This document shows positions 1-64,000 of a stretch of 64,000 nt of DNA, in pieces. Positions within the stretch are counted from its first letter, which is position 1. Every line of letters starts with the position of its first letter. The stretch is from Candidatus Poriferisodalis sp. GTDB lineage: Bacteria; Actinomycetota; Acidimicrobiia; Acidimicrobiales; Poriferisodalaceae. Both the position numbers and the translations under genes were made by a program. The notes below the pieces were generated by a model. The model saw only the letters and a list, made by a program, of their open reading frames with translations. It had not been told where the DNA came from and did no database searches. Location: NCBI RefSeq assembly GCF_965204125.1, contig NZ_OZ241968.1, positions 1,048,840 through 1,112,839 on the forward strand, given 5' to 3'.

Positions 1-815
1 GCGAGGAAGGCGCGGCGGGCGATGAGTGCGGCCGTCTCGTAGCGATCGGCGCCGGCGATGCGATCGGTGTCGATGCCGAGCTCATTGATCTCTGCTTCGA
101 CTTCGGCCGAGATGGCCGCCTTGCCGCCCAGGATCGTGACCGAGGAAACTTCGCGGTCTTCAGCGGTCAGGAAGCGGCGCGCTTGGTCATGCAGCTCGTC
201 GGGCGTGGTCAGGATGAGCGGGTTGTCGCTGGTGACGTTCGGGGCCGCGGCCACCGCATCGGCGAAGTTGACGCCCGAGGCCAGATAGACGGTGTCGATC
301 TCGTCGGGGGCGAAGGTGCGTGCGACCCGGCGGGCGGTCTCGTAGCGGTCGTCGCCGGCAAACCGATCCACCCGGTAGCCCATGCCGCGCAGGGTCTCGG
401 CCACGTTCTCCGACACCGCAGCGGGACCGCCCAGGATGATCACCTTGGCCTTGGGATGGTCTGCGCAGGGTGTGAGATACAGCCGGGTGACGGCCGGCAG
501 GAAGTCTCTCTTGGTGAGCAGCAGCGGCCGGTCGAGCGCGGCGCCCGCAAGTGCATCGGGCCAGTTCTCGCCTGATGCGAGCGCGACGCTGTGCGAGCCC
601 GTCTCGGTGCTGCACAGGACGCCGGCGACATTGGCGGCCAGCTCGTACACGTTCGATGCGTTGATGCGCTGGGCGGCGATGTTCGACGCCTGTGCTGCGG
701 CCGGCAGCGGCGCAAACAGCACAGAGCCTGCCAGCGCGAGGCTGAGCAGGGCGATGAGCAGGCGGCGCAGACTGCGGCGCGGGCTATGGCGCGGGCTGCC
801 TCTTGCGGGACTCAT
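1..815 (-). CDS. Secreted CWB2 (cell wall binding repeat 2) protein, 3'-partial; runs off the left edge
   Basis: Absent from the ORF track because there is no stop codon in the window. Reverse translation from ATG 815-813 gives MSPARGSPRHSPRRSLRRLLIALLSLALAGSV (signal peptide). At ~599 it reads GSHSVALASGENWPDALAGAALDRPLLLT. At 59-1 it reads IAGADRYETAALIARRAFL. These are CWB2 signatures. Confidence 0.75.
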   Translation of the reverse strand, partial: MSPARGSPRHSPRRSLRRLLIALLSLALAGSVLFAPLPAAAQASNIAAQRINASNVYELAANVAGVLCSTETGSHSVALASGENWPDALAGAALDRPLLLTKRDFLPAVTRLYLTPCADHPKAKVIILGGPAAVSENVAETLRGMGYRVDRFAGDDRYETARRVARTFAPDEIDTVYLASGVNFADAVAAAPNVTSDNPLILTTPDELHDQARRFLTAEDREVSSVTILGGKAAISAEVEAEINELGIDTDRIAGADRYETAALIARRAFL

Positions 816-939
816 GCCGATCTCACACTCCACGCCTGGCCGTCGGCGGAACGCTACGCCACGACGGTGATGAACAAGCGGCAGGCTAGATAGTTCTCGT
901 GACGATTCTGCGTCGAAGGGCGGCGATGGTTATCAGCGA

Positions 940-3687
940 CTATGGGGCAGCGTTGATGTAGGCATCGACTCGCCAGACGATCGTGTCGTCGTCGCTGCCG
1001 ATGTCGTTCACGGCGACAGTGGCCATGAATCCGCCGGCGCCGTAGCCGTCGTCGGCCAGACCGGCCACGGCAGCCCCTGACTCCAGTCCGGACGGCTCAG
1101 ACGGCCGCGATCCGTACAGCGCGCGCAGCCACGATCCCGACCGCAGGGCGCTCATGCCCCGCAGCTCCCAGCGGCTGTCCACAAAGCGGGCCTCGCCCTC
1201 GGCAATGCCCGACACCGTGCCCGCTGCAGTTTCCAACGACCACAGGGCACTGAACACATCGGGGGCGCCGGCGCCGAATCCCCGAACGATCTCCACCGAC
1301 ACGAACGCCTCACGCACCTGCTGGCGCCGGGGCGGCAGCTGTGAGAAGACCCCGGGGTCGCGGCTGCGGAATGCCAGCCGGGTCGTGCCGCCGGTGGGCG
1401 GGTGCTCGCCGCTGGGCACGCCGCTCGACACCGGATCGGCTGCTTCCACCACATCGGTCAGCCGGAATTGCCGGTTGGCGTTGGCCGCCACGGCCACTGC
1501 CCGTGACGTGCGCCCGTAGGGGCCCACAGCCCGGACGTAGTTGGAATCGGCCTCCGACAGCTCAACCGCCACGCATCCCGGACTCGCCGGCCGCGGCCTG
1601 CGCCGCACCCCGTCGGCGTCGCCCGTGTACCAGCCCAAGGCGGTGAGATCGGCCTCGAGCACGGGGGCCTTGTCGGGCGAGGTCTCGACCACCAGCCAGC
1701 GGGCGCCGTCGTAGGTGCCGCGCGGGAAGCACAGCCAGTCCTGGCCCGAGCCGAGCGATCCGCGGCCGCCATCGGTGATCGCGCCATCGGCATTGGCCTG
1801 ATGGAACACGGTGCCGTCGAAGCGGAGCTTGCTCGCGAACGCACCCACTCCTCGCTTGGCGGCGGGCGCCTTCTCGATCCGATCGGGGTCGTCGTGATGG
1901 GGTGCATAGGCCCCCACCAGCACCGGCACCTCGGGCTCGGCGTCGGGTGTCAAGCGCCCGCTCACCAGCGCCGACGCCTGTGCGAGCACCTCGGCAGTGA
2001 TCACGGCCTCGCCGCCGAATGCCAGCACCATGCCCGGTGCGAAGCACTGCCCGGAGTTCACTGCGGCCGCGTACGCCCCGCCGTCGCCTGCCCCTGAGCC
2101 GTCTGTCTCGATGCCGCCGACCGCTTGGGAGCACTGCCGGCCCACCACGAAGGTGTCGCGCAGGAACTTCTCCACCGGTGCCGGCAGCTCGTCGGCGCCC
2201 GCGGGCACGAGGAGCATGGGCACCGCCGCATGCGACGGCCTGGGCACCGCCGTGGAGTGGGCAGCCGACGACGGCCGCCGTGCCAGCGCTACCAGGCCCG
2301 GCTCGGCGGCATCGAGCGGACCCACCAGGCGCTCGGTGGCGTAGGGGACAGTGGCGGGCGATGGCGCCGTGGCAGCGCCGCAGAACGCACCGGCCCCCAG
2401 CGCATCGGGCCAGCCCTGGGCGCGCTGGCTCTCGTCGCTCAACGCGGCCAGGCACACCGATGAGCGGGCGAAGTGATCGCCGGTGCGGGTGGGCCACCAG
2501 CCGCCGAAGATCTTGGCCATCTCCACGCTGGTCTCGTAGCGGTCGGCGCCCGCTACCCGGCGCATCTCGGCGCCGGCGATCTGCGCAGCCAGACCCGCCA
2601 CCGCTTCGGGCACCTGCGAGGTGTCGCCCAGCACGATCAGGTTCTCCACGTCGAGCAGGCTCAGCGCCACGGCGGTTTCTTCGGGCAGCACGTCGCTGCC
2701 GTCGTGCAGCAGCACGGGCACCTGCCAGTAGCTGGTCCACCAGCCGGCCGCCAGTGCATCGAGCGAAGTGGCGAGCACGACGGTGCGGCCCAGCAGCTCG
2801 CACTTGCTGGCCCGTTCCCGCCACTCCACCACCGAGTTGGCGTAGAAGGCCGGCACGGCGTTGCCGTCGGATGCGGTGACGTCTTTGCACCTGGCGGCGC
2901 TGCGGGGGATCGACCGGGTGCCCAGCGACTGGGCCACCGCTGCCGCCGTGCCGAAACGGGTCTCGCCGCTCACCCGGAACACCTCGCCGTAGCCGATCGA
3001 GACCAGTTCCTGCTCGATCTCGACGGGCACTGCTGCGGGGCCGCCCACGATGATGGCCTGGCGGGCGGCGTTGCAGCCGCCGGTGCGCAGGTCTTGTGCG
3101 GCGAGCCGGGCGGCGTGGTTCAGCGAATCGGCGTCGTCACGGGTGGACTCGGTGAGCAGGATGGGCGCTGCGAACGTGTCGACCCGGGCGAAGCCGCCGA
3201 TGGGGTCGAACAGGGGGTCGCTGGCGGCGACGCGCCGCAAGTACGGCTCGCTGGAGCGCCCGGTGGAGTCCGACAGCGAGGCGGCGGTGACTGCATCGGC
3301 TGGCACGTCGGAGGCCACCACGATGATGGACCGGGGGCACAGCTCCAGCCCCCACCAGCCGTCGGCCGAGCCCAGGCTGCGGCCGCCGCCGGAGGTGGCA
3401 TCGGCGGTGTCGAACGGGTAGCCGCCCGAACCCCGCAAGGTCAGCGACACGGCCAGTGCGGTCTGGTGCCGGTCGGGGCCCCACATGCGCACCGCGTTCG
3501 GCCAGGCCTCGAGCTCGGGCTGGGCCAGGAACGACTCGGGCCATTGCCGCGGCGAGGCCGGGCCCTCGCCCTCTTCGGCGACGCTCTGCCCGCCGGCGCC
3601 GGGCACTGCCAGCAGCGATGCCGCCGTCAAGACGGCGGCCAGTGCGGCCACCCATCGAGCCCGGCGGGGCGGTCGCTTCATCGTCAC
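940..3687 (-). CDS. Secreted CWB2-repeat surface protein (915 aa) with a large uncharacterised C-terminal domain
   Basis: N-terminal signal peptide MTMKRPPRRARWVAALAAVLTAASLLAVPGAGG. CWB2-like motifs GPDRHQTALAVS, GETRFGTAAAVA and GADRYETSVEMA. Long ORF with coherent composition. Confidence 0.8.
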   Translation of the reverse strand: MTMKRPPRRARWVAALAAVLTAASLLAVPGAGGQSVAEEGEGPASPRQWPESFLAQPELEAWPNAVRMWGPDRHQTALAVSLTLRGSGGYPFDTADATSGGGRSLGSADGWWGLELCPRSIIVVASDVPADAVTAASLSDSTGRSSEPYLRRVAASDPLFDPIGGFARVDTFAAPILLTESTRDDADSLNHAARLAAQDLRTGGCNAARQAIIVGGPAAVPVEIEQELVSIGYGEVFRVSGETRFGTAAAVAQSLGTRSIPRSAARCKDVTASDGNAVPAFYANSVVEWRERASKCELLGRTVVLATSLDALAAGWWTSYWQVPVLLHDGSDVLPEETAVALSLLDVENLIVLGDTSQVPEAVAGLAAQIAGAEMRRVAGADRYETSVEMAKIFGGWWPTRTGDHFARSSVCLAALSDESQRAQGWPDALGAGAFCGAATAPSPATVPYATERLVGPLDAAEPGLVALARRPSSAAHSTAVPRPSHAAVPMLLVPAGADELPAPVEKFLRDTFVVGRQCSQAVGGIETDGSGAGDGGAYAAAVNSGQCFAPGMVLAFGGEAVITAEVLAQASALVSGRLTPDAEPEVPVLVGAYAPHHDDPDRIEKAPAAKRGVGAFASKLRFDGTVFHQANADGAITDGGRGSLGSGQDWLCFPRGTYDGARWLVVETSPDKAPVLEADLTALGWYTGDADGVRRRPRPASPGCVAVELSEADSNYVRAVGPYGRTSRAVAVAANANRQFRLTDVVEAADPVSSGVPSGEHPPTGGTTRLAFRSRDPGVFSQLPPRRQQVREAFVSVEIVRGFGAGAPDVFSALWSLETAAGTVSGIAEGEARFVDSRWELRGMSALRSGSWLRALYGSRPSEPSGLESGAAVAGLADDGYGAGGFMATVAVNDIGSDDDTIVWRVDAYINAAP

Positions 3688-3818
3688 CGCTCGACAGTCT
3701 GTCGCAACGGGCTGCCGCAGCGATGCCGGGGCGTCGGTGCTGTTTGTCGGCGCTGTTCGTCGGCGCTGTTCATCGGCGCTGTTCGTCGGCGCTGTTCGTC
3801 GGTGCTGTTCGCCGGTGC

Positions 3819-6491
3819 CTAGCGGCAGACGGCGGCATCGGCGTTCCAGTCACAGCGCGGGGTGGTGCCTTCGAGATCGATGATCGGCCCGAGCGCTCGC
3901 CAGGCATCGGCTGCGGCGACGTACCGGGAGAAGCCGCTGGCTTCGATGGCGAAGGCGTCGTTGTCGCCGTTGAGCCGCAGCCGGACCCCGTCTTCCAGCA
4001 TTGGATGGGTGATGTCGAGCGATCGCACCGCCAGGATCAGGTTGGTGCGGGTGAGCCCGCCAGGCAGCTCGGCTGCGATGCGCAGCGCCTCGACGTAGGG
4101 ATAGGCGAGCTGGAACGCCGCTGAGTACAGCGGGTGGTCGGGGTCGCGCCTCGTCAGGGCGAGACGCTCGTTGACGAACTCGATGAATGCGTCGTTGGCA
4201 CGGGCTTCGTCGTGGGTAGCTGTCAGGCTGCCCCGGGCGGTGTACCAGCCGTCGGCCGAGGGGCCTGCGAGGTGCATGGTGTTGGGGGTCGCGCACGCCG
4301 ACGACATGAGCAAGAGGCCGTTGCGGGACCGGATGCCGTCGGCCACGCTCCGCCAGCCCGGCGACTGCATCACCTGCCAGCACGGGTTTCCCGACGTCAT
4401 CGAGATGTACACGTCGGGTTCGTACGCGCCGATGGCGGCGACCTCGGCGTCGAACGCCTCGTCATCGACCGTCTCGTCGTCGACCACCTCGGCATCGACC
4501 GCTTCGGCACCGGGGTCGATCCGGACAGCGAGGGTGCCCGAGATCACGTCGGGGTGCGAGCGCGCCCACGCTGCGAAGCCGTCCAGGTAGGCGGTGCCGA
4601 GCTCGTCGTCGCTCACGACGGCCGCGACCGTCACTGGCAGCCTGCCGGCGAACCGCCGCTCGATCCATTCGCCCCACAGCATCGCTTCAGTCGTGAACGA
4701 CAGCTGCATGCCGGTGGTCCACGGGTGGTTGAGGGGATCGCCCCAGGCCGGGTGGCCCGACATCACGAACGGGTGCGGGACACAGGCGTCGTTGATCCGG
4801 TCGTACACGGCGAGCGAGGTCGGTGTGCCCACGGTCAGCACCGAGAACACGTTCTCGTCGTCGATCAGGCTGTCGACTTGGGTTGCCGTGCGGCTGGGGT
4901 CGAACCCGTCGTCTCTGCCCACCAGCTCGATGCGCCTGCCGGCGACGGGATCGGTGCGGTTGACCCAGTCGAAATAGACCTGCATCCCCCACTGGAGTTT
5001 GCCCTGGGTCACGTACTGCCCCGATTTCGGGAGCGTGAGCCCGATGCGGATCTCGTCGCTGGTGATTCCGGCGGTGTCGGACCAGCCGTCGGGGCAGTCG
5101 CTGAGGTCGATGCTGAAGCCGGCGGGGCCGCCGAGCACGTTGCCGTCGTCGACGCCGTAGGTGCCAGCGTCGATGGCCCGCGTGAGGCTCCTTGCTGCGC
5201 GTTCGCGCTCGGCGGCGGCGGTGTCGAAGACTCCCTGGAGCGCGGCGCCCTCGATGATCCTGCCGAGCGCCTGGGACGACACCGAGGTCTCGGGGCCGAA
5301 CACGAGCAGCGATCTGGCATCGTGCCGGAGCACCTGGGAGACAGCGGGCGAGAGCACCGATGTGCTGGTCAGCAGCAGGGTGGTGCACCGCTGGCCCAGC
5401 AGCGGGGCGGCGCTGAGCGCGTGGATCGGATCCCATGCATCTGCGAGGCCGTACCTGGTCTCATGGAAGCACTTGCGGCCGTCGGGACCTCTGGGGAAGT
5501 TGTTGTTGAGGTATCTCGCCAGCCCCACCGATGTCTGCGTGCGGTCTGTGCCGCCCTTGCCGAGGTAGCCCACGCCCGGCTGGGGAACTTCGATCCTCAC
5601 CTGCTCGGACAGCGCTTCGGCGCCGCCCAGGACGAGTATTTCCTCGACGTCGCTGGTTCTCAGGTACCTCACCACGCTGGGGTGGACCTCATGCGGGGGG
5701 CTGAGCAGCACCGGGTGGCGGCCCCGGAACGACGCTGGGCCGGCCACGAGCGCATCGGCCACCTTCTCGGAGCTGGCCAGGAACGCCGTGGTGCCCTGGT
5801 AGGCCAGCACCCCGGGGGTGCCCATGCGGCGGGCGACAACCACCGAGGTGGCCTCGGGGGACGATCCCCAGATGCGCTCGACGCTGCCGAAGCGCGCCAG
5901 CCTTCCCAGGACGGTGTGCGACACCTCTTGGGGGCTGCCGATGACGAAGGTTCGGGAAACGCCGGCCTCGGCCAGGAACTCGGCTGTGATGGTGAGCAGG
6001 CGGTCTGGAGGTGTCAGCAGGACGGGGGCGTTGAGCTTGCCGGCCAGGCCCGGGGCGACGACGGCGTCGTGCCACGACTCGCCCGACACGATGACGGCTG
6101 CGTCGATGCTGCCGCCGACTTCTTCGAGGAACTGACGAGCGACCTTGACCGATGTCACATAGCGGCTGTGGCTCTGGATGCGGGTGATCTCGACCTCGCG
6201 CAGGTCTTGCGCCCCGGCGGGCGCGGTGGCGACCGGTAGGGCTGCTGCCAGGGTGGCGAGGGCAGCCAGGGCGCTCAGGACGATCCGTGTGGTCCGTGCG
6301 GTCAGCGCGGTCCGTCTGGTCAGCGCGGTCCGTCTGGTCAGCGCGGTCCGTCTGGTCAGCGCGGTCCGTGCGGTCCGTGCGGTCCGTGCGGTCAGTCTGG
6401 TCAGGTTGGCCAAGGCGAGCGGCGTGCACCGTACGAGTTGCTTGGCGGGCGCTGGACGTGATGCGCGGCGACGGCCGCCGGGTCGGGTCAT
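3819..6491 (-). CDS. CWB2-repeat protein fused to a LivK-like (type 1 periplasmic-binding fold) solute-binding domain
   Basis: Hydrophobic signal region IVLSALAALATLAAALPVATAPAGAQD. CWB2-like SHSRYVTSVKVARQF and GGTDRTQTSVGLARYL. C-terminal half reads IRIGLTLPKSGQYVTQGKLQWGMQVYFDWVNRTDPVAGRRIELVGRDDGFDPSRTATQVDSLIDDENVFSVL, typical of branched-chain amino acid binding proteins. An alternative TTG start lies at 6413. Confidence 0.8.
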   Translation of the reverse strand: MTRPGGRRRASRPAPAKQLVRCTPLALANLTRLTARTARTARTALTRRTALTRRTALTRRTALTARTTRIVLSALAALATLAAALPVATAPAGAQDLREVEITRIQSHSRYVTSVKVARQFLEEVGGSIDAAVIVSGESWHDAVVAPGLAGKLNAPVLLTPPDRLLTITAEFLAEAGVSRTFVIGSPQEVSHTVLGRLARFGSVERIWGSSPEATSVVVARRMGTPGVLAYQGTTAFLASSEKVADALVAGPASFRGRHPVLLSPPHEVHPSVVRYLRTSDVEEILVLGGAEALSEQVRIEVPQPGVGYLGKGGTDRTQTSVGLARYLNNNFPRGPDGRKCFHETRYGLADAWDPIHALSAAPLLGQRCTTLLLTSTSVLSPAVSQVLRHDARSLLVFGPETSVSSQALGRIIEGAALQGVFDTAAAERERAARSLTRAIDAGTYGVDDGNVLGGPAGFSIDLSDCPDGWSDTAGITSDEIRIGLTLPKSGQYVTQGKLQWGMQVYFDWVNRTDPVAGRRIELVGRDDGFDPSRTATQVDSLIDDENVFSVLTVGTPTSLAVYDRINDACVPHPFVMSGHPAWGDPLNHPWTTGMQLSFTTEAMLWGEWIERRFAGRLPVTVAAVVSDDELGTAYLDGFAAWARSHPDVISGTLAVRIDPGAEAVDAEVVDDETVDDEAFDAEVAAIGAYEPDVYISMTSGNPCWQVMQSPGWRSVADGIRSRNGLLLMSSACATPNTMHLAGPSADGWYTARGSLTATHDEARANDAFIEFVNERLALTRRDPDHPLYSAAFQLAYPYVEALRIAAELPGGLTRTNLILAVRSLDITHPMLEDGVRLRLNGDNDAFAIEASGFSRYVAAADAWRALGPIIDLEGTTPRCDWNADAAVCR
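6290..6405 (-). repeat. Tandem 18-bp (gtcagcgcggtccgtctg, about 3 copies) and 9-bp (gtccgtgcg, 3 copies) repeats in the N-terminal coding region of 3819..6491
   Basis: Read directly from the sequence. On the minus strand it encodes TARTARTAR and three copies of TRRTAL, just before the hydrophobic signal segment. Confidence 0.9.
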
Positions 6492-6506
6492 CGTGGAGCC
6501 TTGAAT

Positions 6507-9233
<2,727 letters not shown>

Positions 9234-9489
9234 GGGACCTCGGACCTCTTGCTATCAAAGGCCGGCCGCCGCCAAGGACCGGCTCGCAACTCGAGGCTGG
9301 CTGCCATCAGAGGCCAAGGCCAACCTGAGTCGCGCCCCACGTTGACGAGCTGTGTTGTCACCGGCTCAGCGCAGCGCTGACCGATCCGGCCGCAGTACAC
9401 ACGAGCCCAACCAGGCAACCCCAGCACGCAACAGCCCGACCAGCAAACCGTCTCGCCGCCGCCGGACCACCCCAGCCACGCCGCGACGA

Positions 9490-11349
9490 TCACTCGGGCG
9501 GGTCGCGCCCTGTCGCAGGGCTGGTTCCCCGCCGGGTTCGATCTGATCGTTTGGACCGGGCGTCTGATTGCATGGACGGCCCGCCTGATCGCATAGACGG
9601 CCCACGTGATCGCTTGGACTGCCCGTCCGATCTCGTGGCTCGTTTGCGGGTGACCCAATGGCCGCTGCGTGGGTCTCGTGCGAGGCGCTGGCCACCCTTG
9701 TGCAGGCTGTTGTGGCAGTCGCCGCACATCGCAGCCAGATTCGGGATGTCGGTAGTGCCTTCGTCTGCCTCCCATTCCTCGATGTGGTGGTACTTGCATC
9801 TGTGCATCGGAGCACCGCACAGCACGCAACCCCGATCGCGGATGGCAACCACCAGTTGCTGGGGGATGCTCGCGAGCCGGCGTCCGCGGCCCAGCCACAG
9901 TGGATGTCCTGGGCCTGTGAATAGGGCACCTGCAATGCGAGTGTCGGGGGAGAGATTGTCGAGAATCGACTTGGGTACCGGTCCGGCCCCGAGGATGTCG
10001 CACCTGCCGTCGGGTGCGGTGCCGTCGATGACGCCGATGTCGGCCACGATCACGAGCTGGTTGGGCGCGCCAGCCGGCGTCCACCGAGCAATTGACCGCC
10101 CGCCGTCGGCCCCGTGATGAGCCCAATCGTCAGCCCCGCTGTCAGCTCCGCACCCGGCCCTGCCGCCGGCAGCCCTGGCATCGCCAGATTCACGGTCACC
10201 GACACCGGCATCGCTAGGTTCGTCGGCATCGTCAGCTTCGTCGGCACCGCCGCCGGCAGCTCTGGTAAAGCCAGACTCACCGACATCGACACCACAAGAT
10301 TCACTGACATCGGCGTCGCCACACGCGGACCCGCTGGCTGAGCCGCCCACCGAGACCGTGGCGCGCTGCTGTATCGCCAGCGCGTTGCGGCCGGTGAGCA
10401 TCTCGAACACGCTGTCGGCAAGGCGCTGGCGGTTGTCGCGGACCGCACCCGGAGTGCCGTCACGACCGCCGTCGAGGCGCCACAAGGCGTCGTTGTAGTT
10501 CTCAACCGCCTGGGCCACCGCAGCGAAGCTGACCGGGTCGAAGCGGGCATTGAGCACGCCCATGCCGGTCTCATCGTCCAAGAACAAGGCCGCACTGCGA
10601 TCACGCCGCTGCCGACGGATCTCGCTCTCCGCAGCCATCGGATCGTGCTCGGCCACGAACGTACGAGCATCGCGGCGCAACACATCGGGCGACGCCGTCG
10701 CCGCGGTCTCGAGCAGGTCGTGAGCAATGTCGACGACATGCGGGCTGCTGCGACGGGCGGCGTCCGCGAGCACCTCAGCGTGCTCGGGGGTCAGCTCGCC
10801 GCCCGCCAGACCATACGCCACCCGAGGCATCTGGGCGATCTGCTCGCTGACGGCTGCGACCCGGGCGGCTTTGCGGGCGCTCAACCGGCCATTGCCGCGC
10901 AGTGCGGCTCGGCCGGACCCGGCTTGAATGGTTTCCAGCGCGGCAGTCGATGCGAGCAGCAACGCCTCTGCGGCCGAGCGCAGCCGGCTGCCGACGGCGA
11001 TCACCTGCGCAAGATCCTCGACATCGGCACCGTCGAACGGCGCCTGAGATGCCAGAGCCACCAGCTCCCGCGCCCGGCCCAGCCCACACAGAACATCAGC
11101 AAACGTGCCGACGCCCCCCTCAGGTGCCGTTTCCACCGCCCCCGGCGCTACAGCGGACGGCACGTCGGCGGTGTGCACCCCGGCATCCGGAACGCCCAGC
11201 GCTACAACGCCCGGCACCGAAGCGGCCGGCACCACGGCGTCCACAACGCCCGACACGCCAGCCGTGGGCTCGCTACGAACAAGTGTGCGATTCACGCCAC
11301 GAAACCTAAACAAGGGCTGTGACATCAACCGGCTTGCCGACCGCACCAC
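9490..11349 (-). CDS. DUF222 / HNH endonuclease family protein (REP13E12-like)
   Basis: C-terminal HNH motif IRDRGCVLCGAPMHRCKYHHIEEWEADEGTTDIPNLAAMCGDCHNSLH. The long N-terminal helical region matches the actinobacterial DUF222 architecture. The 3' end carries degenerate 21-bp repeats (about 9545-9630). Confidence 0.8.
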   Translation of the reverse strand: MVRSASRLMSQPLFRFRGVNRTLVRSEPTAGVSGVVDAVVPAASVPGVVALGVPDAGVHTADVPSAVAPGAVETAPEGGVGTFADVLCGLGRARELVALASQAPFDGADVEDLAQVIAVGSRLRSAAEALLLASTAALETIQAGSGRAALRGNGRLSARKAARVAAVSEQIAQMPRVAYGLAGGELTPEHAEVLADAARRSSPHVVDIAHDLLETAATASPDVLRRDARTFVAEHDPMAAESEIRRQRRDRSAALFLDDETGMGVLNARFDPVSFAAVAQAVENYNDALWRLDGGRDGTPGAVRDNRQRLADSVFEMLTGRNALAIQQRATVSVGGSASGSACGDADVSESCGVDVGESGFTRAAGGGADEADDADEPSDAGVGDRESGDARAAGGRAGCGADSGADDWAHHGADGGRSIARWTPAGAPNQLVIVADIGVIDGTAPDGRCDILGAGPVPKSILDNLSPDTRIAGALFTGPGHPLWLGRGRRLASIPQQLVVAIRDRGCVLCGAPMHRCKYHHIEEWEADEGTTDIPNLAAMCGDCHNSLHKGGQRLARDPRSGHWVTRKRATRSDGQSKRSRGPSMRSGGPSMQSDARSKRSDRTRRGTSPATGRDPPE

Positions 11350-11501
11350 ACGTCGCTGCGAGCTCGATTTTCTCAGGCCGTCGGACCCAAGAAGCTGAGG
11401 TCGACAACCCGTCCCGTCACCGGGCCGACGGGCCCGAAAGGCCGAGGTCAGCAGCCCGTCATCAAGAGGCGACGCAGCGAGTCAATCGGCGGCGCCATCC
11501 C

Positions 11502-14448
11502 CTAACAGCCACCGTCCTTGAACGGGTTGCTCCCCGCAGCAGGGAACTGCTCGGGGTCGAGCCGGGTCGTGATCCAGTCGGTCTCGCAGAACCCGCCGAA
11601 CTCGCCGGCCAGGTTCGCCAGCGCCGCCTGCGACTGACGCTCGAGCCATGCGGCCCACAGCTTCGCCCCGTCGGTGATGTTCTCCGCATACCAGTCGGGC
11701 ACCCGACCGGCCAGACCGTCCCGCACAACCTGCTCGGCCTCATCTGACGGCGAATCGGGAAGCTCGTCACACCCAGAGAACTCGTAGTAGTGCAACCGCG
11801 CATCCGGCAGCACGAGATGGGTCAGCGTGTCGGCCAGGATCTCCAGATCCCGGTACGTCCCCTTCTCGCACTCGGGGTAGGCCGACGCGAAGTAGAGCTG
11901 CACGGCACCCCATTCCTTCCTCGGCGCCAAGCCGGTGTGCAGGTCATAGACGTGCGCCAACTCGTGCACGATGACGCGCAGGCTCATCTCGGTGATGGTC
12001 ACGCTGTCTGCTTCGCAGCGGAACACGCCGTCCACGCCGAAGCAGCTCGTGCTGACCAGGCCGCCTGCACGCGACGGCGTCACCCAGATTCGATCACGGG
12101 CGTGATCCCAGGCGATCCGCAGCCAACCGAACTCCGCCTCGCGATCGGCAACCTCCTGATCGACCCACGCCAGCAGCAGGTTCCGGTCGAAGCGCGGCGC
12201 TTCGTCGGCGGGAATCACCTTGGGGGTCTTGACACGCGTCGGCGACGACCGATCCCTGGTGGTGCCGTCGCCGATCTGGCCGAAGTCGTTGCCTCCCCAG
12301 CACGAGACCCTGCCGTCACGATGCAGGACGCATGCGTGCGCCTTCACCTTCACCACATGACTGCCGTCCTCGAACTCGGTCGTGTGCCGGGCGACGCTCA
12401 CGTCGATGGCGTCCGAGATTCCCGCCACGCGCCTGGGTGTCGTTCGAGCCGTCGTGGTGCCGTCGCCGAGCTGGCCCCACTTGTTGTTCTGCCCCCAGCA
12501 CGACACGCCGCCGTCTCGGTGGACAGCGCAGCCCGTGCCGTCGCCCATCGCCACGTCGACGACGCCACGCAGGCCCGCGATCTTCCTGAGCGTGATGGGC
12601 TTGCCGTAGGTGTACCAGCACGTCACCTCGCCGCCTGCAACAACCGCGCAGGTGTACTGGCGGCCGACAGAGATGGCGGTCACGTCCCGCAGCCCGTCGA
12701 CTTGCTGCGGCAGACCGCGGAACGGCCATCCCCAGCACGTCACCCGGCCGTTGCTGTGTACCGCACAGGTCGAGCTGTATCCGACGGAGATGGCGACCAC
12801 ATCGGTCACGCCCGCAACCCGTCTGGGGAAGTAGAAGTGCGGCAGATCGCCGCCGTCGCCCAGTTCGCTGCCGTTGTTGGCCCCCCAGCACGACACGCCG
12901 CTGTCGCGGTGCAGCGCGCAGGCAGACTCCCGCCCCACAGCGATGGCCACGGCGTCGGTGAGGCCCTCCACCTTCACCGGCACGTAGTGGGTCACGGTGT
13001 CGCCCTGGCCGAGCTGGCCCCAGCCTCCCGAGCCCCAGCACGAGACGGTGCCGTCGGCGTGCAGGGCACACACGGGCAGTTGGCGATGGCTGTTGCCGAG
13101 CTCCTCGCCGCTGCTGATCGCAACGACGTCGGTCAGGCTTGACGCGCTGAGCTGCTCCCGCAGGCCGTCGCGGCCCCAGCAGGTCACCGTGCGGTCGAGA
13201 CGGACCATGCAGGTACGACCGCTGGAGGCGGCCAGGAGCAGGTCGTCGCTGCGCGGCCCCTCGATCGCCGCGTACTCGCTGGACCCTGCAGGTGCTGAAT
13301 CCCGGGCATCGCCGTCATCGCCGTCGCCGTCGTCATCGGCCGCCTCGGCCGAGTCGCCCGACACCGCTTCCTCGCCGCTGAGGTACGCATCGAGACCGGC
13401 TTGCGACACCGCTGCGTCGCCCCCGAACACGCGCAGGTCCACCGAGTCGTTGGCCGCCCGGGCACGGTCGAAGTAGGCGGCCGTGTCGGCGGGAATGGAA
13501 CCTGGATCGGCCAGCACCAGCGGTGCGCACAGCCGGCCCAGCAGCGGCGCCGCACTGAACGAGTCGAACGGCACCCGCGCCCGTGCCAGCCCGATCGTGC
13601 TGGTGACGAAGCAGTCCTTCCCCGCCGTGTCGCTGTACCGGCCGTCGACCAGCTCGGCCGCCTTCACGGCGGTGTCGTACCGGGTGGTGCCCGCCAGCCG
13701 GGTCACCGACACTCCGAGGGCCCGAATGGAAGCCTCCACGCCGGGGGCGAGCGCTGCGGTGCCGCCCATCAGCACCACATGTTCGATATCTGCTTCGGAC
13801 AGGTAGCCGGCCACGCCGTCGTTCAGCCCGTCAGGTGCGGTGAGCAGCACCGGGTGGCGGCCGTGCGCCGCGAACGGCCCGGCAACGAGCGCGTCAGCGA
13901 AGACGTCGCCGCTCGCCACGATCGCCGTGCGACCGTGCCCCGGCATCACCCCGGCGCTCACCCGGCGGGCCGCCGCCACCGACGTGCCGAACCGGTCCGA
14001 GCCCGCGACACGTTCGACAGCAATGCCAGCGCCCTCGAGAGCATCGCCCACCGCCGCACTCACCCCGCGGCCAGGCCCGTCACCCGCCCCGGCCTCCTCC
14101 GGGCCGACAATCAGCGCCTTCGATACCCCAACCCGCTGCAAGAACGCCAGCGCGTCGGCTCGCAGCTCGCCCGGCGGGGTCATCAGCACCGGCGCTCCGA
14201 GATCGCCAGCGATCGGCGCGGCCACCACGGCGTCGGTCCAGCGCTCTCCCGACACCACCACCGCCCGCTTCGGCGGCCACACCCTCGGCGACACGCAGCG
14301 ACGTGGCATAGCGGTCGGCGCCGCCGTATCGAGTGACGGAGACGTCGTCTCCCGCAGCCGCACTGGCCGGCCCAGACGGCAGAACGGCACCGCTCAGCGC
14401 AACCACCGCGGCGAGCACCGATAGCACCACTGCCCTCGCCCACCGCAC
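11502..14448 (-). pseudogene. CWB2 - RCC1-repeat - HExxH (zincin-like) surface protein with the reading frame broken near 14255-14270
   Basis: ORF 14080..14448 encodes the signal peptide and the first CWB2 motif (MRWARAVVLSVLAAVVALSGAVLPSGPASA...GGADRYATSLRVAEGVAAEAGG). ORF 11502..14390 continues in another frame with AVVVSGERWTDAVVAAPIAGDLGAPVLMTPPG. It then has two more CWB2 repeats, seven xxCA(V/L)HxxGxVxCWG blades and VIVHELAHVYD. Confidence 0.7.
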
Positions 14449-14649
14449 GCCGTGGACCCTAGCTACCTGCCTCAGTGCCAGCCGTTGCGGCCTGCAGCCA
14501 CGGGAATCGAGGATGTCAAGTTCCTGTCGAGGAGTGATGAGGAACGTAGGCGTCGAAGCACTCGCTCTCGGGGTCAGATGCCAACGCCGCCCGCGGAGCG
14601 TGGTCGCGGTCGTCCCAGAACCGCCTCGCCGGTGCGGGGGTCGGCGCGG

Positions 14650-15900
14650 TCAGGTTGCGCTGGTGGAGGCGGGGTTGAGGAATTGGCGCTGCCACAGTTG
14701 GTCTCGCTCTGGGGCGGTGAGCTGGGCCAGGTCGCACACGTCGTTCCATTCGCTGCGGATGGTTTCTGTGTGGTGCTCGACGATGTCGGCGGCGTCCTCT
14801 CGGTCGAGGTGGTAGTGGCCTGCGTGCTCGACGCAGCCGTCGACCTGGCTGATGCGCTCGCCGCCGGGGCCGTAGGCCATGGCCTGGAACGCTTCGCCGC
14901 CGGTGCGCAGCTGCGGGCAGATGTCATACGCGGGCGTGAGCGTGAGCATCTCGCCGTCCCAGAAGGCGGCGTGGTTCTTGGGGTGGTCGTCGGTGTTGCT
15001 CACCAGGATGTTGAACACGATGCGCGAGAACAGCTCGCGCAGCGTCGCGTCGGCTGAGATGAATCGGGCCCGGATCTGGTCTGCGAGGTCGACATAGGTG
15101 CCGTATCGGCCTGCGATGCCGCCCGCGGCGTGCAGGTTCAGCACCGTGAGCGCCGACACCGTCAGGCGACGTCCGCCGTCGGGCGTGCGGTCGAACCGGT
15201 CCACCACCAGCACGTCGCGGCCCGCGGCGGAGCTCAGCGTGACCGGGGCGGCGTCGATGCCGGCTCGGCGCGCCAGTTCCATCGCGACGAACTCGGCCTT
15301 GACCACCGGGAAGCTGTCGGCTGCGGAGCTGAACTTCGCGATCATGTGACGCGACCCCTCCACGAGAGTCGCCTTGGGGCGTGCGCCGCCCATCGAGGTG
15401 CCTCCCAGCAGCGCCCGCTCCAACGCCGGCGGCAGCGCACGGCCCTCCTCGATGCTGGCGGCCGCCTCGGCCAGCTCGGCCAGCGACGACTGCTCGGCGA
15501 CCCTCGGCACATAGTCGGCAGGCGAGGCCTGGAAGTCGAGCGCCCCGGCGCGGTCGGAGCCCGAGCAGAGCAGGTAGCCGAGCTCGGAGAGGTCCCGGTC
15601 CGCGAGGCGGTTCCGGTGCTCGATCACCCTGCGGCCCCACGCATCGGGCGCACTGTCGGCGATGCAGCCCGGCAGGGACCCCGACGCGGGCGGCACCTCC
15701 CCGGGCACCAGCGGCAGGTCGGGCAAGTACAGCGGCACGGCATCGGGATTGTCGAGGTAGCTGCGGCCGTAGGTGAATGTCGCCACAGGCCCTCGGTCAT
15801 CGAGGCGCCCCGCCACCACCGGCTCCACGGCGCCCGCAAGCCACACCCACACGTACACCGTGGGCGGGTTCAGCAGCGATTCAGAAGTCGTCATCGACAT
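14650..15900 (-). CDS. hipA: HipA-family serine/threonine kinase toxin
   Basis: Motifs GGARPKATL, VVDRFDR and NTDDHPKNHAAFWDG. The likely start, ATG 15900 or 15894 (MSMTTSES), overlaps the 3' end of the upstream HTH gene. The ORF is open from 15933. Confidence 0.85.
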   Translation of the reverse strand: MSMTTSESLLNPPTVYVWVWLAGAVEPVVAGRLDDRGPVATFTYGRSYLDNPDAVPLYLPDLPLVPGEVPPASGSLPGCIADSAPDAWGRRVIEHRNRLADRDLSELGYLLCSGSDRAGALDFQASPADYVPRVAEQSSLAELAEAAASIEEGRALPPALERALLGGTSMGGARPKATLVEGSRHMIAKFSSAADSFPVVKAEFVAMELARRAGIDAAPVTLSSAAGRDVLVVDRFDRTPDGGRRLTVSALTVLNLHAAGGIAGRYGTYVDLADQIRARFISADATLRELFSRIVFNILVSNTDDHPKNHAAFWDGEMLTLTPAYDICPQLRTGGEAFQAMAYGPGGERISQVDGCVEHAGHYHLDREDAADIVEHHTETIRSEWNDVCDLAQLTAPERDQLWQRQFLNPASTSAT

Positions 15901-16216
15901 GACGCCGCCGCACCCGCTGAGGCAGAACGGCAAGGCGGGCCTCGACGAGATCCGCCTCGCGCGCCAGCGTCACCGCGTCGTCGGTGAACAGCGGAACGCC
16001 GACCAGCGCTGCTGCCTCGAACACGGTGCCCAACGCCACCGACGGGTCGCCTCGCTCCACCTTGCCCATCGTGGCCGCGCTGCAGCCCACCCGCTCCGCG
16101 AGCTCCGCGATGGTCCACCGGCGCTCTCGCCGCGCGAGCGCGATACGCCGCCCGAGCAGCCGAGCTGCCTCCACAGTCGAGCGACTCAACGGCCGGCCCG
16201 TTCCCATGACACCCAA
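15881..16216 (-). CDS. hipB: XRE-family helix-turn-helix antitoxin (HipB-like)
   Basis: HTH segment RRWTIAELAERVGCSAATMGKVERGDPSVALGTVFEAAALVGVPLF. Its stop overlaps the hipA start. Confidence 0.8.
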   Translation of the reverse strand: MGVMGTGRPLSRSTVEAARLLGRRIALARRERRWTIAELAERVGCSAATMGKVERGDPSVALGTVFEAAALVGVPLFTDDAVTLAREADLVEARLAVLPQRVRRRHVDDDF

Positions 16217-16335
16217 TATATTGTGTTTTAAGAGCTTTAAAACAAATATTTTGATGATACGGCGGAAACTCCTGCCGATGCGTCGGGCGGCGCGTCATCG
16301 GACGAGGACAGCGACTCGCCGGCTCCAGCAGACGC

Positions 16336-16369
16336 GAGGAGCCCCGGGGCCGAAACCCCGGGGCTCCTC
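16336..16369 (-). terminator. Conserved GC-rich hairpin terminator (copy T1) downstream of S1
   Basis: gaggagccccgggg-ccgaaa-ccccggggctcctc, a perfect 14-bp stem. It is preceded by a ~70-nt conserved 3' UTR (16370-16439) shared with the S3, S2 and right-edge copies. Confidence 0.8.
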
Positions 16370-16439
16370 TCAGTTTTGCTGTACCGATCAGGCGGGCAAG
16401 CCGCCCGAGCGGTTTAGGTCAACTGTGCAGCTGACTCCT

Positions 16440-19394
16440 TTAGGGAGTCGGGCTGCTGCCGCTGATACGGGTCTTCCCGCCGTAGTTGAAGTCGTTCTCA
16501 CCAGCGGCCGTGTCGCCGTAGCCATTGGCCACCGAGTCGGTGTCGGTGGTGTCCTGCCGGTCGACAACGGTGGTGGTGGTGTCACTGTCGATCGCTTTGC
16601 CGTTGGCGTCCTTGTCGAAGCCGTCGGGAATGTCGACGATGTCACGCAGCTTCGGCAGCGCGAGCGCAGCCGTGTTGTCCGTCACAACCGTTGCGATGTT
16701 GAACGACCTAGTCCTCTTCGGACCAACGGTTGTCCCCGTCATGGCGAGACCGGTGCCGTCAGTGATGCCGAGGGCTGTCAGCGTGGTCGCCAGCACCGGC
16801 GACTCAACGCCTGGCTGGTGACGACCCATGGCGCCAGCCAGCACATGCGTCATCAGTCGGGTCGACTGATCATCGCTGATGTCCTCGACCCAGCCGTTGA
16901 ACGTGATCGTGACGGTCGCCGTGGTCTGACCACCGGTCAGCGTCGTGATGTCGTCACCGTCGTCACCTGACTCAGGTGTGGTAGTGCCCGACACCGGGAG
17001 GTCCATGTGACGCAGCTCCAGGTTGGCCGACTTGCAGGTGTCAACCGGTGTGCCGCCCGGATCGCTGTAGGCGTTGTCAACGAGGACGTTGAACAGACTG
17101 CTCACCGTCGCGTTGCCCTCCAGCGCTGCCTTCAGGTCAGCGAACTTCGGCTTGCCGTTGACGATCCGCACCACGATCCGGCGGTCCTTGGTGCTGACGA
17201 AGACGTCGATATCAGCGTCCTTGTCACCGTCCCAAGTACTCGCCCGGTCGGCCCGGATGGTCCAGCCGTTGCCGACCGTTCCGGCCGCCTTGCCGTCCGC
17301 CTTGGCCTGCAGCCACACGCCCGGATTGGTGGGCGTGTTGCGGGCAGTCGGAGCGGTGCCTGTCTGATTGGCCGCCGGGATGGCTGCTATGGCCTGGGCC
17401 GGGTGCTTCACGCTGCCGATCGACACGTTGGTCACCTGAAGCTTCTGCACCGGGCTGACCGGCACGCCAGTAGTGACCTGGCTCTCGTTGCCAGCCGTGT
17501 CCTCAATCGCACCACGGTTGGCCCGGAAGCGGTCGTTGGCGTCGATGACATCGGACTCAGTGGCATCGGTGCCGGTGACGTCGCCGAGGGCGAATGTCAG
17601 CAGCGCACTCTTGCGGTCTGAACCAGCCGTGTCGAAGTCGATCTGACTCGCGGTCACGCCCGTGATGCCGACATCGCCGGCAGTCACCTGGAACAGCTTT
17701 GCCAGTTCAGCGCCCGTCGGTGCTGTCTCTGCCAACAGTCCTGTCCGGGCCAGTGCCGTGTTGTCCGACACCAAGCCGTAGAGCGCCGTGTGGCCCCGGA
17801 TGGCGACGATCCGAATCGACGGACGCTGCCTGTCAGGGGTCGGCGCGGGCACGGTGGCCGATGCGGGCTGCACGGTCCGGCGGTCGTCACCGGCGCCCAC
17901 CAGCACAGTGCCAGCCACGATCGAGACCTTGTCGCCGGCCTCCAGGCCGCCTACACGCTCGATAGTCACGGTCACCGAATCCGGGTCGCAAACGGCCGCT
18001 GTGGAAGCGTCCGTCGCGATGTCCACGGGTACACCGTTGACCTGGAGGATGTCCTCCAGCCGGTTCCGCAGGTCAACCGCGGTGGACGGCGCAACATCAT
18101 CGCTGAAGTACAGCGTCACCCGATTGTCGCCCGGAACCAAGATCGGCGTCTTGCCATCCGCCGCAAAGCGGTTCTCGTTGGTTGTGGCGTCGCTGTCGTC
18201 GGCTGCTGCAGTACCGATCGTGACGGTCAGTGCGTCGGCCGAGGCAGCAGCGTCCTTCGCCGCTGACATGACTGCGTCGCTCACCGCGGCGGTGCCGCCG
18301 ATGGCCAGGATCCGCAGGTGCAGCTTGTTGCCGCCGACCTCTTCAGGCGTGCCAGCCAGGTAGTCGCGCACCGAAGCAGGCAGGGTGTCGCCGACCGCGA
18401 GGATCGGGATCAGACCGCTGCCGAGCTGGTCGGTGTCGTCAGCGAGCACCGGAGCGGCCGGAATGCCGTCGATCACGCTGTCGCTGTTGATCAGCGCCAC
18501 GGTGTTGGTGGACACCGGCGACAGGTCATCAGCGCACGCGTCGCCCATCACTTTGGCGATGTTCACCGACACCTCACCGGCAGAATCGCCGCCGATGCGC
18601 TCGACCGTGTCGACGCCAGCGTTCTCCAGTGCGGTCATGACGTCGGCAGACACGCTGCCCTCGCCGCCGACCACTACTGCATGCTCCACGTTCTCGGTTT
18701 CGATATAGCTCACGACCGCGTCGACGAGATCGTCGCCGGCAGTCAGCAGCACCGGCAGCTCGAGCCGGTTCGCCACCGGGCCGATCGCCACAGCGTTGAA
18801 CAGCGAGTCATCAGAACCGTTCACCACGATCGCGGAGTTCTCATTGGTGCCGCACCACGACTCACCCGACAGGTTCGACGCAATCGCAGCCGAAGTGTCA
18901 TAACGGGTGTCGCCCGAGATACGGGTCACCTTCGGGCTGTTGGCCAGCCCCTTGAGGGCATCTTCCACGGCACTGCTGACGGCTGCCTCGCCGCCGAGCA
19001 CGTACAGATTGCCGATGCCGTAGTCCTCGATGTAGTCGGCCACTGCACCATGCAGGGCGCCCGACTGCGTCAACAGAACTGGGGCGTCCATGAAGCCCGC
19101 CAGACCGGACACAGAAACAGCGTCGACCAACGACTCGCCCGATGCGACGAACGCATTCGAGACCGAGCCGATGCCGCCGCGGTCATTCGCGAAGCGGGTG
19201 GCGAGCTTCAGCGCCGTCTGGTAGCGGTCGCTACCGGCGAACTCGCGTGCGCCTGCGGCGGTGAGGTACTCACCAGATGTGTTTGCGGCTTGGGCTGGGT
19301 TTCCCGCTACGACTGCCAGCACCGATGCCATCAGCATCGCCGCCAGGATCGCAGCGAGGGAACGCCTGCCTCGCCGCTTCGAGTAGGTAGTCAA
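16440..19394 (-). CDS. Large CWB2-anchored surface protein, putative S-layer-type paralog S1 (984 aa)
   Basis: TTG start. N-terminus MTTYSKRRGRRSLAAILAAMLMASVLAVVAGNPAQAANT. Three CWB2 units (GSDRYQTALKLATRF, SGDTRYDTSAAIASNL, GGDSAGEVSVNIAKVM). About 90% identical to S3 over the first ~400 aa by eye. C-terminal tail NDFNYGGKTRISGSSPTP. Confidence 0.85.
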   Translation of the reverse strand: MTTYSKRRGRRSLAAILAAMLMASVLAVVAGNPAQAANTSGEYLTAAGAREFAGSDRYQTALKLATRFANDRGGIGSVSNAFVASGESLVDAVSVSGLAGFMDAPVLLTQSGALHGAVADYIEDYGIGNLYVLGGEAAVSSAVEDALKGLANSPKVTRISGDTRYDTSAAIASNLSGESWCGTNENSAIVVNGSDDSLFNAVAIGPVANRLELPVLLTAGDDLVDAVVSYIETENVEHAVVVGGEGSVSADVMTALENAGVDTVERIGGDSAGEVSVNIAKVMGDACADDLSPVSTNTVALINSDSVIDGIPAAPVLADDTDQLGSGLIPILAVGDTLPASVRDYLAGTPEEVGGNKLHLRILAIGGTAAVSDAVMSAAKDAAASADALTVTIGTAAADDSDATTNENRFAADGKTPILVPGDNRVTLYFSDDVAPSTAVDLRNRLEDILQVNGVPVDIATDASTAAVCDPDSVTVTIERVGGLEAGDKVSIVAGTVLVGAGDDRRTVQPASATVPAPTPDRQRPSIRIVAIRGHTALYGLVSDNTALARTGLLAETAPTGAELAKLFQVTAGDVGITGVTASQIDFDTAGSDRKSALLTFALGDVTGTDATESDVIDANDRFRANRGAIEDTAGNESQVTTGVPVSPVQKLQVTNVSIGSVKHPAQAIAAIPAANQTGTAPTARNTPTNPGVWLQAKADGKAAGTVGNGWTIRADRASTWDGDKDADIDVFVSTKDRRIVVRIVNGKPKFADLKAALEGNATVSSLFNVLVDNAYSDPGGTPVDTCKSANLELRHMDLPVSGTTTPESGDDGDDITTLTGGQTTATVTITFNGWVEDISDDQSTRLMTHVLAGAMGRHQPGVESPVLATTLTALGITDGTGLAMTGTTVGPKRTRSFNIATVVTDNTAALALPKLRDIVDIPDGFDKDANGKAIDSDTTTTVVDRQDTTDTDSVANGYGDTAAGENDFNYGGKTRISGSSPTP

Positions 19395-19447
19395 GGTTAT
19401 GTTTCTCCTTGTTCGGCTCCTTTCCGTGTGATTTCGAGCGCTGATAA
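19395..19447 (-). promoter_or_regulatory. Full surface-gene 5' leader (copy A) with two SD-like purine tracts
   Basis: Minus strand reads ttatcagcgctcgaaatcacacGGAAAGGAGccgaacAAGGAGAaacataacc followed by TTG. Nearly identical to the leader at 56362..56418. Confidence 0.7.
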
Positions 19448-19596
19448 CTCACTCGGCGGCGGCCCGTGAAGCACCCCGGCTGCACCGGTCAGCGCATCGG
19501 CGCCGGTCATGACTGGTCGGGCGACACTTCTGCCTGAACGATGCCGCAGTACTGAATGGAGCCCCGCGGCGCCCTCAAAGGAGAAGTCATATAGAT

Positions 19597-20205
19597 ATGG
19601 ACAAGATCACGTACTACGACGAGCTGCAGAAGGGCTCGCAGGCGTACGGCGAACACTTGGATCGCCTGCTCATCGCATCGATGGGCATCATCTTGGCAAC
19701 CCTCGGGTACGGCGCTGCGTTCTACGCGAGCTCACTCGCCGAGCGAGCATTCAGGCCATTTGTGGGGATTGGGGGCCTGCTGCTCGTGTTAGCACTGCTG
19801 CCGAGCTGCGTGCTGTACCTCAGCCGTTCGAACGTCACGCCGAGCCCGGACCGGCGAGCGCTCAACCCAGGCCTGCACAGGTACTGCGCCGAGAATTCTG
19901 CTCGATGGAATCGGCTGCGGCTGCACATGCTGGGCGCAGCGTGGTTCACGATCTTCGCGATCGGCGCCCTCGTAGTTGCCGCGCTGTCGATCGGCACCTC
20001 GGCGTCGGCGATCTCATGGCAGCGCTCGCATGTGCTCGGCGTCGTGACGGCACTTCTCGCCGCGGGCTTCACGCTGTATGGCCACGTACAGGTCGGGCGA
20101 TGGATCATGGGCCGCAGGCAGAGGGAGTTGCGCCAACGGCTCGCCGCGGGCGATGTCTTCGACCTCGGCGGTTACGGCCTGACGCGCAAGCGCGAACAGT
20201 CCTAG
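19597..20205 (+). CDS. Hypothetical integral membrane protein (about 4 TM segments)
   Basis: ATG preceded by aaggagaagtcatataga (strong SD). Hydrophobic stretches LLIASMGIILATLGYGAAFY, FVGIGGLLLVLALLPSCVLYL, LGAAWFTIFAIGALVVAALSI and VLGVVTALLAAGFTLYG. Confidence 0.65.
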   Translation: MDKITYYDELQKGSQAYGEHLDRLLIASMGIILATLGYGAAFYASSLAERAFRPFVGIGGLLLVLALLPSCVLYLSRSNVTPSPDRRALNPGLHRYCAENSARWNRLRLHMLGAAWFTIFAIGALVVAALSIGTSASAISWQRSHVLGVVTALLAAGFTLYGHVQVGRWIMGRRQRELRQRLAAGDVFDLGGYGLTRKREQS

Positions 20206-20416
20206 TTGAGACGCAGGCTTCGAAAGCTGTGGCGCTCGTGACGCAACTGAGGCTCCGCCTACAGACTCCGCGCGTCGCATCGACGGCAAGTGGCCGGAGA
20301 ACGCCACGCTCGTCGCTGACGCCATGCAGGGGGCTGTCGCTGAGCCGGACCATGGCGAACCGCGGTAACCGCTCATCCGCGATCCACACACAGGTGTTCG
20401 GTACTCTCGAATAGCG

Positions 20417-20444
20417 CTGCCCCCCAGCCGAAGCCGGGGGGCAG
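20417..20444. terminator. GC hairpin ctgcccccc...ggggggcag
   Basis: Inverted repeat read from the sequence, about 210 bp downstream of 19597..20205. The owning gene is uncertain. Confidence 0.35.
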
Positions 20445-20980
20445 ATGGTACGTCCACCTGACATGAGCAGGTGGCGCTGAGCACAGCCCTGCCGGAGAAA
20501 CCGGTGGGGCTGTGTCTCGTATCAGCGTAGCACGTCCATACACCCGCGCGCGGACAGTCCACGAATCACGCTCAGTGCGCGATTCAGATCCCGAGTTGGC
20601 GCCGGGCGATGCGCAGTTCAGCCAGACAAGTGCCTATGTCGGTCGCGACGCCACGAACCACAGCCCAGTCGTCGTCGGACAGGATCACCGAGCAGCCTGA
20701 GCAGGGCGGCTAGGCCCTACACACAGCGCTGAAGCGGTGCCGCTGGCCGGTGGGCCGGACACTGCGACGATTGAGGTATGGCAGCACAGGATCAGCCCAA
20801 ACCGCGTGAGAAACCGCAGCGTCGAGAGACAGCGGAACCGATCCCCGACAGCATGGAGAACGTCGCGGCTGCGGCCCTGGACACGCCACCGAAGAAGAAC
20901 TGGCGCTACCTCAACAAGCGCTAGAGCGACCGTCTCTGCTGAGACGGTGCCCGTGGAAACTCGACAGGTACCGTTGCGCT

Positions 20981-21319
20981 ATGGGCGAACCATTCGACAT
21001 CGGCCAAGAGTGGGCGCTGCGCTGGCTCAACAAGAATCATCCCGTGGAAGCGCCACGCAACCAGAGCCCGATTGACGCCGTGGACTACTGCCAAGACGTA
21101 GCGAACGCGGTGAACGCGCACGCAGTGAAGAAGCTGGCTGAGTTCGAGGCTGTGCTGCGACGCACGCTGATGGACGCGCTCGAAGGTGAGACTGAGCCGA
21201 AGTGTGTGCGGGTGTCGGCAGCGGACCTGTTGGAGTCCGATCGCATGACGTTCCTCGGGAGGAAGATCACGCACGGTGTTGAGCGGCCACGCCGGTTCCC
21301 TGTGAACTTGCACTCCTAG
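20981..21319 (+). CDS. Hypothetical protein (112 aa)
   Basis: ORF with ordinary amino-acid composition in a locally lower-GC segment. No recognisable motif. Confidence 0.4.
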   Translation: MGEPFDIGQEWALRWLNKNHPVEAPRNQSPIDAVDYCQDVANAVNAHAVKKLAEFEAVLRRTLMDALEGETEPKCVRVSAADLLESDRMTFLGRKITHGVERPRRFPVNLHS

Positions 21320-21495
21320 CCGCTTGGGGGAACAGCCCTATAGCCCCCCTCTCGATCAATGGGCCGCCGAGACCGCCAATTGCAGAACCGAGTTGCCGTC
21401 AGTTCAACGGCAGAGACCTCGGGTCACCCCGCATGAATGCACGACAGCCAAAAAATGAGGGCGAGGGTCAAACGATGCAGGGATAGTGTCCGCGC

Positions 21496-22938
21496 GTGGA
21501 CACTGAGGCGTTCATCGAAAGCTATTGCGGCGCAATTGAGGCTGGCCAAGCCAGCGTGCTGATCGGTGCGGGTCTCTCACTCGGGGCCGGCTACCCGACA
21601 TGGGAGGAGTTGCTCGAGCCTGTCGCTGCTCAATTCGAGATCCCTGCAGTCGCTGACCTGCCCCTTCGCGCTCAGTACATCGAGAATCAGCCCGGAGGTC
21701 GCGATCGTCTTGGCCGGCACGTCGCAAAGACCGTCGGCGCGGTTGAGCCGAAGCCCCTTGAGAACCACATTCTGTTGGCGCAACTGGGTATCGCTGACAG
21801 TTGGACTACCAACTTCGATTCACTCGTCGAGACCGCCGACGAACATCTCACGGTCATCGCTCACGACGAAGATCTGGTCGAACGTGCTGTCAGACAACGG
21901 CGCCTCTGCAAGATGCACGGCTCGATTCCTCGCGATGCGATCGAGCCAGATGGTGGTCGCGATCAACTAGTGCTGAGTCGCAGCGACTACGAGCGATACG
22001 AGTGGACCCATCCCCGGCTCTGGCGCCTCTTGCAGGCACAGTTCCTGACGTCGAGCTTCCTGTTCCTCGGATTCTCCATGACCGACCCGAACTTCGAGGC
22101 AGTCTTCAAGATCGCGCGCCTCGTCACCGCGGACAAACCCATGACGCACTACGCGATCATGAAACGGCCCGACAGTGACGACGGCATGTTCGATTTGCGC
22201 GCTGCTGATCTCAGCCGAGCTGGGATAAGGCTCATTGAGATTGCCGACTACAGCGAGATCACGACGATCTTGCGAAAGCTCGTCGTCAGGACGCGGCCGG
22301 CTGGGCTCTTTGTGTCGGGTTCTGCTCGCGACCCTGGTGACACCGAATCGACGGGTTCGGACACCTACCCGACTGCGGAGAGCAACGAACAACTCAACCG
22401 ATTCGCCGAGGCTCTGGGGAACCGTCTTGCGGACGAAGATGTCCCGTCGATTGTCGCGGCTGGTGATATCGGAGCCAGGGTCGGCTATAGCTTCTTGGCT
22501 CGGCTCGAGAACTACGACTCCAGCCGTTTCCTCCTAGTCCGACGGCGTTCCGACAAGGATGTCGATCCTCCATCACGGCGGCAGGGCCAGATCTGGTTCA
22601 GCGGCGAGAAACCCAGCACGATGAGATCCGCAGCATTTGAGCACGTCCGTGCGGTTGTATTACTCGGTGGTGGTTCCGGCACCGAGTCGGAGGCCGAGAC
22701 GGCGCTCGCGTTGGGCATGACTGTCGTACCGGTCGCCCACACGGGAGGTGCGGCGCGCAAGGTTTGGCAGTCCATGTCAGGCGACTTGGAGCGCCATGGC
22801 GGTCATGGCGTTGGTCAGCGAGAGATAGATCCGCAGCAGTTCTCCGACCTCAACTCCCCCGACATCGATACGGCGATGCAGGCCGCAACCGGACTCATCC
22901 GCGATGGCCTCTTCCTCCCGCCCATGGACGACATCTGA
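21496..22938 (+). CDS. ThsA-like protein: N-terminal SIR2 (SIR2_2-type) domain fused to a C-terminal SLOG-like domain
   Basis: SIR2 motifs VLIGAGLSLGAGYPTWEELL, TTNFDSLVE, LCKMHGS and FLFLGFSMTDPNF. C-terminal Rossmann/SLOG-like LFVSGSARD and VVLLGGGSGTESEAETALALGMTVVPVAHTGGAARK. At 480 aa it is the size of Thoeris ThsA. Confidence 0.75.
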   Translation: MDTEAFIESYCGAIEAGQASVLIGAGLSLGAGYPTWEELLEPVAAQFEIPAVADLPLRAQYIENQPGGRDRLGRHVAKTVGAVEPKPLENHILLAQLGIADSWTTNFDSLVETADEHLTVIAHDEDLVERAVRQRRLCKMHGSIPRDAIEPDGGRDQLVLSRSDYERYEWTHPRLWRLLQAQFLTSSFLFLGFSMTDPNFEAVFKIARLVTADKPMTHYAIMKRPDSDDGMFDLRAADLSRAGIRLIEIADYSEITTILRKLVVRTRPAGLFVSGSARDPGDTESTGSDTYPTAESNEQLNRFAEALGNRLADEDVPSIVAAGDIGARVGYSFLARLENYDSSRFLLVRRRSDKDVDPPSRRQGQIWFSGEKPSTMRSAAFEHVRAVVLLGGGSGTESEAETALALGMTVVPVAHTGGAARKVWQSMSGDLERHGGHGVGQREIDPQQFSDLNSPDIDTAMQAATGLIRDGLFLPPMDDI

Positions 22939-22961
22939 GTGTGTCTCACGCCATTCCTACA

Positions 22962-23753
22962 ATGAGCCGCATGGCCGATGTCTCGCTCCTTGAGCATTCC
23001 GAATCGCTGTCGGCGACGATCACTCAAGCATCGCTTGCCAATGACGAATGGGTCGACGCAGATGCGCCGCTCCGCGGGGGACAGTCGACCACCGCTCAAG
23101 AGCGCGTCAGGTTGATCTCGCTCGAGAGCGCCGAGTATCCGGACCGACTTCGTGCGATCGAATTTCCGCCTCGCTATCTGTGCATCATCGGAGATTTTGC
23201 GAAGTCCACGCGCTGCCCGATCGCCATCGTCGGCAGCCGTTCAGCGAGCGACGACGGCGTTACCGCAGCATTCAAGTCCGCTGCAGCGCTGGCCCAACGG
23301 GGTCACAGCATTGTCTCGGGCCTCGCCAGCGGAATCGATGCCGCTGCACATCGTGGCGCACTCGCGGTGAGCGGCCACACCATTGCCGTCGTCGGCACCG
23401 GGGCAGACTGTGTGTACCCGACGGAGAACCTCAAACTGCGAGACGAGATCGCCAAGAGTGGAGCCATCGTCTCGCAGTTTCCGCTCGGCCATGGGCCCAG
23501 CAAGACCACGTTCCCCGCCCGCAATGCGGTCATCGCGGGCCTCAGCGCAGCCAGTCTTGTGATCGAATCGAGCGGCCAGAGCGGTACACGCATCGAAGCC
23601 GAACTGACGCTCGAGCAGGCCAAACCAGTGCTGCTGTGGGCGCCCGTCCTCGGTGATGAGGCATGGGCTCGGGAATTTACGAAGCACCCGCTCGTGGCCT
23701 TCGTCGAGTGCGTTGACGATGTCGCCGCTGTTCTTGACCGCTGCGCAAAGTGA
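22962..23753 (+). CDS. DprA/Smf-like (SLOG superfamily Rossmann) protein
   Basis: IAIVGSRSASDDG, SGLASGIDAAAHRGAL, IAVVGTGADCVYPTEN, SQFPLGHGPSKTTFPARNAVIAGLS and LVIESSGQSGTRIEA. Possible starts are GTG 22941, ATG 22962 and ATG 22971, 3-33 nt after the upstream stop (22936-22938). Confidence 0.8.
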   Translation: MSRMADVSLLEHSESLSATITQASLANDEWVDADAPLRGGQSTTAQERVRLISLESAEYPDRLRAIEFPPRYLCIIGDFAKSTRCPIAIVGSRSASDDGVTAAFKSAAALAQRGHSIVSGLASGIDAAAHRGALAVSGHTIAVVGTGADCVYPTENLKLRDEIAKSGAIVSQFPLGHGPSKTTFPARNAVIAGLSAASLVIESSGQSGTRIEAELTLEQAKPVLLWAPVLGDEAWAREFTKHPLVAFVECVDDVAAVLDRCAK

Positions 23754-24493
23754 CAGCCGACCTCATCGCCATTTCGGACGCACTCGCGGACGAGCTTGTC
23801 CCGATGCCCGGCGATGCGCCAGATGTCTGTCCGATGTGCCGCTCCGGTCGCACATCGCCTCCCGCGCTGTGCAATAGCTGCACCAACACCTCCGGCCAAG
23901 TCGCCCATCCATGTCCGATGGTCATTCCGATCAGCTTCTACGCCAAGCCCTCGCCGCTGCGCGAGCGGATGCACGACTTCAAGGAGCACAGCGACGAGAC
24001 CGTTCGTGCAAGAGAGTCAAGAAACGTCGCGGCGATCGCTGCCCGGTACATCACCGAGCACGGCGGAGCGCTCGCCGCAAAGTTCGGGACTTGGGACGAA
24101 ACTGTCGCAGTGCCGTCGACTCATCACAGCGACCGGCCCGCGCTTCAGTCGGCCATCGAGGACAACTTTCCCGGCATCTTCGCTCCGTTCGCCCGGCCGC
24201 TGATTCAAGGTCCCGGCAACATGGATTTCAATCAGGCAAGCGAATCTGGATTCCTCCCGGCCGGAGTAGTCGACGGCAAGAGGTATCTGCTCATCGACGA
24301 TACGTTCACCACGGGCGCCCGGCTGCACTCGGCACATCACGCGCTCGTGGCAGGCGGGGCCATTGTCCCCGCAGCCATCATCGTCACACGCAAGATCAAT
24401 CCGTCCCCGCTCTACGGCAGTCTTGCTATGTGGAACCGACAGACTCAGGTCGCGTTCCGATTTGATGCGCCTCCATGGTGGAGCGCAAGGTAG
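23750..24493 (+). CDS. ComF-like phosphoribosyltransferase (PRTase) with an N-terminal Cys4 zinc ribbon
   Basis: CPMCRSG...CNSC zinc ribbon. PRPP-binding loop RYLLIDDTFTTGARLHSAHHALVAGGA. The GTG start overlaps the DprA-like stop (GTGA at 23750-23753). Confidence 0.8.
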   Translation: MTADLIAISDALADELVPMPGDAPDVCPMCRSGRTSPPALCNSCTNTSGQVAHPCPMVIPISFYAKPSPLRERMHDFKEHSDETVRARESRNVAAIAARYITEHGGALAAKFGTWDETVAVPSTHHSDRPALQSAIEDNFPGIFAPFARPLIQGPGNMDFNQASESGFLPAGVVDGKRYLLIDDTFTTGARLHSAHHALVAGGAIVPAAIIVTRKINPSPLYGSLAMWNRQTQVAFRFDAPPWWSAR

Positions 24494-24742
24494 GACAGTG
24501 CTTGAGGATTCCAGTCGCGAGAGTCGGGCGGCAGCTGGGTACTGGTGCCAGCGCCTGCCGCAGATTGGCGCCAGTGCTGGAGTCGCCAAGACGAAGTGAC
24601 GGCAACTGTTGATGCTCGCTGAGGAGACGGCTGTTGCCCTGCGGGTCTCGAGTACCAGCCGGGTTTTCTGTCCGCAGATGAGGAGACTGAGCTGCTCGCG
24701 AAGATCGACGGCTGCGGGTGGCTCGGCGATCTCGCGAGGCGC

Positions 24743-25225
24743 GTGCAGCACTACGGGTACAAGTACGACTACGCGAATCGTCAGCTCGACGAGTCCGCCC
24801 GCATCGGGCCGCTGCCGGAGTGGCTGACGCAGCTCACGCACAGGGTTCGTGCCGCCGCGTCTGAGGACTCGAAGCACCTGCTCGACGCGCATCAGCCATT
24901 CGAGCAGGCGATCGTCAACGAGTACGAGCCCGGCCAAGGCATTGCGCCGCACATCGACAGGGATTGCTTCGGACCGGTCGTTGCAACCGTGAGCTTGGGC
25001 TCAGCGGTCGACATGGATTTCCGCTGCGACGCCACCGGCGAGGGGTTCGTGCAGCGGCTGGAGCCCCGCAGTCTCGTTCTCATGCACGGCGATGCGCGCT
25101 GGCGGTGGCGTCATGGCATCGCCAAGCGGCGCACCGACGCCTGGGGTGGGCAGAAGGTCGCCCGCCTGCGACGCGTGTCGATCACCTTCCGCACCATCGC
25201 GGACACAGAGTCGGACGCTCCTTGA
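24743..25225 (+). CDS. AlkB-like 2OG-Fe(II) dioxygenase; the conserved N-terminal segment lies upstream without an in-frame start
   Basis: Iron and 2OG ligand motifs APHIDRD, RWRHGI and RVSITFR. In-frame upstream codons 24644-24742 read GLEYQPGFLSADEETELLAKIDGCGW (AlkB N-terminus), but the only ATG (24612) is in another frame. Confidence 0.7.
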   Translation: MQHYGYKYDYANRQLDESARIGPLPEWLTQLTHRVRAAASEDSKHLLDAHQPFEQAIVNEYEPGQGIAPHIDRDCFGPVVATVSLGSAVDMDFRCDATGEGFVQRLEPRSLVLMHGDARWRWRHGIAKRRTDAWGGQKVARLRRVSITFRTIADTESDAP

Positions 25226-25744
25226 CGCACGCCCGGCCGTGACCTCACGGCGCTGCGCGAGGCAGGTGAGACTCGACCGGCCGGCAGCGGGGCGCAGCGC
25301 GCTGCGCAGTGCATCGTCGGCCGCCAAGTCGGCACGAATGCCGGGCAAGCCCTCAAAGCAAAAGTGCGCGGCGAATTGTCGCCTCAAATCAGGTGGCGCG
25401 ATTTACCGGGACGCTATGACCAACGGCGTGCGGCTTGAGCTCGACAGCCACTGGTGACAGTGCTCGCATATCCACCCTGTGATTCTCACGAGGTTGTCGT
25501 GGTCTGCGGTCAGGTTGCGCCGGTGGATCGGTTCGTGGTGGGCGATTCGGTTGCGAAGGAAGTTCAGGCGTTGACATGTCACTCGCCAGGGGTAAGCTCT
25601 CGATCGAAGACCCCGGAACCGTCAATGCTTCGGCAAACGGCCGGGGTTACGCCTTTGCGGACAGCAAACACGAGGCCCCTGCAGGAGTCCAACGATCTAC
25701 GTCCGCCCGGCCCGAAGCCGGCCGAAGCTGAAATGAGCCCGCGG

Positions 25745-25935
25745 CGGTGCGCGGAACTGCCTGCCCCGCAGCTCCGCCCAGACAGACACGATCCTGTTTC
25801 TCCTTGTTCGGCTCCTTTCCGTGCGATCTCGAGCCCCGACAGTCCCCAGATGGGTCCGTATGTGCGGTGCCTGGGCCGCCGCAGTCGGCCTCGGCCGCAG
25901 CGTTGCTCGACGGGGCTGACCGTTACGATTCGGTC
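25745..25935 (-). repeat. Orphan surface-gene leader copy B: ~95-nt upstream extension, leader and decayed 5' coding remnant
   Basis: Minus strand reads atcgtaacggtcagccccgtcgagcaacgctgcggccgaggccgac...ctgtcggggctcgagatcgcacggaaaggagccgaacaaggagaaacaggatcGTGtctgtctgggcggagctgcggggcaggcagttccgcgca. Near-identical to the inverted copy at 51637..51825. Confidence 0.85.
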
Positions 25936-26397
25936 ATGAGCGCGAGCGCAGCTGCGACGTCGGTGGACGTCCCTGATGTGTTGCTGCGCGCCTGTGATCT
26001 GCCTGGGTTGATCGCGGACGACGACGGGAGGGGCCGTGTGGTGGCCATCCGGCAGTTCGTCAAGGACTGGGCGGCCGCTGACCCGCTGCGCCGGCGCCGC
26101 ATGATCGCCGACCCGCCGCGGCATCGCCGCCTTCGCCACCGTTTCGGGGCGCGTCGTTTTGATCTCGCCCGCATAGCGGCCGTGGTCGATGCGCTGTGCG
26201 AACGCGACGGCGTGCAGGCCCCGTCGTGGGTCGCGGCGTCGCGGGCGCGCCGGCCTGTGTCGCTGACGAAGTCACGCTTGGACCAGTCGCCGTGGAATGA
26301 CTGGGTGCGCTCGGTGGCGCCGCCTGCATGCGGCCGGCACAACGTGTGGTTCGTGCCCGCAACCCTTGACGACCACCGGGTGCATGGCTTCCGCTGA
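25936..26397 (+). CDS. Hypothetical protein, upstream partner of a nucleotidyltransferase-fold protein
   Basis: ATG 25936 inside ORF 25747..26397. Its stop (26395-26397) overlaps the next gene's ATG at 26384, as in bicistronic TA-type modules. Confidence 0.5.
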   Translation: MSASAAATSVDVPDVLLRACDLPGLIADDDGRGRVVAIRQFVKDWAAADPLRRRRMIADPPRHRRLRHRFGARRFDLARIAAVVDALCERDGVQAPSWVAASRARRPVSLTKSRLDQSPWNDWVRSVAPPACGRHNVWFVPATLDDHRVHGFR

Positions 26398-26809
26398 GCG
26401 CGGTTCAGGACCAGCGGAGACTCTGTTCACCGCAGAACGAATGCTCGGCTACTTGGCCGAGCTGGACGATGTGCTCGCCGACGAGGGCGTAGCCGAAGTG
26501 CTGCACCTGCACGTGGCAGGTGGCGCGGTCATCGCCACCAAGACCGACGCCCGGCTCACCTCAGATGTCGATGTCGTCTCTGAGGCGATGACCGAGCAGC
26601 TGCGACGTGCCGTTGTGGTGGTGAGCGAGCGTCACCCAGGACTTCGCCGTGATTGGCTCAACGACGGCGCCAAGCTCCAGCGCGTCAACCTGCCCATGGA
26701 ACCCGAGCGCATCTACACCGGCAGTTGCCTGGTGGTGGACTCAGCGGGCGACCGCTACGTGCTGGCGATGAAGCTCGCCAGCGGACGACCGATCGACGAA
26801 GCCGAATGA
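26384..26809 (+). CDS. Minimal nucleotidyltransferase-fold protein (DUF6036/AbiEii-like)
   Basis: NTase signature G[GS]-x(n)-DxD in HLHVAGGAVIATKTDARLTSDVDVV. About 140 aa. Confidence 0.5.
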   Translation: MASAERGSGPAETLFTAERMLGYLAELDDVLADEGVAEVLHLHVAGGAVIATKTDARLTSDVDVVSEAMTEQLRRAVVVVSERHPGLRRDWLNDGAKLQRVNLPMEPERIYTGSCLVVDSAGDRYVLAMKLASGRPIDEAE

Positions 26810-26883
26810 GGATCCGCCGCCCAAAGTGAGCCCCGGCTGCAGCGGAGCCAGACAAGACCTTGTCGCGGGCCCCGAGCATGTCC

Positions 26884-27070
26884 CGCACAGACGCGAGGAG
26901 CCCCAGGGGCGGGACCCCTGCGACTGCAGATGCACCGCCGTGCCCAGCCTTGGCGGCCACAGTGTCGACCGCCTGCCCGCCGCTCCGCCCAGACAGCCAA
27001 GGTCCTGTTTCTCCTTGTTCGGCTCCTTTCCGTGCGATCTCGGGCCCTGACAGTCTCAAGACGGCCGTTC
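26884..27070 (-). repeat. Orphan copy C: leader, ~65-nt 5' coding remnant and terminator-like hairpin (a collapsed surface-gene cassette)
   Basis: Minus strand reads gaacggccgtcttgagactgtcagggcccgagatcgcacggaaaggagccgaacaaggagaaacaggaccTTGgctgtctgggcggagcggcgggcaggcggtcgac...cagggg-tcccg-cccctg-gggctcctcgcgtctgtgc. The last part matches the conserved terminator module gacgcgaggagcccc. Confidence 0.75.
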
Positions 27071-27284
27071 GCGAGATGTTCGGGCTGCATCGACGGCATG
27101 GCGTCAACTGTCGACCAGAGATTCACAAATCTGTCGGCTGCAAACATCAGAAATTGTCGGCTGGAGCCTCCTGAAGTTGTCGGTTGCACGAGGAGCGCCC
27201 GTGTCCGACGGTGACGCAGCCACCGACTGCCACGACCGCGCGGAGGATCGTCACACCGCTCCCGCCCGCCCGGCAGAGACTTGG

Positions 27285-28565
27285 TCAGGTCGTCCAGAGT
27301 GAGGAGATGGGCCGCATGCTGATGCGGTCCCCGAGGCTGAGGTCGTGCTCGCCCATGTGCAGCACGATCCCGCCGGCGAACGCTCCGGGGGCCACGGTGT
27401 CGAGCCGGTCGCGCAGCCAGCGAAGGTGATCTGCGGCGCGGGGCGAGGGAGAGCTGCTGGCCTTGACCTCGATGGCGGTCACCGAGCCGTCGGGCGTCTC
27501 GAGGATGATGTCTGCCTCATGGTGCGCGTCGCGGTAGTGCCACAGGCTGATGCGAACAGCGCTGCTGGTGGCTTGACGGGCGATCTCGTTGACGACGAAC
27601 GACTCCGCCAGCATGCCGAATGCCTGTGACGTCGGCGCCAGCAGCGCCTGTGGCCCGGTGCCGAGCAGGTGCGCGGCGAGGCCGGTGTCGGCAATGTGCA
27701 GCTTGGGGCGCCGGATCGCTCGCGCCGACAGGTTGCGCGACCAGGCCGGGAGCTCCTGTGTCAAGAACACGGCCCGGAGCCAATCGAGGTAGCTGACGAC
27801 GGTCGGCTGGCTGATGGCGAGCCGCCTCGACGCCGCGGTGAGGTTCAGTTCCTGGGATGTCTGGGCGGCGGTCCAGCGCAGCAGCGGCGCCAGGGCGGTG
27901 GATCGCCGGATGTCCGCAAGCGCAGTGATGTCGCGCCCCACGACGGTCTCGATATAGCTCTCGAACCAGCCCGCACGCAGGTCCTCGGGCAGCCGCAGCA
28001 CCTCGGGATACCCGCCAATGCAGATCAGCTCGGCATAGTCGCGCCGGCTCAGCGGCGGCGAGCTGCCAGGGCGCGGGGCACCGGGCGGGCTGTCGCCGCT
28101 CATCCACCTCTCGATCGGCGGGCTCTCGGCGCCGGCGATCTCGGCTTGAGACAGGGGGGTCAGGCGCATCAGCCTGGCTCGCCCGGCCAGCGACTCGCTG
28201 ATAGTCGGCACCGACAAGAAATCGGTGGAACCGGTCAGCAGGAACCGGCCCGGCGTCTGCTCTTCGTCTGCCAGGCGCTTGACCGCCCTGATCAGCCGGT
28301 CGCCGGCCAACTGCACCTCATCGACAGCCAGCGGCGTCGGCCACGCACTCAGCAGCGCGGCGGGATCGTCAAGCGCAGCCTGCAGCATCGGCTCGTCTTC
28401 GAGGGTGACATAGGTGCCGCCTGCGCGCTCGGCCACCCTGCGCGCCAGGGTCGTCTTCCCCGACTGGCGCGCACCGTGCAGCACCACGACGCGAAAGCCG
28501 CCAAGCGCACGGCTGACGCGGGGACTGAGGTGCCGGGCGATGTGCCCCTCGATGCGTGCGACCAC
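27285..28565 (-). CDS. AAA ATPase with a C-terminal DUF4143 (restriction-endonuclease-like) domain
   Basis: Walker A VVVLHGARQSGKTTLAR. C-terminal SLWHYRDAHHEADIILETPDGSVTAIEVKAS, typical of the AAA_14 + DUF4143 family. Confidence 0.8.
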   Translation of the reverse strand: MVARIEGHIARHLSPRVSRALGGFRVVVLHGARQSGKTTLARRVAERAGGTYVTLEDEPMLQAALDDPAALLSAWPTPLAVDEVQLAGDRLIRAVKRLADEEQTPGRFLLTGSTDFLSVPTISESLAGRARLMRLTPLSQAEIAGAESPPIERWMSGDSPPGAPRPGSSPPLSRRDYAELICIGGYPEVLRLPEDLRAGWFESYIETVVGRDITALADIRRSTALAPLLRWTAAQTSQELNLTAASRRLAISQPTVVSYLDWLRAVFLTQELPAWSRNLSARAIRRPKLHIADTGLAAHLLGTGPQALLAPTSQAFGMLAESFVVNEIARQATSSAVRISLWHYRDAHHEADIILETPDGSVTAIEVKASSSPSPRAADHLRWLRDRLDTVAPGAFAGGIVLHMGEHDLSLGDRISMRPISSLWTT

Positions 28566-28904
28566 ACTTCCACACTAGCCCAAATGATAGTTTCGCACGG
28601 ACGCTAATGAGAGAACTGCACCATCACTGCTTGCTGTATTGCACAGCGGCGACGCCCGAAGCTGTACCGGGCCGTTGCGGGTCGTCGGTGAGAGCCGAGA
28701 TGAGCTGCGGCAGCTCGGGCAGGCGGGCAGCGCTAGTCTCGCGCGCCTCCGAAGAGGCAGAGCGTGTGGAGAATCTGGCACAGCGGCGAGCCGCATCACG
28801 ACAGGCACAGATGTGCCGGTGCTTCTGCCGCCCCGGGAGACGAACCTGCCGTCCGGTCTGGTGCACCTTCCGTCAGGTTTGGCGGCACTGTGGGCCGCCG
28901 TCGC

Positions 28905-31028
28905 ATGCGGCGCGGTGCCGTGGCGGTTGCTGTGGTTGCGCTGGTCGCCGCCGCCACCGTTGCGTTCCCGGTGGGTGCGCAGGCGCTCGACAGAGGCTCG
29001 CCCATGCAGACGGTGCGGATATCGAACGGCCTGTACCTGTTCTGGTACGAGGTGGCAGGAGCAACGGGCTACGACGTGCAGATGCGCTCCCTGGGCAGCG
29101 ACAACACCTGGCAGCAGTGGAACAGCGTCGACTACAGCGGCACGTACCAGCCGCTCATCGTCACCGGTCTGGTGTCGGGCACCAAGTACCAATGGCGGGT
29201 CCGAGCGAAGAACGGCACGCAGACGGGCCCGTGGTCGCCCACCGATGACGACACCGACCCTGCGTACAACCAGACAGTGACGGCGTTCGGCAGCGGCGTG
29301 CCCAACGCGCCGATCATCACGGCGGTCTCGGGCACCGCGCAGTCGATCACGGTCGGGTGGATCCCCGGGGAGTCGCGCAGCGGTGTGGCAGCGGACGGCT
29401 GGGTCGTCAGCTATTTCTGGTACGACGAGAACGACCAGTACCACATCCGCCGTTCCGAGCGTCTTGCAGCGTCGGCGAGGACGCACACGTTCAACGTAGC
29501 CACAGGCGTCGATGTCGAGTACGAGGTGTTCGTGCGGTCCTACGCCGGGACGCGTGCAGCCGGTGCGTCATCGAACGTCGTGTGCGTCATCCCGAACCGG
29601 GTGCATGCGGCGCCGCATACACGGCTGCCGCCGCCTCGCACCCCTACGCAGAACCCGACGCCGCAACCGACGCCGACGACCCCGACGACGCAACCGCCAC
29701 CCGACAACGACAACCCACCGCCCGACAACAACGAGGATCCGCCACCCGACAACAACGAGGATCCGCCACCCGACAACGACAACCCACCGCCCGACAACAA
29801 CGACAACCCACCGCCGAACAACGACAACCCACCGCCGAACAACGACAACCCACCGCCGAACAACGAGAACCCACCGCCGAACAACGAGAACCCACCGCCG
29901 GGCAACGAGAACCCACCGCCGGGCAACGACAGCCCGCCGCCGGGCGATGCCGACGTACCGCAGTCAGACGACCCGGGCGATCCGCCGTCTCGCACCCCGA
30001 GGGGGAAGTGGCGCGACGTGGACGTGGAACGCGTGGGAGGCCCAGACCGGATCACCACCGGCGTCACCGTCGCCGAGACCTACGCCGAGCGGCGGAGAAA
30101 CGCCGGCGACGACATCGACAGCGTGATCGTGGCGACCTCGCTGCGCTTCCCCGACGCGTTGTCGGCGTCGTCGTTGGCGGGGCTGATCGACGCGCCGATC
30201 CTGCTGACCGAGCTCGATCGGCTGTCGAAGCCCACGGCCGAGTTCATCGAGGCCCACGGCATCGAGCGGGTGTTCATCATGGGCGAGCACGAGGCCGTGT
30301 CGTACAAGGTCCAGCGGGCCATCGAAGCCCTCGAGCCCGTGCGCGAGGTGATCCGCCTCGGCGGTGCCGACCGCTACGAGACGTCGGTCAAGATCGCCGA
30401 GTACGTGGGCACACCGGGCAGCTTCTGCGGCACCAACCGGCGAACCGTGCTGCTGGCCACCGGCACCAAGTTTCCCGATGCGCTCGCGGCAGCGCCGGTC
30501 GCGGCGGTCGGCAAGCACAGCCTGCTGCTCAGCTATCCCGACCGCCTGCCGCCGCTGGTGCGCACGCACCTGCACCAAGGCGCGCTGGAGGGCTCCATCG
30601 ACCGTGTGGTGATCGTGGGCGAGACCAGCGCCGTCTCGCGCAGTGTGGAGCAGATGCTCGCACGCCTCGGCCTGATCACGGTGCGCGTCGGCGGCGCCGA
30701 CCGCTACGACACCGCCGCCCTGCTCGCCAAGTACGCGGTAGACGACACCTCGCCCACGCCGGCGGGCTGCCTCGGCAACAAGGCTGCGGCCATCGTCACC
30801 GGCCGCACTTTTGCCGACGCGCTGGTGGCCGGGCCGCTCATCGCCTACGCACAGGGTCCCACGCTGCTGCTGAACCCGCCCAGCTTCATCCCCGCCCCCG
30901 TCGTGCGCGTGCTGCGCGCCGGCATCTTCGACCGCGAGGCGGTGGAGCTGGTGGTGGTGGGCGGTCGCCGTGCACTGCCCGATCAGCAGGTGAAATGGGT
31001 GCGCGACATCTTGCGGCGCGCCGACTAG
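28905..31028 (+). CDS. Secreted FN3-domain protein with a Pro/Asn/Asp repeat linker and three C-terminal CWB2 repeats
   Basis: Likely start ATG 28905 (MRRGAVAVAVVALVAAATVAFPVGAQALD) inside ORF 28764..31028. FN3-like YDVQMRSLG...GLVSGTKYQWRVRAKN. CWB2 motifs GGPDRITTGVTVAETY, GGADRYETSVKIAEYV and GGADRYDTAALLAKYA. Confidence 0.8.
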   Translation: MRRGAVAVAVVALVAAATVAFPVGAQALDRGSPMQTVRISNGLYLFWYEVAGATGYDVQMRSLGSDNTWQQWNSVDYSGTYQPLIVTGLVSGTKYQWRVRAKNGTQTGPWSPTDDDTDPAYNQTVTAFGSGVPNAPIITAVSGTAQSITVGWIPGESRSGVAADGWVVSYFWYDENDQYHIRRSERLAASARTHTFNVATGVDVEYEVFVRSYAGTRAAGASSNVVCVIPNRVHAAPHTRLPPPRTPTQNPTPQPTPTTPTTQPPPDNDNPPPDNNEDPPPDNNEDPPPDNDNPPPDNNDNPPPNNDNPPPNNDNPPPNNENPPPNNENPPPGNENPPPGNDSPPPGDADVPQSDDPGDPPSRTPRGKWRDVDVERVGGPDRITTGVTVAETYAERRRNAGDDIDSVIVATSLRFPDALSASSLAGLIDAPILLTELDRLSKPTAEFIEAHGIERVFIMGEHEAVSYKVQRAIEALEPVREVIRLGGADRYETSVKIAEYVGTPGSFCGTNRRTVLLATGTKFPDALAAAPVAAVGKHSLLLSYPDRLPPLVRTHLHQGALEGSIDRVVIVGETSAVSRSVEQMLARLGLITVRVGGADRYDTAALLAKYAVDDTSPTPAGCLGNKAAAIVTGRTFADALVAGPLIAYAQGPTLLLNPPSFIPAPVVRVLRAGIFDREAVELVVVGGRRALPDQQVKWVRDILRRAD
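29695..29950 (+). repeat. About 11 tandem 24-bp in-frame repeats encoding PPP(D/N/G)N(D/N/E)(N/E)(N/D)
   Basis: Reads PPPDNDNPPPDNNEDPPPDNNEDPPPDNDNPPPDNNDNPPPNNDNPPPNNDNPPPNNENPPPNNENPPPGNENPPPGNDSPPPGD. Confidence 0.9.
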
Positions 31029-32896
31029 CGACCCTTGCGGATCCAGCGTGCGGTGTTCACCGAGGTCTCGATGCGCGACTCGCCGGTGAGGCGCCGGATG
31101 ATGACGTCGCGCGGCGATGCGCTGGCGATGGCTTGGTGAATCTCCTCGCTCACCACTGCGGTGCCGCCGACCAGGTAGATCCGCATCGGCTTGAAGTCGC
31201 GCAGGAGCTGCTCGGTGGCTGCGGGCAGCGACCCGGTCTCGGTGAACGCGACCGCAGAGTGGGGAAGGTCCGCAGCGAGGCCGGCGGCGATGGCGACATC
31301 GGGCGGGCACCCGCCGTTGACGATCACCAGCGTGATGTCGCGCGAACCCGTGCCCGGCGTGGGCAGCACATTGCGCGCCGCCAGCGCAGCGGTCTCTGCG
31401 AGGTCTGCGCCCGCGAGCCGGGTGACCATGCCCGGCTCGACGCCGGCCGCGATGATCGCGTCGCGCACTGCGGGGCCGACCGATTCGGGTCCGCCGATCA
31501 GCCGCGCCCGCTTGACGTCGTAGTCGTTCAGCAGCGCGGCGGACGCCTCGGGCAGCGCATCGGCCGCGGTGTAGACGATGACGGATCGCTGCATCCGTGC
31601 GGCGACGGCCGCAGCCACGCCGATCTCGCCCGGCGACTCGCCGTTCACCACCACCAGTGCAATCGGCTCTGCCGCCGCGGGCCTGCCCAGCAGGTGCCGC
31701 GCCGCGTTGGCCGCGATGGCGGCGCGATCGGTGCCCGAGACGCGCCAGACGGTCGGCGACGAGCGCAGCGAGCGCACCCGGTCGAGCAGGGCAGGCGGCA
31801 CGGCGTCGGTGTCGCCCACGAAGATCACCTCGTTGGGCTTCGTCTCGTTGAGGAACTCTTCGGTCTCGTCGGGCACCTCGGTGTCTGAGGTGTAGGCCAT
31901 CACCCCGCTGCGCAGGCGTGACGCGAGATGAGAGGCCACGGCGGCGTCATCGGCGTTCCAGCCGTTGACGAGCACCACGGTGCCGCCCGTGGCGACCGGG
32001 TTGGCAGACCGGTCCTCCCCGTCGTCGTCGCTGCCGGGTCCGTCACCGCCACCAGAACCGCCGCCGCCGTCACCGGGGCCGCCACTACCGCCGGGTCCGC
32101 CGCCGCCCGGTACGCCGCCACCGCCACCGATTCCGCCACCGGTTCCGCCGCCGCAGCTGCTGGCAGGCATGGCGGCGACCCAGTCGCCGGCCTCGTCGCC
32201 GACCGCTCGCACTCGCACGTTGTACTCAGTGATCAAGGGCCCCACGTCGATGGTCTGCTGCGGCACCGTGAACGACGCGCTGGTCGCTCGGTAGTCGTGG
32301 CGGGGGCCGTTCACCCACCATCCGCCGCTCGGGTGCTGGTACTGGGTCTCGAAACCGGTCAGCTTGCCGCCGGGTCTGGTCCACGACACCGTCACCACGT
32401 TGCCGCTGACCGTGTAGCAGACATTGGTCGGCTGGCCAGGACGGAATGACCTCGGCGTGAGGCCGACGTTGAGAGTTGCCCAAGCGCCGCCGTTGGCCCG
32501 TACTCGCACGTGGTAACAGGTGCCATTGTTCAGCCCGGTGAACAGGTGGAATCCGTTCCCGCTCGCGGAAGTACGCGTGCTCCAGTTGCCCGAGCAACCC
32601 GTCTGGTAACCGACTTCGTAGCCGCTAGCGGTTGGGGAGATGAGCCACTGCAGCCAGATGGACGCGTCGCGGGCCTCGGCCCTGACGTACTGGGGCGCGG
32701 GCTCCGTCTGAGCGGAGGCCGGCGACGCACTGGCGACCACGGCCAGCATCGACCCGATGACCGCAGCGGCCAGCAGCGGTGCCAGCCTCCTGGCGAAGCG
32801 CCGGCTGTGGGGCGGCCGGGTGCCCCGGCTTGGGCTGCTATCTTGCTGGCCGCGTTCAGCGGCCGGGACCGGCGCATTGCTGCTCATCGTCTGCAT
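31025..32896 (-). CDS. Secreted FN3-domain protein with a Gly-rich linker and three CWB2 repeats
   Basis: Signal region LAPLLAAAVIGSMLAVVASASPASA. FN3-like YEVGYQTG...GLNNGTCYHVRVRA. Linker GGGTGGGIGGGGGVPGGGGPGGSGGPGDGGGGSGGG. CWB2-like SGTDRAAIAANAARHL, AGADLAETAALAARNV and TGESRIETSVNTARWI. Its stop overlaps the stop of 28905..31028. Confidence 0.8.
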   Translation of the reverse strand: MQTMSSNAPVPAAERGQQDSSPSRGTRPPHSRRFARRLAPLLAAAVIGSMLAVVASASPASAQTEPAPQYVRAEARDASIWLQWLISPTASGYEVGYQTGCSGNWSTRTSASGNGFHLFTGLNNGTCYHVRVRANGGAWATLNVGLTPRSFRPGQPTNVCYTVSGNVVTVSWTRPGGKLTGFETQYQHPSGGWWVNGPRHDYRATSASFTVPQQTIDVGPLITEYNVRVRAVGDEAGDWVAAMPASSCGGGTGGGIGGGGGVPGGGGPGGSGGPGDGGGGSGGGDGPGSDDDGEDRSANPVATGGTVVLVNGWNADDAAVASHLASRLRSGVMAYTSDTEVPDETEEFLNETKPNEVIFVGDTDAVPPALLDRVRSLRSSPTVWRVSGTDRAAIAANAARHLLGRPAAAEPIALVVVNGESPGEIGVAAAVAARMQRSVIVYTAADALPEASAALLNDYDVKRARLIGGPESVGPAVRDAIIAAGVEPGMVTRLAGADLAETAALAARNVLPTPGTGSRDITLVIVNGGCPPDVAIAAGLAADLPHSAVAFTETGSLPAATEQLLRDFKPMRIYLVGGTAVVSEEIHQAIASASPRDVIIRRLTGESRIETSVNTARWIRKGR

Positions 32897-33229
32897 CCTC
32901 AGCCCATCTCAAAACCTGCCGCGGAATCCGGCAGCCCGAAGCGTCGGGCGCCACAGAATTCGCGGTCAGCGTTGATCGGAAATCATGAATGCTGCACATG
33001 AGTACCACACATGTAAAAAAACATGCAATAGCGGGTTTTTGGGCAGTCGGCCCCGGAACCATTCGGTAAATCGCTCAGTGCGGGCGGCGTCCCGCGTTCT
33101 CACAGCGCGATGTATGGCCTAGCTTGCCCTCATGCATGTATGCGCGGAGCAAGTGATCTTCAGCCCAGCGGCCAGCACGTCACATCGCCGCAACTGCTCA
33201 TGCCGACATGAAACGGGATCCGCTCGGCG

Positions 33230-35200
33230 GTGAGAAGAGTTCGCTTGGCGGCCGCTGCAGCCGCCCTTGCCATTGCAGCCACCGCGCTCTCGCCGGCATT
33301 CGTGGTGCCCGCGAACGCCCAGGAAGCCGATCCGGTCGCGGCGCGGCCTGCCGTGCAGAGCCCGACGCGGTCGCCCACCGCGTTCAGGCTCGGCGAAGTG
33401 GTCTACGTCCTGCTGCACTTCTATGACGGCGTGACCGTCCAGGGGTCACCGGGACTGCCCGCCACAATCGGCAGTCGAACTGTCACCTTCAAGCATCAGT
33501 CGTACGTGTCGGCGTCTCGCCAGGCGCTGTTCAGCTACCGGGTGGCCGAGGGCGACTTCGCCAGCGGCGGCGTCACCTTCAGCACCGGCACGGTGACGCT
33601 GTCGGGCGGCACGTTCACGCCGACGTCGGGCGGCGCCGCCACCAACCGCATCACGCTGGGCGCGTTCGGGGCTGATCACGTGAACTACCTCATCGACGGC
33701 GTGAGGCCGAGCGTGCGGGAGGCCCGTGTGGCGGCGGTGCCGGCGGGCGGCGTCTACCGGCCCGGCGATGTCGTCGAGGTAGAGCTGCGCTGGAGCGAGC
33801 CGGTGTCGGTTCCGCAGCAGCACGTGAGCGCCACGTCGGTGATCGTCGGCATTGCCCCGCCCAGCGGGCCGATCAGCCGGCGTTCTGCTGTGCTGTCGGC
33901 CGGCAACGGCACCGACCTGTGGCGCTTCCGCTACGTGGTGCGTGCCGGCGACGGCACCGGTGTGCTGGGCCTCTTCGGGTCTTCTCTGGCTCTTCCCGCG
34001 GGGGTGATGGTCCGCGACACCGCGGGCAACCCGGCGATCATCCGCTGGGACACCGTCGAGACGCGCCTGTCGTTCGACGCGCCGGGGTCCGACCAGTGCC
34101 CCGAATGCGAGGAACCGCCCCTGACGCCGACCGTCGAGCAGCCGGCCGGCGACGACCGACCCGACGGCGGGGGCGCGGTGACAACCACGCGCGTGTCGGG
34201 CGGCGACCGCACGGCGACTGCCGTCGAGGTGGCCGAGGAGTACGTCAGGCGGGTCGCGGCGGCTGGCGGCGACGTCGACACGGTGATCGTGGCGACCAAC
34301 AGGCGGTTCGCCGACGGGCTCGCGGCATCGTCGTTGGCCGGCAAGGTGCAGGCGCCGATCCTGCTCACCGATCCCGACCGGCTCTCGGGCACGGTCGCGG
34401 GCTTCATCGAGCGCCACGAGATTTCGCATGTGTACGTCATGGGCGGCACCGAGGCCGTGTCGCTCGAGGTGGAGCGCTCGTTGGAGACGCTCGACGCGGT
34501 GCAGGCGCTCACCCGTCTCGGCGGCGCCGATCGCTACGAGACCTCGGTGCTGATTGCGCGCGAGGTCGGCATTCCAGAGGCGTTCTGCAACCGCAACAAG
34601 CGCACCGTGCTGCTGGCGACGGGCACCGAGTTCGCCGACGCCCTGGCTGCGGCGCCGGTGGCGGCGGTGGGCCCGCACCCGCTGCTGCTGACCGAGCCCG
34701 ATGCGCTGCCGCCGAAGGTCCGCAGCCACCTGCGCAACAGCAGCGACTACGGCTGGGTGCACAACGTGGTGGTCATCGGCGGCGAGAACGCCGTGTCGGC
34801 CCGTGTGGCCCGCGACATTGCCGGCATGGGCCTGCGCGTGGTGCGGGTAGGCGGTGCCGATCGCTACGAGACGGCAGTGCGGCTGGCCGAGCATGCGGCG
34901 TTTGCGGCGACGTCGCCTCCGGACCGCTGTCTGGGCAACCGCCGCGTCGGCGTGGCCGACGGCACGAGGTTCGCCGACGCCCTGGTGGCCGGGCCGCTGC
35001 TCGCGTACGTGCGAGGCACGACCCTGCTCGTGCAGCCCCCCGACGTCGTGCCCCCCTCGGTGGCTGCGTTCCTGCAAGGGCCGGTGCTCGACGCCGAGTC
35101 GGTCGAGCTGATTGCGGTCGGGGGTCGAGAAGTTCTCGCCGACCCCCTCCTCGAACGTCTGAGAGCTCACGCAGCCAGGCGGCCGCCCCCGCCGAGCTGA
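33230..35200 (+). CDS. Secreted protein with an uncharacterised N-terminal beta-rich region and three CWB2 repeats
   Basis: Signal peptide MRRVRLAAAAAALAIAATALSPAFVVPANAQEA. CWB2 motifs SGGDRTATAVEVAEEY, GGADRYETSVLIAREV and GGADRYETAVRLAEHA. Confidence 0.8.
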   Translation: MRRVRLAAAAAALAIAATALSPAFVVPANAQEADPVAARPAVQSPTRSPTAFRLGEVVYVLLHFYDGVTVQGSPGLPATIGSRTVTFKHQSYVSASRQALFSYRVAEGDFASGGVTFSTGTVTLSGGTFTPTSGGAATNRITLGAFGADHVNYLIDGVRPSVREARVAAVPAGGVYRPGDVVEVELRWSEPVSVPQQHVSATSVIVGIAPPSGPISRRSAVLSAGNGTDLWRFRYVVRAGDGTGVLGLFGSSLALPAGVMVRDTAGNPAIIRWDTVETRLSFDAPGSDQCPECEEPPLTPTVEQPAGDDRPDGGGAVTTTRVSGGDRTATAVEVAEEYVRRVAAAGGDVDTVIVATNRRFADGLAASSLAGKVQAPILLTDPDRLSGTVAGFIERHEISHVYVMGGTEAVSLEVERSLETLDAVQALTRLGGADRYETSVLIAREVGIPEAFCNRNKRTVLLATGTEFADALAAAPVAAVGPHPLLLTEPDALPPKVRSHLRNSSDYGWVHNVVVIGGENAVSARVARDIAGMGLRVVRVGGADRYETAVRLAEHAAFAATSPPDRCLGNRRVGVADGTRFADALVAGPLLAYVRGTTLLVQPPDVVPPSVAAFLQGPVLDAESVELIAVGGREVLADPLLERLRAHAARRPPPPS

Positions 35201-35601
35201 GCCCGGACCGGACGCGGCCACCCCGGGCCCGCTGGCTTCCTGCGCCGGCGCTGCTCCCTACGGCTCGATCCCGACCGTCTGTTCCTCCCGTTCCAGAAAC
35301 GGGTACTGCCCACGGATGACGAAGCCGTGGCTGAGAGTATGCGGCAGACCTCTCGTCCCGGATGTCGTGCTGACCGACGCCGAGGACGGGGCAGTCGAGG
35401 CCATGCGGCTGATCGAGCCCCGCGTGGAGCGGATAGCGGTGCTCGCGTCGAAGCGGGGGCCGCTTGGCAGCAGTGCGCGCGGCGGAATATTGCTGGCTCT
35501 TCGCGTTTTAGCGTGGAGTGAGTGTGCGGCAGTTGTGTCGCCCGGTGTGGTCATGGCGGCGGTCGTCCATCGCCCGCGGTGTCGGCGCCAACTTCCGCCG
35601 G

Positions 35602-37299
35602 TCAGCTCTGCGTATTGACGACTGGGAAGTAGCGGCGTGCACGTGTTTTGCCAACCGGGCGAGCTTTGCCCGCCGCGGCCAGGTTGTTGAGGATCTTGCG
35701 GGCCACTGCCCGGTCGACGTCGAGCAGGCTCGCCGCTTCTGCGGTGGAGATGCTGCCGAGGCGTTCGATTTCCCGTAGCAGCCTGACGGTGCGCTCGTGC
35801 GCCTTGTCTCGGGCCGGCACCCCGGCGCGTCTGATGAGTTCGTCCGACAGCCGGTACTGCGTGCCGCCGGCGCGACCCACGCGTTCGATGAGTCCGTGTA
35901 AGCGCATCTCGTCGAGCAGGGCGTCCACGTCGATGCTGGGGAGCACGTCGGCGAGGTGCCGTTTGGCGGCTTCGCCGCGGCGTCGTAGCTCGACGAGCAC
36001 GCGGCGCTGCGCAGCTGAGCCCGCCCATGGATCCAGCGCGAGCAGCCATGCCTGCTCGTCGAGATCGATCAGGAACTGGTTGCGCAATGTCACGGTGAGC
36101 GAATCGGATTCGGCGGCGAATTCGGGAGGACGCATCAAGCGCGATTCCATCTCTTGGAACATGCGGTCGACTCCCTCGCCGTACTCCTCCACGAAGCCCA
36201 TGCTGCGCAGCGTCCTCATCAGACGGCGGTTGCGGCTGAAGTGCTCGAGTCGCATGTTGTCGACCGTGATGTGGCCGGCGAGCGGGCCGGGGCTGCGAAT
36301 CTCGATTCGGTCGTCCCACACGGTGACGTCGATCGTGGTTCCCACCCGGCCGTAGTCGCGGTGCGCGAGCGCGTTCAGCAGCGCCTCGCGCACCACAGCA
36401 TGGGGGTACTCCGGGATGGGCTCGCGAAACAGGCCCGACACCGCTTCGTAGGTGCGGGTGTGCCTGTCGATGAACTCGACGCAGCAGCCGAAGACGACCT
36501 CCAACGGCCCCCAGCACTCGTGATGGTCGGAGGTGGGGCCCGCAATCGGGCCGATCCCTGCTCGGCGCACGAGCTGCACCGCTGCACCAGGCACGAACTG
36601 GCGCGGGTCGCGTGCGAAGAGAACCGCTGCAGCGGTCGTCACCTCGATATCGCCGCCGGCCGCAGCGCTGGAGGCTCGCTCGGCGAGGTGCAGATCGACG
36701 AGTGCGCTGTCGAGATCTGCCCCGACCACAGCAGGGCGCCCGTTGCGCGCCAGCGCCGAGTTGACGAGCTCGACGTCGAAGTCGGCCGGGTCGAACCGGC
36801 GGTTCAACGGCTCCTCTTCTGCCGAGCGGCGAGATCGGTCCCGGACGAACGAAGCGAGCGCGTCACCCACCAGCGGTTGCGAGTCGCCGCCGACGCGGCG
36901 AAGCAGCCGTCCATCGGGCGTGGTGACGATGCGGTCGCTGACCTGGGGGACCATCACAGCAATGAGCTCCACACCGTCGACACGGAACGGCTTGAGCCCG
37001 ACGGGGACATCGCACTGGTTGGCATATCGGGTGATGCTGTCCTGCACACGCTGGCTCAGCGAGCAGCCGGTGATCTCGCGCACGCCGCCGGTATCGCTCA
37101 CGCCGAGGATCACCAACCCGCCGTCGGTCATGGCCATGGCGGGAAGCAACTCCTTGAAGCTGTCCCCGGGCCCGCCCTTGAAGTCAAGGGTTTCGTGTTC
37201 GACCTCGCCGAACAGGTCCCAGAACTGGCCGGCTGCGAGATCGTCGGCGATGTCTGCGAGCTGGGGTTGCGGCCGCGCCATGCTTGCCACTCTAGCCAA
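35602..37299 (-). CDS. AlbA_2 (Schlafen-type divergent AAA) + HATPase_c_4 + C-terminal winged-HTH protein; putative transcriptional regulator
   Basis: ETLDFKGGPGDSFKELLPAMAMTDGGLVILGV (AlbA_2). REALLNALAHRDYGRVGTTIDVTVWDDRIEIRSPGPL (HATPase_c_4). C-terminal ISTAEAASLLDVDRAVARKILNNLAAAGKARPVG. TTG at 37299; a more likely ATG at 37281. Confidence 0.75.
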   Translation of the reverse strand: MARVASMARPQPQLADIADDLAAGQFWDLFGEVEHETLDFKGGPGDSFKELLPAMAMTDGGLVILGVSDTGGVREITGCSLSQRVQDSITRYANQCDVPVGLKPFRVDGVELIAVMVPQVSDRIVTTPDGRLLRRVGGDSQPLVGDALASFVRDRSRRSAEEEPLNRRFDPADFDVELVNSALARNGRPAVVGADLDSALVDLHLAERASSAAAGGDIEVTTAAAVLFARDPRQFVPGAAVQLVRRAGIGPIAGPTSDHHECWGPLEVVFGCCVEFIDRHTRTYEAVSGLFREPIPEYPHAVVREALLNALAHRDYGRVGTTIDVTVWDDRIEIRSPGPLAGHITVDNMRLEHFSRNRRLMRTLRSMGFVEEYGEGVDRMFQEMESRLMRPPEFAAESDSLTVTLRNQFLIDLDEQAWLLALDPWAGSAAQRRVLVELRRRGEAAKRHLADVLPSIDVDALLDEMRLHGLIERVGRAGGTQYRLSDELIRRAGVPARDKAHERTVRLLREIERLGSISTAEAASLLDVDRAVARKILNNLAAAGKARPVGKTRARRYFPVVNTQS

Positions 37300-37304
37300 T
37301 GAGC

Positions 37305-37426
37305 AGAAGATTCTATAATCTTCTGCCCATAACTCGCATTTTCGGGGGTTCTTGGAGAAGATTTCAATATCTTCTCATCGAATACAGCATTTTTTCTATT
37401 GCGGATAGAAGATTTTATAATCTTCT
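37305..37426. promoter_or_regulatory. Three palindromic operator-like sites AGAAGAT-N6-ATCTTCT spaced exactly 51 bp apart
   Basis: Sites at 37305-37324 (agaagattctataatcttct), 37356-37375 (agaagatttcaatatcttct) and 37407-37426 (agaagattttataatcttct). They lie in an AT-rich tract immediately upstream of 35602..37299. Confidence 0.7.
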
Positions 37427-37700
37427 CCTCGCGCGGGAACACGTGCCCTCACGGCCGAGCGCGCTGGCGACGATGCGTTGGGTGGCTCTCGAAGCGAAGC
37501 TCGGCAGCACTCAAAGCATCGACAGCACAGCGACATCACTGCAGCGACTCGCCGCCAAGACCGACACCGACCGCGTCGGACCACCCTCCGACCTGATCGT
37601 GATCACCGCCTCGGGCTACAACCACCAACGACCCCACGGCACCGCCGTTGCCTCCGCGACCACCATCACCCCCTAGTCCAAACAACACCTCGCAGACGCG

Positions 37701-37732
37701 AAGAGCCCCGGGGCGGGTGCCCCGGGGCTCTT
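37701..37732 (-). terminator. Conserved hairpin terminator (copy T2) downstream of S2
   Basis: aagagccccgggg-cgggtg-ccccggggctctt. Conserved 3' UTR at 37733-37802. Confidence 0.8.
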
Positions 37733-37802
37733 TCGCTGTTGGTCTTTGCCGGTCAGGCGGGCGGGCCGCTTGGCCGGTTCAGGTCAACTGTGGGTCTGAC
37801 TC

Positions 37803-40700
37803 CTAGGGAGTCTTGACGCTGCTCGAGACAGCGATCCGCACCTGCGAGGAAGCGTTGAAGTTCTCATCAACCTTGTCCTGTGCGCCGGTGTTGTCGGCCC
37901 CTGTCACAGCGTCAACGGCGTAGCCGGTAGCGACTGCTGGCACCGCCGGGAACGCTGCGATCGCCGGAGGACCGGTGACCGCGGTGCCGCCGCCGGTGCC
38001 TGCCGCGGTCTGCACGAGATCGCGTGCCATCGGCAGGTTCTTCACCAGCGCTGTCTCCATCTCATACCGCACCTTGCGCGTCGGAGGCGTGGCCGTGACC
38101 ACTGTCTCGGTCAGCGCCGGGGTGTCGGCGGAGAGGTCGTCGACGATCCTGAGACCGCCGTCGGCTGTATCGGCGGTCGGTGCCGTGCGGATCCGGGTGA
38201 TGCCCGCTGCGAGCGTCTCGGCCGCAGTCGGCCGGGTGCGCACCGCAGCCGGCGCCAGGATGTCGGCCAGCAGTTCGTCGTTGGTGACGACGTCGACGAA
38301 GGCGTTGAAGTTCACCTCGATGGCGAACTGCGTACGCCCGGTACCGCTGGCGGCAACCGACTGGTTCCGAACCGTGAGCAAGCCCAGTCGCACCTTGGGG
38401 TCGCCGTTCTCGCAGTCTCCGAAGCCTGCGGTGAACCGTGCGTCGAAGGCGGCGTTCGCCTTCAACGCGGCGAGCAGGTCGCCCAGGGTGGCCGTGACGG
38501 GACCGTTGTTGAACCGCACCGTGACCCGCTGGCCCTTGGTGTCGACGCGCACGTCGATGTCCAGCGGCTTCTGGGCGCTGTAGGTGCTGGCCCGGTCGAA
38601 CACCATCGTCCAGCCGTTGCCCGCAGCGCCGTCGGCGTCGCCGCCGGGCTTCGCGGTGATCACGATCTCGTCGTCGTTGACCTCGGCTGCGCCTGCCACG
38701 AGTGTCTCGGGCACTGTCCACGAGGCTCTCGCGGAGTGCTTGAGATTGCTCATCAGGATCGAGCTGATCTTCGGGCTGGCCTGCGCCTTGATCGCCGTGC
38801 CGGAAGTCCCGGCGCTCACGTTGCCCGACGTGTCAGCAACAGCACCCGGGCTGATGACCAGCCGGTCACCGGGCTCCAAGGGGCGGTTGATGGTGACCGT
38901 CGCAGTGGCCGCACCGGCAGTGTGATCCACCGCCGGAGCCGGGTCCGCAGCAGCACCAGGCCCCGGAACGAGCCTCACCTCATTGGTGGCGAGCACCGCG
39001 GTGCCCGCAATCATGACGTTGTCGGAGAAGCTGACGTTGAACAGGCTCCTGGGCTCCCTCGCACCCGCGATGCCGACGATCGAGATCGTCGGACGTGCAC
39101 GGTCCGGCGGGGCAGCCATCACGGTCTCCGAGGTCGGCGCAACAGTGCGCTGGTCCTTGCCGGTGCCGAACTTGGCGGTCGACGAAACGACCGAGATCGT
39201 GTCGCCGCCCTTGAGCGGCTGGCCGAGCGTGACGTCGATCCGGCGCTTGTCGCACGCGCCGCCGGTGTTGCTCGACGCCACGTGGGAGACGACAGCGGGC
39301 ACGCCGTTGATCTCGATGAGATCCTGCAGCTTCGCCAGGTCAGGCTCGACGTCGTCGCTGAAGTACAGCGTGAACACCGGACCAGTCGAACTCGCCGGTG
39401 TCGTGGCATCGACGAGGATCGTCGTAGTGGTGTCGGGCCGCACCGGGTCGTCCTGGTTGATGGCCTTGTCCTTGTTGGTGTCGCTGTTGGCGCCGATCGC
39501 CACGGTGAGCGCACCCGACGAAGCAGCCGCTTCGATGGCGGCGTCCATGGTGGCCTGGCTGACCGCAGCGGTGCCGCCGATGGCGACGATGCCCAGGTTC
39601 AGCTTGTCGGCGCCGATGTTCTTGGGCGTCGCAGCGAGGTAGTCGCGCACCGACGCGGGCAGGCTGTTGGCGTCGCCCATCGGCTCGTTGACCACCAGCG
39701 GGGTCACCATGAACCCGCCGGTCAGGCTCGTGGCCAGCACCGGGGCGGCGACCACGCCGTCGGGATTGCCGCGCACGAGCGCGACCCGATCGGCGGACAC
39801 CAGTCCCAATGTGTCCTTGCAGCCGTCGTTGGCCATCTTGGCCAGCTCCACCGACACCGCCGAAGCCGACGCGCCGTCGACACGGGCCACCGTGTCCACG
39901 CCCAATGTGGTCAAAGCCGAGGCAACCCCAGCAGACACGATGTCGGTGCTGCCGATGATCTGCACATGCTCGATGTCGTTCTCAGAGATGAACTCAGCCG
40001 TCGCGTCAGGCAGCTCATCAGCAGCGGTCATCAGCAGCGGAAGCTGCATCCGGTACACGGCGGTCTGCACCGCCACGCCGTAGGCGAGCATGTCGGTGCC
40101 GCCGTTGATCAGCACAGCAGACGCCGCGTCGGTGCCGCACCACGACGACACCGAATCGATCTTGCCCGCAAGGTTCGCGGCCGTCTCATAGCGGTCAGTG
40201 CCCCCGATGCGCGTCACCATGGGCTTGTTGTTCAGGCCCTCGATCGCAGTGAGCGTCGCGTCGTCCACCGCAGCCGTGCCGCCCAGCACGTAGACCGTGT
40301 CGACGCCGTAGTCCTCGATGAAATCAGCGACGCCGCCGTGCAGGCTGCCCGTGGGGGTCAGCAGGATCGGAGCGTCGGCATAGCCGGCGAAACCGGCAAC
40401 CGAGATCGAATCGACCAACGTGTTGCCCGACGCCACGAACGCCACCGGAACAGCGCCCAGACCGCCCTTGGAGGTAGCGAAGTTCTTCGCCACCCGCAAA
40501 GCCGTGTCATAACGATCCTGACCAGCGAACTCACGTGCATCAGGCACGTTGTCGTTGTCCGTGTCGACCTTCACCTCGAAGGCCGTGTTTGCGGCCTGAG
40601 CAGGGCTTCCTGCTACGACCGCCAGCACCGACGCCATCAGCATCGCCGCCACGATCGCAGCCAGGGAACGCCTGCCACGCCGCTTCGAATAGGTAGTCAA
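37803..40700 (-). CDS. Large CWB2-anchored surface protein, putative S-layer-type paralog S2 (subfamily with S5)
   Basis: Conserved TTG start at 40700 (LTTYSKRRGRRSLAAIVAAMLMASVLAVVAGSPAQAANT); the ORF is open from 40727. CWB2 motifs GQDRYDTALRVAKNF, GGTDRYETAANLAGKI and DGASASAVSVELAKMA. C-terminal tail ENFNASSQVRIAVSSSVKTP. Confidence 0.85.
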   Translation of the reverse strand: MTTYSKRRGRRSLAAIVAAMLMASVLAVVAGSPAQAANTAFEVKVDTDNDNVPDAREFAGQDRYDTALRVAKNFATSKGGLGAVPVAFVASGNTLVDSISVAGFAGYADAPILLTPTGSLHGGVADFIEDYGVDTVYVLGGTAAVDDATLTAIEGLNNKPMVTRIGGTDRYETAANLAGKIDSVSSWCGTDAASAVLINGGTDMLAYGVAVQTAVYRMQLPLLMTAADELPDATAEFISENDIEHVQIIGSTDIVSAGVASALTTLGVDTVARVDGASASAVSVELAKMANDGCKDTLGLVSADRVALVRGNPDGVVAAPVLATSLTGGFMVTPLVVNEPMGDANSLPASVRDYLAATPKNIGADKLNLGIVAIGGTAAVSQATMDAAIEAAASSGALTVAIGANSDTNKDKAINQDDPVRPDTTTTILVDATTPASSTGPVFTLYFSDDVEPDLAKLQDLIEINGVPAVVSHVASSNTGGACDKRRIDVTLGQPLKGGDTISVVSSTAKFGTGKDQRTVAPTSETVMAAPPDRARPTISIVGIAGAREPRSLFNVSFSDNVMIAGTAVLATNEVRLVPGPGAAADPAPAVDHTAGAATATVTINRPLEPGDRLVISPGAVADTSGNVSAGTSGTAIKAQASPKISSILMSNLKHSARASWTVPETLVAGAAEVNDDEIVITAKPGGDADGAAGNGWTMVFDRASTYSAQKPLDIDVRVDTKGQRVTVRFNNGPVTATLGDLLAALKANAAFDARFTAGFGDCENGDPKVRLGLLTVRNQSVAASGTGRTQFAIEVNFNAFVDVVTNDELLADILAPAAVRTRPTAAETLAAGITRIRTAPTADTADGGLRIVDDLSADTPALTETVVTATPPTRKVRYEMETALVKNLPMARDLVQTAAGTGGGTAVTGPPAIAAFPAVPAVATGYAVDAVTGADNTGAQDKVDENFNASSQVRIAVSSSVKTP

Positions 40701-40720
40701 GGTTATGTTTCTCCTTGTTC
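40701..40720 (-). promoter_or_regulatory. Truncated leader of S2 (only the gaacaaggagaaacataacc part is shared with full leaders)
   Basis: Minus strand reads ccgttgcaca|gaacaaggagaaacataacc|TTG. Homology to the full leader begins exactly at gaacaaggag. Confidence 0.7.
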
Positions 40721-41088
40721 TGTGCAACGGGAGATGCTCCCGCTCTGCATTGTCAAACCCCGCGTCGTCGCGGTTTGTGACAGCGCCGACCGGTTGAAGG
40801 GCTCACCTCGGCACATTCGCACCCGGTGAGCCCCACCTGGTGTCCCGCCTACGCGAGGTACACGGAACAGGTCCAGTGTAACGACCTTCGCTGCCGCGTC
40901 ATAGGGGAAATTTCGGCCGATTTTCGAGCCGCCGCGACCGGTGCTTCCAGCGGTGTCGACCGGGCGCTCGGCGGCGAAGATCGCGAATGCTGTGGACCCT
41001 GCGGAGCGCTCAGCCGATCACGCCGAGGGCGTCGAGCGTCGATGGGCCGTGTGGCTGCGCGCTGGAGTCGGGGCTGTGCCGACGAGCG

Positions 41089-41379
41089 CTACGAGAAAAT
41101 GCCGAGCCCTACCACGACGCCGAGGATCGACACGCCGATTCCGGCCAGCCAGCGGAACTGGTGCCGCGCTTCCTTGCGGTCGGCCTCGCGGGCATCGACG
41201 AGCCGCTCGAACTTGGTATCGAGACGCTCGAACGCGGTATCGAGACGCGCGATGTCGCTCTTGGTGGCGAGATCGGGCAGCGGCACAGGGCTCAGACAGG
41301 ACATGACGTATTCGGCGAGCGACTCGTCGGCCTGCTCGCACCACCAAGCGTAGAGGCGGGAACGATCTTGTTCAGACAC
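41089..41379 (-). CDS. Small coiled-coil, C-terminally membrane-anchored protein (96 aa)
   Basis: GTG 41379 preceded by gaaaggaatccgct (SD). Sequence VSEQDRSRLYAWWCEQADESLAEYVMSCLSPVPLPDLATKSDIARLDTAFERLDTKFERLVDAREADRKEARHQFRWLAGIGVSILGVVVGLGIFS. Homologous relics lie at 63475-63890 and 61745-61840. Confidence 0.6.
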   Translation of the reverse strand: MSEQDRSRLYAWWCEQADESLAEYVMSCLSPVPLPDLATKSDIARLDTAFERLDTKFERLVDAREADRKEARHQFRWLAGIGVSILGVVVGLGIFS

Positions 41380-41513
41380 AGCGGATTCCTTTCTGCAGCG
41401 ATCCGCTGTGGACAGTAGGGAGCCTCTCTCAATTCGAAAAATGAATTTCATGTTGTTTTGTTGATTGCTGCAATTGGCGTCGGCTTGGCTGGCCGGCGTC
41501 GCCGTTGGCAGTC

Positions 41514-42713
41514 TCAGGAGGATCGGGGGCGGGGGGCTACGAAGTTGGCCCAGGCGGCCATGAGCTTGCGGCGTTGTTCGAACAGGTCGCCGCGGACGTA
41601 GGCGGCTTCGGTGCTGTTGCCCACCACGTGGGCGAGCGCCGCCTCGCCTACTGCCCACGGCGTGGTGGTGGCCTCGATGGTCCACGTCTTGAACGACGAG
41701 CGGAACCCGTGCACGGTGCAGTCGAGCTCGTTGGTGCGCAGCAGCTTCAGCAAGGTCTGCCAGCTCAGCGGATGGCCGGGCTTGAGCGGCGAGGGGAACA
41801 CCAGGCCCGAGTCGTCATTGAGCTCGCGGGCGGCGTCGAGCACCTCGAGCGCTTGCTGGCTGAGGGGAACACGGTGCTCGGTGCCCGACTTCATGCGCTC
41901 GCCGGGGATGCGCCAGGCGGCATCGGCTTCCTCTATCTCGCTCCAGCGGGCGCCGCGGGCCTCGGCAGAGCGCACGGCGGTGAGCACCAGGAACCGCAGG
42001 CAGAGCCGGGCTGCCTCTGAGGAGTTGGAGGCAGCCACCTGCCGCAGCGCTTGGCGCACGTCTCGGTAGTGCAGTGCCCGCTGGTGGTTGCGGATGCGCG
42101 GCATGGGCGGCAGCGCGGCGTCGATGCCGTCGCCGGCCGCGTTCGACCCGATGTGCTCGTGCAGCGCCATCGCATAAGAGAGAACAGTGCGGATGCGCTG
42201 GCGCACCCGCCGGGCCGTCTCGGGCTTGTCGTGCCAGATGGGATGCAGCACCTCGAGCACATGGGCCCGTGTGATGTGGTCGACCGGGAGCTCCAGCAGC
42301 GACTCGGCGTGGCGGTGAAGCGAGTCGAGCCATTCACGGGAGTGGCGCTCGTTGCGCCAGCGGGGCGCGTTGAGCGCATGCACCGAGGCTGCGGCTTGGG
42401 CGAAGGTGGGCACGGCGACGACCTGGCTGCCGGGGTCGGGCACCGCACGGCCGTTGACGAGCTGGGCGCGGGCCCGCAGCTCGGCGGTGCGCCGGCGGGC
42501 CTCGTCGAGGCTGACTGCCGGGTAGGCGCCGAGCCCGATGTCGCGGCGCTTGCCGTCGGCGGTGACCCGGGCGACCCATGAGCGGCTGCCCGACGGCTTG
42601 ACCACGAGCGTGAGCCCGCCTCCGTCGGCGTGCTTGCCGGGAAGCGCGCGCCCGATCTCGGCTGGGCTGAGTCTGCCTGGCTGTGCCACGTGTGCGCCTC
42701 TCGGGTTCCCCAC
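41514..42713 (-). CDS. int: Tyrosine recombinase / P4-type integrase (N-terminal arm-binding DUF4102-like domain + catalytic domain)
   Basis: N-terminus GGLTLVVKPSGSRSWVARVTADGKRRDIGLGAYPAVSLDEARRRTAELRA. Catalytic signatures LVLTAVRSAEARGARWSEI (R), HGFRSSFKTW (HxxR) and AAYVRGD (Y). Confidence 0.85.
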   Translation of the reverse strand: MGNPRGAHVAQPGRLSPAEIGRALPGKHADGGGLTLVVKPSGSRSWVARVTADGKRRDIGLGAYPAVSLDEARRRTAELRARAQLVNGRAVPDPGSQVVAVPTFAQAAASVHALNAPRWRNERHSREWLDSLHRHAESLLELPVDHITRAHVLEVLHPIWHDKPETARRVRQRIRTVLSYAMALHEHIGSNAAGDGIDAALPPMPRIRNHQRALHYRDVRQALRQVAASNSSEAARLCLRFLVLTAVRSAEARGARWSEIEEADAAWRIPGERMKSGTEHRVPLSQQALEVLDAARELNDDSGLVFPSPLKPGHPLSWQTLLKLLRTNELDCTVHGFRSSFKTWTIEATTTPWAVGEAALAHVVGNSTEAAYVRGDLFEQRRKLMAAWANFVAPRPRSS

Positions 42714-42839
42714 TGTGCCCCTCGAATATGGGGAACAAGACGCCGTCTAGGGAACGAATCGGTTTTGGGCAATCGGTTAGGTGATTTGTTGACCTGCGAC
42801 ATTCGAAGTTCCTCATATCGACGGGCGCAGCGATGCGAG

Positions 42840-42859
42840 GAACAAGGAGAAAAGGAACC
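42840..42859 (+). promoter_or_regulatory. Truncated leader of S3 (gaacaaggagaaaaggaacc)
   Basis: Reads gcgatgcgag|gaacaaggagaaaaggaacc|TTG. Homology to the full leader starts at the same gaacaaggag as in S2. A candidate -35/-10 pair is TTGACC 42789-42794 and TCATAT 42813-42818 (weak). Confidence 0.6.
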
Positions 42860-45748
42860 TTGACTATCCGAACGAAGCGGCGGGGCAGGCGTTCCCTCGC
42901 AGCGATCCTGGCGGCGATGCTCATGGCGTCGGTGCTAGCGGTCGTAGCGGGATCCCCAGCCCAGGCCGCAAACACATCTGGCGAGTATCTCGTCGAAGGC
43001 GAGCGTGAGTTCGCCGGTAGCGACCGCTACCAGACGGCGCTGAAGCTCGCCACCCGCTTCGCGGACGACCGCGGCGGCATCGGCTCGGTCTCAGCTGCGT
43101 TCATCGCATCGGGCGAGTCGCTGGTAGACGCCGTGTCGGTCTCCGGTCTTGCGGGCTTCATGGACGCCCCAGTCCTGTTGACGCAGTCGGGCAGCCTGCA
43201 TGGCGGCGTTGCCGACTACCTCGAGGACTACGGCATCGGCAACCTCTACGTGCTCGGCGGCGAGGCAGCCGTCAGCGGCGCAGTGGAAGATGCCCTGAAG
43301 GGTCTGGCCCACAGCCCGACGGTGACCCGCATCTCGGGCGACACCCGTTATGACACTTCGGCTGCTATTGCGTCGAACCTGTCGGGTGAGTCGTGGTGCG
43401 GCACCAACGAGAACTCCGCGATCATCGTGAACGGCTCCGATGAGGATCTGTTCAACGCTGTGGCGATCGGCCCGGTGGCCAACCGGCTCGAGCTTCCGGT
43501 GCTGCTGACTGCTGGCGACTCTCTCGTCGACGCAGTGGTCAGCTACATCGAGTCCGAAGATGTCGAGCATGCAGTTGTGGTCGGTGGCGAAGACAGCGTG
43601 TCTGCTGACGTCATGACCGCGCTGGGCAACGCCGGTGTGGACACGGTCGAGCGGATCGGTGGCGACTCTGCCGCTGCAGTCTCGGTCGCGATCGCTGGCG
43701 TGATCGGCGGCGACTGCGCCGACGACCTGTCGCCGGTGTCGGGCAACACGGTGGCGCTGATCAACAGCGACAGCGTGATCGACGGCATCCCGGCCGCTCC
43801 GGTGCTCGCTGACGACGGCGACCAGCTTGGCGGCGGTCTGATCCCGATCCTTGCGGTCGGCGACAGCCTGCCTGCTTCGGTGCGTGACTACCTGGCGGCG
43901 ACGCCTGAGGAAGACGGCGCTGGCAACAAGGTCCACCTGCGGGTGCTGGCCGTCGGCGGAACCGCTGCGGTAAGCGACGCGGTCATGTCAGCAGCGGTCG
44001 ACGCTGCTGCCTCGGCTGACGCGCTGACCGTCACGATCAGCGGTGCGGCCGACAAGGCCGACGCAGGTCTGGCAGCGTCCCGCGGTGGCACCATGATCCA
44101 CCTGCACTTCAGCGACGACATCTCGCGTGCTACGGATGCGAACCTTCGCAACAAGCTCGAGGATGTGCTGCAGATCAACGGCGTGCCTGCTGACGTGGCA
44201 GCCGATGCCCCCGGCACCGCTGCGCCGTGCGATCCCGACACCGTGACGGTGACGCTGGAGCGCACGCTGAAGGCTGGCGACGTGGTCTCCATCGTGGAGG
44301 GCGCGGTACTGGTGGGCGCCGACGGCGACCGCCGGCCCGTGCAGCCCACGTCGGCCACGGTGCCTGCGGCTGCGGTCGACAACCAGCGTCCGACGATCCG
44401 GATCGTGGCCATCATCGGCCACACCGAGCTGTACGGCCTGGTGTCCGACGATACGGCGCTGGCCGAGACAGCAATGTTGTCTTCAACAGCACTGACCGGT
44501 ACTGCTCTGTCGGACCTCTTCGAGGTGACCGCTGGCGATGTCGGCATCGTGAGCTATACCTCGAGTGCGACGTTCCCGACGGACGGAACTGCGGCTCCGA
44601 AGACTTCGCTGCTGACGTTCACCCTCGGCGACGACCCGAACAGGGACGGCACCCAGGTCGGCACGATCGACTCCAGCGATCGCTTCCGGGCCAACCGTGG
44701 AGCTATCGAGGACGCCTCCGAGAACGAGAGCCAGGTCACCACGGGCGTGCCCGTGTCGCCTGTCAGCCAGCTGCGAGTGAGCAGCGTGCAGATGAGCAAC
44801 CTGAAGCACAACGCTCAGGCCATCGCACCGATCCCGTCGGCGCATCAGGGCGCTACCGCTCCCGATCAGGCGACGGGGCGCAGTGTTACGCAGGCGCAGG
44901 GCAATGAGGCTGTGTGGCTGCAGGCCAAGGAGGACGGCGCCGCGGCTGGTGCGTTCGGCAACGGCTGGACCATCCGTGCAGACAGGGCGAGCACTTGGGA
45001 CATGAAGAAGGACGCCGACATCGACGTCTTCATCAGCACCAAGGACCGTCGGATCGTGGTGCGGATCGTCAACGGCGAGCCGACGTTCTCTGACCTGAAG
45101 GCTGCCCTGGAGGGCAACGCGACGGTTAACAGCCTGTTCAACGTCCTCGTGGACAACTCGTACCTCGACGACAACACGGACACCTGCAAGGCTGCGAACC
45201 ACAAGCTGATGCATGCGCTGCTGCCAGTGTCGACTGCAGAAGACGCAGGCGACGGTGACGACATCGCCACTCTTGACGGTGGCAACACCCAGGCGAACAT
45301 CAGGGTGACCTTCAACGGCTACGTCGAAGACATCACCGCTGCTCAGTCCACCCAGCTGATGACGCACGTGCTGGCCGACGCACTGAAGCGTGCGACGGCC
45401 GCTGGTGTCGCTGACCAGGCGGCCCTGCTGACGGCGCTCACTGCAACGACTGATGACTTCGTGAAGGCTGCTTCAGCCGGACCGACGCGGACTGGCATGT
45501 TCGACATCAGCACCGGCAACGCTGCGGCTCTGCCGAAGGCGCGGGACATCGTCGAGATTCCCGACGGCTTCGCCAAGAACGCCGACGGCACGCCGACTGA
45601 CAGTGACACCAGCACCACTGCCATTGACCGGACGGACTCCAACTCGGTGGCCAACGGCTACGGCGACACTGCCGCTGGCGATAACGACTGGAACTACGGT
45701 TCGAAGATCCGCATCGTCACCAGCAGCGCCGTTCCTGCACCCGAGTAG
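42860..45748 (+). CDS. Large CWB2-anchored surface protein, putative S-layer-type paralog S3
   Basis: TTG 42860 (LTIRTKRRGRRSLAAILAAMLMASVLAVVAGSPAQAANT); the ORF is open from 42833. CWB2 motifs as in S1. Shared internal blocks RFRANRGAIED..ESQVTTGVPVSPV and WLQAKEDGAAAGAFGNGWTIRADRASTWD. Tail NDWNYGSKIRIVTSSAVPAPE. Confidence 0.85.
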   Translation: MTIRTKRRGRRSLAAILAAMLMASVLAVVAGSPAQAANTSGEYLVEGEREFAGSDRYQTALKLATRFADDRGGIGSVSAAFIASGESLVDAVSVSGLAGFMDAPVLLTQSGSLHGGVADYLEDYGIGNLYVLGGEAAVSGAVEDALKGLAHSPTVTRISGDTRYDTSAAIASNLSGESWCGTNENSAIIVNGSDEDLFNAVAIGPVANRLELPVLLTAGDSLVDAVVSYIESEDVEHAVVVGGEDSVSADVMTALGNAGVDTVERIGGDSAAAVSVAIAGVIGGDCADDLSPVSGNTVALINSDSVIDGIPAAPVLADDGDQLGGGLIPILAVGDSLPASVRDYLAATPEEDGAGNKVHLRVLAVGGTAAVSDAVMSAAVDAAASADALTVTISGAADKADAGLAASRGGTMIHLHFSDDISRATDANLRNKLEDVLQINGVPADVAADAPGTAAPCDPDTVTVTLERTLKAGDVVSIVEGAVLVGADGDRRPVQPTSATVPAAAVDNQRPTIRIVAIIGHTELYGLVSDDTALAETAMLSSTALTGTALSDLFEVTAGDVGIVSYTSSATFPTDGTAAPKTSLLTFTLGDDPNRDGTQVGTIDSSDRFRANRGAIEDASENESQVTTGVPVSPVSQLRVSSVQMSNLKHNAQAIAPIPSAHQGATAPDQATGRSVTQAQGNEAVWLQAKEDGAAAGAFGNGWTIRADRASTWDMKKDADIDVFISTKDRRIVVRIVNGEPTFSDLKAALEGNATVNSLFNVLVDNSYLDDNTDTCKAANHKLMHALLPVSTAEDAGDGDDIATLDGGNTQANIRVTFNGYVEDITAAQSTQLMTHVLADALKRATAAGVADQAALLTALTATTDDFVKAASAGPTRTGMFDISTGNAAALPKARDIVEIPDGFAKNADGTPTDSDTSTTAIDRTDSNSVANGYGDTAAGDNDWNYGSKIRIVTSSAVPAPE

Positions 45749-45816
45749 GAGCTAGCTGCACAGTTGACCTAAACCGCTCGGGCGGCTTGCCCGCCTGATC
45801 GGAACAGCAAAACTGA

Positions 45817-45850
45817 GAAGAGCCCCGGGGCATCCGCCCCGGGGCTCTTC
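45817..45850 (+). terminator. Conserved hairpin terminator (copy T3) downstream of S3
   Basis: gaagagccccgggg-catccg-ccccggggctcttc. The 3' UTR at 45749-45816 is nearly identical to that of S1. Confidence 0.8.
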
Positions 45851-45917
45851 GCGTGTCCGCACGAGTTGTATTCGTTTCTGCTAGTTCGTACTACTAGAAC
45901 AACTAAGGTTCCTGTCG

Positions 45918-48900
45918 GTGCCGCATCACGGCGGCCCCAACCCATTGACGTCAGGCAGAGAACTCAGAACTGTGACCACGCGACCCCGTCCACGTGGCCG
46001 GCGCTCGCTTGCCGTGGCCCTTGCGACAATGCTCGTCGCGTCGGTGCTGGCGGTGACAGCGGGTACCCCAGCCCACGCCGCGAATACCGCTGGCGAGTAC
46101 CTCACCGCCGATGGCGAGCGTGAGTTCGCCGGCAGCGACCGCTACCAGACGGCGCTGAGGCTCGCAGAGCGCTTCGCCGATGACCGCGGCGGCATCGGCT
46201 CGGTGTCGAATGCGTTCATCGCATCGGGCGAAACGCTGGTGGATGCTGTGTCGGCAGCCGGCCTCGCCGGCTTCATGGACGCGCCGGTGCTGTTGACTCG
46301 CTCGGACCGCCTGCACAGCGCAGTGGCCGACTTCCTCGACGACTACGGCATCGGCACCATTCACGTGCTCGGCGGAACCGCTGCCGTCAGCGACGGCGTG
46401 ATCGACGAGCTCAAGGGGCTGGCCGGCGTCGGCTCAGTGGAGCGCATCGCCGGCGACACCCGCTACGACACGTCGGCGGCCATTGCGTCGCACCTGTCGG
46501 GCGAGTCGTGGTGCGGCACCAATGAGAACTCGGCGATCTTGGCGAACGGCGCCGATGAGCGGCTGTTCGATGCTGTGGCGATCGGCCCGGTGGCGAACCG
46601 GCTCGAGCTGCCGGTGCTGCTGACGGCCGGCGACGAGCTGGCGGACGCAGTGCTCGCCTACATCGAGTCGGACGACATCGAGCATGTGGTGATGGTGGGT
46701 GGCGAGGCCAGCGTGTCGGCTGCCGTCGAGCAGGCGCTGCGCGATGCCGGCGTGGACACGGTGGAGCGCATCGGCGGCGACTCTGCGGCCGCGACCTCGG
46801 TTGCGATTGCCGAGACCATCGGCGGCGACTGTGCCGACGACCTGTCGCCGGTCTCGGTGGACACGGTGGCATTGGTGAACCAGGACAGCCTGGCCGACGG
46901 CATCTCGGCCGTTCCGGTGCTGGCCGACGACACCGACCAGCTCGGCGGCGGCCTCGTGCCGATGCTCGCCGTGGGCGGCACGCTGCCCGCTTCGGTGCGC
47001 GACTACCTGGCTGCGACCCCTGAGGAGGACTCGGCCGGCAACAAGGTGCACCTGCGGGTGCTGGCTGTGGGCGGCACTGCGGCGGTGAGCGACTCGGTGA
47101 TGGCTGCTGCTGTTGCCGCGGCCGGCGCCGCCGACGCGCTCACGGTCACCATCAGCGCTTCGGCCGACAAGGCAGATGCCGGCCTGGGCGACGCCAGGGG
47201 TCAGAACACGGTGCACCTGCACTTCAGCGACGACATCTCCCGGGCCGACAACGCCAATCTGCGCAACAAGCTCGAGGACATCCTGCAGATCAACGGCGTG
47301 CCGGCCGACATCGCAAGCGATGCCCCCGGGATCGAGGCACCGTGCGATCCCGACACGGTCACCGTGACGCTGGAGCGCAATCTGAAGGCAGGCGACACCG
47401 TGTCGATCGTGTCCGGGGCAGTGCTGGTGGGCGCCGACGGCGACCGCCGCACGGTGCAGCCCGTCTCGGCCACCGTGCCCGCAGCGCCGGTCGACCGGCA
47501 GCGCCCGTCGCTTCGCATCATCGCCATCGTCGGCGACAACATTGTGTGGGGCCTGATCTCCGATGACACGGCCTTGAGCGAAGCGGGGCTGCTCGCTGAG
47601 AACCTGACCAATGCCGACGGCAAGCCGCTGTTCGAGCAGACATCGTCTTCGGGCACGGCAGGACTCTTCGAGTTGCACGCCGAAGGCATCGCCTTCGACA
47701 CCCCTGGCGCGCAGCGCACGACCGCCCGATTCCGCTATTTCCTCCAGGACGACCCCGCTACGCCGGACGTCAACGAGGGCATCGTGAGCGCCAACGACCG
47801 CTTCCGGGCGAATCGCGGCGCCATCGTGGACGCTGCGGGCAACGAGAGCCAGGTCACCACTGGGGTGCCGGTGCAGCCGGTCAGCAAGCTGCGGGTGAGC
47901 AGCGTGCTGATGAGCGAACTGAGCCACACGGCCCAGGCACGGGCACTCGTGCCCTCGGCGCACAGGTTCGAGACGCCGCCCGAGCTGCGCTTCGTGGACC
48001 CGAACATTCCGTCGCCGAGCGCGTCGGACAACCCGTCGAACCCGGCGGTGTGGCTGCAGGCCAAGGCCGACGGGGCTGCTGCTGGCGCCTACGGCAACCT
48101 GTGGACCGTTCGGGCCGACCGGTCGAGCTCGTGGGACGGCAGCAAGGATCCCGAGGTGGAGGTGCTGGCCAGCGTCTCGGCACGGCAGGTGTTCGTGCGC
48201 GTCGTCAACGGCGAGCCGAGATTCTCCGACGTGAGCGCCGCTCTGGAGGCGCACCCGGTGGTCAGCAGCCTGTTCAACGTGATCGTCGACAACCTGTACG
48301 TCAACAACACCGACACCTGCGAGCTGGCGAACCCGAAGATCCAGCACCAGCTGCTGCCCGCCACCGGCGACGAGGCGGGCGCCGACGGCGACGACGTCCA
48401 GGCGCTCGTGGGGGGTGTCACCAAGGCCGGTTTCCGTGTGAACTTCAACGGCTGGATCGAGAGCATGAACGCCGACCAAGCCGCTCGGCTGCTGGCGGCC
48501 CTGCTCGATGACACGCTGGCGCGGTACAAGGCCGCGGTACCGGTGCAGGGCGACAACAGCGAGACCGATCTCGACGACCTGCGTGCGATTCTCGGCGAGT
48601 TCGACCCCGACGGCGTCACGCAGGGCACGCCGCTGGCGCTGTTCGTGAAGGTGACCGGGGACGGTCCGCGGACTGTCGTGGAGTTCAAGGTGGAGACGAA
48701 CCACGCTGTGGCGCTGCCGCAGCCGCGTGACATCGTGGACATTGCTGACGGCTTCGACACCGACGCCGACGGCGACCCGGTGGACGGCGACGACCAGACC
48801 GACGGGGTGCAGCGCACTGACACCGGCGGGCGGTCGGTGGTGGACGGCTACGGCGACAACCACTCCGACGGCACCACCGACAACGACTTCAACTACGGCT

Positions 48901-48947
48901 CACGGGTGCGGATAGCCCGCAGCAGCAGCGTCACCCCGCCCGACTAG
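45918..48947 (+). CDS. Large CWB2-anchored surface protein, putative S-layer-type paralog S4 (different upstream region)
   Basis: Signal peptide RGRRSLAVALATMLVASVLAVTAGTPAHAANT. By homology the start could be GTG 45972 (VTTRPRPRGRRS). GTG 45918 has an AAGG 11 nt upstream. CWB2 motifs GSDRYQTALRLAERF, AGDTRYDTSAAIASHL and GGDSAAATSVAIAETI. Tail NDFNYGSRVRIARSSSVTPPD. Confidence 0.85.
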   Translation: MPHHGGPNPLTSGRELRTVTTRPRPRGRRSLAVALATMLVASVLAVTAGTPAHAANTAGEYLTADGEREFAGSDRYQTALRLAERFADDRGGIGSVSNAFIASGETLVDAVSAAGLAGFMDAPVLLTRSDRLHSAVADFLDDYGIGTIHVLGGTAAVSDGVIDELKGLAGVGSVERIAGDTRYDTSAAIASHLSGESWCGTNENSAILANGADERLFDAVAIGPVANRLELPVLLTAGDELADAVLAYIESDDIEHVVMVGGEASVSAAVEQALRDAGVDTVERIGGDSAAATSVAIAETIGGDCADDLSPVSVDTVALVNQDSLADGISAVPVLADDTDQLGGGLVPMLAVGGTLPASVRDYLAATPEEDSAGNKVHLRVLAVGGTAAVSDSVMAAAVAAAGAADALTVTISASADKADAGLGDARGQNTVHLHFSDDISRADNANLRNKLEDILQINGVPADIASDAPGIEAPCDPDTVTVTLERNLKAGDTVSIVSGAVLVGADGDRRTVQPVSATVPAAPVDRQRPSLRIIAIVGDNIVWGLISDDTALSEAGLLAENLTNADGKPLFEQTSSSGTAGLFELHAEGIAFDTPGAQRTTARFRYFLQDDPATPDVNEGIVSANDRFRANRGAIVDAAGNESQVTTGVPVQPVSKLRVSSVLMSELSHTAQARALVPSAHRFETPPELRFVDPNIPSPSASDNPSNPAVWLQAKADGAAAGAYGNLWTVRADRSSSWDGSKDPEVEVLASVSARQVFVRVVNGEPRFSDVSAALEAHPVVSSLFNVIVDNLYVNNTDTCELANPKIQHQLLPATGDEAGADGDDVQALVGGVTKAGFRVNFNGWIESMNADQAARLLAALLDDTLARYKAAVPVQGDNSETDLDDLRAILGEFDPDGVTQGTPLALFVKVTGDGPRTVVEFKVETNHAVALPQPRDIVDIADGFDTDADGDPVDGDDQTDGVQRTDTGGRSVVDGYGDNHSDGTTDNDFNYGSRVRIARSSSVTPPD

Positions 48948-49366
48948 GCGCCGGCGTCGACCCATGGGTCGATCAGCCGGAGGTCGAGGCCTTCGAAGTG
49001 CGAGACGTTGCGCGTGGCCAAGGCCAGCCGTCGCACACCGGCAGTGGCTGCGATGAGCGCATCGCCCAAATCGAGGCTGCGGCCCGCACGCCGAGCCTGT
49101 ACCCGCAACTCGGCGGCGTGCTCTGCTTCGGCGGGGCCCACGGGCACCACCCGGCGCACCACCGAGGCGAGCTGGCGGACGGCACTGGCGATGGCATCGC
49201 GACGTCGGCCCGGAGCCATCAGCCCGATGCCGTACTCAAGCTCGTGCAGCACGATCGCAGACAGCCACAGGTTCGGTTCGCCCGACAGGAACGCCATGAC
49301 GTTGGCGTCGGGCTCTGGCCGAGCAGCCTCGGAGACGACGTTGGTGTCGAGCAGGATGCCGTTCAC
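48944..49366 (-). CDS. vapC: PIN-domain toxin VapC
   Basis: MNGILLDTNVVSEAARPEPDANVMAFL...LIAATAGVRRLALATRNVSHFEGL. Its stop codon overlaps the S4 stop codon (convergent overlap 48944-48947). Confidence 0.85.
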   Translation of the reverse strand: MNGILLDTNVVSEAARPEPDANVMAFLSGEPNLWLSAIVLHELEYGIGLMAPGRRRDAIASAVRQLASVVRRVVPVGPAEAEHAAELRVQARRAGRSLDLGDALIAATAGVRRLALATRNVSHFEGLDLRLIDPWVDAGA

Positions 49367-49704
49367 GAAGCGTGCCCCGTAGCGCCAGCGCTGGCACCGC
49401 CGTCGTCATCGTCGATGAACGGAGTGGGCCGGCTCGAATGGCGATCCGGCAGTTCCAGCTCGTAACCGCGGGGCAGTGTCTCGACGAGCCACCGCCCCAC
49501 GTGCACCTCAGGTTCGGCCCGTTCGCGCCAGACGTGCTCAGGAACGACCACGAACGTTCTGCGTGTGCCGATGCGCTGGGGACCGTCTTCTTCGGCGCAG
49601 CGGAGAATGTGTGACAGGCGCGCCTTCGCTTCGGACACCGTCCAGACCCGATCCGCTCCAGTCTCTCCAGCAGGCATCAGACCCCCGTCAGTACCATCGC
49701 TCAA
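49363..49704 (-). CDS. Phd/YefM-type antitoxin (VapB-like)
   Basis: VWTVSEAKARLSHILRCAEEDGPQRIGTRRTFVVVPEHVW. Its stop overlaps the vapC start. The start may be the internal ATG at 49677. Confidence 0.7.
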   Translation of the reverse strand: MSDGTDGGLMPAGETGADRVWTVSEAKARLSHILRCAEEDGPQRIGTRRTFVVVPEHVWRERAEPEVHVGRWLVETLPRGYELELPDRHSSRPTPFIDDDDGGASAGATGHAS

Positions 49705-49775
49705 CCCAAACTAGTCCATATTGGACTATTTCCCATCACGCTGTGGCGCTGCCGCAGCAGCGTCGCACCGCCCTC

Positions 49776-50207
49776 CTAGGAGCCGGCGTCGACCCATGGG
49801 TTGATGACGTTCAGCCCGTCGAATCGGCTGAAGCCGCTGGCGTCGCGTGTCACCACGCTCATCGAGTGGACCAGGGCTGTGGCCGCGATGAGGGCGTCGC
49901 TGACTGGAGCTGGGTCGGGAACGTGCAAGGCTGCTGCGGTGCGGGCGACCTCGACGTCGACCGCCAGGATGCGGCCCTCGAACGCCGCATGAACGTCGTT
50001 GTCGAGCCATCGGCGCAGCACCATGCCCGATGAGCGATCGCGACGCTCGACCAGCTGCACGCCGATCTCAAGCTCCATGTCGGTCACTGCCGAGATGTAC
50101 GCCAGCGCCGGCTCGATCCGCGACGCCCAGCTCACAACCTGCTCGTCGGCCTTTCCGGATGGGGCACGGCGCAGCTCGGACACCACGTTGGTGTCGAGCA
50201 CGTACAT
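49776..50207 (-). CDS. vapC: PIN-domain toxin VapC (second copy)
   Basis: MYVLDTNVVSELRRAPSGKADEQVVSWA...LIAATALVHSMSVVTRDASGFSRF. ATG 50207 overlaps the antitoxin stop by 1 nt. Confidence 0.85.
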   Translation of the reverse strand: MYVLDTNVVSELRRAPSGKADEQVVSWASRIEPALAYISAVTDMELEIGVQLVERRDRSSGMVLRRWLDNDVHAAFEGRILAVDVEVARTAAALHVPDPAPVSDALIAATALVHSMSVVTRDASGFSRFDGLNVINPWVDAGS

Positions 50208-50449
50208 CAACCGAGCTCTGCCGGCTGTGCGAGCTCGTCGCGCGCCGGCAGGGGCAGATCGACCTCGCTTGCGCCGGGGGTGGCGCCGAGCAGGTCCACC
50301 AGCGACAGGCTGCCGCCGACAAGAAGCCGGTAGTTCTCATAGGTGAGCAGCACGTGAGTCGGCTGGCCCCGGTTCGTCACGAAGACCGGTCCGCGGCGGG
50401 CAGCTGTCTTGGCGTCGCCGGTCGCCTGGTTGAACTCCCGGCTCGTCAT
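50207..50449 (-). CDS. Phd/YefM-type antitoxin
   Basis: MTSREFNQATGDAKTAARRGPVFVTNRGQPTHVLLTYENYRLL. ATG 50449 has a GGAG upstream. The ORF is open from 50503. Confidence 0.75.
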   Translation of the reverse strand: MTSREFNQATGDAKTAARRGPVFVTNRGQPTHVLLTYENYRLLVGGSLSLVDLLGATPGASEVDLPLPARDELAQPAELG

Positions 50450-50574
50450 CTGCGTTCCCGCTCCAGTCGATGCCTTCATATGTAGCAATATTACTACTTC
50501 CAAGGGAGAAGCCCGCCACAGCTCGTTGCGCAGTGACGACAGGCGTGTGCGATCGGCACGCCCGAAGTGCTTCG

Positions 50575-50629
50575 TGAACGGCCGCTGAGAAGGCTGTCAG
50601 GGCTCGGAATCTCACGGCAAGGAGCCGAT
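50575..50629 (+). repeat. Degenerate, truncated surface-gene leader copy E'
   Basis: gtgaacggccgctgagaaggctgtcagggctcggaatctcacggcaaggagccga aligns with gaacggccgtctagcgagctgtcagggctcgagatcgcacggaaaggagccga of copy G, then diverges. Confidence 0.65.
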
Positions 50630-50740
50630 TGCGCCTACTAACCGAACCGTTCGACGACCCGAGGATAATCCAACGCCCTCGTTATCGGATCAGCCGTCTC
50701 TTCAGCCAGCGGCAGCAAACGCAGGCTGGACATCAGCAGA

Positions 50741-51349
50741 TCATTGGTCGCGCATCAGTCTCGGGATGAGTGAATCCATCTGGAATGAGGCCCAGCAGGC
50801 CTGTGCAAGCTCGTTCCCGTGGTTGCGCCACGTTGCGTTCACAACCTTGAGTCCCTTTTCTTGGATTCGCTCGACGGCAGGCACGAAGTCCGAGTCTCCC
50901 GAGACGAGCACCGCTACCTGAAGCGCGCCTTCCCAGGCCAACGACAGAAGATCCGTCGCGATTGCGGCGTCGACGCCCTTCTCGGGAGCTCGTCGGAACG
51001 GCGTCCCGCACGTGGGGCACGCGCTGGTCTGGGTCTTGCACGAGTTGCACCAGATGCCGCCCGTTCGCACGCGACGCTCACGCAGCTTGACGCGAAAGCT
51101 GGGTTGGCGGTCAATGAAGCTGGTGAGCCACTGGCTGAGGTTGCCTTCACTCGACGAGACGCTCGCGTAGACGAGTGTCTCGTCGAGCGCAAGGGAGTCA
51201 GAGATTCCAGCTACTTCGAGACTCTTGCCAGCCTCTTGCACCAAGACGCGTGGAAGAGCCTTCCAGTCACAGTTGGCCCGACTTGAGCGCTCGTTCCAAT
51301 TGAGCTGAAAGTTCCAGTAATCGACGAACAGACGAGTTCCGAGTCGCAT
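50741..51349 (-). CDS. NYN/LabA-like (PIN-like) domain protein with an inserted Cys4 zinc ribbon
   Basis: Likely start ATG 51349 (MRLGTRLFVDYWNF). CNSCKTQTSACPTCGTPF. GVDAAIATDLLSLAWEGALQVAVLVSGDSDFVPAVERIQEKGLKV. Confidence 0.75.
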   Translation of the reverse strand: MRLGTRLFVDYWNFQLNWNERSSRANCDWKALPRVLVQEAGKSLEVAGISDSLALDETLVYASVSSSEGNLSQWLTSFIDRQPSFRVKLRERRVRTGGIWCNSCKTQTSACPTCGTPFRRAPEKGVDAAIATDLLSLAWEGALQVAVLVSGDSDFVPAVERIQEKGLKVVNATWRNHGNELAQACWASFQMDSLIPRLMRDQ

Positions 51350-51636
51350 CTTGGCTCCCAGGGGTAGGCGCGGGGACGTCAGGAGAACGGCCCCTTGAAG
51401 CACTAGCGCTCAGGCTGCCCCGTGGCCAAACGAAATACGGGGAGCGGCAATTGCCGCTCCCCGGGGGTTTCATACAGGCGGCGCAGCGATGGCCGACCGC
51501 CTGGGGATCTAATGGCTGCTAACCCTACCATTGCCCGCCGCATGGTCGACAGCAGATTTGAGCATCCGGCTAGGTCCCGACGTGCGAGGAATCGAGTGGA
51601 GCGGGGGCTAGCGACGGGCGATGCGGGCCAGAAGGC

Positions 51637-51825
51637 GACGATCGTAACGGTCAGCCCCGTCGAGCAACGCTGCGGCCGAGGCCGACCGCGGCGGCCCAGG
51701 CACCGCACATACAGACCCATCTGGGGACTGTCAGCACCCGAGATCGCACGGAAAGGAGCCGAGCAAGGAGAGAAGGAACCGTGGCTGCTCGGGCGAAGCG
51801 GCGGCGCGAGCCTTGTGCGTGAGCT
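51637..51825 (+). repeat. Orphan leader copy F (long form with ~95-nt upstream extension; inverted twin of copy B)
   Basis: gacgatcgtaacggtcagccccgtcgagcaacgctgcggccgaggccgaccgcggcggcccaggcaccgcacatacagacccatctggggactgtcagcacccgagatcgcacggaaaggagccgagcaaggagagaaggaaccGTGgctgctcgggcgaagcggcggcgcgag. Confidence 0.85.
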
Positions 51826-51955
51826 GGGTCAACCTGGGTTGCCCTCCATCTGACGTTGTGTGCATACTGTTGGCGGTCGGCGGCTAGCCCATAGGCCCCC
51901 GCCGAAAGTACGCCCCGGATCGGCTGCCGGCTGGCAGCTCCGGGGCCTCTGCGTG

Positions 51956-52405
51956 TCAGGACGCGATGTCAGGCCACCGTGTCACCGCTCGAACCCGGCC
52001 GGCGATCAAGGCGAACGCAGTCCTGTTCACCCCACACAGGTGATCGGTACGAGCTCCTGCCAGCAAGTCAGGCAAGCTCAGCATGATTTCGCTCTTGTTG
52101 TCATGTCGCAGTCGAACCGCGCTGATCAGTCCTTGACCCCGCAACCTCCTGAGAACCTGGTGGTCCTTCTGATCTAGCTGGCCAGGACCTAACTGCAGTC
52201 TCGAACGGCTCTCGATCACAATCTCGGCCACGCCGAACTCATTCGAGAGCGACGCCAAGGCTCGCTGCAGCAGTCTCGCCCGGACGTGATGTTCAGAATG
52301 GTGCTGCCGATGAACTGCTTGGGACGTCTCCACGAGCTTGGCATCGTCACCGTGAGATCGTGTCGCACCCGGTGCAAGAGACTCGTCCAGTTGGGTCTCG
52401 AGCAT
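51956..52405 (-). CDS. Hypothetical protein (149 aa), second gene of a two-gene module
   Basis: ATG 52405 preceded by ctAGGAGccgcagcta (SD, 9-nt spacing). The sequence SEIMLSLPDLLAGA faintly recalls the C-terminal motif of DUF3800-type proteins; this is unconfirmed. Confidence 0.5.
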   Translation of the reverse strand: MLETQLDESLAPGATRSHGDDAKLVETSQAVHRQHHSEHHVRARLLQRALASLSNEFGVAEIVIESRSRLQLGPGQLDQKDHQVLRRLRGQGLISAVRLRHDNKSEIMLSLPDLLAGARTDHLCGVNRTAFALIAGRVRAVTRWPDIAS

Positions 52406-52425
52406 TAGCTGCGGCTCCTAGAGAA

Positions 52426-52659
52426 TCACGGCAGGCTCCTGGTACAGCGATTCTCGAACGACTCAGGATCGACCTGTGGCGAGAAGATCCCGACGGGTCC
52501 AATCGCGGTCCTCGCAGCATGCAAGGCCAACAGCTCAGGCAGCCTTGCATCATCGGCTTGATCGGCAAAACCAATTTGACTGAATGTCGCCGAGAGCCGG
52601 ATTTGCCGTGGAACTGCCGCAGAAGCACGGCCTAGACGCAAGGTCTGCGCAACCGACAC
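52426..52659 (-). CDS. Hypothetical small protein (77 aa), first gene of the two-gene module
   Basis: GTG start. It ends 20 nt before the downstream gene's ATG. No recognised motif. Confidence 0.4.
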   Translation of the reverse strand: MSVAQTLRLGRASAAVPRQIRLSATFSQIGFADQADDARLPELLALHAARTAIGPVGIFSPQVDPESFENRCTRSLP

Positions 52660-52675
52660 GATCCGCGCTGCGCAT

Positions 52676-52815
52676 GAACGGCCGTCTAGCGAGCTGTCAG
52701 GGCTCGAGATCGCACGGAAAGGAGCCGAACAAGGAGAAACAGGATCGTGTCTGTTCGTTCGAACCCACGAGGCGGGTGGTTCTTCGCGCCCGCTTCGATC
52801 GTTGGGTTGTATCTG
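52676..52815 (+). repeat. Orphan leader copy G with a decayed 5' coding remnant
   Basis: gaacggccgtctagcgagctgtcagggctcgagatcgcacggaaaggagccgaacaaggagaaacaggatcGTGtctgttcgttcgaacccacgaggcgggtggttcttcgcg. The remnant aligns with ttgactacctactcgaagcggcgaggcaggcgttccctcgc. Confidence 0.85.
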
Positions 52816-52827
52816 GGGCGCCGCGAG

Positions 52828-53580
52828 CTAGGGCCTGCGGGTGAGGAGTCGGTAGGTCGCCAGTCCGCGGTCGGCTTCAGTCTGGTCGAGCGTGTCCCAC
52901 GCGGGGTGTTGTCGATCGTTCATTTCTGATCGTCTGGCGAGCCGCTGGCGGTCTTTGCGGTCCAGTTCGTCGGCCGTCGCCAGTGGGTGTTCGACCAGGC
53001 TGAGCAGCAGCGCGAGATCTGAGCGCTGGGCGAGTGGAACGTCGTCATCGTCGACCGCGCATGCCTTGCAGATGATGGCCCCCAGCAGGGACGGCCGAGG
53101 CACGAGCCCCACCTGTCCTTCAAACGTGACCGGCACCATTTCGGTTCGGTTGAGTGCCTGAGTGCCGCCGGTCACGGCCAGCGTCCGCCCTGGTGGAGTG
53201 GTTGTGAGGTCGGTGCGTTCGCCGAGCCCTTCGGGTGCCAGGACATCCACGCTGACGCCGTCGCGCCCGTAGCGATGAGCGATTCCGTCAGGCGAATGCC
53301 CGGCTAGTTCGTAGCCGCTTTCTTCGAGAGCGGCTACGAACTCTCGCACTGCCCCGGAGGCGACGCGAGCGTTGACAACTATGTCGAGGTCTGTTGAGAC
53401 TCGCGAGGGTTGTGCACCGTGCTCTAGGGCGTGCAGCAGCACCATCTGTCCGCCGATGAGCGTCCAGGTGGTCTGCTGAACTTCGGCCAGCTCGATGAGT
53501 GCTGGCCACAGCTGGTCATCGATGCCGGGCAGGACGGGCAGCGCGACGGGCTCCCGGTCGATGATCTTGCGGCCGTTCAT
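52828..53580 (-). CDS. Nucleotidyltransferase-fold protein (AbiEii-like toxin candidate)
   Basis: ATG 53580 (MNGRKIID) overlaps the upstream stop (ATGA). NTase signature TLIGGQMVLLHALEHGAQPSRVSTDLDIVV. The longer ORF extending to 54132 is Arg/Pro-rich and overlaps the partner gene. Confidence 0.6.
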   Translation of the reverse strand: MNGRKIIDREPVALPVLPGIDDQLWPALIELAEVQQTTWTLIGGQMVLLHALEHGAQPSRVSTDLDIVVNARVASGAVREFVAALEESGYELAGHSPDGIAHRYGRDGVSVDVLAPEGLGERTDLTTTPPGRTLAVTGGTQALNRTEMVPVTFEGQVGLVPRPSLLGAIICKACAVDDDDVPLAQRSDLALLLSLVEHPLATADELDRKDRQRLARRSEMNDRQHPAWDTLDQTEADRGLATYRLLTRRP

Positions 53581-54242
53581 GCTCTGGCCAGCAGCTCGCG
53601 TGCGGCGCGCTGGGTGCGTTGGTCGTGTGAGTCCAGCAGATCGACGGCCACGACGGGCGCTGAAGCCACGCGCTGGCCAGCCTCGAAGGGCCAGTCGTGG
53701 TCGCTGACGACTCGCAGTCGGACGTTGGGCCTGTCTGAGTGGGCGTCGAGGGCGAAGCGCTCGGCCAGTTCGGCGACCCGCGATTGGGGCACGTATGCCT
53801 CGGACTGGTCGCTCACCACCAAGTCGACGCGGTGATCGCCGAGCGCGCTGATGCCGCTGGCGACCACGCTCGGGTGCGAGAGCATCTCTGAGTGCACTGC
53901 TGGGTGCGCGTAGAACCAGCGGCTTCGGGCGCGGCTCGACAGGCGCCTGGCGAGCGGCTCGAGCCCGACTTGCAGCCGCTGCTTCGCCCGCGACCGGTCG
54001 ACCGGCGAGCCCCGCACGGCGTCCCCGTTCGCCAGCGCCAGCACGTTCCAGGCCGACGACGGGCTCCACGGCCGGCCGGCCTCGGGCCGGGCGGACGCAA
54101 ATCGTTGGACATCGGCACGGTCGAGCACCCATGATCGCCCGATCCGGCGGCCACTCAGCCGACCTGCGGCGACCAGCTGGTGGACGCGACGAGGGCTGAT
54201 GCTCAATTGCTTGGCGGCGTCCGCTATCCCGACCGGCTCCAT
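53577..54242 (-). CDS. HTH + AbiEi-like antitoxin/transcriptional regulator candidate
   Basis: N-terminal HTH MEPVGIADAAKQLSISPRRVHQLVAAGRLSGRRIGRSWVLDRADVQRF. Translationally coupled to the NTase gene. Confidence 0.6.
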   Translation of the reverse strand: MEPVGIADAAKQLSISPRRVHQLVAAGRLSGRRIGRSWVLDRADVQRFASARPEAGRPWSPSSAWNVLALANGDAVRGSPVDRSRAKQRLQVGLEPLARRLSSRARSRWFYAHPAVHSEMLSHPSVVASGISALGDHRVDLVVSDQSEAYVPQSRVAELAERFALDAHSDRPNVRLRVVSDHDWPFEAGQRVASAPVVAVDLLDSHDQRTQRAARELLARA

Positions 54243-54596
54243 ATCAATACTATACTTATTAGCGAAGTAATCTGTAATTCAGACTGCAGACCGAATTCGT
54301 AGTTGAAATCACTACGAGCCCTACGCACAAAGCAATACGCAAGAAATCAACAAGTCCGAAGCTCAAACACCGCGGACCGCAAGCCTTCTGAGAGGCTTCT
54401 GCGGTACGCGCGACACGTCCGGGATGTGCGTTTGCGACACGGCCCGGTGACGCACTGCACAACACACTGAGAATCTCCGGGAACCGCCACGGTCCGACCT
54501 TGAGAGGGCCACCTCGCGTCTGTGCGGGTCGGCTCTAGGCCGGTTTGCCAGAGGGACGGAGCGCCTCGGCGAGAGCGGGGCCGCGTCGCTACGACC

Positions 54597-54858
54597 ATGA
54601 GAACCGGCGCAGAGACGTTGGCGCTGCTGCGGGAGCACAAGCGCGAGCTCGTCGACCGGTTCGGCGTCGCTGGTCTTGCGCTGTTCGGCTCGAGCGTGCG
54701 TGACGAGGTTCGCAGCGAGCTTCGCCCCTATGTGGAGGCCGAGGCCGTCGATGTCTGATCCCCGGCTGCGTCGTTGGGATCACTACGTGCGCGACGACAT
54801 CCCGGCGCTAGTGCAATTGCTGCGAGAACTGCTCGAAGAGGCAGAAGCCCAGGACTGA
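54597..54858 (+). pseudogene. Relic of an MNT (nucleotidyltransferase) - HEPN toxin-antitoxin pair with an internal deletion
   Basis: MRTGAETLALLREHKRELVDRFGVAGLALFGSSVRDE is a typical MNT N-terminus, but the DxD catalytic segment is missing. Frame-shifted ORF 54676..54858 ends WDHYVRDDIPALVQLLRELL, which resembles a HEPN/DUF86 C-terminus. Confidence 0.5.
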
Positions 54859-54973
54859 GCTCAGCCGCAACCGACCGGTCGAGCGGCGTTTGTCGTCGCG
54901 ATTCCGGTCTCGCGTAGACGAATCCTGAGGTTCGCACAGCAACGCCGCACTGGGCCGTATCCGGGCGGCACGT

Positions 54974-55095
54974 GAACGGCTGTCAGGGCTCGAGTTCGCA
55001 CGGAAAGGAGCCGAACAAGGAGAAACAGGATCGTGTCTGTTCGTTCGAACCAGACGGGGTGGGCGGTTCGTCGAGCCGCCGCGGGCTCTCGGTTT
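54974..55095 (+). repeat. Orphan leader copy H with a decayed 5' coding remnant
   Basis: gaacggctgtcagggctcgagttcgcacggaaaggagccgaacaaggagaaacaggatcGTGtctgttcgttcgaaccagacggggtgggcggttcgtcgag. Almost identical to copy G through gttcgaacc. Confidence 0.85.
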
Positions 55096-55101
55096 TGGGT
55101 T

Positions 55102-55674
55102 CTATTCCAGCGTCAGGGTCGGGAGCACTCGGATGCCGAATCGCTGTCCTTGTCGGACGAGGCTGTTGGGGATGGGTTGGGGGTCGTGCCAGTTCAGCGG
55201 CGAGGGCTGTCGGGCGAACACGGCGACGGCTTCGAGCTGCATCTGGGGGTCGTGTCTGACCCGGTAGACGATGCCGTCGTGTCCGGCGTCGTGCAATCGG
55301 CCGCTGAGCTGCTGTGACGGTGTGTAGTCGGTGCCGGTCGAATGCGCTGCGGTCACGCCGAAGCGGCCGAGGACGGAGCGGTGCGACAGATCGGCCAGTC
55401 GCAGGTCACGGGCACCGGTCGCCTCGCTGATCCTGCGGCTGTCGATCTCGGCGGTCCCCAGCGTGCCGATGCGCCCGAACACCTCGATGTATGCAGCGAT
55501 CGGTTCCGGCGCCAGGTAGCACACGCCGTATCGCTGGTGGCCAGGCGGGGCCCCGAATCTGTGCCGGTCGGTCGTGTCGTAGTGGTCGGCGGCACGGTCG
55601 GCACGGTGGATGCGGTGAAGCGAGGACCCTGCCCGCAGCGTTCGTGTGGGGAACTGCCGCCAGTCGGCGGTCAT
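55102..55674 (-). CDS. RES-domain toxin (NAD+-targeting family)
   Basis: ATG 55674 (MTADWRQFPTRTLRAGSSLHRIH). RFGAPPGHQRYGVCYLAPEPIAAYIE, DYTPSQQLSGRL and DGIVYRVRHD. Its start overlaps the antitoxin stop (55671-55674). Confidence 0.8.
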   Translation of the reverse strand: MTADWRQFPTRTLRAGSSLHRIHRADRAADHYDTTDRHRFGAPPGHQRYGVCYLAPEPIAAYIEVFGRIGTLGTAEIDSRRISEATGARDLRLADLSHRSVLGRFGVTAAHSTGTDYTPSQQLSGRLHDAGHDGIVYRVRHDPQMQLEAVAVFARQPSPLNWHDPQPIPNSLVRQGQRFGIRVLPTLTLE

Positions 55675-56270
55675 TGGGCGAGGCGAAGCGCTGCCTGCTC
55701 GGCCGAGCGGACGACTGCCCGGTTGTCGCGGCCCTGGGCGATCCACGCCGCCGGCGTGCTGCCGTCGAGGTCGTCGTGCTGGGCGGTGGTGGCCCACGCG
55801 GCGACGATCTGCGGGTCGGCGGCATCGAGATGGTCCCTGAACGCGGCGACGACCTCGGCGACCATCGGGCGAACCGATCGCGAGCCCGAGTCGAACTGCC
55901 ACGCTGGGAACCAGGTGGTGCTGCGCCCGCGCAGCCCGATCAGCGTTCCGCTGCGCTGCCGCTTGGACAGCGCCTGGCGGGAGACCCCGAGCATCGCGCA
56001 CACCTGGGCGGTGTCATAGCGCTCCCCCACAGCGGCTGACCACGCCGCTGAGGCAATGACCGACTCTGCCGCGGAGCCGCCGATGCGCTGCGCGGCGGTC
56101 TCGTCGAGATCCCCGAGGCTCTCCATGGAGGACCGCAGCTCCCGCAGGAAGCTCTCGGCCACGATGACCGCAGGCGACCCCGATGCCCCTTCGCCCGCGT
56201 TGGAGCGCAAGAACCGATCCAGAGCCTCGCGCAGCGAGCGCTCGCCGGTCGCCTCTGTCGCCATCGCCAT
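55671..56270 (-). CDS. Xre/MbcA/ParS-like antitoxin (HTH + DUF2384-type C-terminal domain)
   Basis: YDTAQVCAMLGVSRQALSKRQRSGTLIGL (HTH). C-terminal AAWATTAQHDDLDGSTPAAWIAQGRDNRAVVRSAEQAA, typical of RES-cognate antitoxins. Confidence 0.8.
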   Translation of the reverse strand: MAMATEATGERSLREALDRFLRSNAGEGASGSPAVIVAESFLRELRSSMESLGDLDETAAQRIGGSAAESVIASAAWSAAVGERYDTAQVCAMLGVSRQALSKRQRSGTLIGLRGRSTTWFPAWQFDSGSRSVRPMVAEVVAAFRDHLDAADPQIVAAWATTAQHDDLDGSTPAAWIAQGRDNRAVVRSAEQAALRLAQ

Positions 56271-56361
56271 GACCGCAGCCTACGCCGCGGCCCGTCAACC
56301 CGTCAACCCGTCAACCAACCGTCTCGGGCTGCTCAGCCGGCCGCTGACAAGCGCCCCTCTT

Positions 56362-56418
56362 GGGGCTGTCAAGACCCGAAATCACACGGAAAGGAGCCGA
56401 ACAAGGAGAAACATAACC
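56362..56418 (+). promoter_or_regulatory. Full surface-gene 5' leader (copy I) attached to S5
   Basis: ggggctgtcaagacccgaaatcacacGGAAAGGAGccgaacAAGGAGAaacataacc followed by TTG. Identical to copy A from cgaaatcacacgg onward. Confidence 0.7.
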
Positions 56419-59226
56419 TTGACTACCTACTCGAAGCGGCGAGGCAGGCGTTCCCTCGCTGCGATCCTGGCGGCGATGCTCATTGCATCGGTGCTCGCCG
56501 TGGTCGCCGGCTCACCGGCGCACGCGGCCAACACGGCCGGCGAAGTACTCGTCGACCATGACAACGACGCGAAGACTCCGAAGGTGCGCCAGTTCGCCGG
56601 CGACACCCGCTATGAGACTGCTCTGGCACTCGCGAAGGACTTTGCTGAGAACAACGGCAGCATCGGCGGAGTTCCCGTCGCTTTCGTCGCGTCGGGTGAG
56701 TCGCTGGTCGACGCCGTGACTGTCTCAGCTCTTGCAGGCGACCTGAACGCACCGGTGCTGCTCACCCCTGGCGGGGAACTGCACCGAGGCGTCGGCACAT
56801 TCCTCGAGGACTACGGCATTGGAACGATCCATGTGCTCGGCGGCACCGCCGCTGTCTCCGATGCGGTTGTCACCGCCATCGAGGGCCTGGTCCACGAGCC
56901 GACCGTGACGCGCATCGCTGGCGACGACCGGTATGCGACTGCTGCTGCGATCGCTTCGGCTCTGAATGGTTCTCGGTCGTGGTGCGATTCCGACAATGAG
57001 GCTGCGGTGCTGGTCAATGGTGGCAGCACGTCGCTGGCCGGTGCGACAGTCATCGGGCCGGTTGCGAACCGTCTCGCGGTGCCAGTGTTGCTTACCGCCG
57101 CTGACGAACTGCCTGACGCGACCCGCGACTGGATCGACGAGAACAGCATCGAGCATGTTGTGATTGTCGGCTCGACCGCCGACGTGTCCGCGGGCATCGA
57201 GAAGATGCTGGCGGCTGACGGTGTCGATGTCGTTGAGCGCATCGCTGGCGACAACGCCGGTGAGTTGTCGGTGAACGTCGCCAAGACCGTCACTGGCGAT
57301 TGCGCTGACGATCTGGCGCCGGTTGCGTTTGATCGGGCTGCGTTGGTGAACGGCTGGGGACGCGATGTCGCCCCTGACGCCATCACCGCTGCGCCGGTTC
57401 TGTCGGACGGCAATCTCGTGCCGATCCTGCTGGTCGGTGACACGCTGCCCGCATCGGTGCGTGATTACCTCGCCGCGACGCCGTCGCTGCGTAATGGCAA
57501 CAAGGTGCATTATCAGCTGCTCGCTATCGGCGGCACCGCTGCGGTGTCGGAGGCTGTGATGGCAGCGGCGATTGATGCTGCTGCTTCGGCTGATGCGCTC
57601 ACTGTGTCGATTACCAACAACGTTGATATGCCGACGCATGATGACTTCGGAAAGCCGCCCGTTGTCGATGCGACAAGCTTCACGCTGCGGTTCAACGACC
57701 GTGTCAACAGCACCGGCCTGCAAGCCAAGCTCAGTGACATTGTCGAGATCAACGGCGCTCCAGCTGTCTTCACCGTTGCTGACGCCGATACTGACGGCAC
57801 TGTGGAAGCCACAGAGTCGAGTTATCGCTGCGATTCCGCGATCGTGCGCATCACCGGTGTGCCGGCTCTCAAAGCTGGCGATGTCATCTCGGTCGCCGGT
57901 TCGACGCTGACGGTTGGTGCTGGCGATGACCAGCGCAATGTCGTGTCGACTTCGGTGACGGTGCCCGCGAACCCAGTCGACAAGATTGGCCCGAAGATCA
58001 CCATCGTCGGTGTTGAGGACCAGAACAGCGGCGACGTTGGCACCGTCTGGGTCACGGTTGCTTCCGACGATCTCGGCACGGGCACCGACACAGGGTTGAC
58101 GATCGACAACGCCGCGACCACCAATATCGCCAACGATGGTGAAGTGCGTGCAACCCGTGGCGGCAAGTCGCTCGTGCTCGCAGCCATCACTGATGTGTCG
58201 TTGGCAGCAGACGGCACGGCACGCTTCGAGTTGACGCTCGGCACTCAGACTGACACCACCCTCGTCGCTGAGTGGAAGGCCGGGGACCAGATCACGTTCA
58301 TGAGAGGCGCGCTTGTCGACGCTGAAGGCAACGACAGCCCACGTGCACATGGCAGGGTTGCCGCAGCCAAAGTTTCCCCGAAGCCGACAGCGATCCGCGT
58401 TAGCGACGAGAACCACACCAACCAAGCAACTGCAACGGTTCCGGTCGCTATCGCAGGAACAGGCGGAGTGGCGGACATCACGCTGACCGCTAAGAAGGAC
58501 GGCGCAGCGGCAGGTGTGCGCGGCAACGGCTGGACATTCCGGCTGCGCAACGCCAGCACCGTGCCCGCTGGTGACGCCGACATCGCTGTGTCAGTCGATA
58601 CCAAGGGCCGACGTGTAGTCGCGACAGTCCGTCGTGGCGCACCGACCTACGGGGATCTCAAAACGGCGCTCGACGGTCACAGGGCATTCGCAGCGCTGTT
58701 CGACGTTGCTATCGCCAAGACGGCCGACAATGCGGCAGCCGGCACCTGCGGGGCTCCCAAGAGCACCACGAAGCTCACTCTCACGGGAGACTCGCCACCG
58801 GCTGGTCTGGACACTCCCGTTGCCTTCGCTGAGGGCCGTACCACTATGGCTGTGGAAGTCATCTTCAACGGCTACCTCCAGACGGTGACCGACAACGCGC
58901 TGCGTGACGACGTGTTCGCGGACGCTGTCGCAGAGCGCGGCGTCGATCTGGCCAACCTGGCGACCGATAGCAGTGTGACACAGGTGTTCGTGGCACCATC
59001 TGACAGGGTCCGTTACAACATCGTCGCCACTGCGGGCGATGCCGGTCTGCTGTTGCAGCCCGGGCCCGGCAAGGACCGTGTGGTTGTCGCTGCTGGAGAT
59101 GTCGCCACCGGCTACGCCGACGACGGTCTCACCGGCACCGACGACACCGATGGTGACGAGACCACCAACGCCAAGAACGATGGTCTGTGGATGCACCGCA
59201 GCAGCTCTGTCAAGGCTCCCGCCTAG
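56419..59226 (+). CDS. Large CWB2-anchored surface protein, putative S-layer-type paralog S5 (subfamily with S2)
   Basis: TTG 56419 (LTTYSKRRGRRSLAAILAAMLIASVLAVVAGSPAHAANT). CWB2 motifs GDTRYETALALAKDF, AGDDRYATAAAIASAL and AGDNAGELSVNVAKTV. The first ~75 nt are identical to S1. The track ORF start at 56056 overlaps the antitoxin gene and is rejected. Confidence 0.85.
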   Translation: MTTYSKRRGRRSLAAILAAMLIASVLAVVAGSPAHAANTAGEVLVDHDNDAKTPKVRQFAGDTRYETALALAKDFAENNGSIGGVPVAFVASGESLVDAVTVSALAGDLNAPVLLTPGGELHRGVGTFLEDYGIGTIHVLGGTAAVSDAVVTAIEGLVHEPTVTRIAGDDRYATAAAIASALNGSRSWCDSDNEAAVLVNGGSTSLAGATVIGPVANRLAVPVLLTAADELPDATRDWIDENSIEHVVIVGSTADVSAGIEKMLAADGVDVVERIAGDNAGELSVNVAKTVTGDCADDLAPVAFDRAALVNGWGRDVAPDAITAAPVLSDGNLVPILLVGDTLPASVRDYLAATPSLRNGNKVHYQLLAIGGTAAVSEAVMAAAIDAAASADALTVSITNNVDMPTHDDFGKPPVVDATSFTLRFNDRVNSTGLQAKLSDIVEINGAPAVFTVADADTDGTVEATESSYRCDSAIVRITGVPALKAGDVISVAGSTLTVGAGDDQRNVVSTSVTVPANPVDKIGPKITIVGVEDQNSGDVGTVWVTVASDDLGTGTDTGLTIDNAATTNIANDGEVRATRGGKSLVLAAITDVSLAADGTARFELTLGTQTDTTLVAEWKAGDQITFMRGALVDAEGNDSPRAHGRVAAAKVSPKPTAIRVSDENHTNQATATVPVAIAGTGGVADITLTAKKDGAAAGVRGNGWTFRLRNASTVPAGDADIAVSVDTKGRRVVATVRRGAPTYGDLKTALDGHRAFAALFDVAIAKTADNAAAGTCGAPKSTTKLTLTGDSPPAGLDTPVAFAEGRTTMAVEVIFNGYLQTVTDNALRDDVFADAVAERGVDLANLATDSSVTQVFVAPSDRVRYNIVATAGDAGLLLQPGPGKDRVVVAAGDVATGYADDGLTGTDDTDGDETTNAKNDGLWMHRSSSVKAPA

Positions 59227-59349
59227 ACCGGTTGTCACATAGCTGAGGGCCTGAGGCCCCCGTCCGATGCAGGCATCACATTGCGTCCGGGCGGGGGCCT
59301 CTCCCTTGGCCAACACCACTTAGACCCGAGTCCCTCTTCGGGAGGGAAC

Positions 59350-59377
59350 GGACCCCCGACCACTAGGTCGGGGGTCC
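59350..59377 (+). terminator. Hairpin terminator downstream of S5 (not of the conserved T type)
   Basis: ggacccccgacc-acta-ggtcgggggtcc (12-bp stem) followed by ttcccgtttcc. A second small hairpin, tccctc-ttcg-ggaggga, lies at 59331-59347. Confidence 0.75.
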
Positions 59378-59435
59378 TTCCCGTTTCCGGGCTGGTTGAA
59401 CCTGCCCACGCGGGCGGCTGCGAACCGTGCGCCCG

Positions 59436-59620
59436 CTGCATGCAGCGCACCCGCGTACGCCACTAATTCGGTGCAGGTTCCTGTGCTGGTCGGCTTATGG
59501 TGCGTTCAGCCTCGCTGCCGGCTCATGCGGCAGTCGATTCCTAACCACGAGAGCGCTCTTCAGCGCCGCAAGGCTCAGCGAGGCCCGGTATCCGCCACGA
59601 ACGAATCGACCGCCGCCATG
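59436..59620 (+). repeat. About 185-bp conserved non-coding element, copy 1 (upstream of the ParA-like gene)
   Basis: Blocks shared with 61151..61335: ctgcatgcagc, taattcggtgcaggttcctg, ggctcatgcggc, cagcgccgca, gaggcccg and cgaccgccgc-atgacc. Confidence 0.75.
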
Positions 59621-60496
59621 ACCGCAGCAACACCCCCAAGAACTGAACCGAGCGCGAGAGTCGCGGTCTCCGTGATCAACATGAAGGGCGGCGTCGGCAA
59701 GACGACGATCGCAACGCTGCTCTGTCGGCACCTTGCGCGAACCCACAAGGTCCTAGCGATCGACTTGGACCCTCAGGCGAACATGTCCCAGGCGCTCATG
59801 GGTGAGGCTGGTTACCGGCGGTTCATGGATGACGAGTCGCCGTCGGTGGTTGAGGTGTTCAAGGGATATCAGCCTCCGCGCAGCGCGGCCTCGCCGACCC
59901 CGCTGGACCCGGCCGATGTAGCACGGACAATTCCGGGCCGCGGCGAGAAACTGCGCATCATTCCTTCTCGCTTCGATTTCTCCGACAACCTGTGTGAGGC
60001 GACGAGAACGGACGATCAGGCCCTAGCGCGCTTCATCGCAGATGGATTCGATGACATCGACATTGTCTTGATCGACTGTGCTCCAACGGAGTCGGTTCTC
60101 ACGCGGGCTGCCTATCACGCCTCGCGGTATGTGCTAGTTCCCGTTCGCCCCGAGTACTTCGCCACCATCGGATTCCCGCTACTGCACAGATCGTTGGAGG
60201 GGTTTAGGAAGCAGAACCCCGGTCACGAGCTCGATGTGCTCGGCATCGTGATCAACGATGCCGGGTACAAGGGCGGAAATGATGGTGGACCCGAAAAGGC
60301 ACAAGCCATGACCGACATCAGGGGCGAAGCCGCAAAGCACAGCTGGCGGATCTTCTCCAAGCAGCTCCCGTACTCCCGTGGGTTCCCAAAGATGATGCGA
60401 GGAAATTACAGCCGGCTCGGTAACGCCAGAAGGTCGTTCTACGCTCTTGAACGGGAACTGCGCCGCACGTTGTCTGAGGAGGGATACCTGCTGTGA
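59618..60496 (+). CDS. ParA/MinD-like deviant Walker ATPase
   Basis: VAVSVINMKGGVGKTTIATLLCRHLARTHKVLAIDLDPQANMSQAL and VLIDCAPTES. ATG 59618; the ORF is open from 59396, but that part overlaps the conserved non-coding element. Confidence 0.8.
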   Translation: MTAATPPRTEPSARVAVSVINMKGGVGKTTIATLLCRHLARTHKVLAIDLDPQANMSQALMGEAGYRRFMDDESPSVVEVFKGYQPPRSAASPTPLDPADVARTIPGRGEKLRIIPSRFDFSDNLCEATRTDDQALARFIADGFDDIDIVLIDCAPTESVLTRAAYHASRYVLVPVRPEYFATIGFPLLHRSLEGFRKQNPGHELDVLGIVINDAGYKGGNDGGPEKAQAMTDIRGEAAKHSWRIFSKQLPYSRGFPKMMRGNYSRLGNARRSFYALERELRRTLSEEGYLL

Positions 60497-60990
60497 CGGG
60501 AGACCGACTCGTTGCCTCGCTGCGAGAGCTCGTGCGAGAACACGGGCTCGAGCAGGTGAGCCGATCGCTTCACGAGATTGGCGGGCTCGACGGCCAGGCC
60601 CAGGACGCCGCGCCTAGTTCCGGCAGATCAGCACAGCGTGCTGTCGGTCCGAGAGTCAAGCGGAAGCGTGCAGCCACCGCCCTAGAGCGCGTCGAGAAGA
60701 TGGATCTTCCGAGCGAGACTGCCGACGATGTCGTGCAGCTCGCAAAGCGGTTCGACGAGAAATCCTTCATGCCGACCTTCGGCGACATCGCTCACTTCTG
60801 CAGTGTCTATGACATCGAGGTGCCGGCGTCGAGGTCCCGTGCCTCCGCGATAGCACGTGTCTTCAGCACCATCGCGGCCATGAGCGCCGAGGACATCCGG
60901 ATACTGGTCGACTACGGCGCGTTCTCCGGCCCGGCGCGTCTCGGCCCGATATCTGACGCAATCGCCCGCCGCAGCCGAACGCAAGCGTAA
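60493..60990 (+). CDS. Hypothetical protein coupled to the ParA-like gene
   Basis: GTG start overlapping the ParA-like stop (60493-60496). No recognised motif and no ParB-like HTH seen. Confidence 0.5.
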   Translation: MTGDRLVASLRELVREHGLEQVSRSLHEIGGLDGQAQDAAPSSGRSAQRAVGPRVKRKRAATALERVEKMDLPSETADDVVQLAKRFDEKSFMPTFGDIAHFCSVYDIEVPASRSRASAIARVFSTIAAMSAEDIRILVDYGAFSGPARLGPISDAIARRSRTQA

Positions 60991-61150
60991 GAACCCACTG
61001 CTGCGCTCCGCGACAGCGACCTCACCGTCATGGCGGCTCTCACGGTTGAGGCAACGGACAAGGCCCGCATAGGCACCTCCAAGCAAGCACGAACTGCGCT
61101 CAGGCGAGCGTCGACGTCGGCAGCGGTGTTCCGTGTGCGGCGGCACCGGA

Positions 61151-61335
61151 CTGCATGCAGCAGACTCGTCGATGCCATTAATTCGGTGCAGGTTCCTGAG
61201 CCTTTCGGGCTACGGTGTGACTGCCTCGTTGCCCGGCTCATGCGGCGACCTTCCTGGAACCAGATGTGCGCTGTCAGCGCCGCAGAGCCGAAGGAGGCCC
61301 GATGCCCGCACCCGTCGAGACGACCGCCGCGATGA
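61151..61335 (+). repeat. About 185-bp conserved non-coding element, copy 2 (upstream of 61302..61739)
   Basis: See copy 1. Direct orientation, 1.7 kb apart, bracketing the ParA-like two-gene module. Confidence 0.75.
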
Positions 61336-61739
61336 CCGAACCGGCCCCACAGCACACGCCCGCTGTCGGCAGCGAGGCGGCGCGGCAGGGCGTGTCGCCG
61401 AATGTGGTGATGGGCGTGTTCGGCGGGCTGCTGACCACGCTGCTGGGAGCGCTGATCGGTTTGATGATGTGGCAGTTCAGCTCGCTGGGCGGCCGCATCG
61501 ACGCTCAAGGCGCGCGCATCGACAGCCTCAGTACCGAGCTGCGCGCTGAGCTGCGCGCCGAGATCGGCGGCCTGCGGACCGAGCTGCGGAACGAGCTGCG
61601 CGCCGAGATCGGCGGCCTGCGGGCTGAGATGCAGGCGGGCTTCCGGGAGATCAACGCGATTCTGCTGGACCACACCGACCGTCTCGCTCGCCTCGAGGCC
61701 GCCGCAGGGCTGCCCCGCAGCGCCGACGCCCCCCAATAG
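61302..61739 (+). CDS. Small membrane protein with one N-proximal TM segment and a repetitive coiled-coil
   Basis: ATG 61302 preceded by gAAGGAGGcccg. VVMGVFGGLLTTLLGALIGLMMW followed by LRAELRAEIGGLRTELRNELRAEIGGLRAEMQ (45-bp repeat at about 61537-61630). Confidence 0.65.
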   Translation: MPAPVETTAAMTEPAPQHTPAVGSEAARQGVSPNVVMGVFGGLLTTLLGALIGLMMWQFSSLGGRIDAQGARIDSLSTELRAELRAEIGGLRTELRNELRAEIGGLRAEMQAGFREINAILLDHTDRLARLEAAAGLPRSADAPQ

Positions 61740-61931
61740 GGACCGGCTGCACGAACAGCGCGCTGAGGCTGAGCCCCGTGATGCTGCGCAGCAGATTGCC
61801 GAAGTTGGTTCGTTGCGGTTCGCTCGACGTCGAGGCGGCTGGTCGGGCTATGAGCCAGTCCGCTGGCTAGATTGTCTGTCTAGATTGTAGTGGCGTCGAT
61901 GCAGGGGGTCATTGTGGCGGATGCAGCGCAG

Positions 61932-62180
61932 ATGTGGCAATTGCAGGACGCCAAGAACCGGTTCAGCGCCGTTGTCGAGGCGGCGCTGGGCGGCGAGCCG
62001 CAGCATGTGACGCGGCGAGGCCAGCCCGTGGTCGTGGTGGTGGCGGTGGATGAGTTCGAGCGGCTCTGCCGGCTCGACAGTGCTGCCGCGCCCACGTTCG
62101 GCCGCCTGCTGGCCGCCATGCCGACCGACGGCGGCGAATTCGAGCGGCTCGATGTGTCACCCAGGGACATCGAGCTGTGA
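61932..62180 (+). CDS. Phd/YefM-type antitoxin
   Basis: MWQLQDAKNRFSAVVEAALGGEPQHVTRRGQPVVVVVAVDEFERL. The ORF is open from GTG 61890. The direct repeat ctagattgt at 61867-61875 and 61880-61888 lies upstream. Confidence 0.75.
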   Translation: MWQLQDAKNRFSAVVEAALGGEPQHVTRRGQPVVVVVAVDEFERLCRLDSAAAPTFGRLLAAMPTDGGEFERLDVSPRDIEL

Positions 62181-62590
62181 GCTTGCTGCTCGACACCGAT
62201 GTTCTCTCGGCGCTGCGCCGTCGCCACCGGAACCCGTCGGTCGTCGGGTGGCTGGAGAGCCAACGCACAGCCGACCTGCATCTCAGCGTGGTGACCATCG
62301 GCGAGATCGAGCGCGGCATTGCCCGCCAGCGCGATCGCGACCCCGCATTCGCCCTGGAACTCGCCGACTGGCTCGACAAGGTGCTCACCTGGTACGGCGA
62401 CCGCGTGCTCCCCGTCGATACCGGCACGGCTCGGCGGTGGGGCCGCCTCGTTGAGCTGCTCGGGCATGCGAATGCCGACCTCTTGATCGCCGCCACGGCA
62501 CTCGAGCACGGGCTCACCGTGGTCACCCGCAACACCCGCGACTTCGAGCCAACCGGAGCAAAGGTGCTCAACCCCTTCGGTGACGCATAG
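62177..62590 (+). CDS. vapC: PIN-domain toxin VapC (FitB-like)
   Basis: MSLLLDTDVLSALRRRHRNPSVVGWL...LLIAATALEHGLTVVTRNTRDFEPTGAKVLNPF. GTG start overlapping the antitoxin stop. Confidence 0.85.
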   Translation: MSLLLDTDVLSALRRRHRNPSVVGWLESQRTADLHLSVVTIGEIERGIARQRDRDPAFALELADWLDKVLTWYGDRVLPVDTGTARRWGRLVELLGHANADLLIAATALEHGLTVVTRNTRDFEPTGAKVLNPFGDA

Positions 62591-62632
62591 CCTGCGGCGC
62601 GGGCGGGCTGTCAGCTCGGCTCCGGGTTGGAT

Positions 62633-63349
62633 CTATTGAGACGGAGCCACTCGAACGACCAGGCGGTCCTTTCTCTGCTCCTCGGTCGGAGGCGGCTGGG
62701 TTTCCTGCTCGCCGTCGGACTCATCTGAGTCGTCTGGCGGCTCGTTGCTGGGCCCAGATGCGCTGGCCGTCGGCTGGCTCGGCGGGGTGCTGGCCGGCGG
62801 CGTCTCGTCATGACTCGAGCGTTGCCCGACCGACCCGTCGTCGGACTCCTTGTCGTCGCTGACCGGCAGCGACTGCTTGTCCCAATTGAGGCTCCCAGCC
62901 GGTGCCGCTGGGGTGTCGGCGCGCACATAGGCCGACCACCCGCTCAACCCGGCCGAGTTGCGTGCCTTGATGCGGTAGAAGTACGTCGACGACGGCGAGA
63001 CTCCGTAGTCGACAAACGACCTGACGCTGCTGCCGAGGAGATCCGCCACGACGGCATAGGTGCTGGCGGCGCCGTCGCTGTGGTCGCGTCGGAGCACCTG
63101 GTAGCCGGTCACGCTGCCGTCGTCCGACGCAGTCCACGAGAGCGTCACCGAGCTGTGCGTCGCCGCGGCCACCGAGAGCCCTTGTGGTGCGGGCGGGCGA
63201 TCAGATTCCTGCGCTGCAGCCGGCGTGCCCGGCACGATCAGAGTGAGCACGGCGAGCGCCGCCAGCGCGCTCACCGACGCACGGCGCCGCAGCGAGCCGC
63301 GTCGAGCGCTGGCCTCGTCGATCGTCTCTCGCAGTTCTCGCATACGCAT
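62633..63349 (-). CDS. Secreted FN3-domain protein with a low-complexity acidic C-terminus
   Basis: Signal region SVSALAALAVLTLIVPGTPAAAQE. FN3 segment PQGLSVAAATHSSVTLSWTASDDGSVTGYQVLRRD...YFYRIKARNSAGLSGWS. Confidence 0.75.
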   Translation of the reverse strand: MRMRELRETIDEASARRGSLRRRASVSALAALAVLTLIVPGTPAAAQESDRPPAPQGLSVAAATHSSVTLSWTASDDGSVTGYQVLRRDHSDGAASTYAVVADLLGSSVRSFVDYGVSPSSTYFYRIKARNSAGLSGWSAYVRADTPAAPAGSLNWDKQSLPVSDDKESDDGSVGQRSSHDETPPASTPPSQPTASASGPSNEPPDDSDESDGEQETQPPPTEEQRKDRLVVRVAPSQ

Positions 63350-63474
63350 CTCCTAGCAAGCAGAAAATAGTCTGTGCAACTACCAAAAGCCGGACGCGAA
63401 GAGCCCCGGGGTTTCGGCCCGTGGTCGCCCGCTTTCGGTCCCCGGTGTTGGCTAGTGCGGCGTCTCTGCGCTGG

Positions 63475-63890
63475 TCAGCCGCGCAGCCACTCGGTGATGG
63501 CAACGACTGCCGCAAGGGCACAGAGCATCTCGATCGGCACCCAGAACGCCAGCCGGCTGATCTGCTTGCTGAGGGAGGCAATGTCCTCGCGGCGTTCCTT
63601 GCGGTCGGCCTCGCATTGGGCGGCGTGTGCTCGGCGGTCGGCCTCGCATTGGGCGGCGTGTGCTCGGCGGTCGGCCTCGCATTGGGCGGCCAGTTCTTGG
63701 AGGTCGGCCTGGCGCTGGTTGGACATCATGAGCGAGAACTTCGAGAACTCTGCTGACAGGTGCCCTTGGCGACCAGGTCCGACAGCGGTGCCGGAGCGAG
63801 GCACGACATCACGAACTCCGCTGTCTGTTCGTCGGTCTGCTCACGCAGCAGATTGTAGAAGTTGGTGCGTTGCTGTTCCGGAGTCCCGGA
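63475..63890 (-). pseudogene. Frameshifted, start-less homolog of the small coiled-coil tail-anchored protein at 41089..41379
   Basis: Track ORF 63475..63804 contains GHLSAEFSKFSLMM...CEADRKERREDIASLSKQISRLAFWVPIEMLCALAAVVAITEWL. Bases 63805-63880 in another frame read PEQQRTNFYNLLREQTDEQTAEFVMSCLAPAPLSDLVAKG, which aligns with SEQDRSRLYAWWCEQADESLAEYVMSCLSPVPLPDLATKS. The frames differ by one missing C in aagggc(c)acctg. Confidence 0.6.
63601..63690 (-). repeat. Perfect 33-bp tandem repeat, about 2.7 copies (gcggtcggcctcgcattgggcggcgtgtgctcg)
   Basis: Units at 63601-63633 and 63634-63666, with a partial unit at 63667-63690. It encodes AAQCEADRRAH repeats. Confidence 0.9.
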
Positions 63891-63910
63891 AGTTGACGAC
63901 CGCAGACGCG

Positions 63911-63942
63911 AAGAGCCCCGGGGCCGAAACCCCGGGGCTCCT
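63911..63942 (-). terminator. Conserved hairpin terminator (copy T6) with 3' UTR of a further surface-gene paralog lying beyond the right edge
   Basis: aagagccccgggg-ccgaaa-ccccggggctcctt followed (63943-64000) by cgttgttggtctttgccgatcaggcgggcaatcccccgatcagttcaggtcaactgt. This matches the S2 3' UTR at 37733-37800. Confidence 0.7.
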
Positions 63943-64000
63943 TCGTTGTTGGTCTTTGCCGATCAGGCGGGCAATCCCCCGATCAGTTCAGGTCAACTGT

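Follow-up and report, generated by a model that had tools for sequence, protein, structure and literature searches.

Site-specific inversion of variable surface-protein genes has been described in the Mycoplasma agalactiae Vpma, M. bovis Vsp and M. pulmonis Vsa systems (Xer1, Mbr, HvsR), where the members of a multigene family are highly conserved in their 5′ untranslated region and signal peptide and are served by an in-locus tyrosine recombinase, with sites in the 5′ UTR just before the start codon and inverted blocks between them (PMC2268961). As far as genome comparison alone tells, the locus described here shares with these systems a surface-protein family, an in-locus tyrosine recombinase, 5′ sites and inverted blocks. 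It differs in its host, a Ca. Poriferisodalis-like acidimicrobial sponge symbiont (Actinomycetota), and in its family, multigene CWB2 cell-wall-anchored surface proteins rather than lipoproteins. Further differences are a P4/CP4-57-type integrase with an arm-binding domain that lies inside a central, putatively invertible segment, a core that overlaps the ribosome-binding site, and many gene-less sites interleaved with TA/defence operons.

Several S-layer homologues of Campylobacter fetus sap have a conserved 5′ region, opposite copies of which flank an invertible segment whose inversion brings different genes to the promoter. This inversion is RecA-dependent, with conserved regions of ~600 bp and no dedicated recombinase in the segment. 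Our locus likewise has a conserved 5′ region across surface-gene homologues in oppositely oriented copies, but its repeats are 145 nt long at 84 % identity, several comparisons narrow the exchange point to ~12 nt, and the locus encodes an integrase. The R64 shufflon (Rci) also combines one tyrosine recombinase, multiple inverted sites and a surface-protein gene, for which it makes alternative constant/variable fusions. The shufflon swaps 3′ coding segments of one gene, whereas here it is whole genes that appear to change their upstream control region, over distances of tens of kilobases.

Sedentary chromosomal integrons such as the Vibrio superintegron contain TA modules with their own promoters that are thought to penalise excision or deletion, a published example of TA cassettes that make it costly to excise parts of an array bounded by repeats (PMC13108822), as well as gene-less cassettes with promoter activity (PMC11014356). 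Like the superintegron, our locus has short direct repeats separating small modules near a tyrosine recombinase; unlike integrons, it has no IntI-type integrase, folded attC sites or attI/Pc platform, its repeats are copies of a gene leader and 5′ end, and its modules are not conserved from repeat to repeat. Tandem islands at tRNA genes offer a further parallel, with direct repeats duplicating the end of the target gene and an intact gene at one end of the array. Here, however, no tRNA occurs in the window (the whole 64-kb stretch of DNA analysed), the modules have no integrase of their own, and the genome has many copies of the 5′ end that serves as target.

We favour, at a probability of roughly 55 %, a reading in which the ~70-nt leader would be both the common 5′ control region of the CWB2 family and a recombination site for its genes, shuffled by the integrase, with TA operons lodged between gene-less copies.

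The integrase segment and the leader copies

The surface genes and the integrase segment are arranged as follows.

16440-19394, minus strand: S1, CWB2 gene
37803-40700, minus strand: S2, CWB2 gene
40710-40719, minus strand: core AACAAGGAGA where end B of the integrase segment meets S2
41092-41382, minus strand: small membrane-anchored ORF downstream of the integrase, position conserved in relatives
41514-42713, minus strand: P4/CP4-57-type tyrosine integrase (Arm-DNA-bind_3, Phage_int_M and Phage_integrase domains)
42841-42850, plus strand: core AACAAGGAGA where end A of the integrase segment meets S3
42860-45748, plus strand: S3, CWB2 gene
56419-59226, plus strand: S5, CWB2 surface protein of 935 aa with three CWB2 domains and a TTG start at 56419

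The integrase, which the original prediction does not mention, has intact catalytic residues (R, K, HxxR, H and Y) and lies between the divergent S2 and S3 genes, 8-14 kb from the plus-strand array described below. Homologues that are 73-98 % identical occupy the same position in 10/10 loci retrieved (L015-L024). The 2.1-kb segment is bounded by the 145-nt inverted repeats (84 % identity, 2101 nt apart), which start exactly at AACAAGGAGA, a sequence that overlaps the ribosome-binding site; S2 and S3 retain only the 3′ half of the leader, from AACAAGGAGA onward. There is no obvious dyad symmetry, of the kind that tyrosine recombinases normally bind, around the 10-12-nt core, which counts against the reading favoured above.

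The 25-nt core CACGGAAAGGAGCCGAACAAGGAGA occurs seven times at up to three mismatches (0 in 100 shuffles), and the upstream part of the leader, CTGTCAGGGCTCGAGATCGCACGG, six times (0 in shuffles). Positioned with a profile of the leader, the copies are:

19401-19469, minus strand: functional leader of S1, gene-proximal end of the mirror array
25796-25950, minus strand: J, orphan leader (profile 25796-25854) with the upstream extension common to F
27007-27190, minus strand: K, orphan leader (profile 27007-27075) with a long upstream region
50571-50628, plus strand: E′, truncated orphan leader, 3′ end at GGAGCCGA
51637-51822, plus strand: F, extension, leader (profile 51717-51772) and relic
52673-52827, plus strand: G, full orphan leader (profile 52673-52740, core AACAAGGAGA at 52728-52737) and relic of ~80 nt
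54965-55101, plus strand: H, full orphan leader (profile 54965-55026, core 55014-55023) and relic
56348-56412, plus strand: I, functional leader of S5 (core 56400-56409)

These coordinates (50571-56412 on the plus strand) agree with the original prediction of five plus-strand leader copies around four minus-strand modules, ending at S5. A mirror array on the minus strand (19.4-27.1 kb) holds three further copies, and its modules lie on the plus strand. All orphans retain a recognisable relic of surface-gene coding sequence. The G relic extends as far as the convergent gene's stop codon, and the H relic contains a hairpin and T-run at 55073-55088. The variant junction said to be shared by G and H is present in both as aacaggatcGTGtctgttcgttcgaacc. 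F carries the core variant AGCAAGGAGA at 51762-51771 and an S3-type relic (aaaggaacc type, GTG at 51783), a gene type that differs from the other relics, and its upstream extension (51637-51727), followed by the leader at 51728-51772, is the J extension duplicated. The stretch just 3′ of E′ (50629-50694) is homologous to that behind an E-type orphan and hairpin in L005, and E′ is a deletion derivative of the orphan type that L005 and L010 keep intact. Positions 56377-56480 form an exact 104-nt tract with the leader and 5′ coding sequence of S1 (19333-19436).

The leader motif was found only in Acidimicrobiia/Ca. Poriferisodalis genomes. Judged by this distribution, the repeats are specific to the CWB2 loci of one lineage and are not the genome-wide REP/MITE element that the original prediction had named as a check.

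Each orphan might instead be a working promoter/leader that controls the convergent toxin gene through a short or antisense transcript, an idea compatible with the other explanations. The orphans include complete leaders and face toxin-gene 3′ ends, and the core is conserved in an orphan setting in L022. The promoter-like region upstream of K, with four CCGACA/TCGACA boxes, drives an intact gene in L003. We nevertheless consider this role very improbable. The hairpin and T-run before the module at H and the strong hairpin of the E-type orphans of L005 and L010 make strong antisense read-through unlikely at those copies, which opposes the leader-driven antisense transcription proposed earlier. 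Neither an RNA structure nor an Rfam family accounts for the conservation of the leader, no small ORF is conserved, and no sigma-70-like promoter turned up at the leaders in a simple scan.

Reshuffling at the core between genomes

End A and end B sequences adjoin AACAAGGAGA in every genome compared. End A carries an S3-type start (aaaggaacc...cgaacgaag) in the window, L017, L018, L020 and L021; in L015/L016, L019 and L004 this start belongs to end B. In the window the full-length S3 orthologue adjoins end A, and in L019 and L021 it adjoins end B; the homology between L019 and the S3 of the window begins exactly at the core. Orthologue groups of other surface genes are found on end A, on end B or behind a full leader, depending on the genome. 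L018 and L019, which come from one sample, show opposite arrangements despite an identical integrase and 99.8 % identity over a shared 3.6-kb flank. Since the same orthologue can follow either integrase end or a full leader, always joined at the core, the upstream and downstream halves have been reshuffled there many times.

The orphan copies follow the same pattern. The upstream half of K is joined to the K relic in the window, to a different relic in L009 and to a gene in L003; that of G is joined to the G relic in the window and, in L020, to the relic seen at L009 K. The MNT/H upstream half precedes the H relic and RES in the window, the G relic in L008 and an E type in L005. The flanks of orphan copies thus differ among genomes with breakpoints inside the repeat, as the original prediction had anticipated. 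Leader variants are homogenised within genomes, which, like the 104-nt tract of S1 and S5, fits recombination at the leader. In L022, an exact 24-nt core stands beside a module orthologous to that at 52828-54242 of the window, although the flanking DNA has diverged and the rest of the leader is lost. All of these rearrangements are read from comparisons between genomes, in which old fixed events and an active switch look alike.

The arrays could alternatively be tandem CWB2 paralogues with deleted bodies, to which TA operons came independently and in which the integrase plays no part; RecA-dependent gene conversion with functional copies would be all that keeps the leaders in place and similar to one another. 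This explanation is consistent with the coding relic kept by every orphan, with the leader upstream half, which evolves in concert within genomes, and with the 104-nt tract common to S1 and S5. The gene body and its 5′ signature (first 40-130 nt) are likewise found in different combinations, which indicates that RecA-type recombination or gene conversion operates too and might explain everything, and sap inversion can be RecA-dependent. However, the swap of end A and end B before the same gene needs a crossover within ~12 nt, less than RecA-type recombination requires. The integrase, its position and its catalytic residues are kept across many genomes, and gene conversion would not yield the exact core of L022 without the remaining leader. 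We therefore regard conversion and decay on their own as unlikely. The exchanges of leaders, genes and orphans at a core overlapping the ribosome-binding site suggest that the leader most likely acts as a Vpma/Vsp-type recombination site.

Orphan lineages and the modules lodged between them

Identities to I (leader/relic) are 85/44 % for H, 87/62 % for G and 87/52 % for F; they form no gradient, contrary to the proposed rise of decay with distance from S5. G is closest to J of the other array (94/72 %), and it groups with H, J and K in one clade across both arrays. Other genomes contain orthologues of these four, with flanks that match at 95-97 % identity in close relatives, and one such orthologue occurs where the integrase is only 78 % identical. 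Within the window, the orphans read gagatcgcac and the two intact genes gaaatcacac, so that there has been no recent exchange between orphans and genes here, a point against the preferred reading.

The modules of the plus-strand array are as follows.

50741-51403, minus strand: module 1, NYN-domain protein with a CxxC...CxxC motif (Pfam NYN 1.8e-12; PADLOC HEC-09/NYN)
51956-52405 and 52426-52659, minus strand: two-gene module (149 aa and 77 aa) with no family assignment
52828-54242, minus strand: two-gene module of a 251-aa and a 221-aa protein, the latter of HTH_17/excisionase type
54522-54858, plus strand: MNT/HEPN pair relic, on the same strand as the leaders
55097-56308, minus strand: RES-Xre operon (RES toxin 55102-55674, Xre-like antitoxin 55671-56270)

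The compact minus-strand modules are thereby confirmed, with two changes. The name AbiE-like given earlier to the pair at 52828-54242 finds no support: its 221-aa protein matches HTH_17/excisionase only, and for its 251-aa protein Pfam, NCBIfam and PADLOC gave no match. The predicted MNT/HEPN relic has an MNT match at 54522-54758, a weak one, and fuller versions lie upstream of orphan leaders in L005 and L008. The 149-aa protein is 93 % identical to a protein beside an F-type orphan in L009. RES-Xre is a discrete 1.2-kb mobile unit found in relatives beside secDF and other genes, and the operon of the window is 90 % identical to a leader-free copy downstream of ruvCAB-queA-tgt-yajC-secDF; for this one module, then, the check for modules elsewhere gave a copy outside the repeats.

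Two other kinds of site also have TA operons between duplicated gene ends. At one, a 55-nt stretch made up of the S4 3′ end and the last PIN1 codons (48919-48973) is duplicated at 49751-49805, before PIN2; at the other, in L025, the secF 3′ end is duplicated around RES-Xre, a duplication for which a leader-based mechanism does not account.

The original prediction was serial accretion, in which an in-trans recombinase inserted TA/defence cassettes successively beside S5, each event remaking a functional leader and leaving an older scar upstream, by the logic of integrons or tandem tRNA islands. Its attractions are that every module is bounded by direct repeats while S5 is intact, that an integrase and a narrow crossover core are present, and that all modules in both window arrays oppose their leaders. 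In L008, too, the H upstream half is joined to the downstream half of G, the junction expected of a circularised cassette, and TA operons lie between duplicated S4 and secF ends. The integrase, however, has a fixed, syntenic place between two CWB2 genes and is not of the IntI type. On its upstream side the core is accompanied by about 50-100 nt of repeat and on its downstream side by 60-80 nt, so the repeats are not simple hybrid att sites. Orphans group by type, across arrays and genomes, and not by distance from S5; they form old lineages common to genomes and both arrays rather than progressively younger scars. RES-Xre occurs without the repeat, and module boundaries coincide with operon ends and not with the core. 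Core-to-core units are not conserved among the related loci compared, against the proposed cassette-array layout. We consider accretion of this kind improbable; what stands of the attachment-like site is a recombination site overlapping the surface-gene 5′ end, without strictly serial insertion beside S5.

Under the preferred reading, of a leader that doubles as a recombination site, the integrase would catalyse exchanges, chiefly inversions between oppositely oriented sites, by the logic of the Mycoplasma Vpma/Vsp/Vsa systems. The four orphans at 50.6-55.1 kb would be gene-less sites, each a full leader with a 60-80-nt relic ending in a hairpin, and would represent old, maintained lineages rather than fresh scars. 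The arrays may have grown and been reshuffled through leader copies, by inversion between the mirror arrays, gene conversion, and Campbell-type insertion and excision, and not by ordered accretion beside S5. The TA/defence operons would be independently mobile units lodged at relic ends, where an orientation against the leader may avoid read-through from its promoter. Against this, the opposed orientation is not universal in relatives, NYN in L004 and AbiE in L015 lying on the leader strand. Because intervals bounded by direct repeats would be prone to deletion, those that persist in these surface-protein arrays may be the ones that carry an addictive module.

Leader copies and modules in the window

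The original prediction of an array of leader copies with minus-strand modules, ending at the CWB2 surface gene S5, describes a real feature. The core of the leader, CACGGAAAGGAGCCGAACAAGGAGA, matches the window seven times at up to three mismatches and never in 100 shuffled versions; for the upstream part, CTGTCAGGGCTCGAGATCGCACGG, the counts are six and none. A profile built on all leader copies gives the copy coordinates below. A mirror array adds three further copies, these in minus orientation and with plus-strand modules. Leader copies without a gene are termed orphans, the decayed surface-gene 5' coding sequence behind them relics, and the TA/defence operons between copies modules.

Leader copies and the modules between E' and I (local coordinates, strand, feature)
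19401-19469, minus: leader of the CWB2 gene S1 (16440-19394), mirror array
25796-25854, minus: orphan J, mirror array
27007-27075, minus: orphan K, mirror array
50571-50628, plus: leader copy E' (profile)
50741-51403, minus: NYN protein
51717-51772, plus: leader copy F (profile)
51956-52659, minus: gene pair without family match
52673-52740, plus: leader copy G (profile)
52828-54242, minus: 251-aa protein and 221-aa HTH_17 protein
54965-55026, plus: leader copy H (profile)
55102-56270, minus: RES and Xre-like gene
56348-56412, plus: leader copy I (profile); next come TTG at 56419 and a 935-aa protein that has three cell-wall-binding CWB2 domains

The RES-Xre operon is built as a type II TA module, in which the RES toxin gene (domain match 2e-13) is preceded by, and overlaps through ATGA, the gene of a Xre/MbcA/ParS-like antitoxin with weak Xre-MbcA-ParS_M and HTH matches. 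The 251-aa/221-aa pair had been called AbiE-like, a label we drop: it has no AbiEi or AbiEii (DUF1814) match in Pfam, NCBIfam or PADLOC, where HTH_17/excisionase is the sole match of the 221-aa protein. The plus-strand modules of the mirror array include a ThsA-like SIR2-STALD gene, a ShosA/DprA-like gene, a 2OG-Fe(II) oxygenase and a pair without a family name. The first three of these lie, with a possible phosphoribosyltransferase partner, in a defence cluster at 21496-25225 (plus) that is syntenic with the related loci L022 and L023.

Copies G and H have the variant start aacaggatcGTGtctgttcgttcgaacc in common, as first noted. Decay does not rise with distance from S5. Measured against I, the leader and relic of H are 85 and 44 % identical, those of G 87 and 62 % and those of F 87 and 52 %, and the nearest relative of G is J of the mirror array (94/72 %). 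The F relic is of a different gene type, and a 90-nt upstream extension is common to F and J. E' derives by deletion from an orphan type of which L005 and L010 have intact copies with a strong hairpin. A further terminator-like hairpin (51438-51463, minus), strong, with 11 pairs and then a T-run, stands upstream of the NYN gene, where there is no gene for it to terminate, and is probably the remnant of a module lost between E' and F.

Every module of both window arrays is oriented against its leader, for which the chance is ~1 in 128 if the ~7 operons are taken as independent. Relatives show exceptions, which makes selection against read-through as good an explanation as directional insertion.

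Taken whole, the window forms an island in which TA and defence genes are scattered among at least 11 CWB2 genes. Across the CWB2 family the leader and the first 40-130 nt of coding sequence are conserved; identity between gene bodies is 45-90 %. At the 3' side the genes also have a trailer in common, conserved and with a palindromic hairpin like that of a terminator (16328-16439, 37692-37821, 45722-45860 and 63902-64000), which gives the family portable homology at both ends. S1 (19333-19436) and S5 (56377-56480), 37 kb apart, have 104 nt of exact inverted identity covering leader and 5' coding sequence, and just past this tract they are ~61 % identical. The tract suggests recent gene conversion or reciprocal exchange. 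Other TA/defence-type genes lie between the surface genes at 14650-16216, 27285-28565, 35602-37299 and 9490-11349 (all minus) and at 62177-62590 (plus); the types among them are HipA with an HTH partner, a DUF4143 AAA ATPase, Schlafen/AlbA_2-HATPase_c_4, HNH and another PIN. Tandem coding repeats occur within large surface-protein genes (6245-6422, 7612-7926 and 29703-29982, with periods of 9, 9/27 and 21 nt), the 21-nt repeat encoding NDNPPP-like units, and some repeat-bearing surface genes combine CWB2 with RCC1, fn3 or periplasmic-binding domains.

The integrase segment and joins at the core

A 2.1-kb segment between the divergent genes S2 (minus) and S3 (plus) consists of an integrase gene and a small ORF, and is bordered by 145-nt inverted repeats of 84 % identity.

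40710-40719 and 42841-42850: AACAAGGAGA, where the family similarity of S2 and S3 begins
41092-41382, minus: small membrane-anchored ORF
41514-42713, minus: integrase with Arm-DNA-bind_3, Phage_int_M and Phage_integrase domains

All catalytic residues of the integrase are intact. Its sole NCBIfam match is PRK09692 (CP4-57-type integrase domain), and it has no match to IntI models. Homologues 73-98 % identical were collected from nine further contigs, giving ten loci (L015-L024); the integrase adjoins CWB2 genes in all ten and lies between a divergent pair wherever both flanks are present. The small ORF belongs to a family (~97 aa with a C-terminal membrane anchor, no family match) with a second member at ~63600-63880, found in relatives beside the integrase or beside CWB2 genes.

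S2 and S3 lack the upstream half of the leader, and their similarity to the family begins exactly at AACAAGGAGA. The two ends of the segment, end A (...gcgatgcgagg), abutting S3 in the window, and end B (...gggagcatctcccgtcgtacag), abutting S2, are recognisable and directly adjoin the core in every genome with a located core (L015-L023); no leader or core was detected in L024. The S3-type start (aaaggaaccTTGactatccgaacgaag) stands on end A in the window, L017, L018, L020 and L021, and on end B in L015/L016, L019 and L004. Between genomes, the one comparison in which this is seen, orthologous genes have any of three upstream partners at AACAAGGAGA, namely end A, end B or a full leader. The S3 orthologue (85-86 % identity over the full-length protein) follows end A in the window and end B in both L019 and L021, and DNA homology between L019 and S3 sets in with the first core base. 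A second orthologue group (83-88 %) follows end B in L017, end A in L020 and a full leader in both L015 and L004; for a third the partners are end A, end B and a full leader in L017, L018 and L001 respectively. Sequence just upstream of the core is end-specific and sequence just downstream is gene-specific, which places the exchange point within ~12 nt in these cases. If such exchange is ongoing, the switch between upstream and downstream halves is predicted to fall inside AACAAGGAGAAA.

One sample yielded both L018, a 7x contig, and L019, a circular chromosome at 229x. Their integrase proteins are the same and they have in common a 3.6-kb flank, 99.8 % identical yet attached to opposite ends. 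Outside this flank they are 89-92 % identical with many indels, and we do not count them as a clean single-inversion pair, given that differences elsewhere imply more than one event or assembly errors. For the same reason the pair is no more than a hint of population heterogeneity, and it is the only pointer to switching within a clone. Gene bodies also reassort with the 40-130 nt at the start of their coding sequence, and homologous recombination or gene conversion therefore acts in the conserved 5' region as well.

Orphans take part in these rearrangements, their upstream and downstream halves being combined differently from genome to genome. In the window the long K upstream region leads into the K relic, in L009 into a different relic and in L003 into an intact gene. 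The upstream region of G precedes the G relic in the window or, in L020, the different relic of L009. Similarly, what follows the MNT relic and H upstream region is the H relic with RES-Xre in the window, the G relic in L008 and an E-type orphan in L005. Breakpoints between related genomes accordingly fall within the repeat, as had been anticipated. The original prediction is thus partly right: a recombination site at the surface-gene 5' end finds support, an integrase is at hand in the locus, and breakpoints lie in the repeat. Ordered accretion at S5 does not stand.

Leader variants are homogenised within genomes: the window orphans carry gagatcgcac, three copies in L012 gaattc and most other copies gaaatcacac. 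At L022 identity of the integrase falls to 78 %, and the two proteins of the 251-aa/221-aa module have orthologues at 70 and 81 % amino-acid identity. Yet ~80 nt from the 3' end of that module an exact 24-nt GGAGCCGAACAAGGAGAAACAGGA persists, with the leader's upstream half lost and the flanks diverged. Exact conservation of these 24 nt amid diverged flanks argues that the core is maintained even where no gene is driven.

Antisense transcription into the modules from orphan leaders was raised in the original prediction. H has a hairpin with a T-run after its relic and E-type orphans have a strong hairpin, which makes long antisense transcripts unlikely at some copies. As to a single active promoter being moved between genes, as in Vpma/Vsp-type systems, several upstream halves look promoter-like, for example the boxes upstream of K. 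This region (27080-27190, minus) holds four CCGACA/TCGACA boxes in ~110 nt, conserved in L003 before an intact gene and in L009, and may be a regulator-binding or promoter region. A scan for the sigma-70-type promoter consensus, which is uninformative for this phylum, found none at the leaders or integrase ends.

An exact 24-mer scan of one genome per species (185,579 species) returned ten stretches, all in Acidimicrobiia MAGs or Candidatus Poriferisodalis chromosomes, with one match in each complete Poriferisodalis chromosome. Copies with enough flank lie beside a CWB2 gene or in a CWB2-rich locus. A protein 100 % identical to the window RES toxin is likewise assigned to Candidatus Poriferisodalis sp. 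A metagenome scan added four stretches, three of them related; the fourth, L014, is a chance match inside a coding repeat and not a leader copy. Phage origin of the leader is rejected on the absence of any copy among 2.9 million viral contigs. In related genomes the leader stands both ahead of intact CWB2 genes and as orphans, a distribution that excludes a generic REP/MITE element with many genome-wide copies and no gene link, in agreement with what was first proposed. A structured RNA or riboswitch is likewise rejected: no Rfam family matched anywhere in the window at gathering thresholds, and RNAalifold found no common fold among 32 distinct leader copies (consensus folding energy -1.1 kcal/mol). 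Conservation of the leader is at the level of primary sequence. The contigs of L003, L006, L008 and L009 end at or within a leader copy; the repeat breaks short-read assemblies, and such loci are probably under-reported.

Modules as independent units

The modules are not tied to the repeat in the way first supposed, since at least one of them occurs at unrelated loci. Copies of the RES-Xre operon (55097-56308) at 90-91 % identity stand in L025, L026 and L027, and their end points recur. Its left boundary is at 55097 in both L025 and L027, and there is no leader at either locus. The L025 copy lies downstream of ruvCAB-queA-tgt-yajC-secDF, and L027 has the same downstream flank; the L026 copy lies beside other genes and retains ~45 nt of relic. 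In L017 the PIN2/Phd2 pair, too, stands away from any leader. Core-to-core units conserved between genomes were looked for and none were found, and whole leader-to-leader cassettes are therefore rejected as conserved units.

At three unrelated types of site, TA operons lie between duplicated gene termini: the CWB2 leader, the S4/PIN end and the secF end. At the second, the last 28 nt of S4 and the last 27 nt of a convergent PIN gene are duplicated (48919-48973 and 49751-49805), which puts an S4 3' end in front of both PIN1/Phd1 and PIN2/Phd2, although identity between the two PIN proteins is only ~38 %. At the third, the secF 3' end (last ~25 nt) is duplicated around RES-Xre in L025 as a 38-nt direct repeat of 87 % identity (9323-9360 and 10610-10647), and no multi-copy homology accounts for the duplication there. 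Such duplicated gene ends would result if circles with a short stretch of homology integrated by single crossover.

The locus, likened at first to a cassette array, is not an integron, for it has no IntI and no attC. An attC site is an imperfect palindrome that folds as a single strand, whereas the repeats here are direct leader copies with a consensus folding energy of -1.1 kcal/mol; integron cassettes are mostly promoterless and on the same strand as Pc, whereas these modules are complete operons on the opposite strand. Tandem tRNA islands, the other model, carry an integrase per island beside an att site in a tRNA or tmRNA gene. The window has no tRNA or tmRNA and no module has a recombinase, which removes such a gene as the insertion target.

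A proposed shuffling of the surface-protein family and its consequences

Surface-antigen shuffling by a locus-encoded tyrosine recombinase is known from mycoplasmas, Bacteroides and a few pathogens. Full-text searches returned nothing of this kind for Actinomycetota, Acidimicrobiia, sponge symbionts, uncultured ones included, or CWB2 gene families. In the Vpma/Vsp/Vsa systems of Mycoplasma the 5' UTR is conserved, a tyrosine recombinase is encoded in the locus, and recombination sites lie immediately before the start codon (PMC2268961). The window is alike in its surface-gene family with conserved 5' UTR and signal-peptide region, in its locus-encoded tyrosine recombinase (41514-42713) and in a 5' UTR site with rearranged joins, the last known here from genome comparison only.

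The best-supported reading of these sequence comparisons is that the leader would serve a surface-protein family both as shared expression signal and as recombination site, the family being shuffled much as Vpma/Vsp/Vsa are. The integrase would catalyse the exchanges, switching would be ongoing, and some upstream halves would carry promoters. Orphans would be gene-less sites, with TA/defence operons filling the gaps between direct copies. A plausible reason for this filling comes from chromosomal integrons with TA cassettes, in which deletion is penalised where an addictive module is present (PMC13108822); by analogy, deletion between direct leader repeats would be penalised only with such a module between them.

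A more far-reaching version, which we regard as unlikely, is that a domesticated P4-type integrase works the RBS-overlapping core in two ways, by inversion between opposed leaders that switches the expressed CWB2 proteins and by excision and re-insertion of leader-bounded TA/defence modules between direct copies, making an integron-like capture platform on a gene's own leader in Actinomycetota. Promoter-bearing orphan leaders, once moved, might also phase-vary convergent transcription into defence operons.

If confirmed, shuffling of the CWB2 family at the leader would add to recombinase biology a compact RBS-overlapping core and a P4-type integrase acting as an invertase. It would also bear on how TA operons move, a question made testable by the duplicated termini at three kinds of site. 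The 64 kb of the window are packed with defence systems besides surface genes, and the finding, if confirmed, would bear on how an obligate symbiont varies the envelope that faces host phagocytes and phages.

Follow-up and report, generated by a model that had tools for sequence, protein, structure and literature searches.

A candidate Shine-Dalgarno-occluding leader RNA within a repeated 5' unit of Candidatus Poriferisodalis

Two direct repeats of about 185 bp flank a ParA-like gene and its small neighbour in Candidatus Poriferisodalis sp., which raises the question whether they are scars of an insertion, shared regulatory DNA or a structured RNA placed before two genes. All three readings were put forward in an initial annotation of the window, that is, the whole 64,000-nucleotide stretch of contig NZ_OZ241968.1 analysed here. 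The repeats were recovered as described: positions 59436-59625 and 61151-61340 are ~75% identical, and all ordered blocks claimed for both copies are present in the sequence. Two ungapped segments, of 67 and 65 nt, are 78% and 74% identical, respectively, a gapped alignment gave a mean column identity of 79%, and the longest exact block common to both copies is 20 nt. When copy 1 was used as a query against the whole 3.45-Mb genome, copy 2 was found at an E value of 2.7e-22, and the similarity is therefore not due to chance. The gene assignments also held, with copy 1 upstream of a ParA-like gene (Pfam AAA_31, 2.2e-27; CbiA, 1.1e-17; 69 bits against NCBIfam ParA_partition, under its cut-off of 180) and copy 2 upstream of a transmembrane (TM)/coiled-coil gene with a strong Shine-Dalgarno sequence (SD), GGAGG. 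The parts of the locus are as follows.

59436-59445 (+): palindrome CTGCATGCAG upstream of copy 1, read from the sequence; a possible operator or 5' boundary of the cassette
59472-59501 (+): putative promoter region of copy 1, with TGCAGG at 59472-59477, an 18-nt spacer and the -10 box TATGGT at 59496-59501
59509-59587 (+): non-coding leader of copy 1
59509-59513 with 59580-59584 (GAGGC): predicted helix P1 of copy 1, covering the predicted SD GAGG at 59580-59583
59514-59519 with 59529-59534: predicted helix H2 of copy 1
59553-59557 with 59562-59566: predicted helix H3 of copy 1
59588-59638 (+): conserved N-terminal codons of copy 1, with the second conserved ATG at 59618-59620
59618-60496 (+): ParA-like P-loop ATPase gene; its start is uncertain, the frame being open from 59396
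60493-60990 (+): ORF of 165 aa overlapping the ParA-like stop codon; no family assignment
61151-61160 (+): palindrome CTGCATGCAG upstream of copy 2
61187-61216 (+): putative promoter region of copy 2, with TGCAGG at 61187-61192, an 18-nt spacer and the -10 box TACGGT at 61211-61216
61223-61301 (+): non-coding leader of copy 2
61223-61227 with 61294-61298 (GAGGC): predicted helix P1 of copy 2, with the predicted SD GGAGG at 61293-61297
61228-61233 with 61244-61249: predicted helix H2 of copy 2
61268-61272 with 61276-61280: predicted helix H3 of copy 2
61302-61739 (+): TM/coiled-coil gene, 145 aa

The 165-aa ORF is 83% identical in two related genomes, G013 and G026. No Pfam family matched the TM/coiled-coil protein, which begins with a conserved MPAPVETTAAMT and continues with a TM helix and in-frame repeats of 45 bp before ending in a conserved C-terminus, AEMQAGFREINAILLDHTDRLARLE. 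The first start codon of the family reads GTA in copy 1 (59588-59590), suggesting that the copy 1 unit may be decaying; ATG is kept in the orthologue of G013 (L054).

The element had been described as non-coding with indels breaking any common frame, and this was true of its first ~150 nt, where single-base indels occur. The leader varies in length from 77 to 81 nt, contains stops in all three frames and has no 3-base periodicity, its entropy being flat by phase, and is thus non-coding. In contrast, the last ~36-50 nt are coding: they form the opening 12-17 codons of the genes that follow and show substitutions of coding type, with entropies by codon position of 0.92/0.62/1.05 in frame with the downstream ORFs, so that conservation as protein, named beforehand as evidence against an RNA or DNA element, was found for this end of the repeat only. 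The mean pairwise identity of the leader is 0.76, and that of third codon positions in the conserved C-terminal part of the genes it heads is 0.54; better conserved than these synonymous sites, the leader appears to be under selection.

Homologs elsewhere, whose absence would have told against the element, proved abundant within the genus. A covariance model gave 57 matches in 24 of the 32 genomes of the genus (Candidatus Poriferisodalis, as judged from protein names), and 60 copies when sponge metagenomes were added to the genus genomes; further copies were found on contigs of sponge metagenomes and ahead of proteins only 41-48% identical to those of the window. A chromosome with the unit carries 1-5 copies. 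The present genome (G000) has three, the third lying inverted on the minus strand (G000:C1:1121965-1122101), 9 kb outside the window. Among the other sampled genomes of the order (119 other genera) no convincing covariance-model match was obtained, and a loose sequence pattern run over the genome collection, which is GC-rich and prone to chance matches, yielded no real covariance-model match among the 80 loci listed. The suspicion that no known RNA family was involved was borne out, since cmscan against Rfam 15 over 58500-62500 (E<=10) returned nothing overlapping 59436-59625 or 61151-61340. About 40 copies head genes for hypothetical single-pass membrane coiled-coil proteins, and a few head a ParA-like gene or a small gene. 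The word "bracket", used for the repeats in the initial annotation, is misleading, as the copies are paralogous 5' ends of two adjacent transcription units. On balance we consider the repeat to be a modular 5' unit, made up of a putative promoter, an ~80-nt leader with a predicted fold, an SD and the first 12-17 codons (M-x-x-P-V-E-T-T-A-A-M-T), that is confined to one genus, a view that we hold with slightly better than even confidence. A literature search under the genus name found no papers.

The proposal of a shared promoter region stood in part. The T, A and T of a TAnnnT box (T5, A6 and T10 of alignment A4) are invariant, a TTGnnn-like or TGCAGG hexamer lies at 18-19-nt spacing in most copies, and P1 begins 7-8 nt past the -10 box, suggesting that a sigma-A-type promoter may head each unit. 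A scan with the E. coli promoter consensus found nothing, which is expected in a high-GC actinobacterium. Further upstream, a perfect 10-bp palindrome lies ~75 nt away in a subset of copies; its GCATGC core occurs at the same distance in ~11 of 57, and most copies are without it.

The proposal of a structured 5' UTR likewise held in part, namely for the ~80-nt leader with its conserved helices. H2 (GYUGCC/GGCRRY, closing a near-invariant 10-nt loop) is paired in 100% of alignment cells across 59 distinct sequences. Its pair 25:47 is CG in 30 and UA in 28, has more mutual information than any other pair of columns (0.99 bits, 100% Watson-Crick) and adjoins a pair alternating between G-U and G-C. 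H3 (GCGCU/AGCGC) is closed by U-A in 40 sequences and by A-U in 8. P1 is paired in 92.5% of cells, and one clade carries a matched C/G insertion on both strands. Overall, the proposed structure pairs 96% of cells, compared to 26-55% when the partners are slid. The covariation rests on 1-2 evolutionary events, the C-G/U-A switch amounting to 2 changes on the tree, and most paired columns never vary and are thus uninformative on the fold either way. Folding-energy z-scores (-1.2 to +0.3) are unremarkable at this GC content. The helix between anti-SD and SD was present in the minimum-free-energy fold of all eight copies tested, and the ensemble probability that the SD is paired was 0.91, as compared to 0.75 with the upstream part shuffled, so that the leader is predicted to hide its SD as translational riboswitches do. 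The covarying inverted repeats would fit a dimeric DNA operator too.

We incline, though not strongly, towards the leader being a new cis-acting RNA that would occlude the SD as part of this genus-restricted unit. Transcription would start ~7 nt after the -10 box, and the 5' end of the mRNA, GCCUC or in its longer form GCCUCGYUG, would base-pair with GAGGC, or at greater length CAGCGAGGC, in the SD region, thereby closing a three-way junction around hairpins H2 and H3 and covering the ribosome-binding site. With this site hidden, translation, and probably mRNA stability, would depend on some factor, conceivably a ligand, protein or RNA, able to open the fold or lock it. A switch would be possible since the four bases GYUG are claimed both by H2 and by P1 in its long form; however, short and long P1 both cover the SD and no "on" conformation is evident. 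In some lineages strong long-range pairing, to -29 kcal/mol, is predicted between GCGGCGGUCG in the leader and CGACCGCCGC in codons 7-10. As a general feature this pairing was rejected, because own-sequence duplexes were overall no better than cross-sequence ones (permutation p 0.16). A bolder reading, which we regard as possible but doubtful, is that the leader is a hitherto undescribed ligand- or protein-responsive RNA switch found solely in sponge-symbiotic Acidimicrobiia and controlling one regulon of length-variable membrane coiled-coil proteins, the ParA-like ATPase and the small protein, with the conserved codons (M..PVETTAAMT) joining the switch through GCGGCGGUCG:CGACCGCCGC in some lineages. 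The downstream genes (TM/coiled-coil, ParA-like ATPase and small ORF) give no clue to a ligand.

An origin of the direct repeats as att-like sites, or as a target duplication, from insertion of the ParA-like two-gene cassette is highly improbable. Both genes of the cassette, the ParA-like gene and the 165-aa ORF, do lie between the copies, which point the same way and are 1715 bp apart, and the cassette is a discrete unit, homology with G013 spanning exactly 59435-61019 of the window. However, at ~75% identity and with indels the copies lack a near-identical core, the orthologous cassette of G013 has its own leader copy only (the next lies 12 kb off and inverted), the element was found 60 times, mostly ahead of unrelated genes, and no integrase adjoins the cassette in this genome. 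A locus lacking 59621-61150, which had been proposed as a check, was sought in contigs of four DNA runs and none joined across the cassette. Short-sided joints at 59722>60734 in these contigs probably stem from relatives whose ParA gene has an internal deletion, as in G026 (L081). None of the retrieved loci contained the flanks of the window locus. A more serious, although still unlikely, explanation is that the unit is conserved mainly because a gene family that evolves fast and recombines has its promoter, ribosome-binding site and N-terminus in common, much as variable surface-protein families keep conserved 5' ends. Homologous recombination would copy or exchange the unit, and the leader would be devoid of special RNA function. 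Consistent with this, the unit precedes differing gene bodies (two TM/coiled-coil types, the ParA-like gene and the small gene), truncated or gene-less copies exist (L063:2394-2484, L073 and L083), copies are clustered within 1-25 kb in many genomes, and at the G000 and G013 loci their neighbours are surface-protein genes, differently arranged in the two species. A scan of the short, 1.5-2-kb flanks for the CWB2 surface-gene motif gave few matches. The leader of the ParA copy in G013 is also closer to other G013 leaders than to the ParA leader of G000. Leader exchange between paralogues was nevertheless dropped as an explanation, since one clade for the ParA leaders was not rejected (AU p 0.24).

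Against such a plain front end, the three copies of G000 fall in three different clades and a single clade of G013 copies was rejected (p 2.6e-16); copies within a genome are thus old and divergent, indicating that there is no concerted evolution, and neither a sharp recombination core nor homogenisation was found among copies of the element. Furthermore, neutral hitch-hiking does not account for the conservation of 80 non-coding bases above that of synonymous sites, and it leaves the complete pairing of H2 through double changes unexplained. The covariation could also arise from DNA if the inverted repeats GYTGCC-N10-GGCRRY and GCGCT-N4-AGCGC, together with the upstream CTGCATGCAG palindrome, bound a dimeric transcription factor acting as repressor or activator of the whole regulon. 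Both inner helices are indeed inverted repeats at the DNA level, symmetric co-variation of half-sites mimics pair covariation, and the palindrome stands upstream of a subset of copies. We nonetheless judge an operator to be quite improbable: H2 contains strand-specific wobbles (U-G in 51 of 59 and, at another position, G-U in 26 of 59) that on DNA would make the half-sites asymmetric, its nearly invariant loop would be an unusual operator spacer, the 9-nt complementarity of the predicted 5' end to the SD has no rationale at the DNA level, and the palindrome is missing from most copies.

Should the leader truly act as an RNA switch, it would reveal a regulon in an uncultured sponge-symbiont genus and add a cis-regulatory RNA family from a lineage that Rfam hardly samples. 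This regulon would link membrane coiled-coil proteins of variable repeat number, located among cell-surface cassettes at two loci, thus offering an entry to how the symbiont controls that part of its cell envelope. On the more modest reading, too, the repeat is explained and a false lead, the ParA-like cassette as an inserted mobile element, is removed.

Translational riboswitches are SD-sequestering 5' leaders that usually stand before metabolic or transport genes. The present leader shares with riboswitches and other SD-sequestering leaders its position as an ~80-nt cis element between promoter and start codon, a predicted closing helix of the 5' end with the SD, a predicted junction of several helices whose loop and junction bases hardly vary, and competing pairings, here between long P1 and H2. 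It differs from them in being confined to one genus without a match to an Rfam family, in preceding hypothetical membrane coiled-coil genes, and in covariation of 1-2 events. RNA thermometers such as ROSE and fourU likewise occlude the SD by pairing within the 5' UTR, but through pairs weak or imperfect enough to melt around physiological temperature, whereas the anti-SD helix predicted here is G+C-rich with 5-9 pairs, and the invariant sequence of the inner loops speaks for a specific binding partner, not for melting. A further parallel is found in the start-associated sequences (SAS) of Cluster K mycobacteriophages, a 13-bp motif (GGGATAGGAGCCC) with 10-20 copies per phage genome inside operons, and in the ESAS, in which the SAS is combined with 17-bp inverted repeats; what they do is not known, and they have been proposed to act in translation initiation (PMC3203893). 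Common to SAS/ESAS and the present unit are a repeated one-orientation element with an SD a few bases before the starts of differing gene families and an extended form with inverted repeats (PMC3203893). In contrast to SAS/ESAS, the present unit is ~190 bp long and comprises, besides conserved codons, a leader of 80 nt and a putative promoter of its own, and its 1-5 copies per chromosome stand mostly before one gene family.

The two stretches described in the initial annotation as direct repeats proved to be real repeats in a repeat search (59436-59502 against 61151-61217, 78% identical; 59560-59624 against 61274-61338, 74%), and gapped alignment of copy 1 (59436-59625) with copy 2 (61151-61340) joined both segments into a single homology of ~190 nt with few single-base indels. 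With copy 1 as the query, a search across all 3.45 Mb of the assembly recovered copy 2 (E 2.7e-22) and a third copy on the opposite strand, 9 kb beyond the window end (G000:C1:1121997-1122126; G000 is the window's own genome). As proposed from the sequence, copy 1 lies upstream of a gene for a ParA-like P-loop ATPase (Pfam AAA_31, 2.2e-27) and copy 2 upstream of a transmembrane (TM)/coiled-coil ORF of 145 aa; neither this ORF nor the 165-aa ORF overlapping the ParA-like gene had a family match.

Alignment of the copies resolved four parts, from 5' to 3' an upstream region, a -10 box, a leader and a run of conserved codons. An A-rich stretch and a TTGnnn/TGCAGG hexamer are common to most upstream regions, and a subset of copies, both window copies included, carries a palindrome with a GCATGC core ~75 nt further upstream. 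The -35-like hexamer is followed after 18-19 nt by TAnnnT, in which T, A and T are invariant and the three middle bases variable; this is the pattern of actinobacterial sigma-A -10 boxes. The main features are:

59436, palindrome CTGCATGCAG of copy 1
61151, palindrome CTGCATGCAG of copy 2
59496-59501, -10 box TAnnnT of copy 1, from the alignment of copies
61211-61216, -10 box TAnnnT of copy 2, from the same alignment
L003:1217-1605 (-), equal to G000:C1:1121713-1122101, third copy and the ORFs following it, inverted and outside the window

Transcription would begin 7-8 nt after the -10 box, giving a leader of 79-81 nt up to the start codon (consensus GCCUCGYUGCCCGGCUnAUGCGGCGRYC-N7-AACCAC-N3-GUGCGCU-loop-AGCGCCGCGA-N4-CAGCGAGGCCCG-AUG). 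Then come 12-17 conserved codons (M-[SPT]-x-[PST]-x-E-[TS]-[TI]-A-A-M-T-x-P-A-E), which share the frame of the downstream ORF in almost every copy. The repeat had been called non-coding, which holds for the leader, with its single-base length variation, stops in all three frames and absence of a 3-base phase in column entropy, but not for the last part, which is coding (entropy by codon position 0.92/0.62/1.05).

Among relatives, 21 of the 31 other genomes of the genus had a BLAST match to the element, whereas five other genera of the family had none. A covariance model built from 28 copies gave 57 matches within the genus, spread at 1-5 per genome over 24 of its 32 genomes (G000 counted among them), and a single weak match (E 0.003) in 149 sampled genomes from 119 other genera in the rest of the order. 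The element is confined to one uncultured genus, identified by the protein names of the downstream gene family as Candidatus Poriferisodalis, sponge-associated Acidimicrobiia; further copies, hardly changed in sequence, occur on sponge and marine metagenome contigs. It also precedes family members of just 41-48% protein identity, while remoter protein relatives in other lineages have short 5' regions unrelated to it. A search of Rfam 15 over the element returned nothing even at E<=10, in agreement with the earlier impression that it belongs to no known RNA family.

About 40 of the 57 copies stand at the head of one TM/coiled-coil gene family, all of whose products are annotated 'hypothetical protein'. 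From the N-terminus, these have a conserved peptide, then a low-complexity linker and basic residues, a single TM helix, coiled-coil repeats and finally a C-terminus that is again conserved (...LRAEMQAGFREINA(I/T)LLDHTDRLARLE). Since the number of coiled-coil repeats differs between members, the family is length-variable, and this number is the main difference across the genus (139-232 aa). The window member contains a 45-bp in-frame tandem repeat, 80% identical, at 61518-61607. Leader and gene are tandemly duplicated, 0.7-1 kb apart, in two related genomes (L108:2001-3174 of G011; L071:795-1638 of G015); the G011 pair has the leader 5' strand GGGAUG, not GCCUCG, so most anti-Shine-Dalgarno (SD) pairing is lost. 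Some copies are truncated or gene-less; two partial ones (L063:2394-2484 of G003; L083:1501-1652 of G014) retain the SD and conserved N-terminal codons only, without leader hairpins, and one of these follows ~900 nt after a complete copy.

G000 and G013 have the unit before the ParA-like gene; in G023 and G026 it is present in decayed form. In G000, GTA replaces the SD-served ATG of the family and of the G013 orthologue (59588-59620), and the next ATG, at 59618, is 35 nt from the SD; the start and translation level of this gene are therefore uncertain, and it may be decaying. In G026 an internal deletion has reduced the gene to 43 aa, its N-terminus fused to its C-terminus, with leader and 165-aa ORF kept (L081:1413-1541), and short-sided joints similar to this deletion (59722>60734) occur in two marine metagenome runs (X3, X4). 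The family start codon has become ATA in the third G000 copy and its G013 orthologue, both of which precede a 28-codon ORF. This ORF has its own SD, GGGAGGA. The 61-aa gene that follows (MSEIKFTAEFEGKTYDLG...) overlaps the ORF's stop with its start (ATGAGTGA); it lacks a family match and has conserved counterparts in G013 and G030.

Around the window copies, two G+C-rich inverted repeats (59253-59301 and 59345-59382; 14 nt at 93% and 17 nt at 88% complementary) directly follow a gene for a 1056-aa CWB2 surface protein and look like tandem terminators between it and the unit of copy 1. Directly downstream of the TM/coiled-coil gene, 61890-62590 holds Phd/YefM antitoxin (3e-13) and PIN-domain toxin (3e-17) genes overlapping at stop and start. 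The whole G013 island is made up of arrayed CWB2 surface-protein genes, in an arrangement unlike that of G000. In G013, an ORF labelled integrase-like from the look of its N-terminal sequence alone converges on the 3' end of the leader-bearing TM/coiled-coil gene (L111, G013:C10:199353-201231).

At the predicted 5' end of the leader, GCCUCGCUG is the exact reverse complement of the SD-containing CAGCGAGGC. This helix, P1, examined as its 5-pair core GCCUC:GAGGC, was paired in 92.5% of cells, and in one clade an extra C on the 5' strand is matched by an extra G on the 3' strand. Only the inner hairpin H2 (GYUGCC / GGCRRY) covaries strongly: in 59 distinct sequences every cell was paired, one pair being CG:30/UA:28/UG:1, with the top mutual information among all column pairs, its neighbour GC:33/GU:26 and a third UG:51/UA:5/CG:2. 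The closing pair of the second inner hairpin, H3 (GCGCU/AGCGC), is UA:40/AU:8. Sliding the partners as a control reduced pairing from 96% to 26-55%. Several observations temper this: most leader pairs are invariant across copies, the C-G/U-A change in H2 needs just two events on the tree, and folding energies are ordinary at this GC content (z -1.2 to +0.3). Nevertheless, the anti-SD:SD helix formed in 8 of 8 copies folded individually, and the ensemble probability of a paired SD was 0.91 versus 0.75 with the upstream part shuffled. The bases GYUG are contested between H2 and a long form of P1; each form is compatible with all sequences, so a conformational switch between them is possible. In some lineages GCGGCGGUCG can also pair strongly with codons 7-10 (CGACCGCCGC), but no general co-evolution of these two segments was found.

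Over 465 pairs of family members, mean identity was 0.76 in the leader versus 0.54 at third codon positions in the conserved C-terminal block of those genes. Selection rather than recent copying therefore keeps the leader similar. On the leader tree each of the three G000 copies belongs to a different clade, and a single clade for the three G013 copies was rejected (p 2.6e-16); copies within one genome are thus not homogenised.

We consider it somewhat probable, and the best-supported reading, that the element carries a new cis-acting leader RNA that would fold in the cell so as to hide the SD, perhaps in response to some trigger, and that is carried, together with a predicted promoter and the first codons, as one module. 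A plain front end shared between genes and lacking any RNA function appears unlikely, and a DNA operator is slightly less probable still.

The suggestion that the copies are att-like repeats left by insertion of the ParA cassette (the ParA-like gene and the overlapping 165-aa ORF) is very improbable. The cassette is a discrete unit, the homology between G000 and G013 spanning exactly 59435-61019. The G013 cassette has its own leader copy only, with the TM/coiled-coil unit 12 kb off in opposite orientation, the copies in the window share 75% identity, and no contig in four DNA runs joins across the cassette; the apparent bracketing therefore reflects two neighbouring units with one shared kind of front end.

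In its proposed working, the SD-hiding leader would resemble SD-sequestering translational leaders and riboswitches, yet it falls in no catalogued family. It shares with the SAS/ESAS of Cluster K mycobacteriophages (PMC3203893) that the SD is part of a repeat standing before genes of more than one family; however, it is far larger, has its own predicted promoter and is tied mainly to one family.
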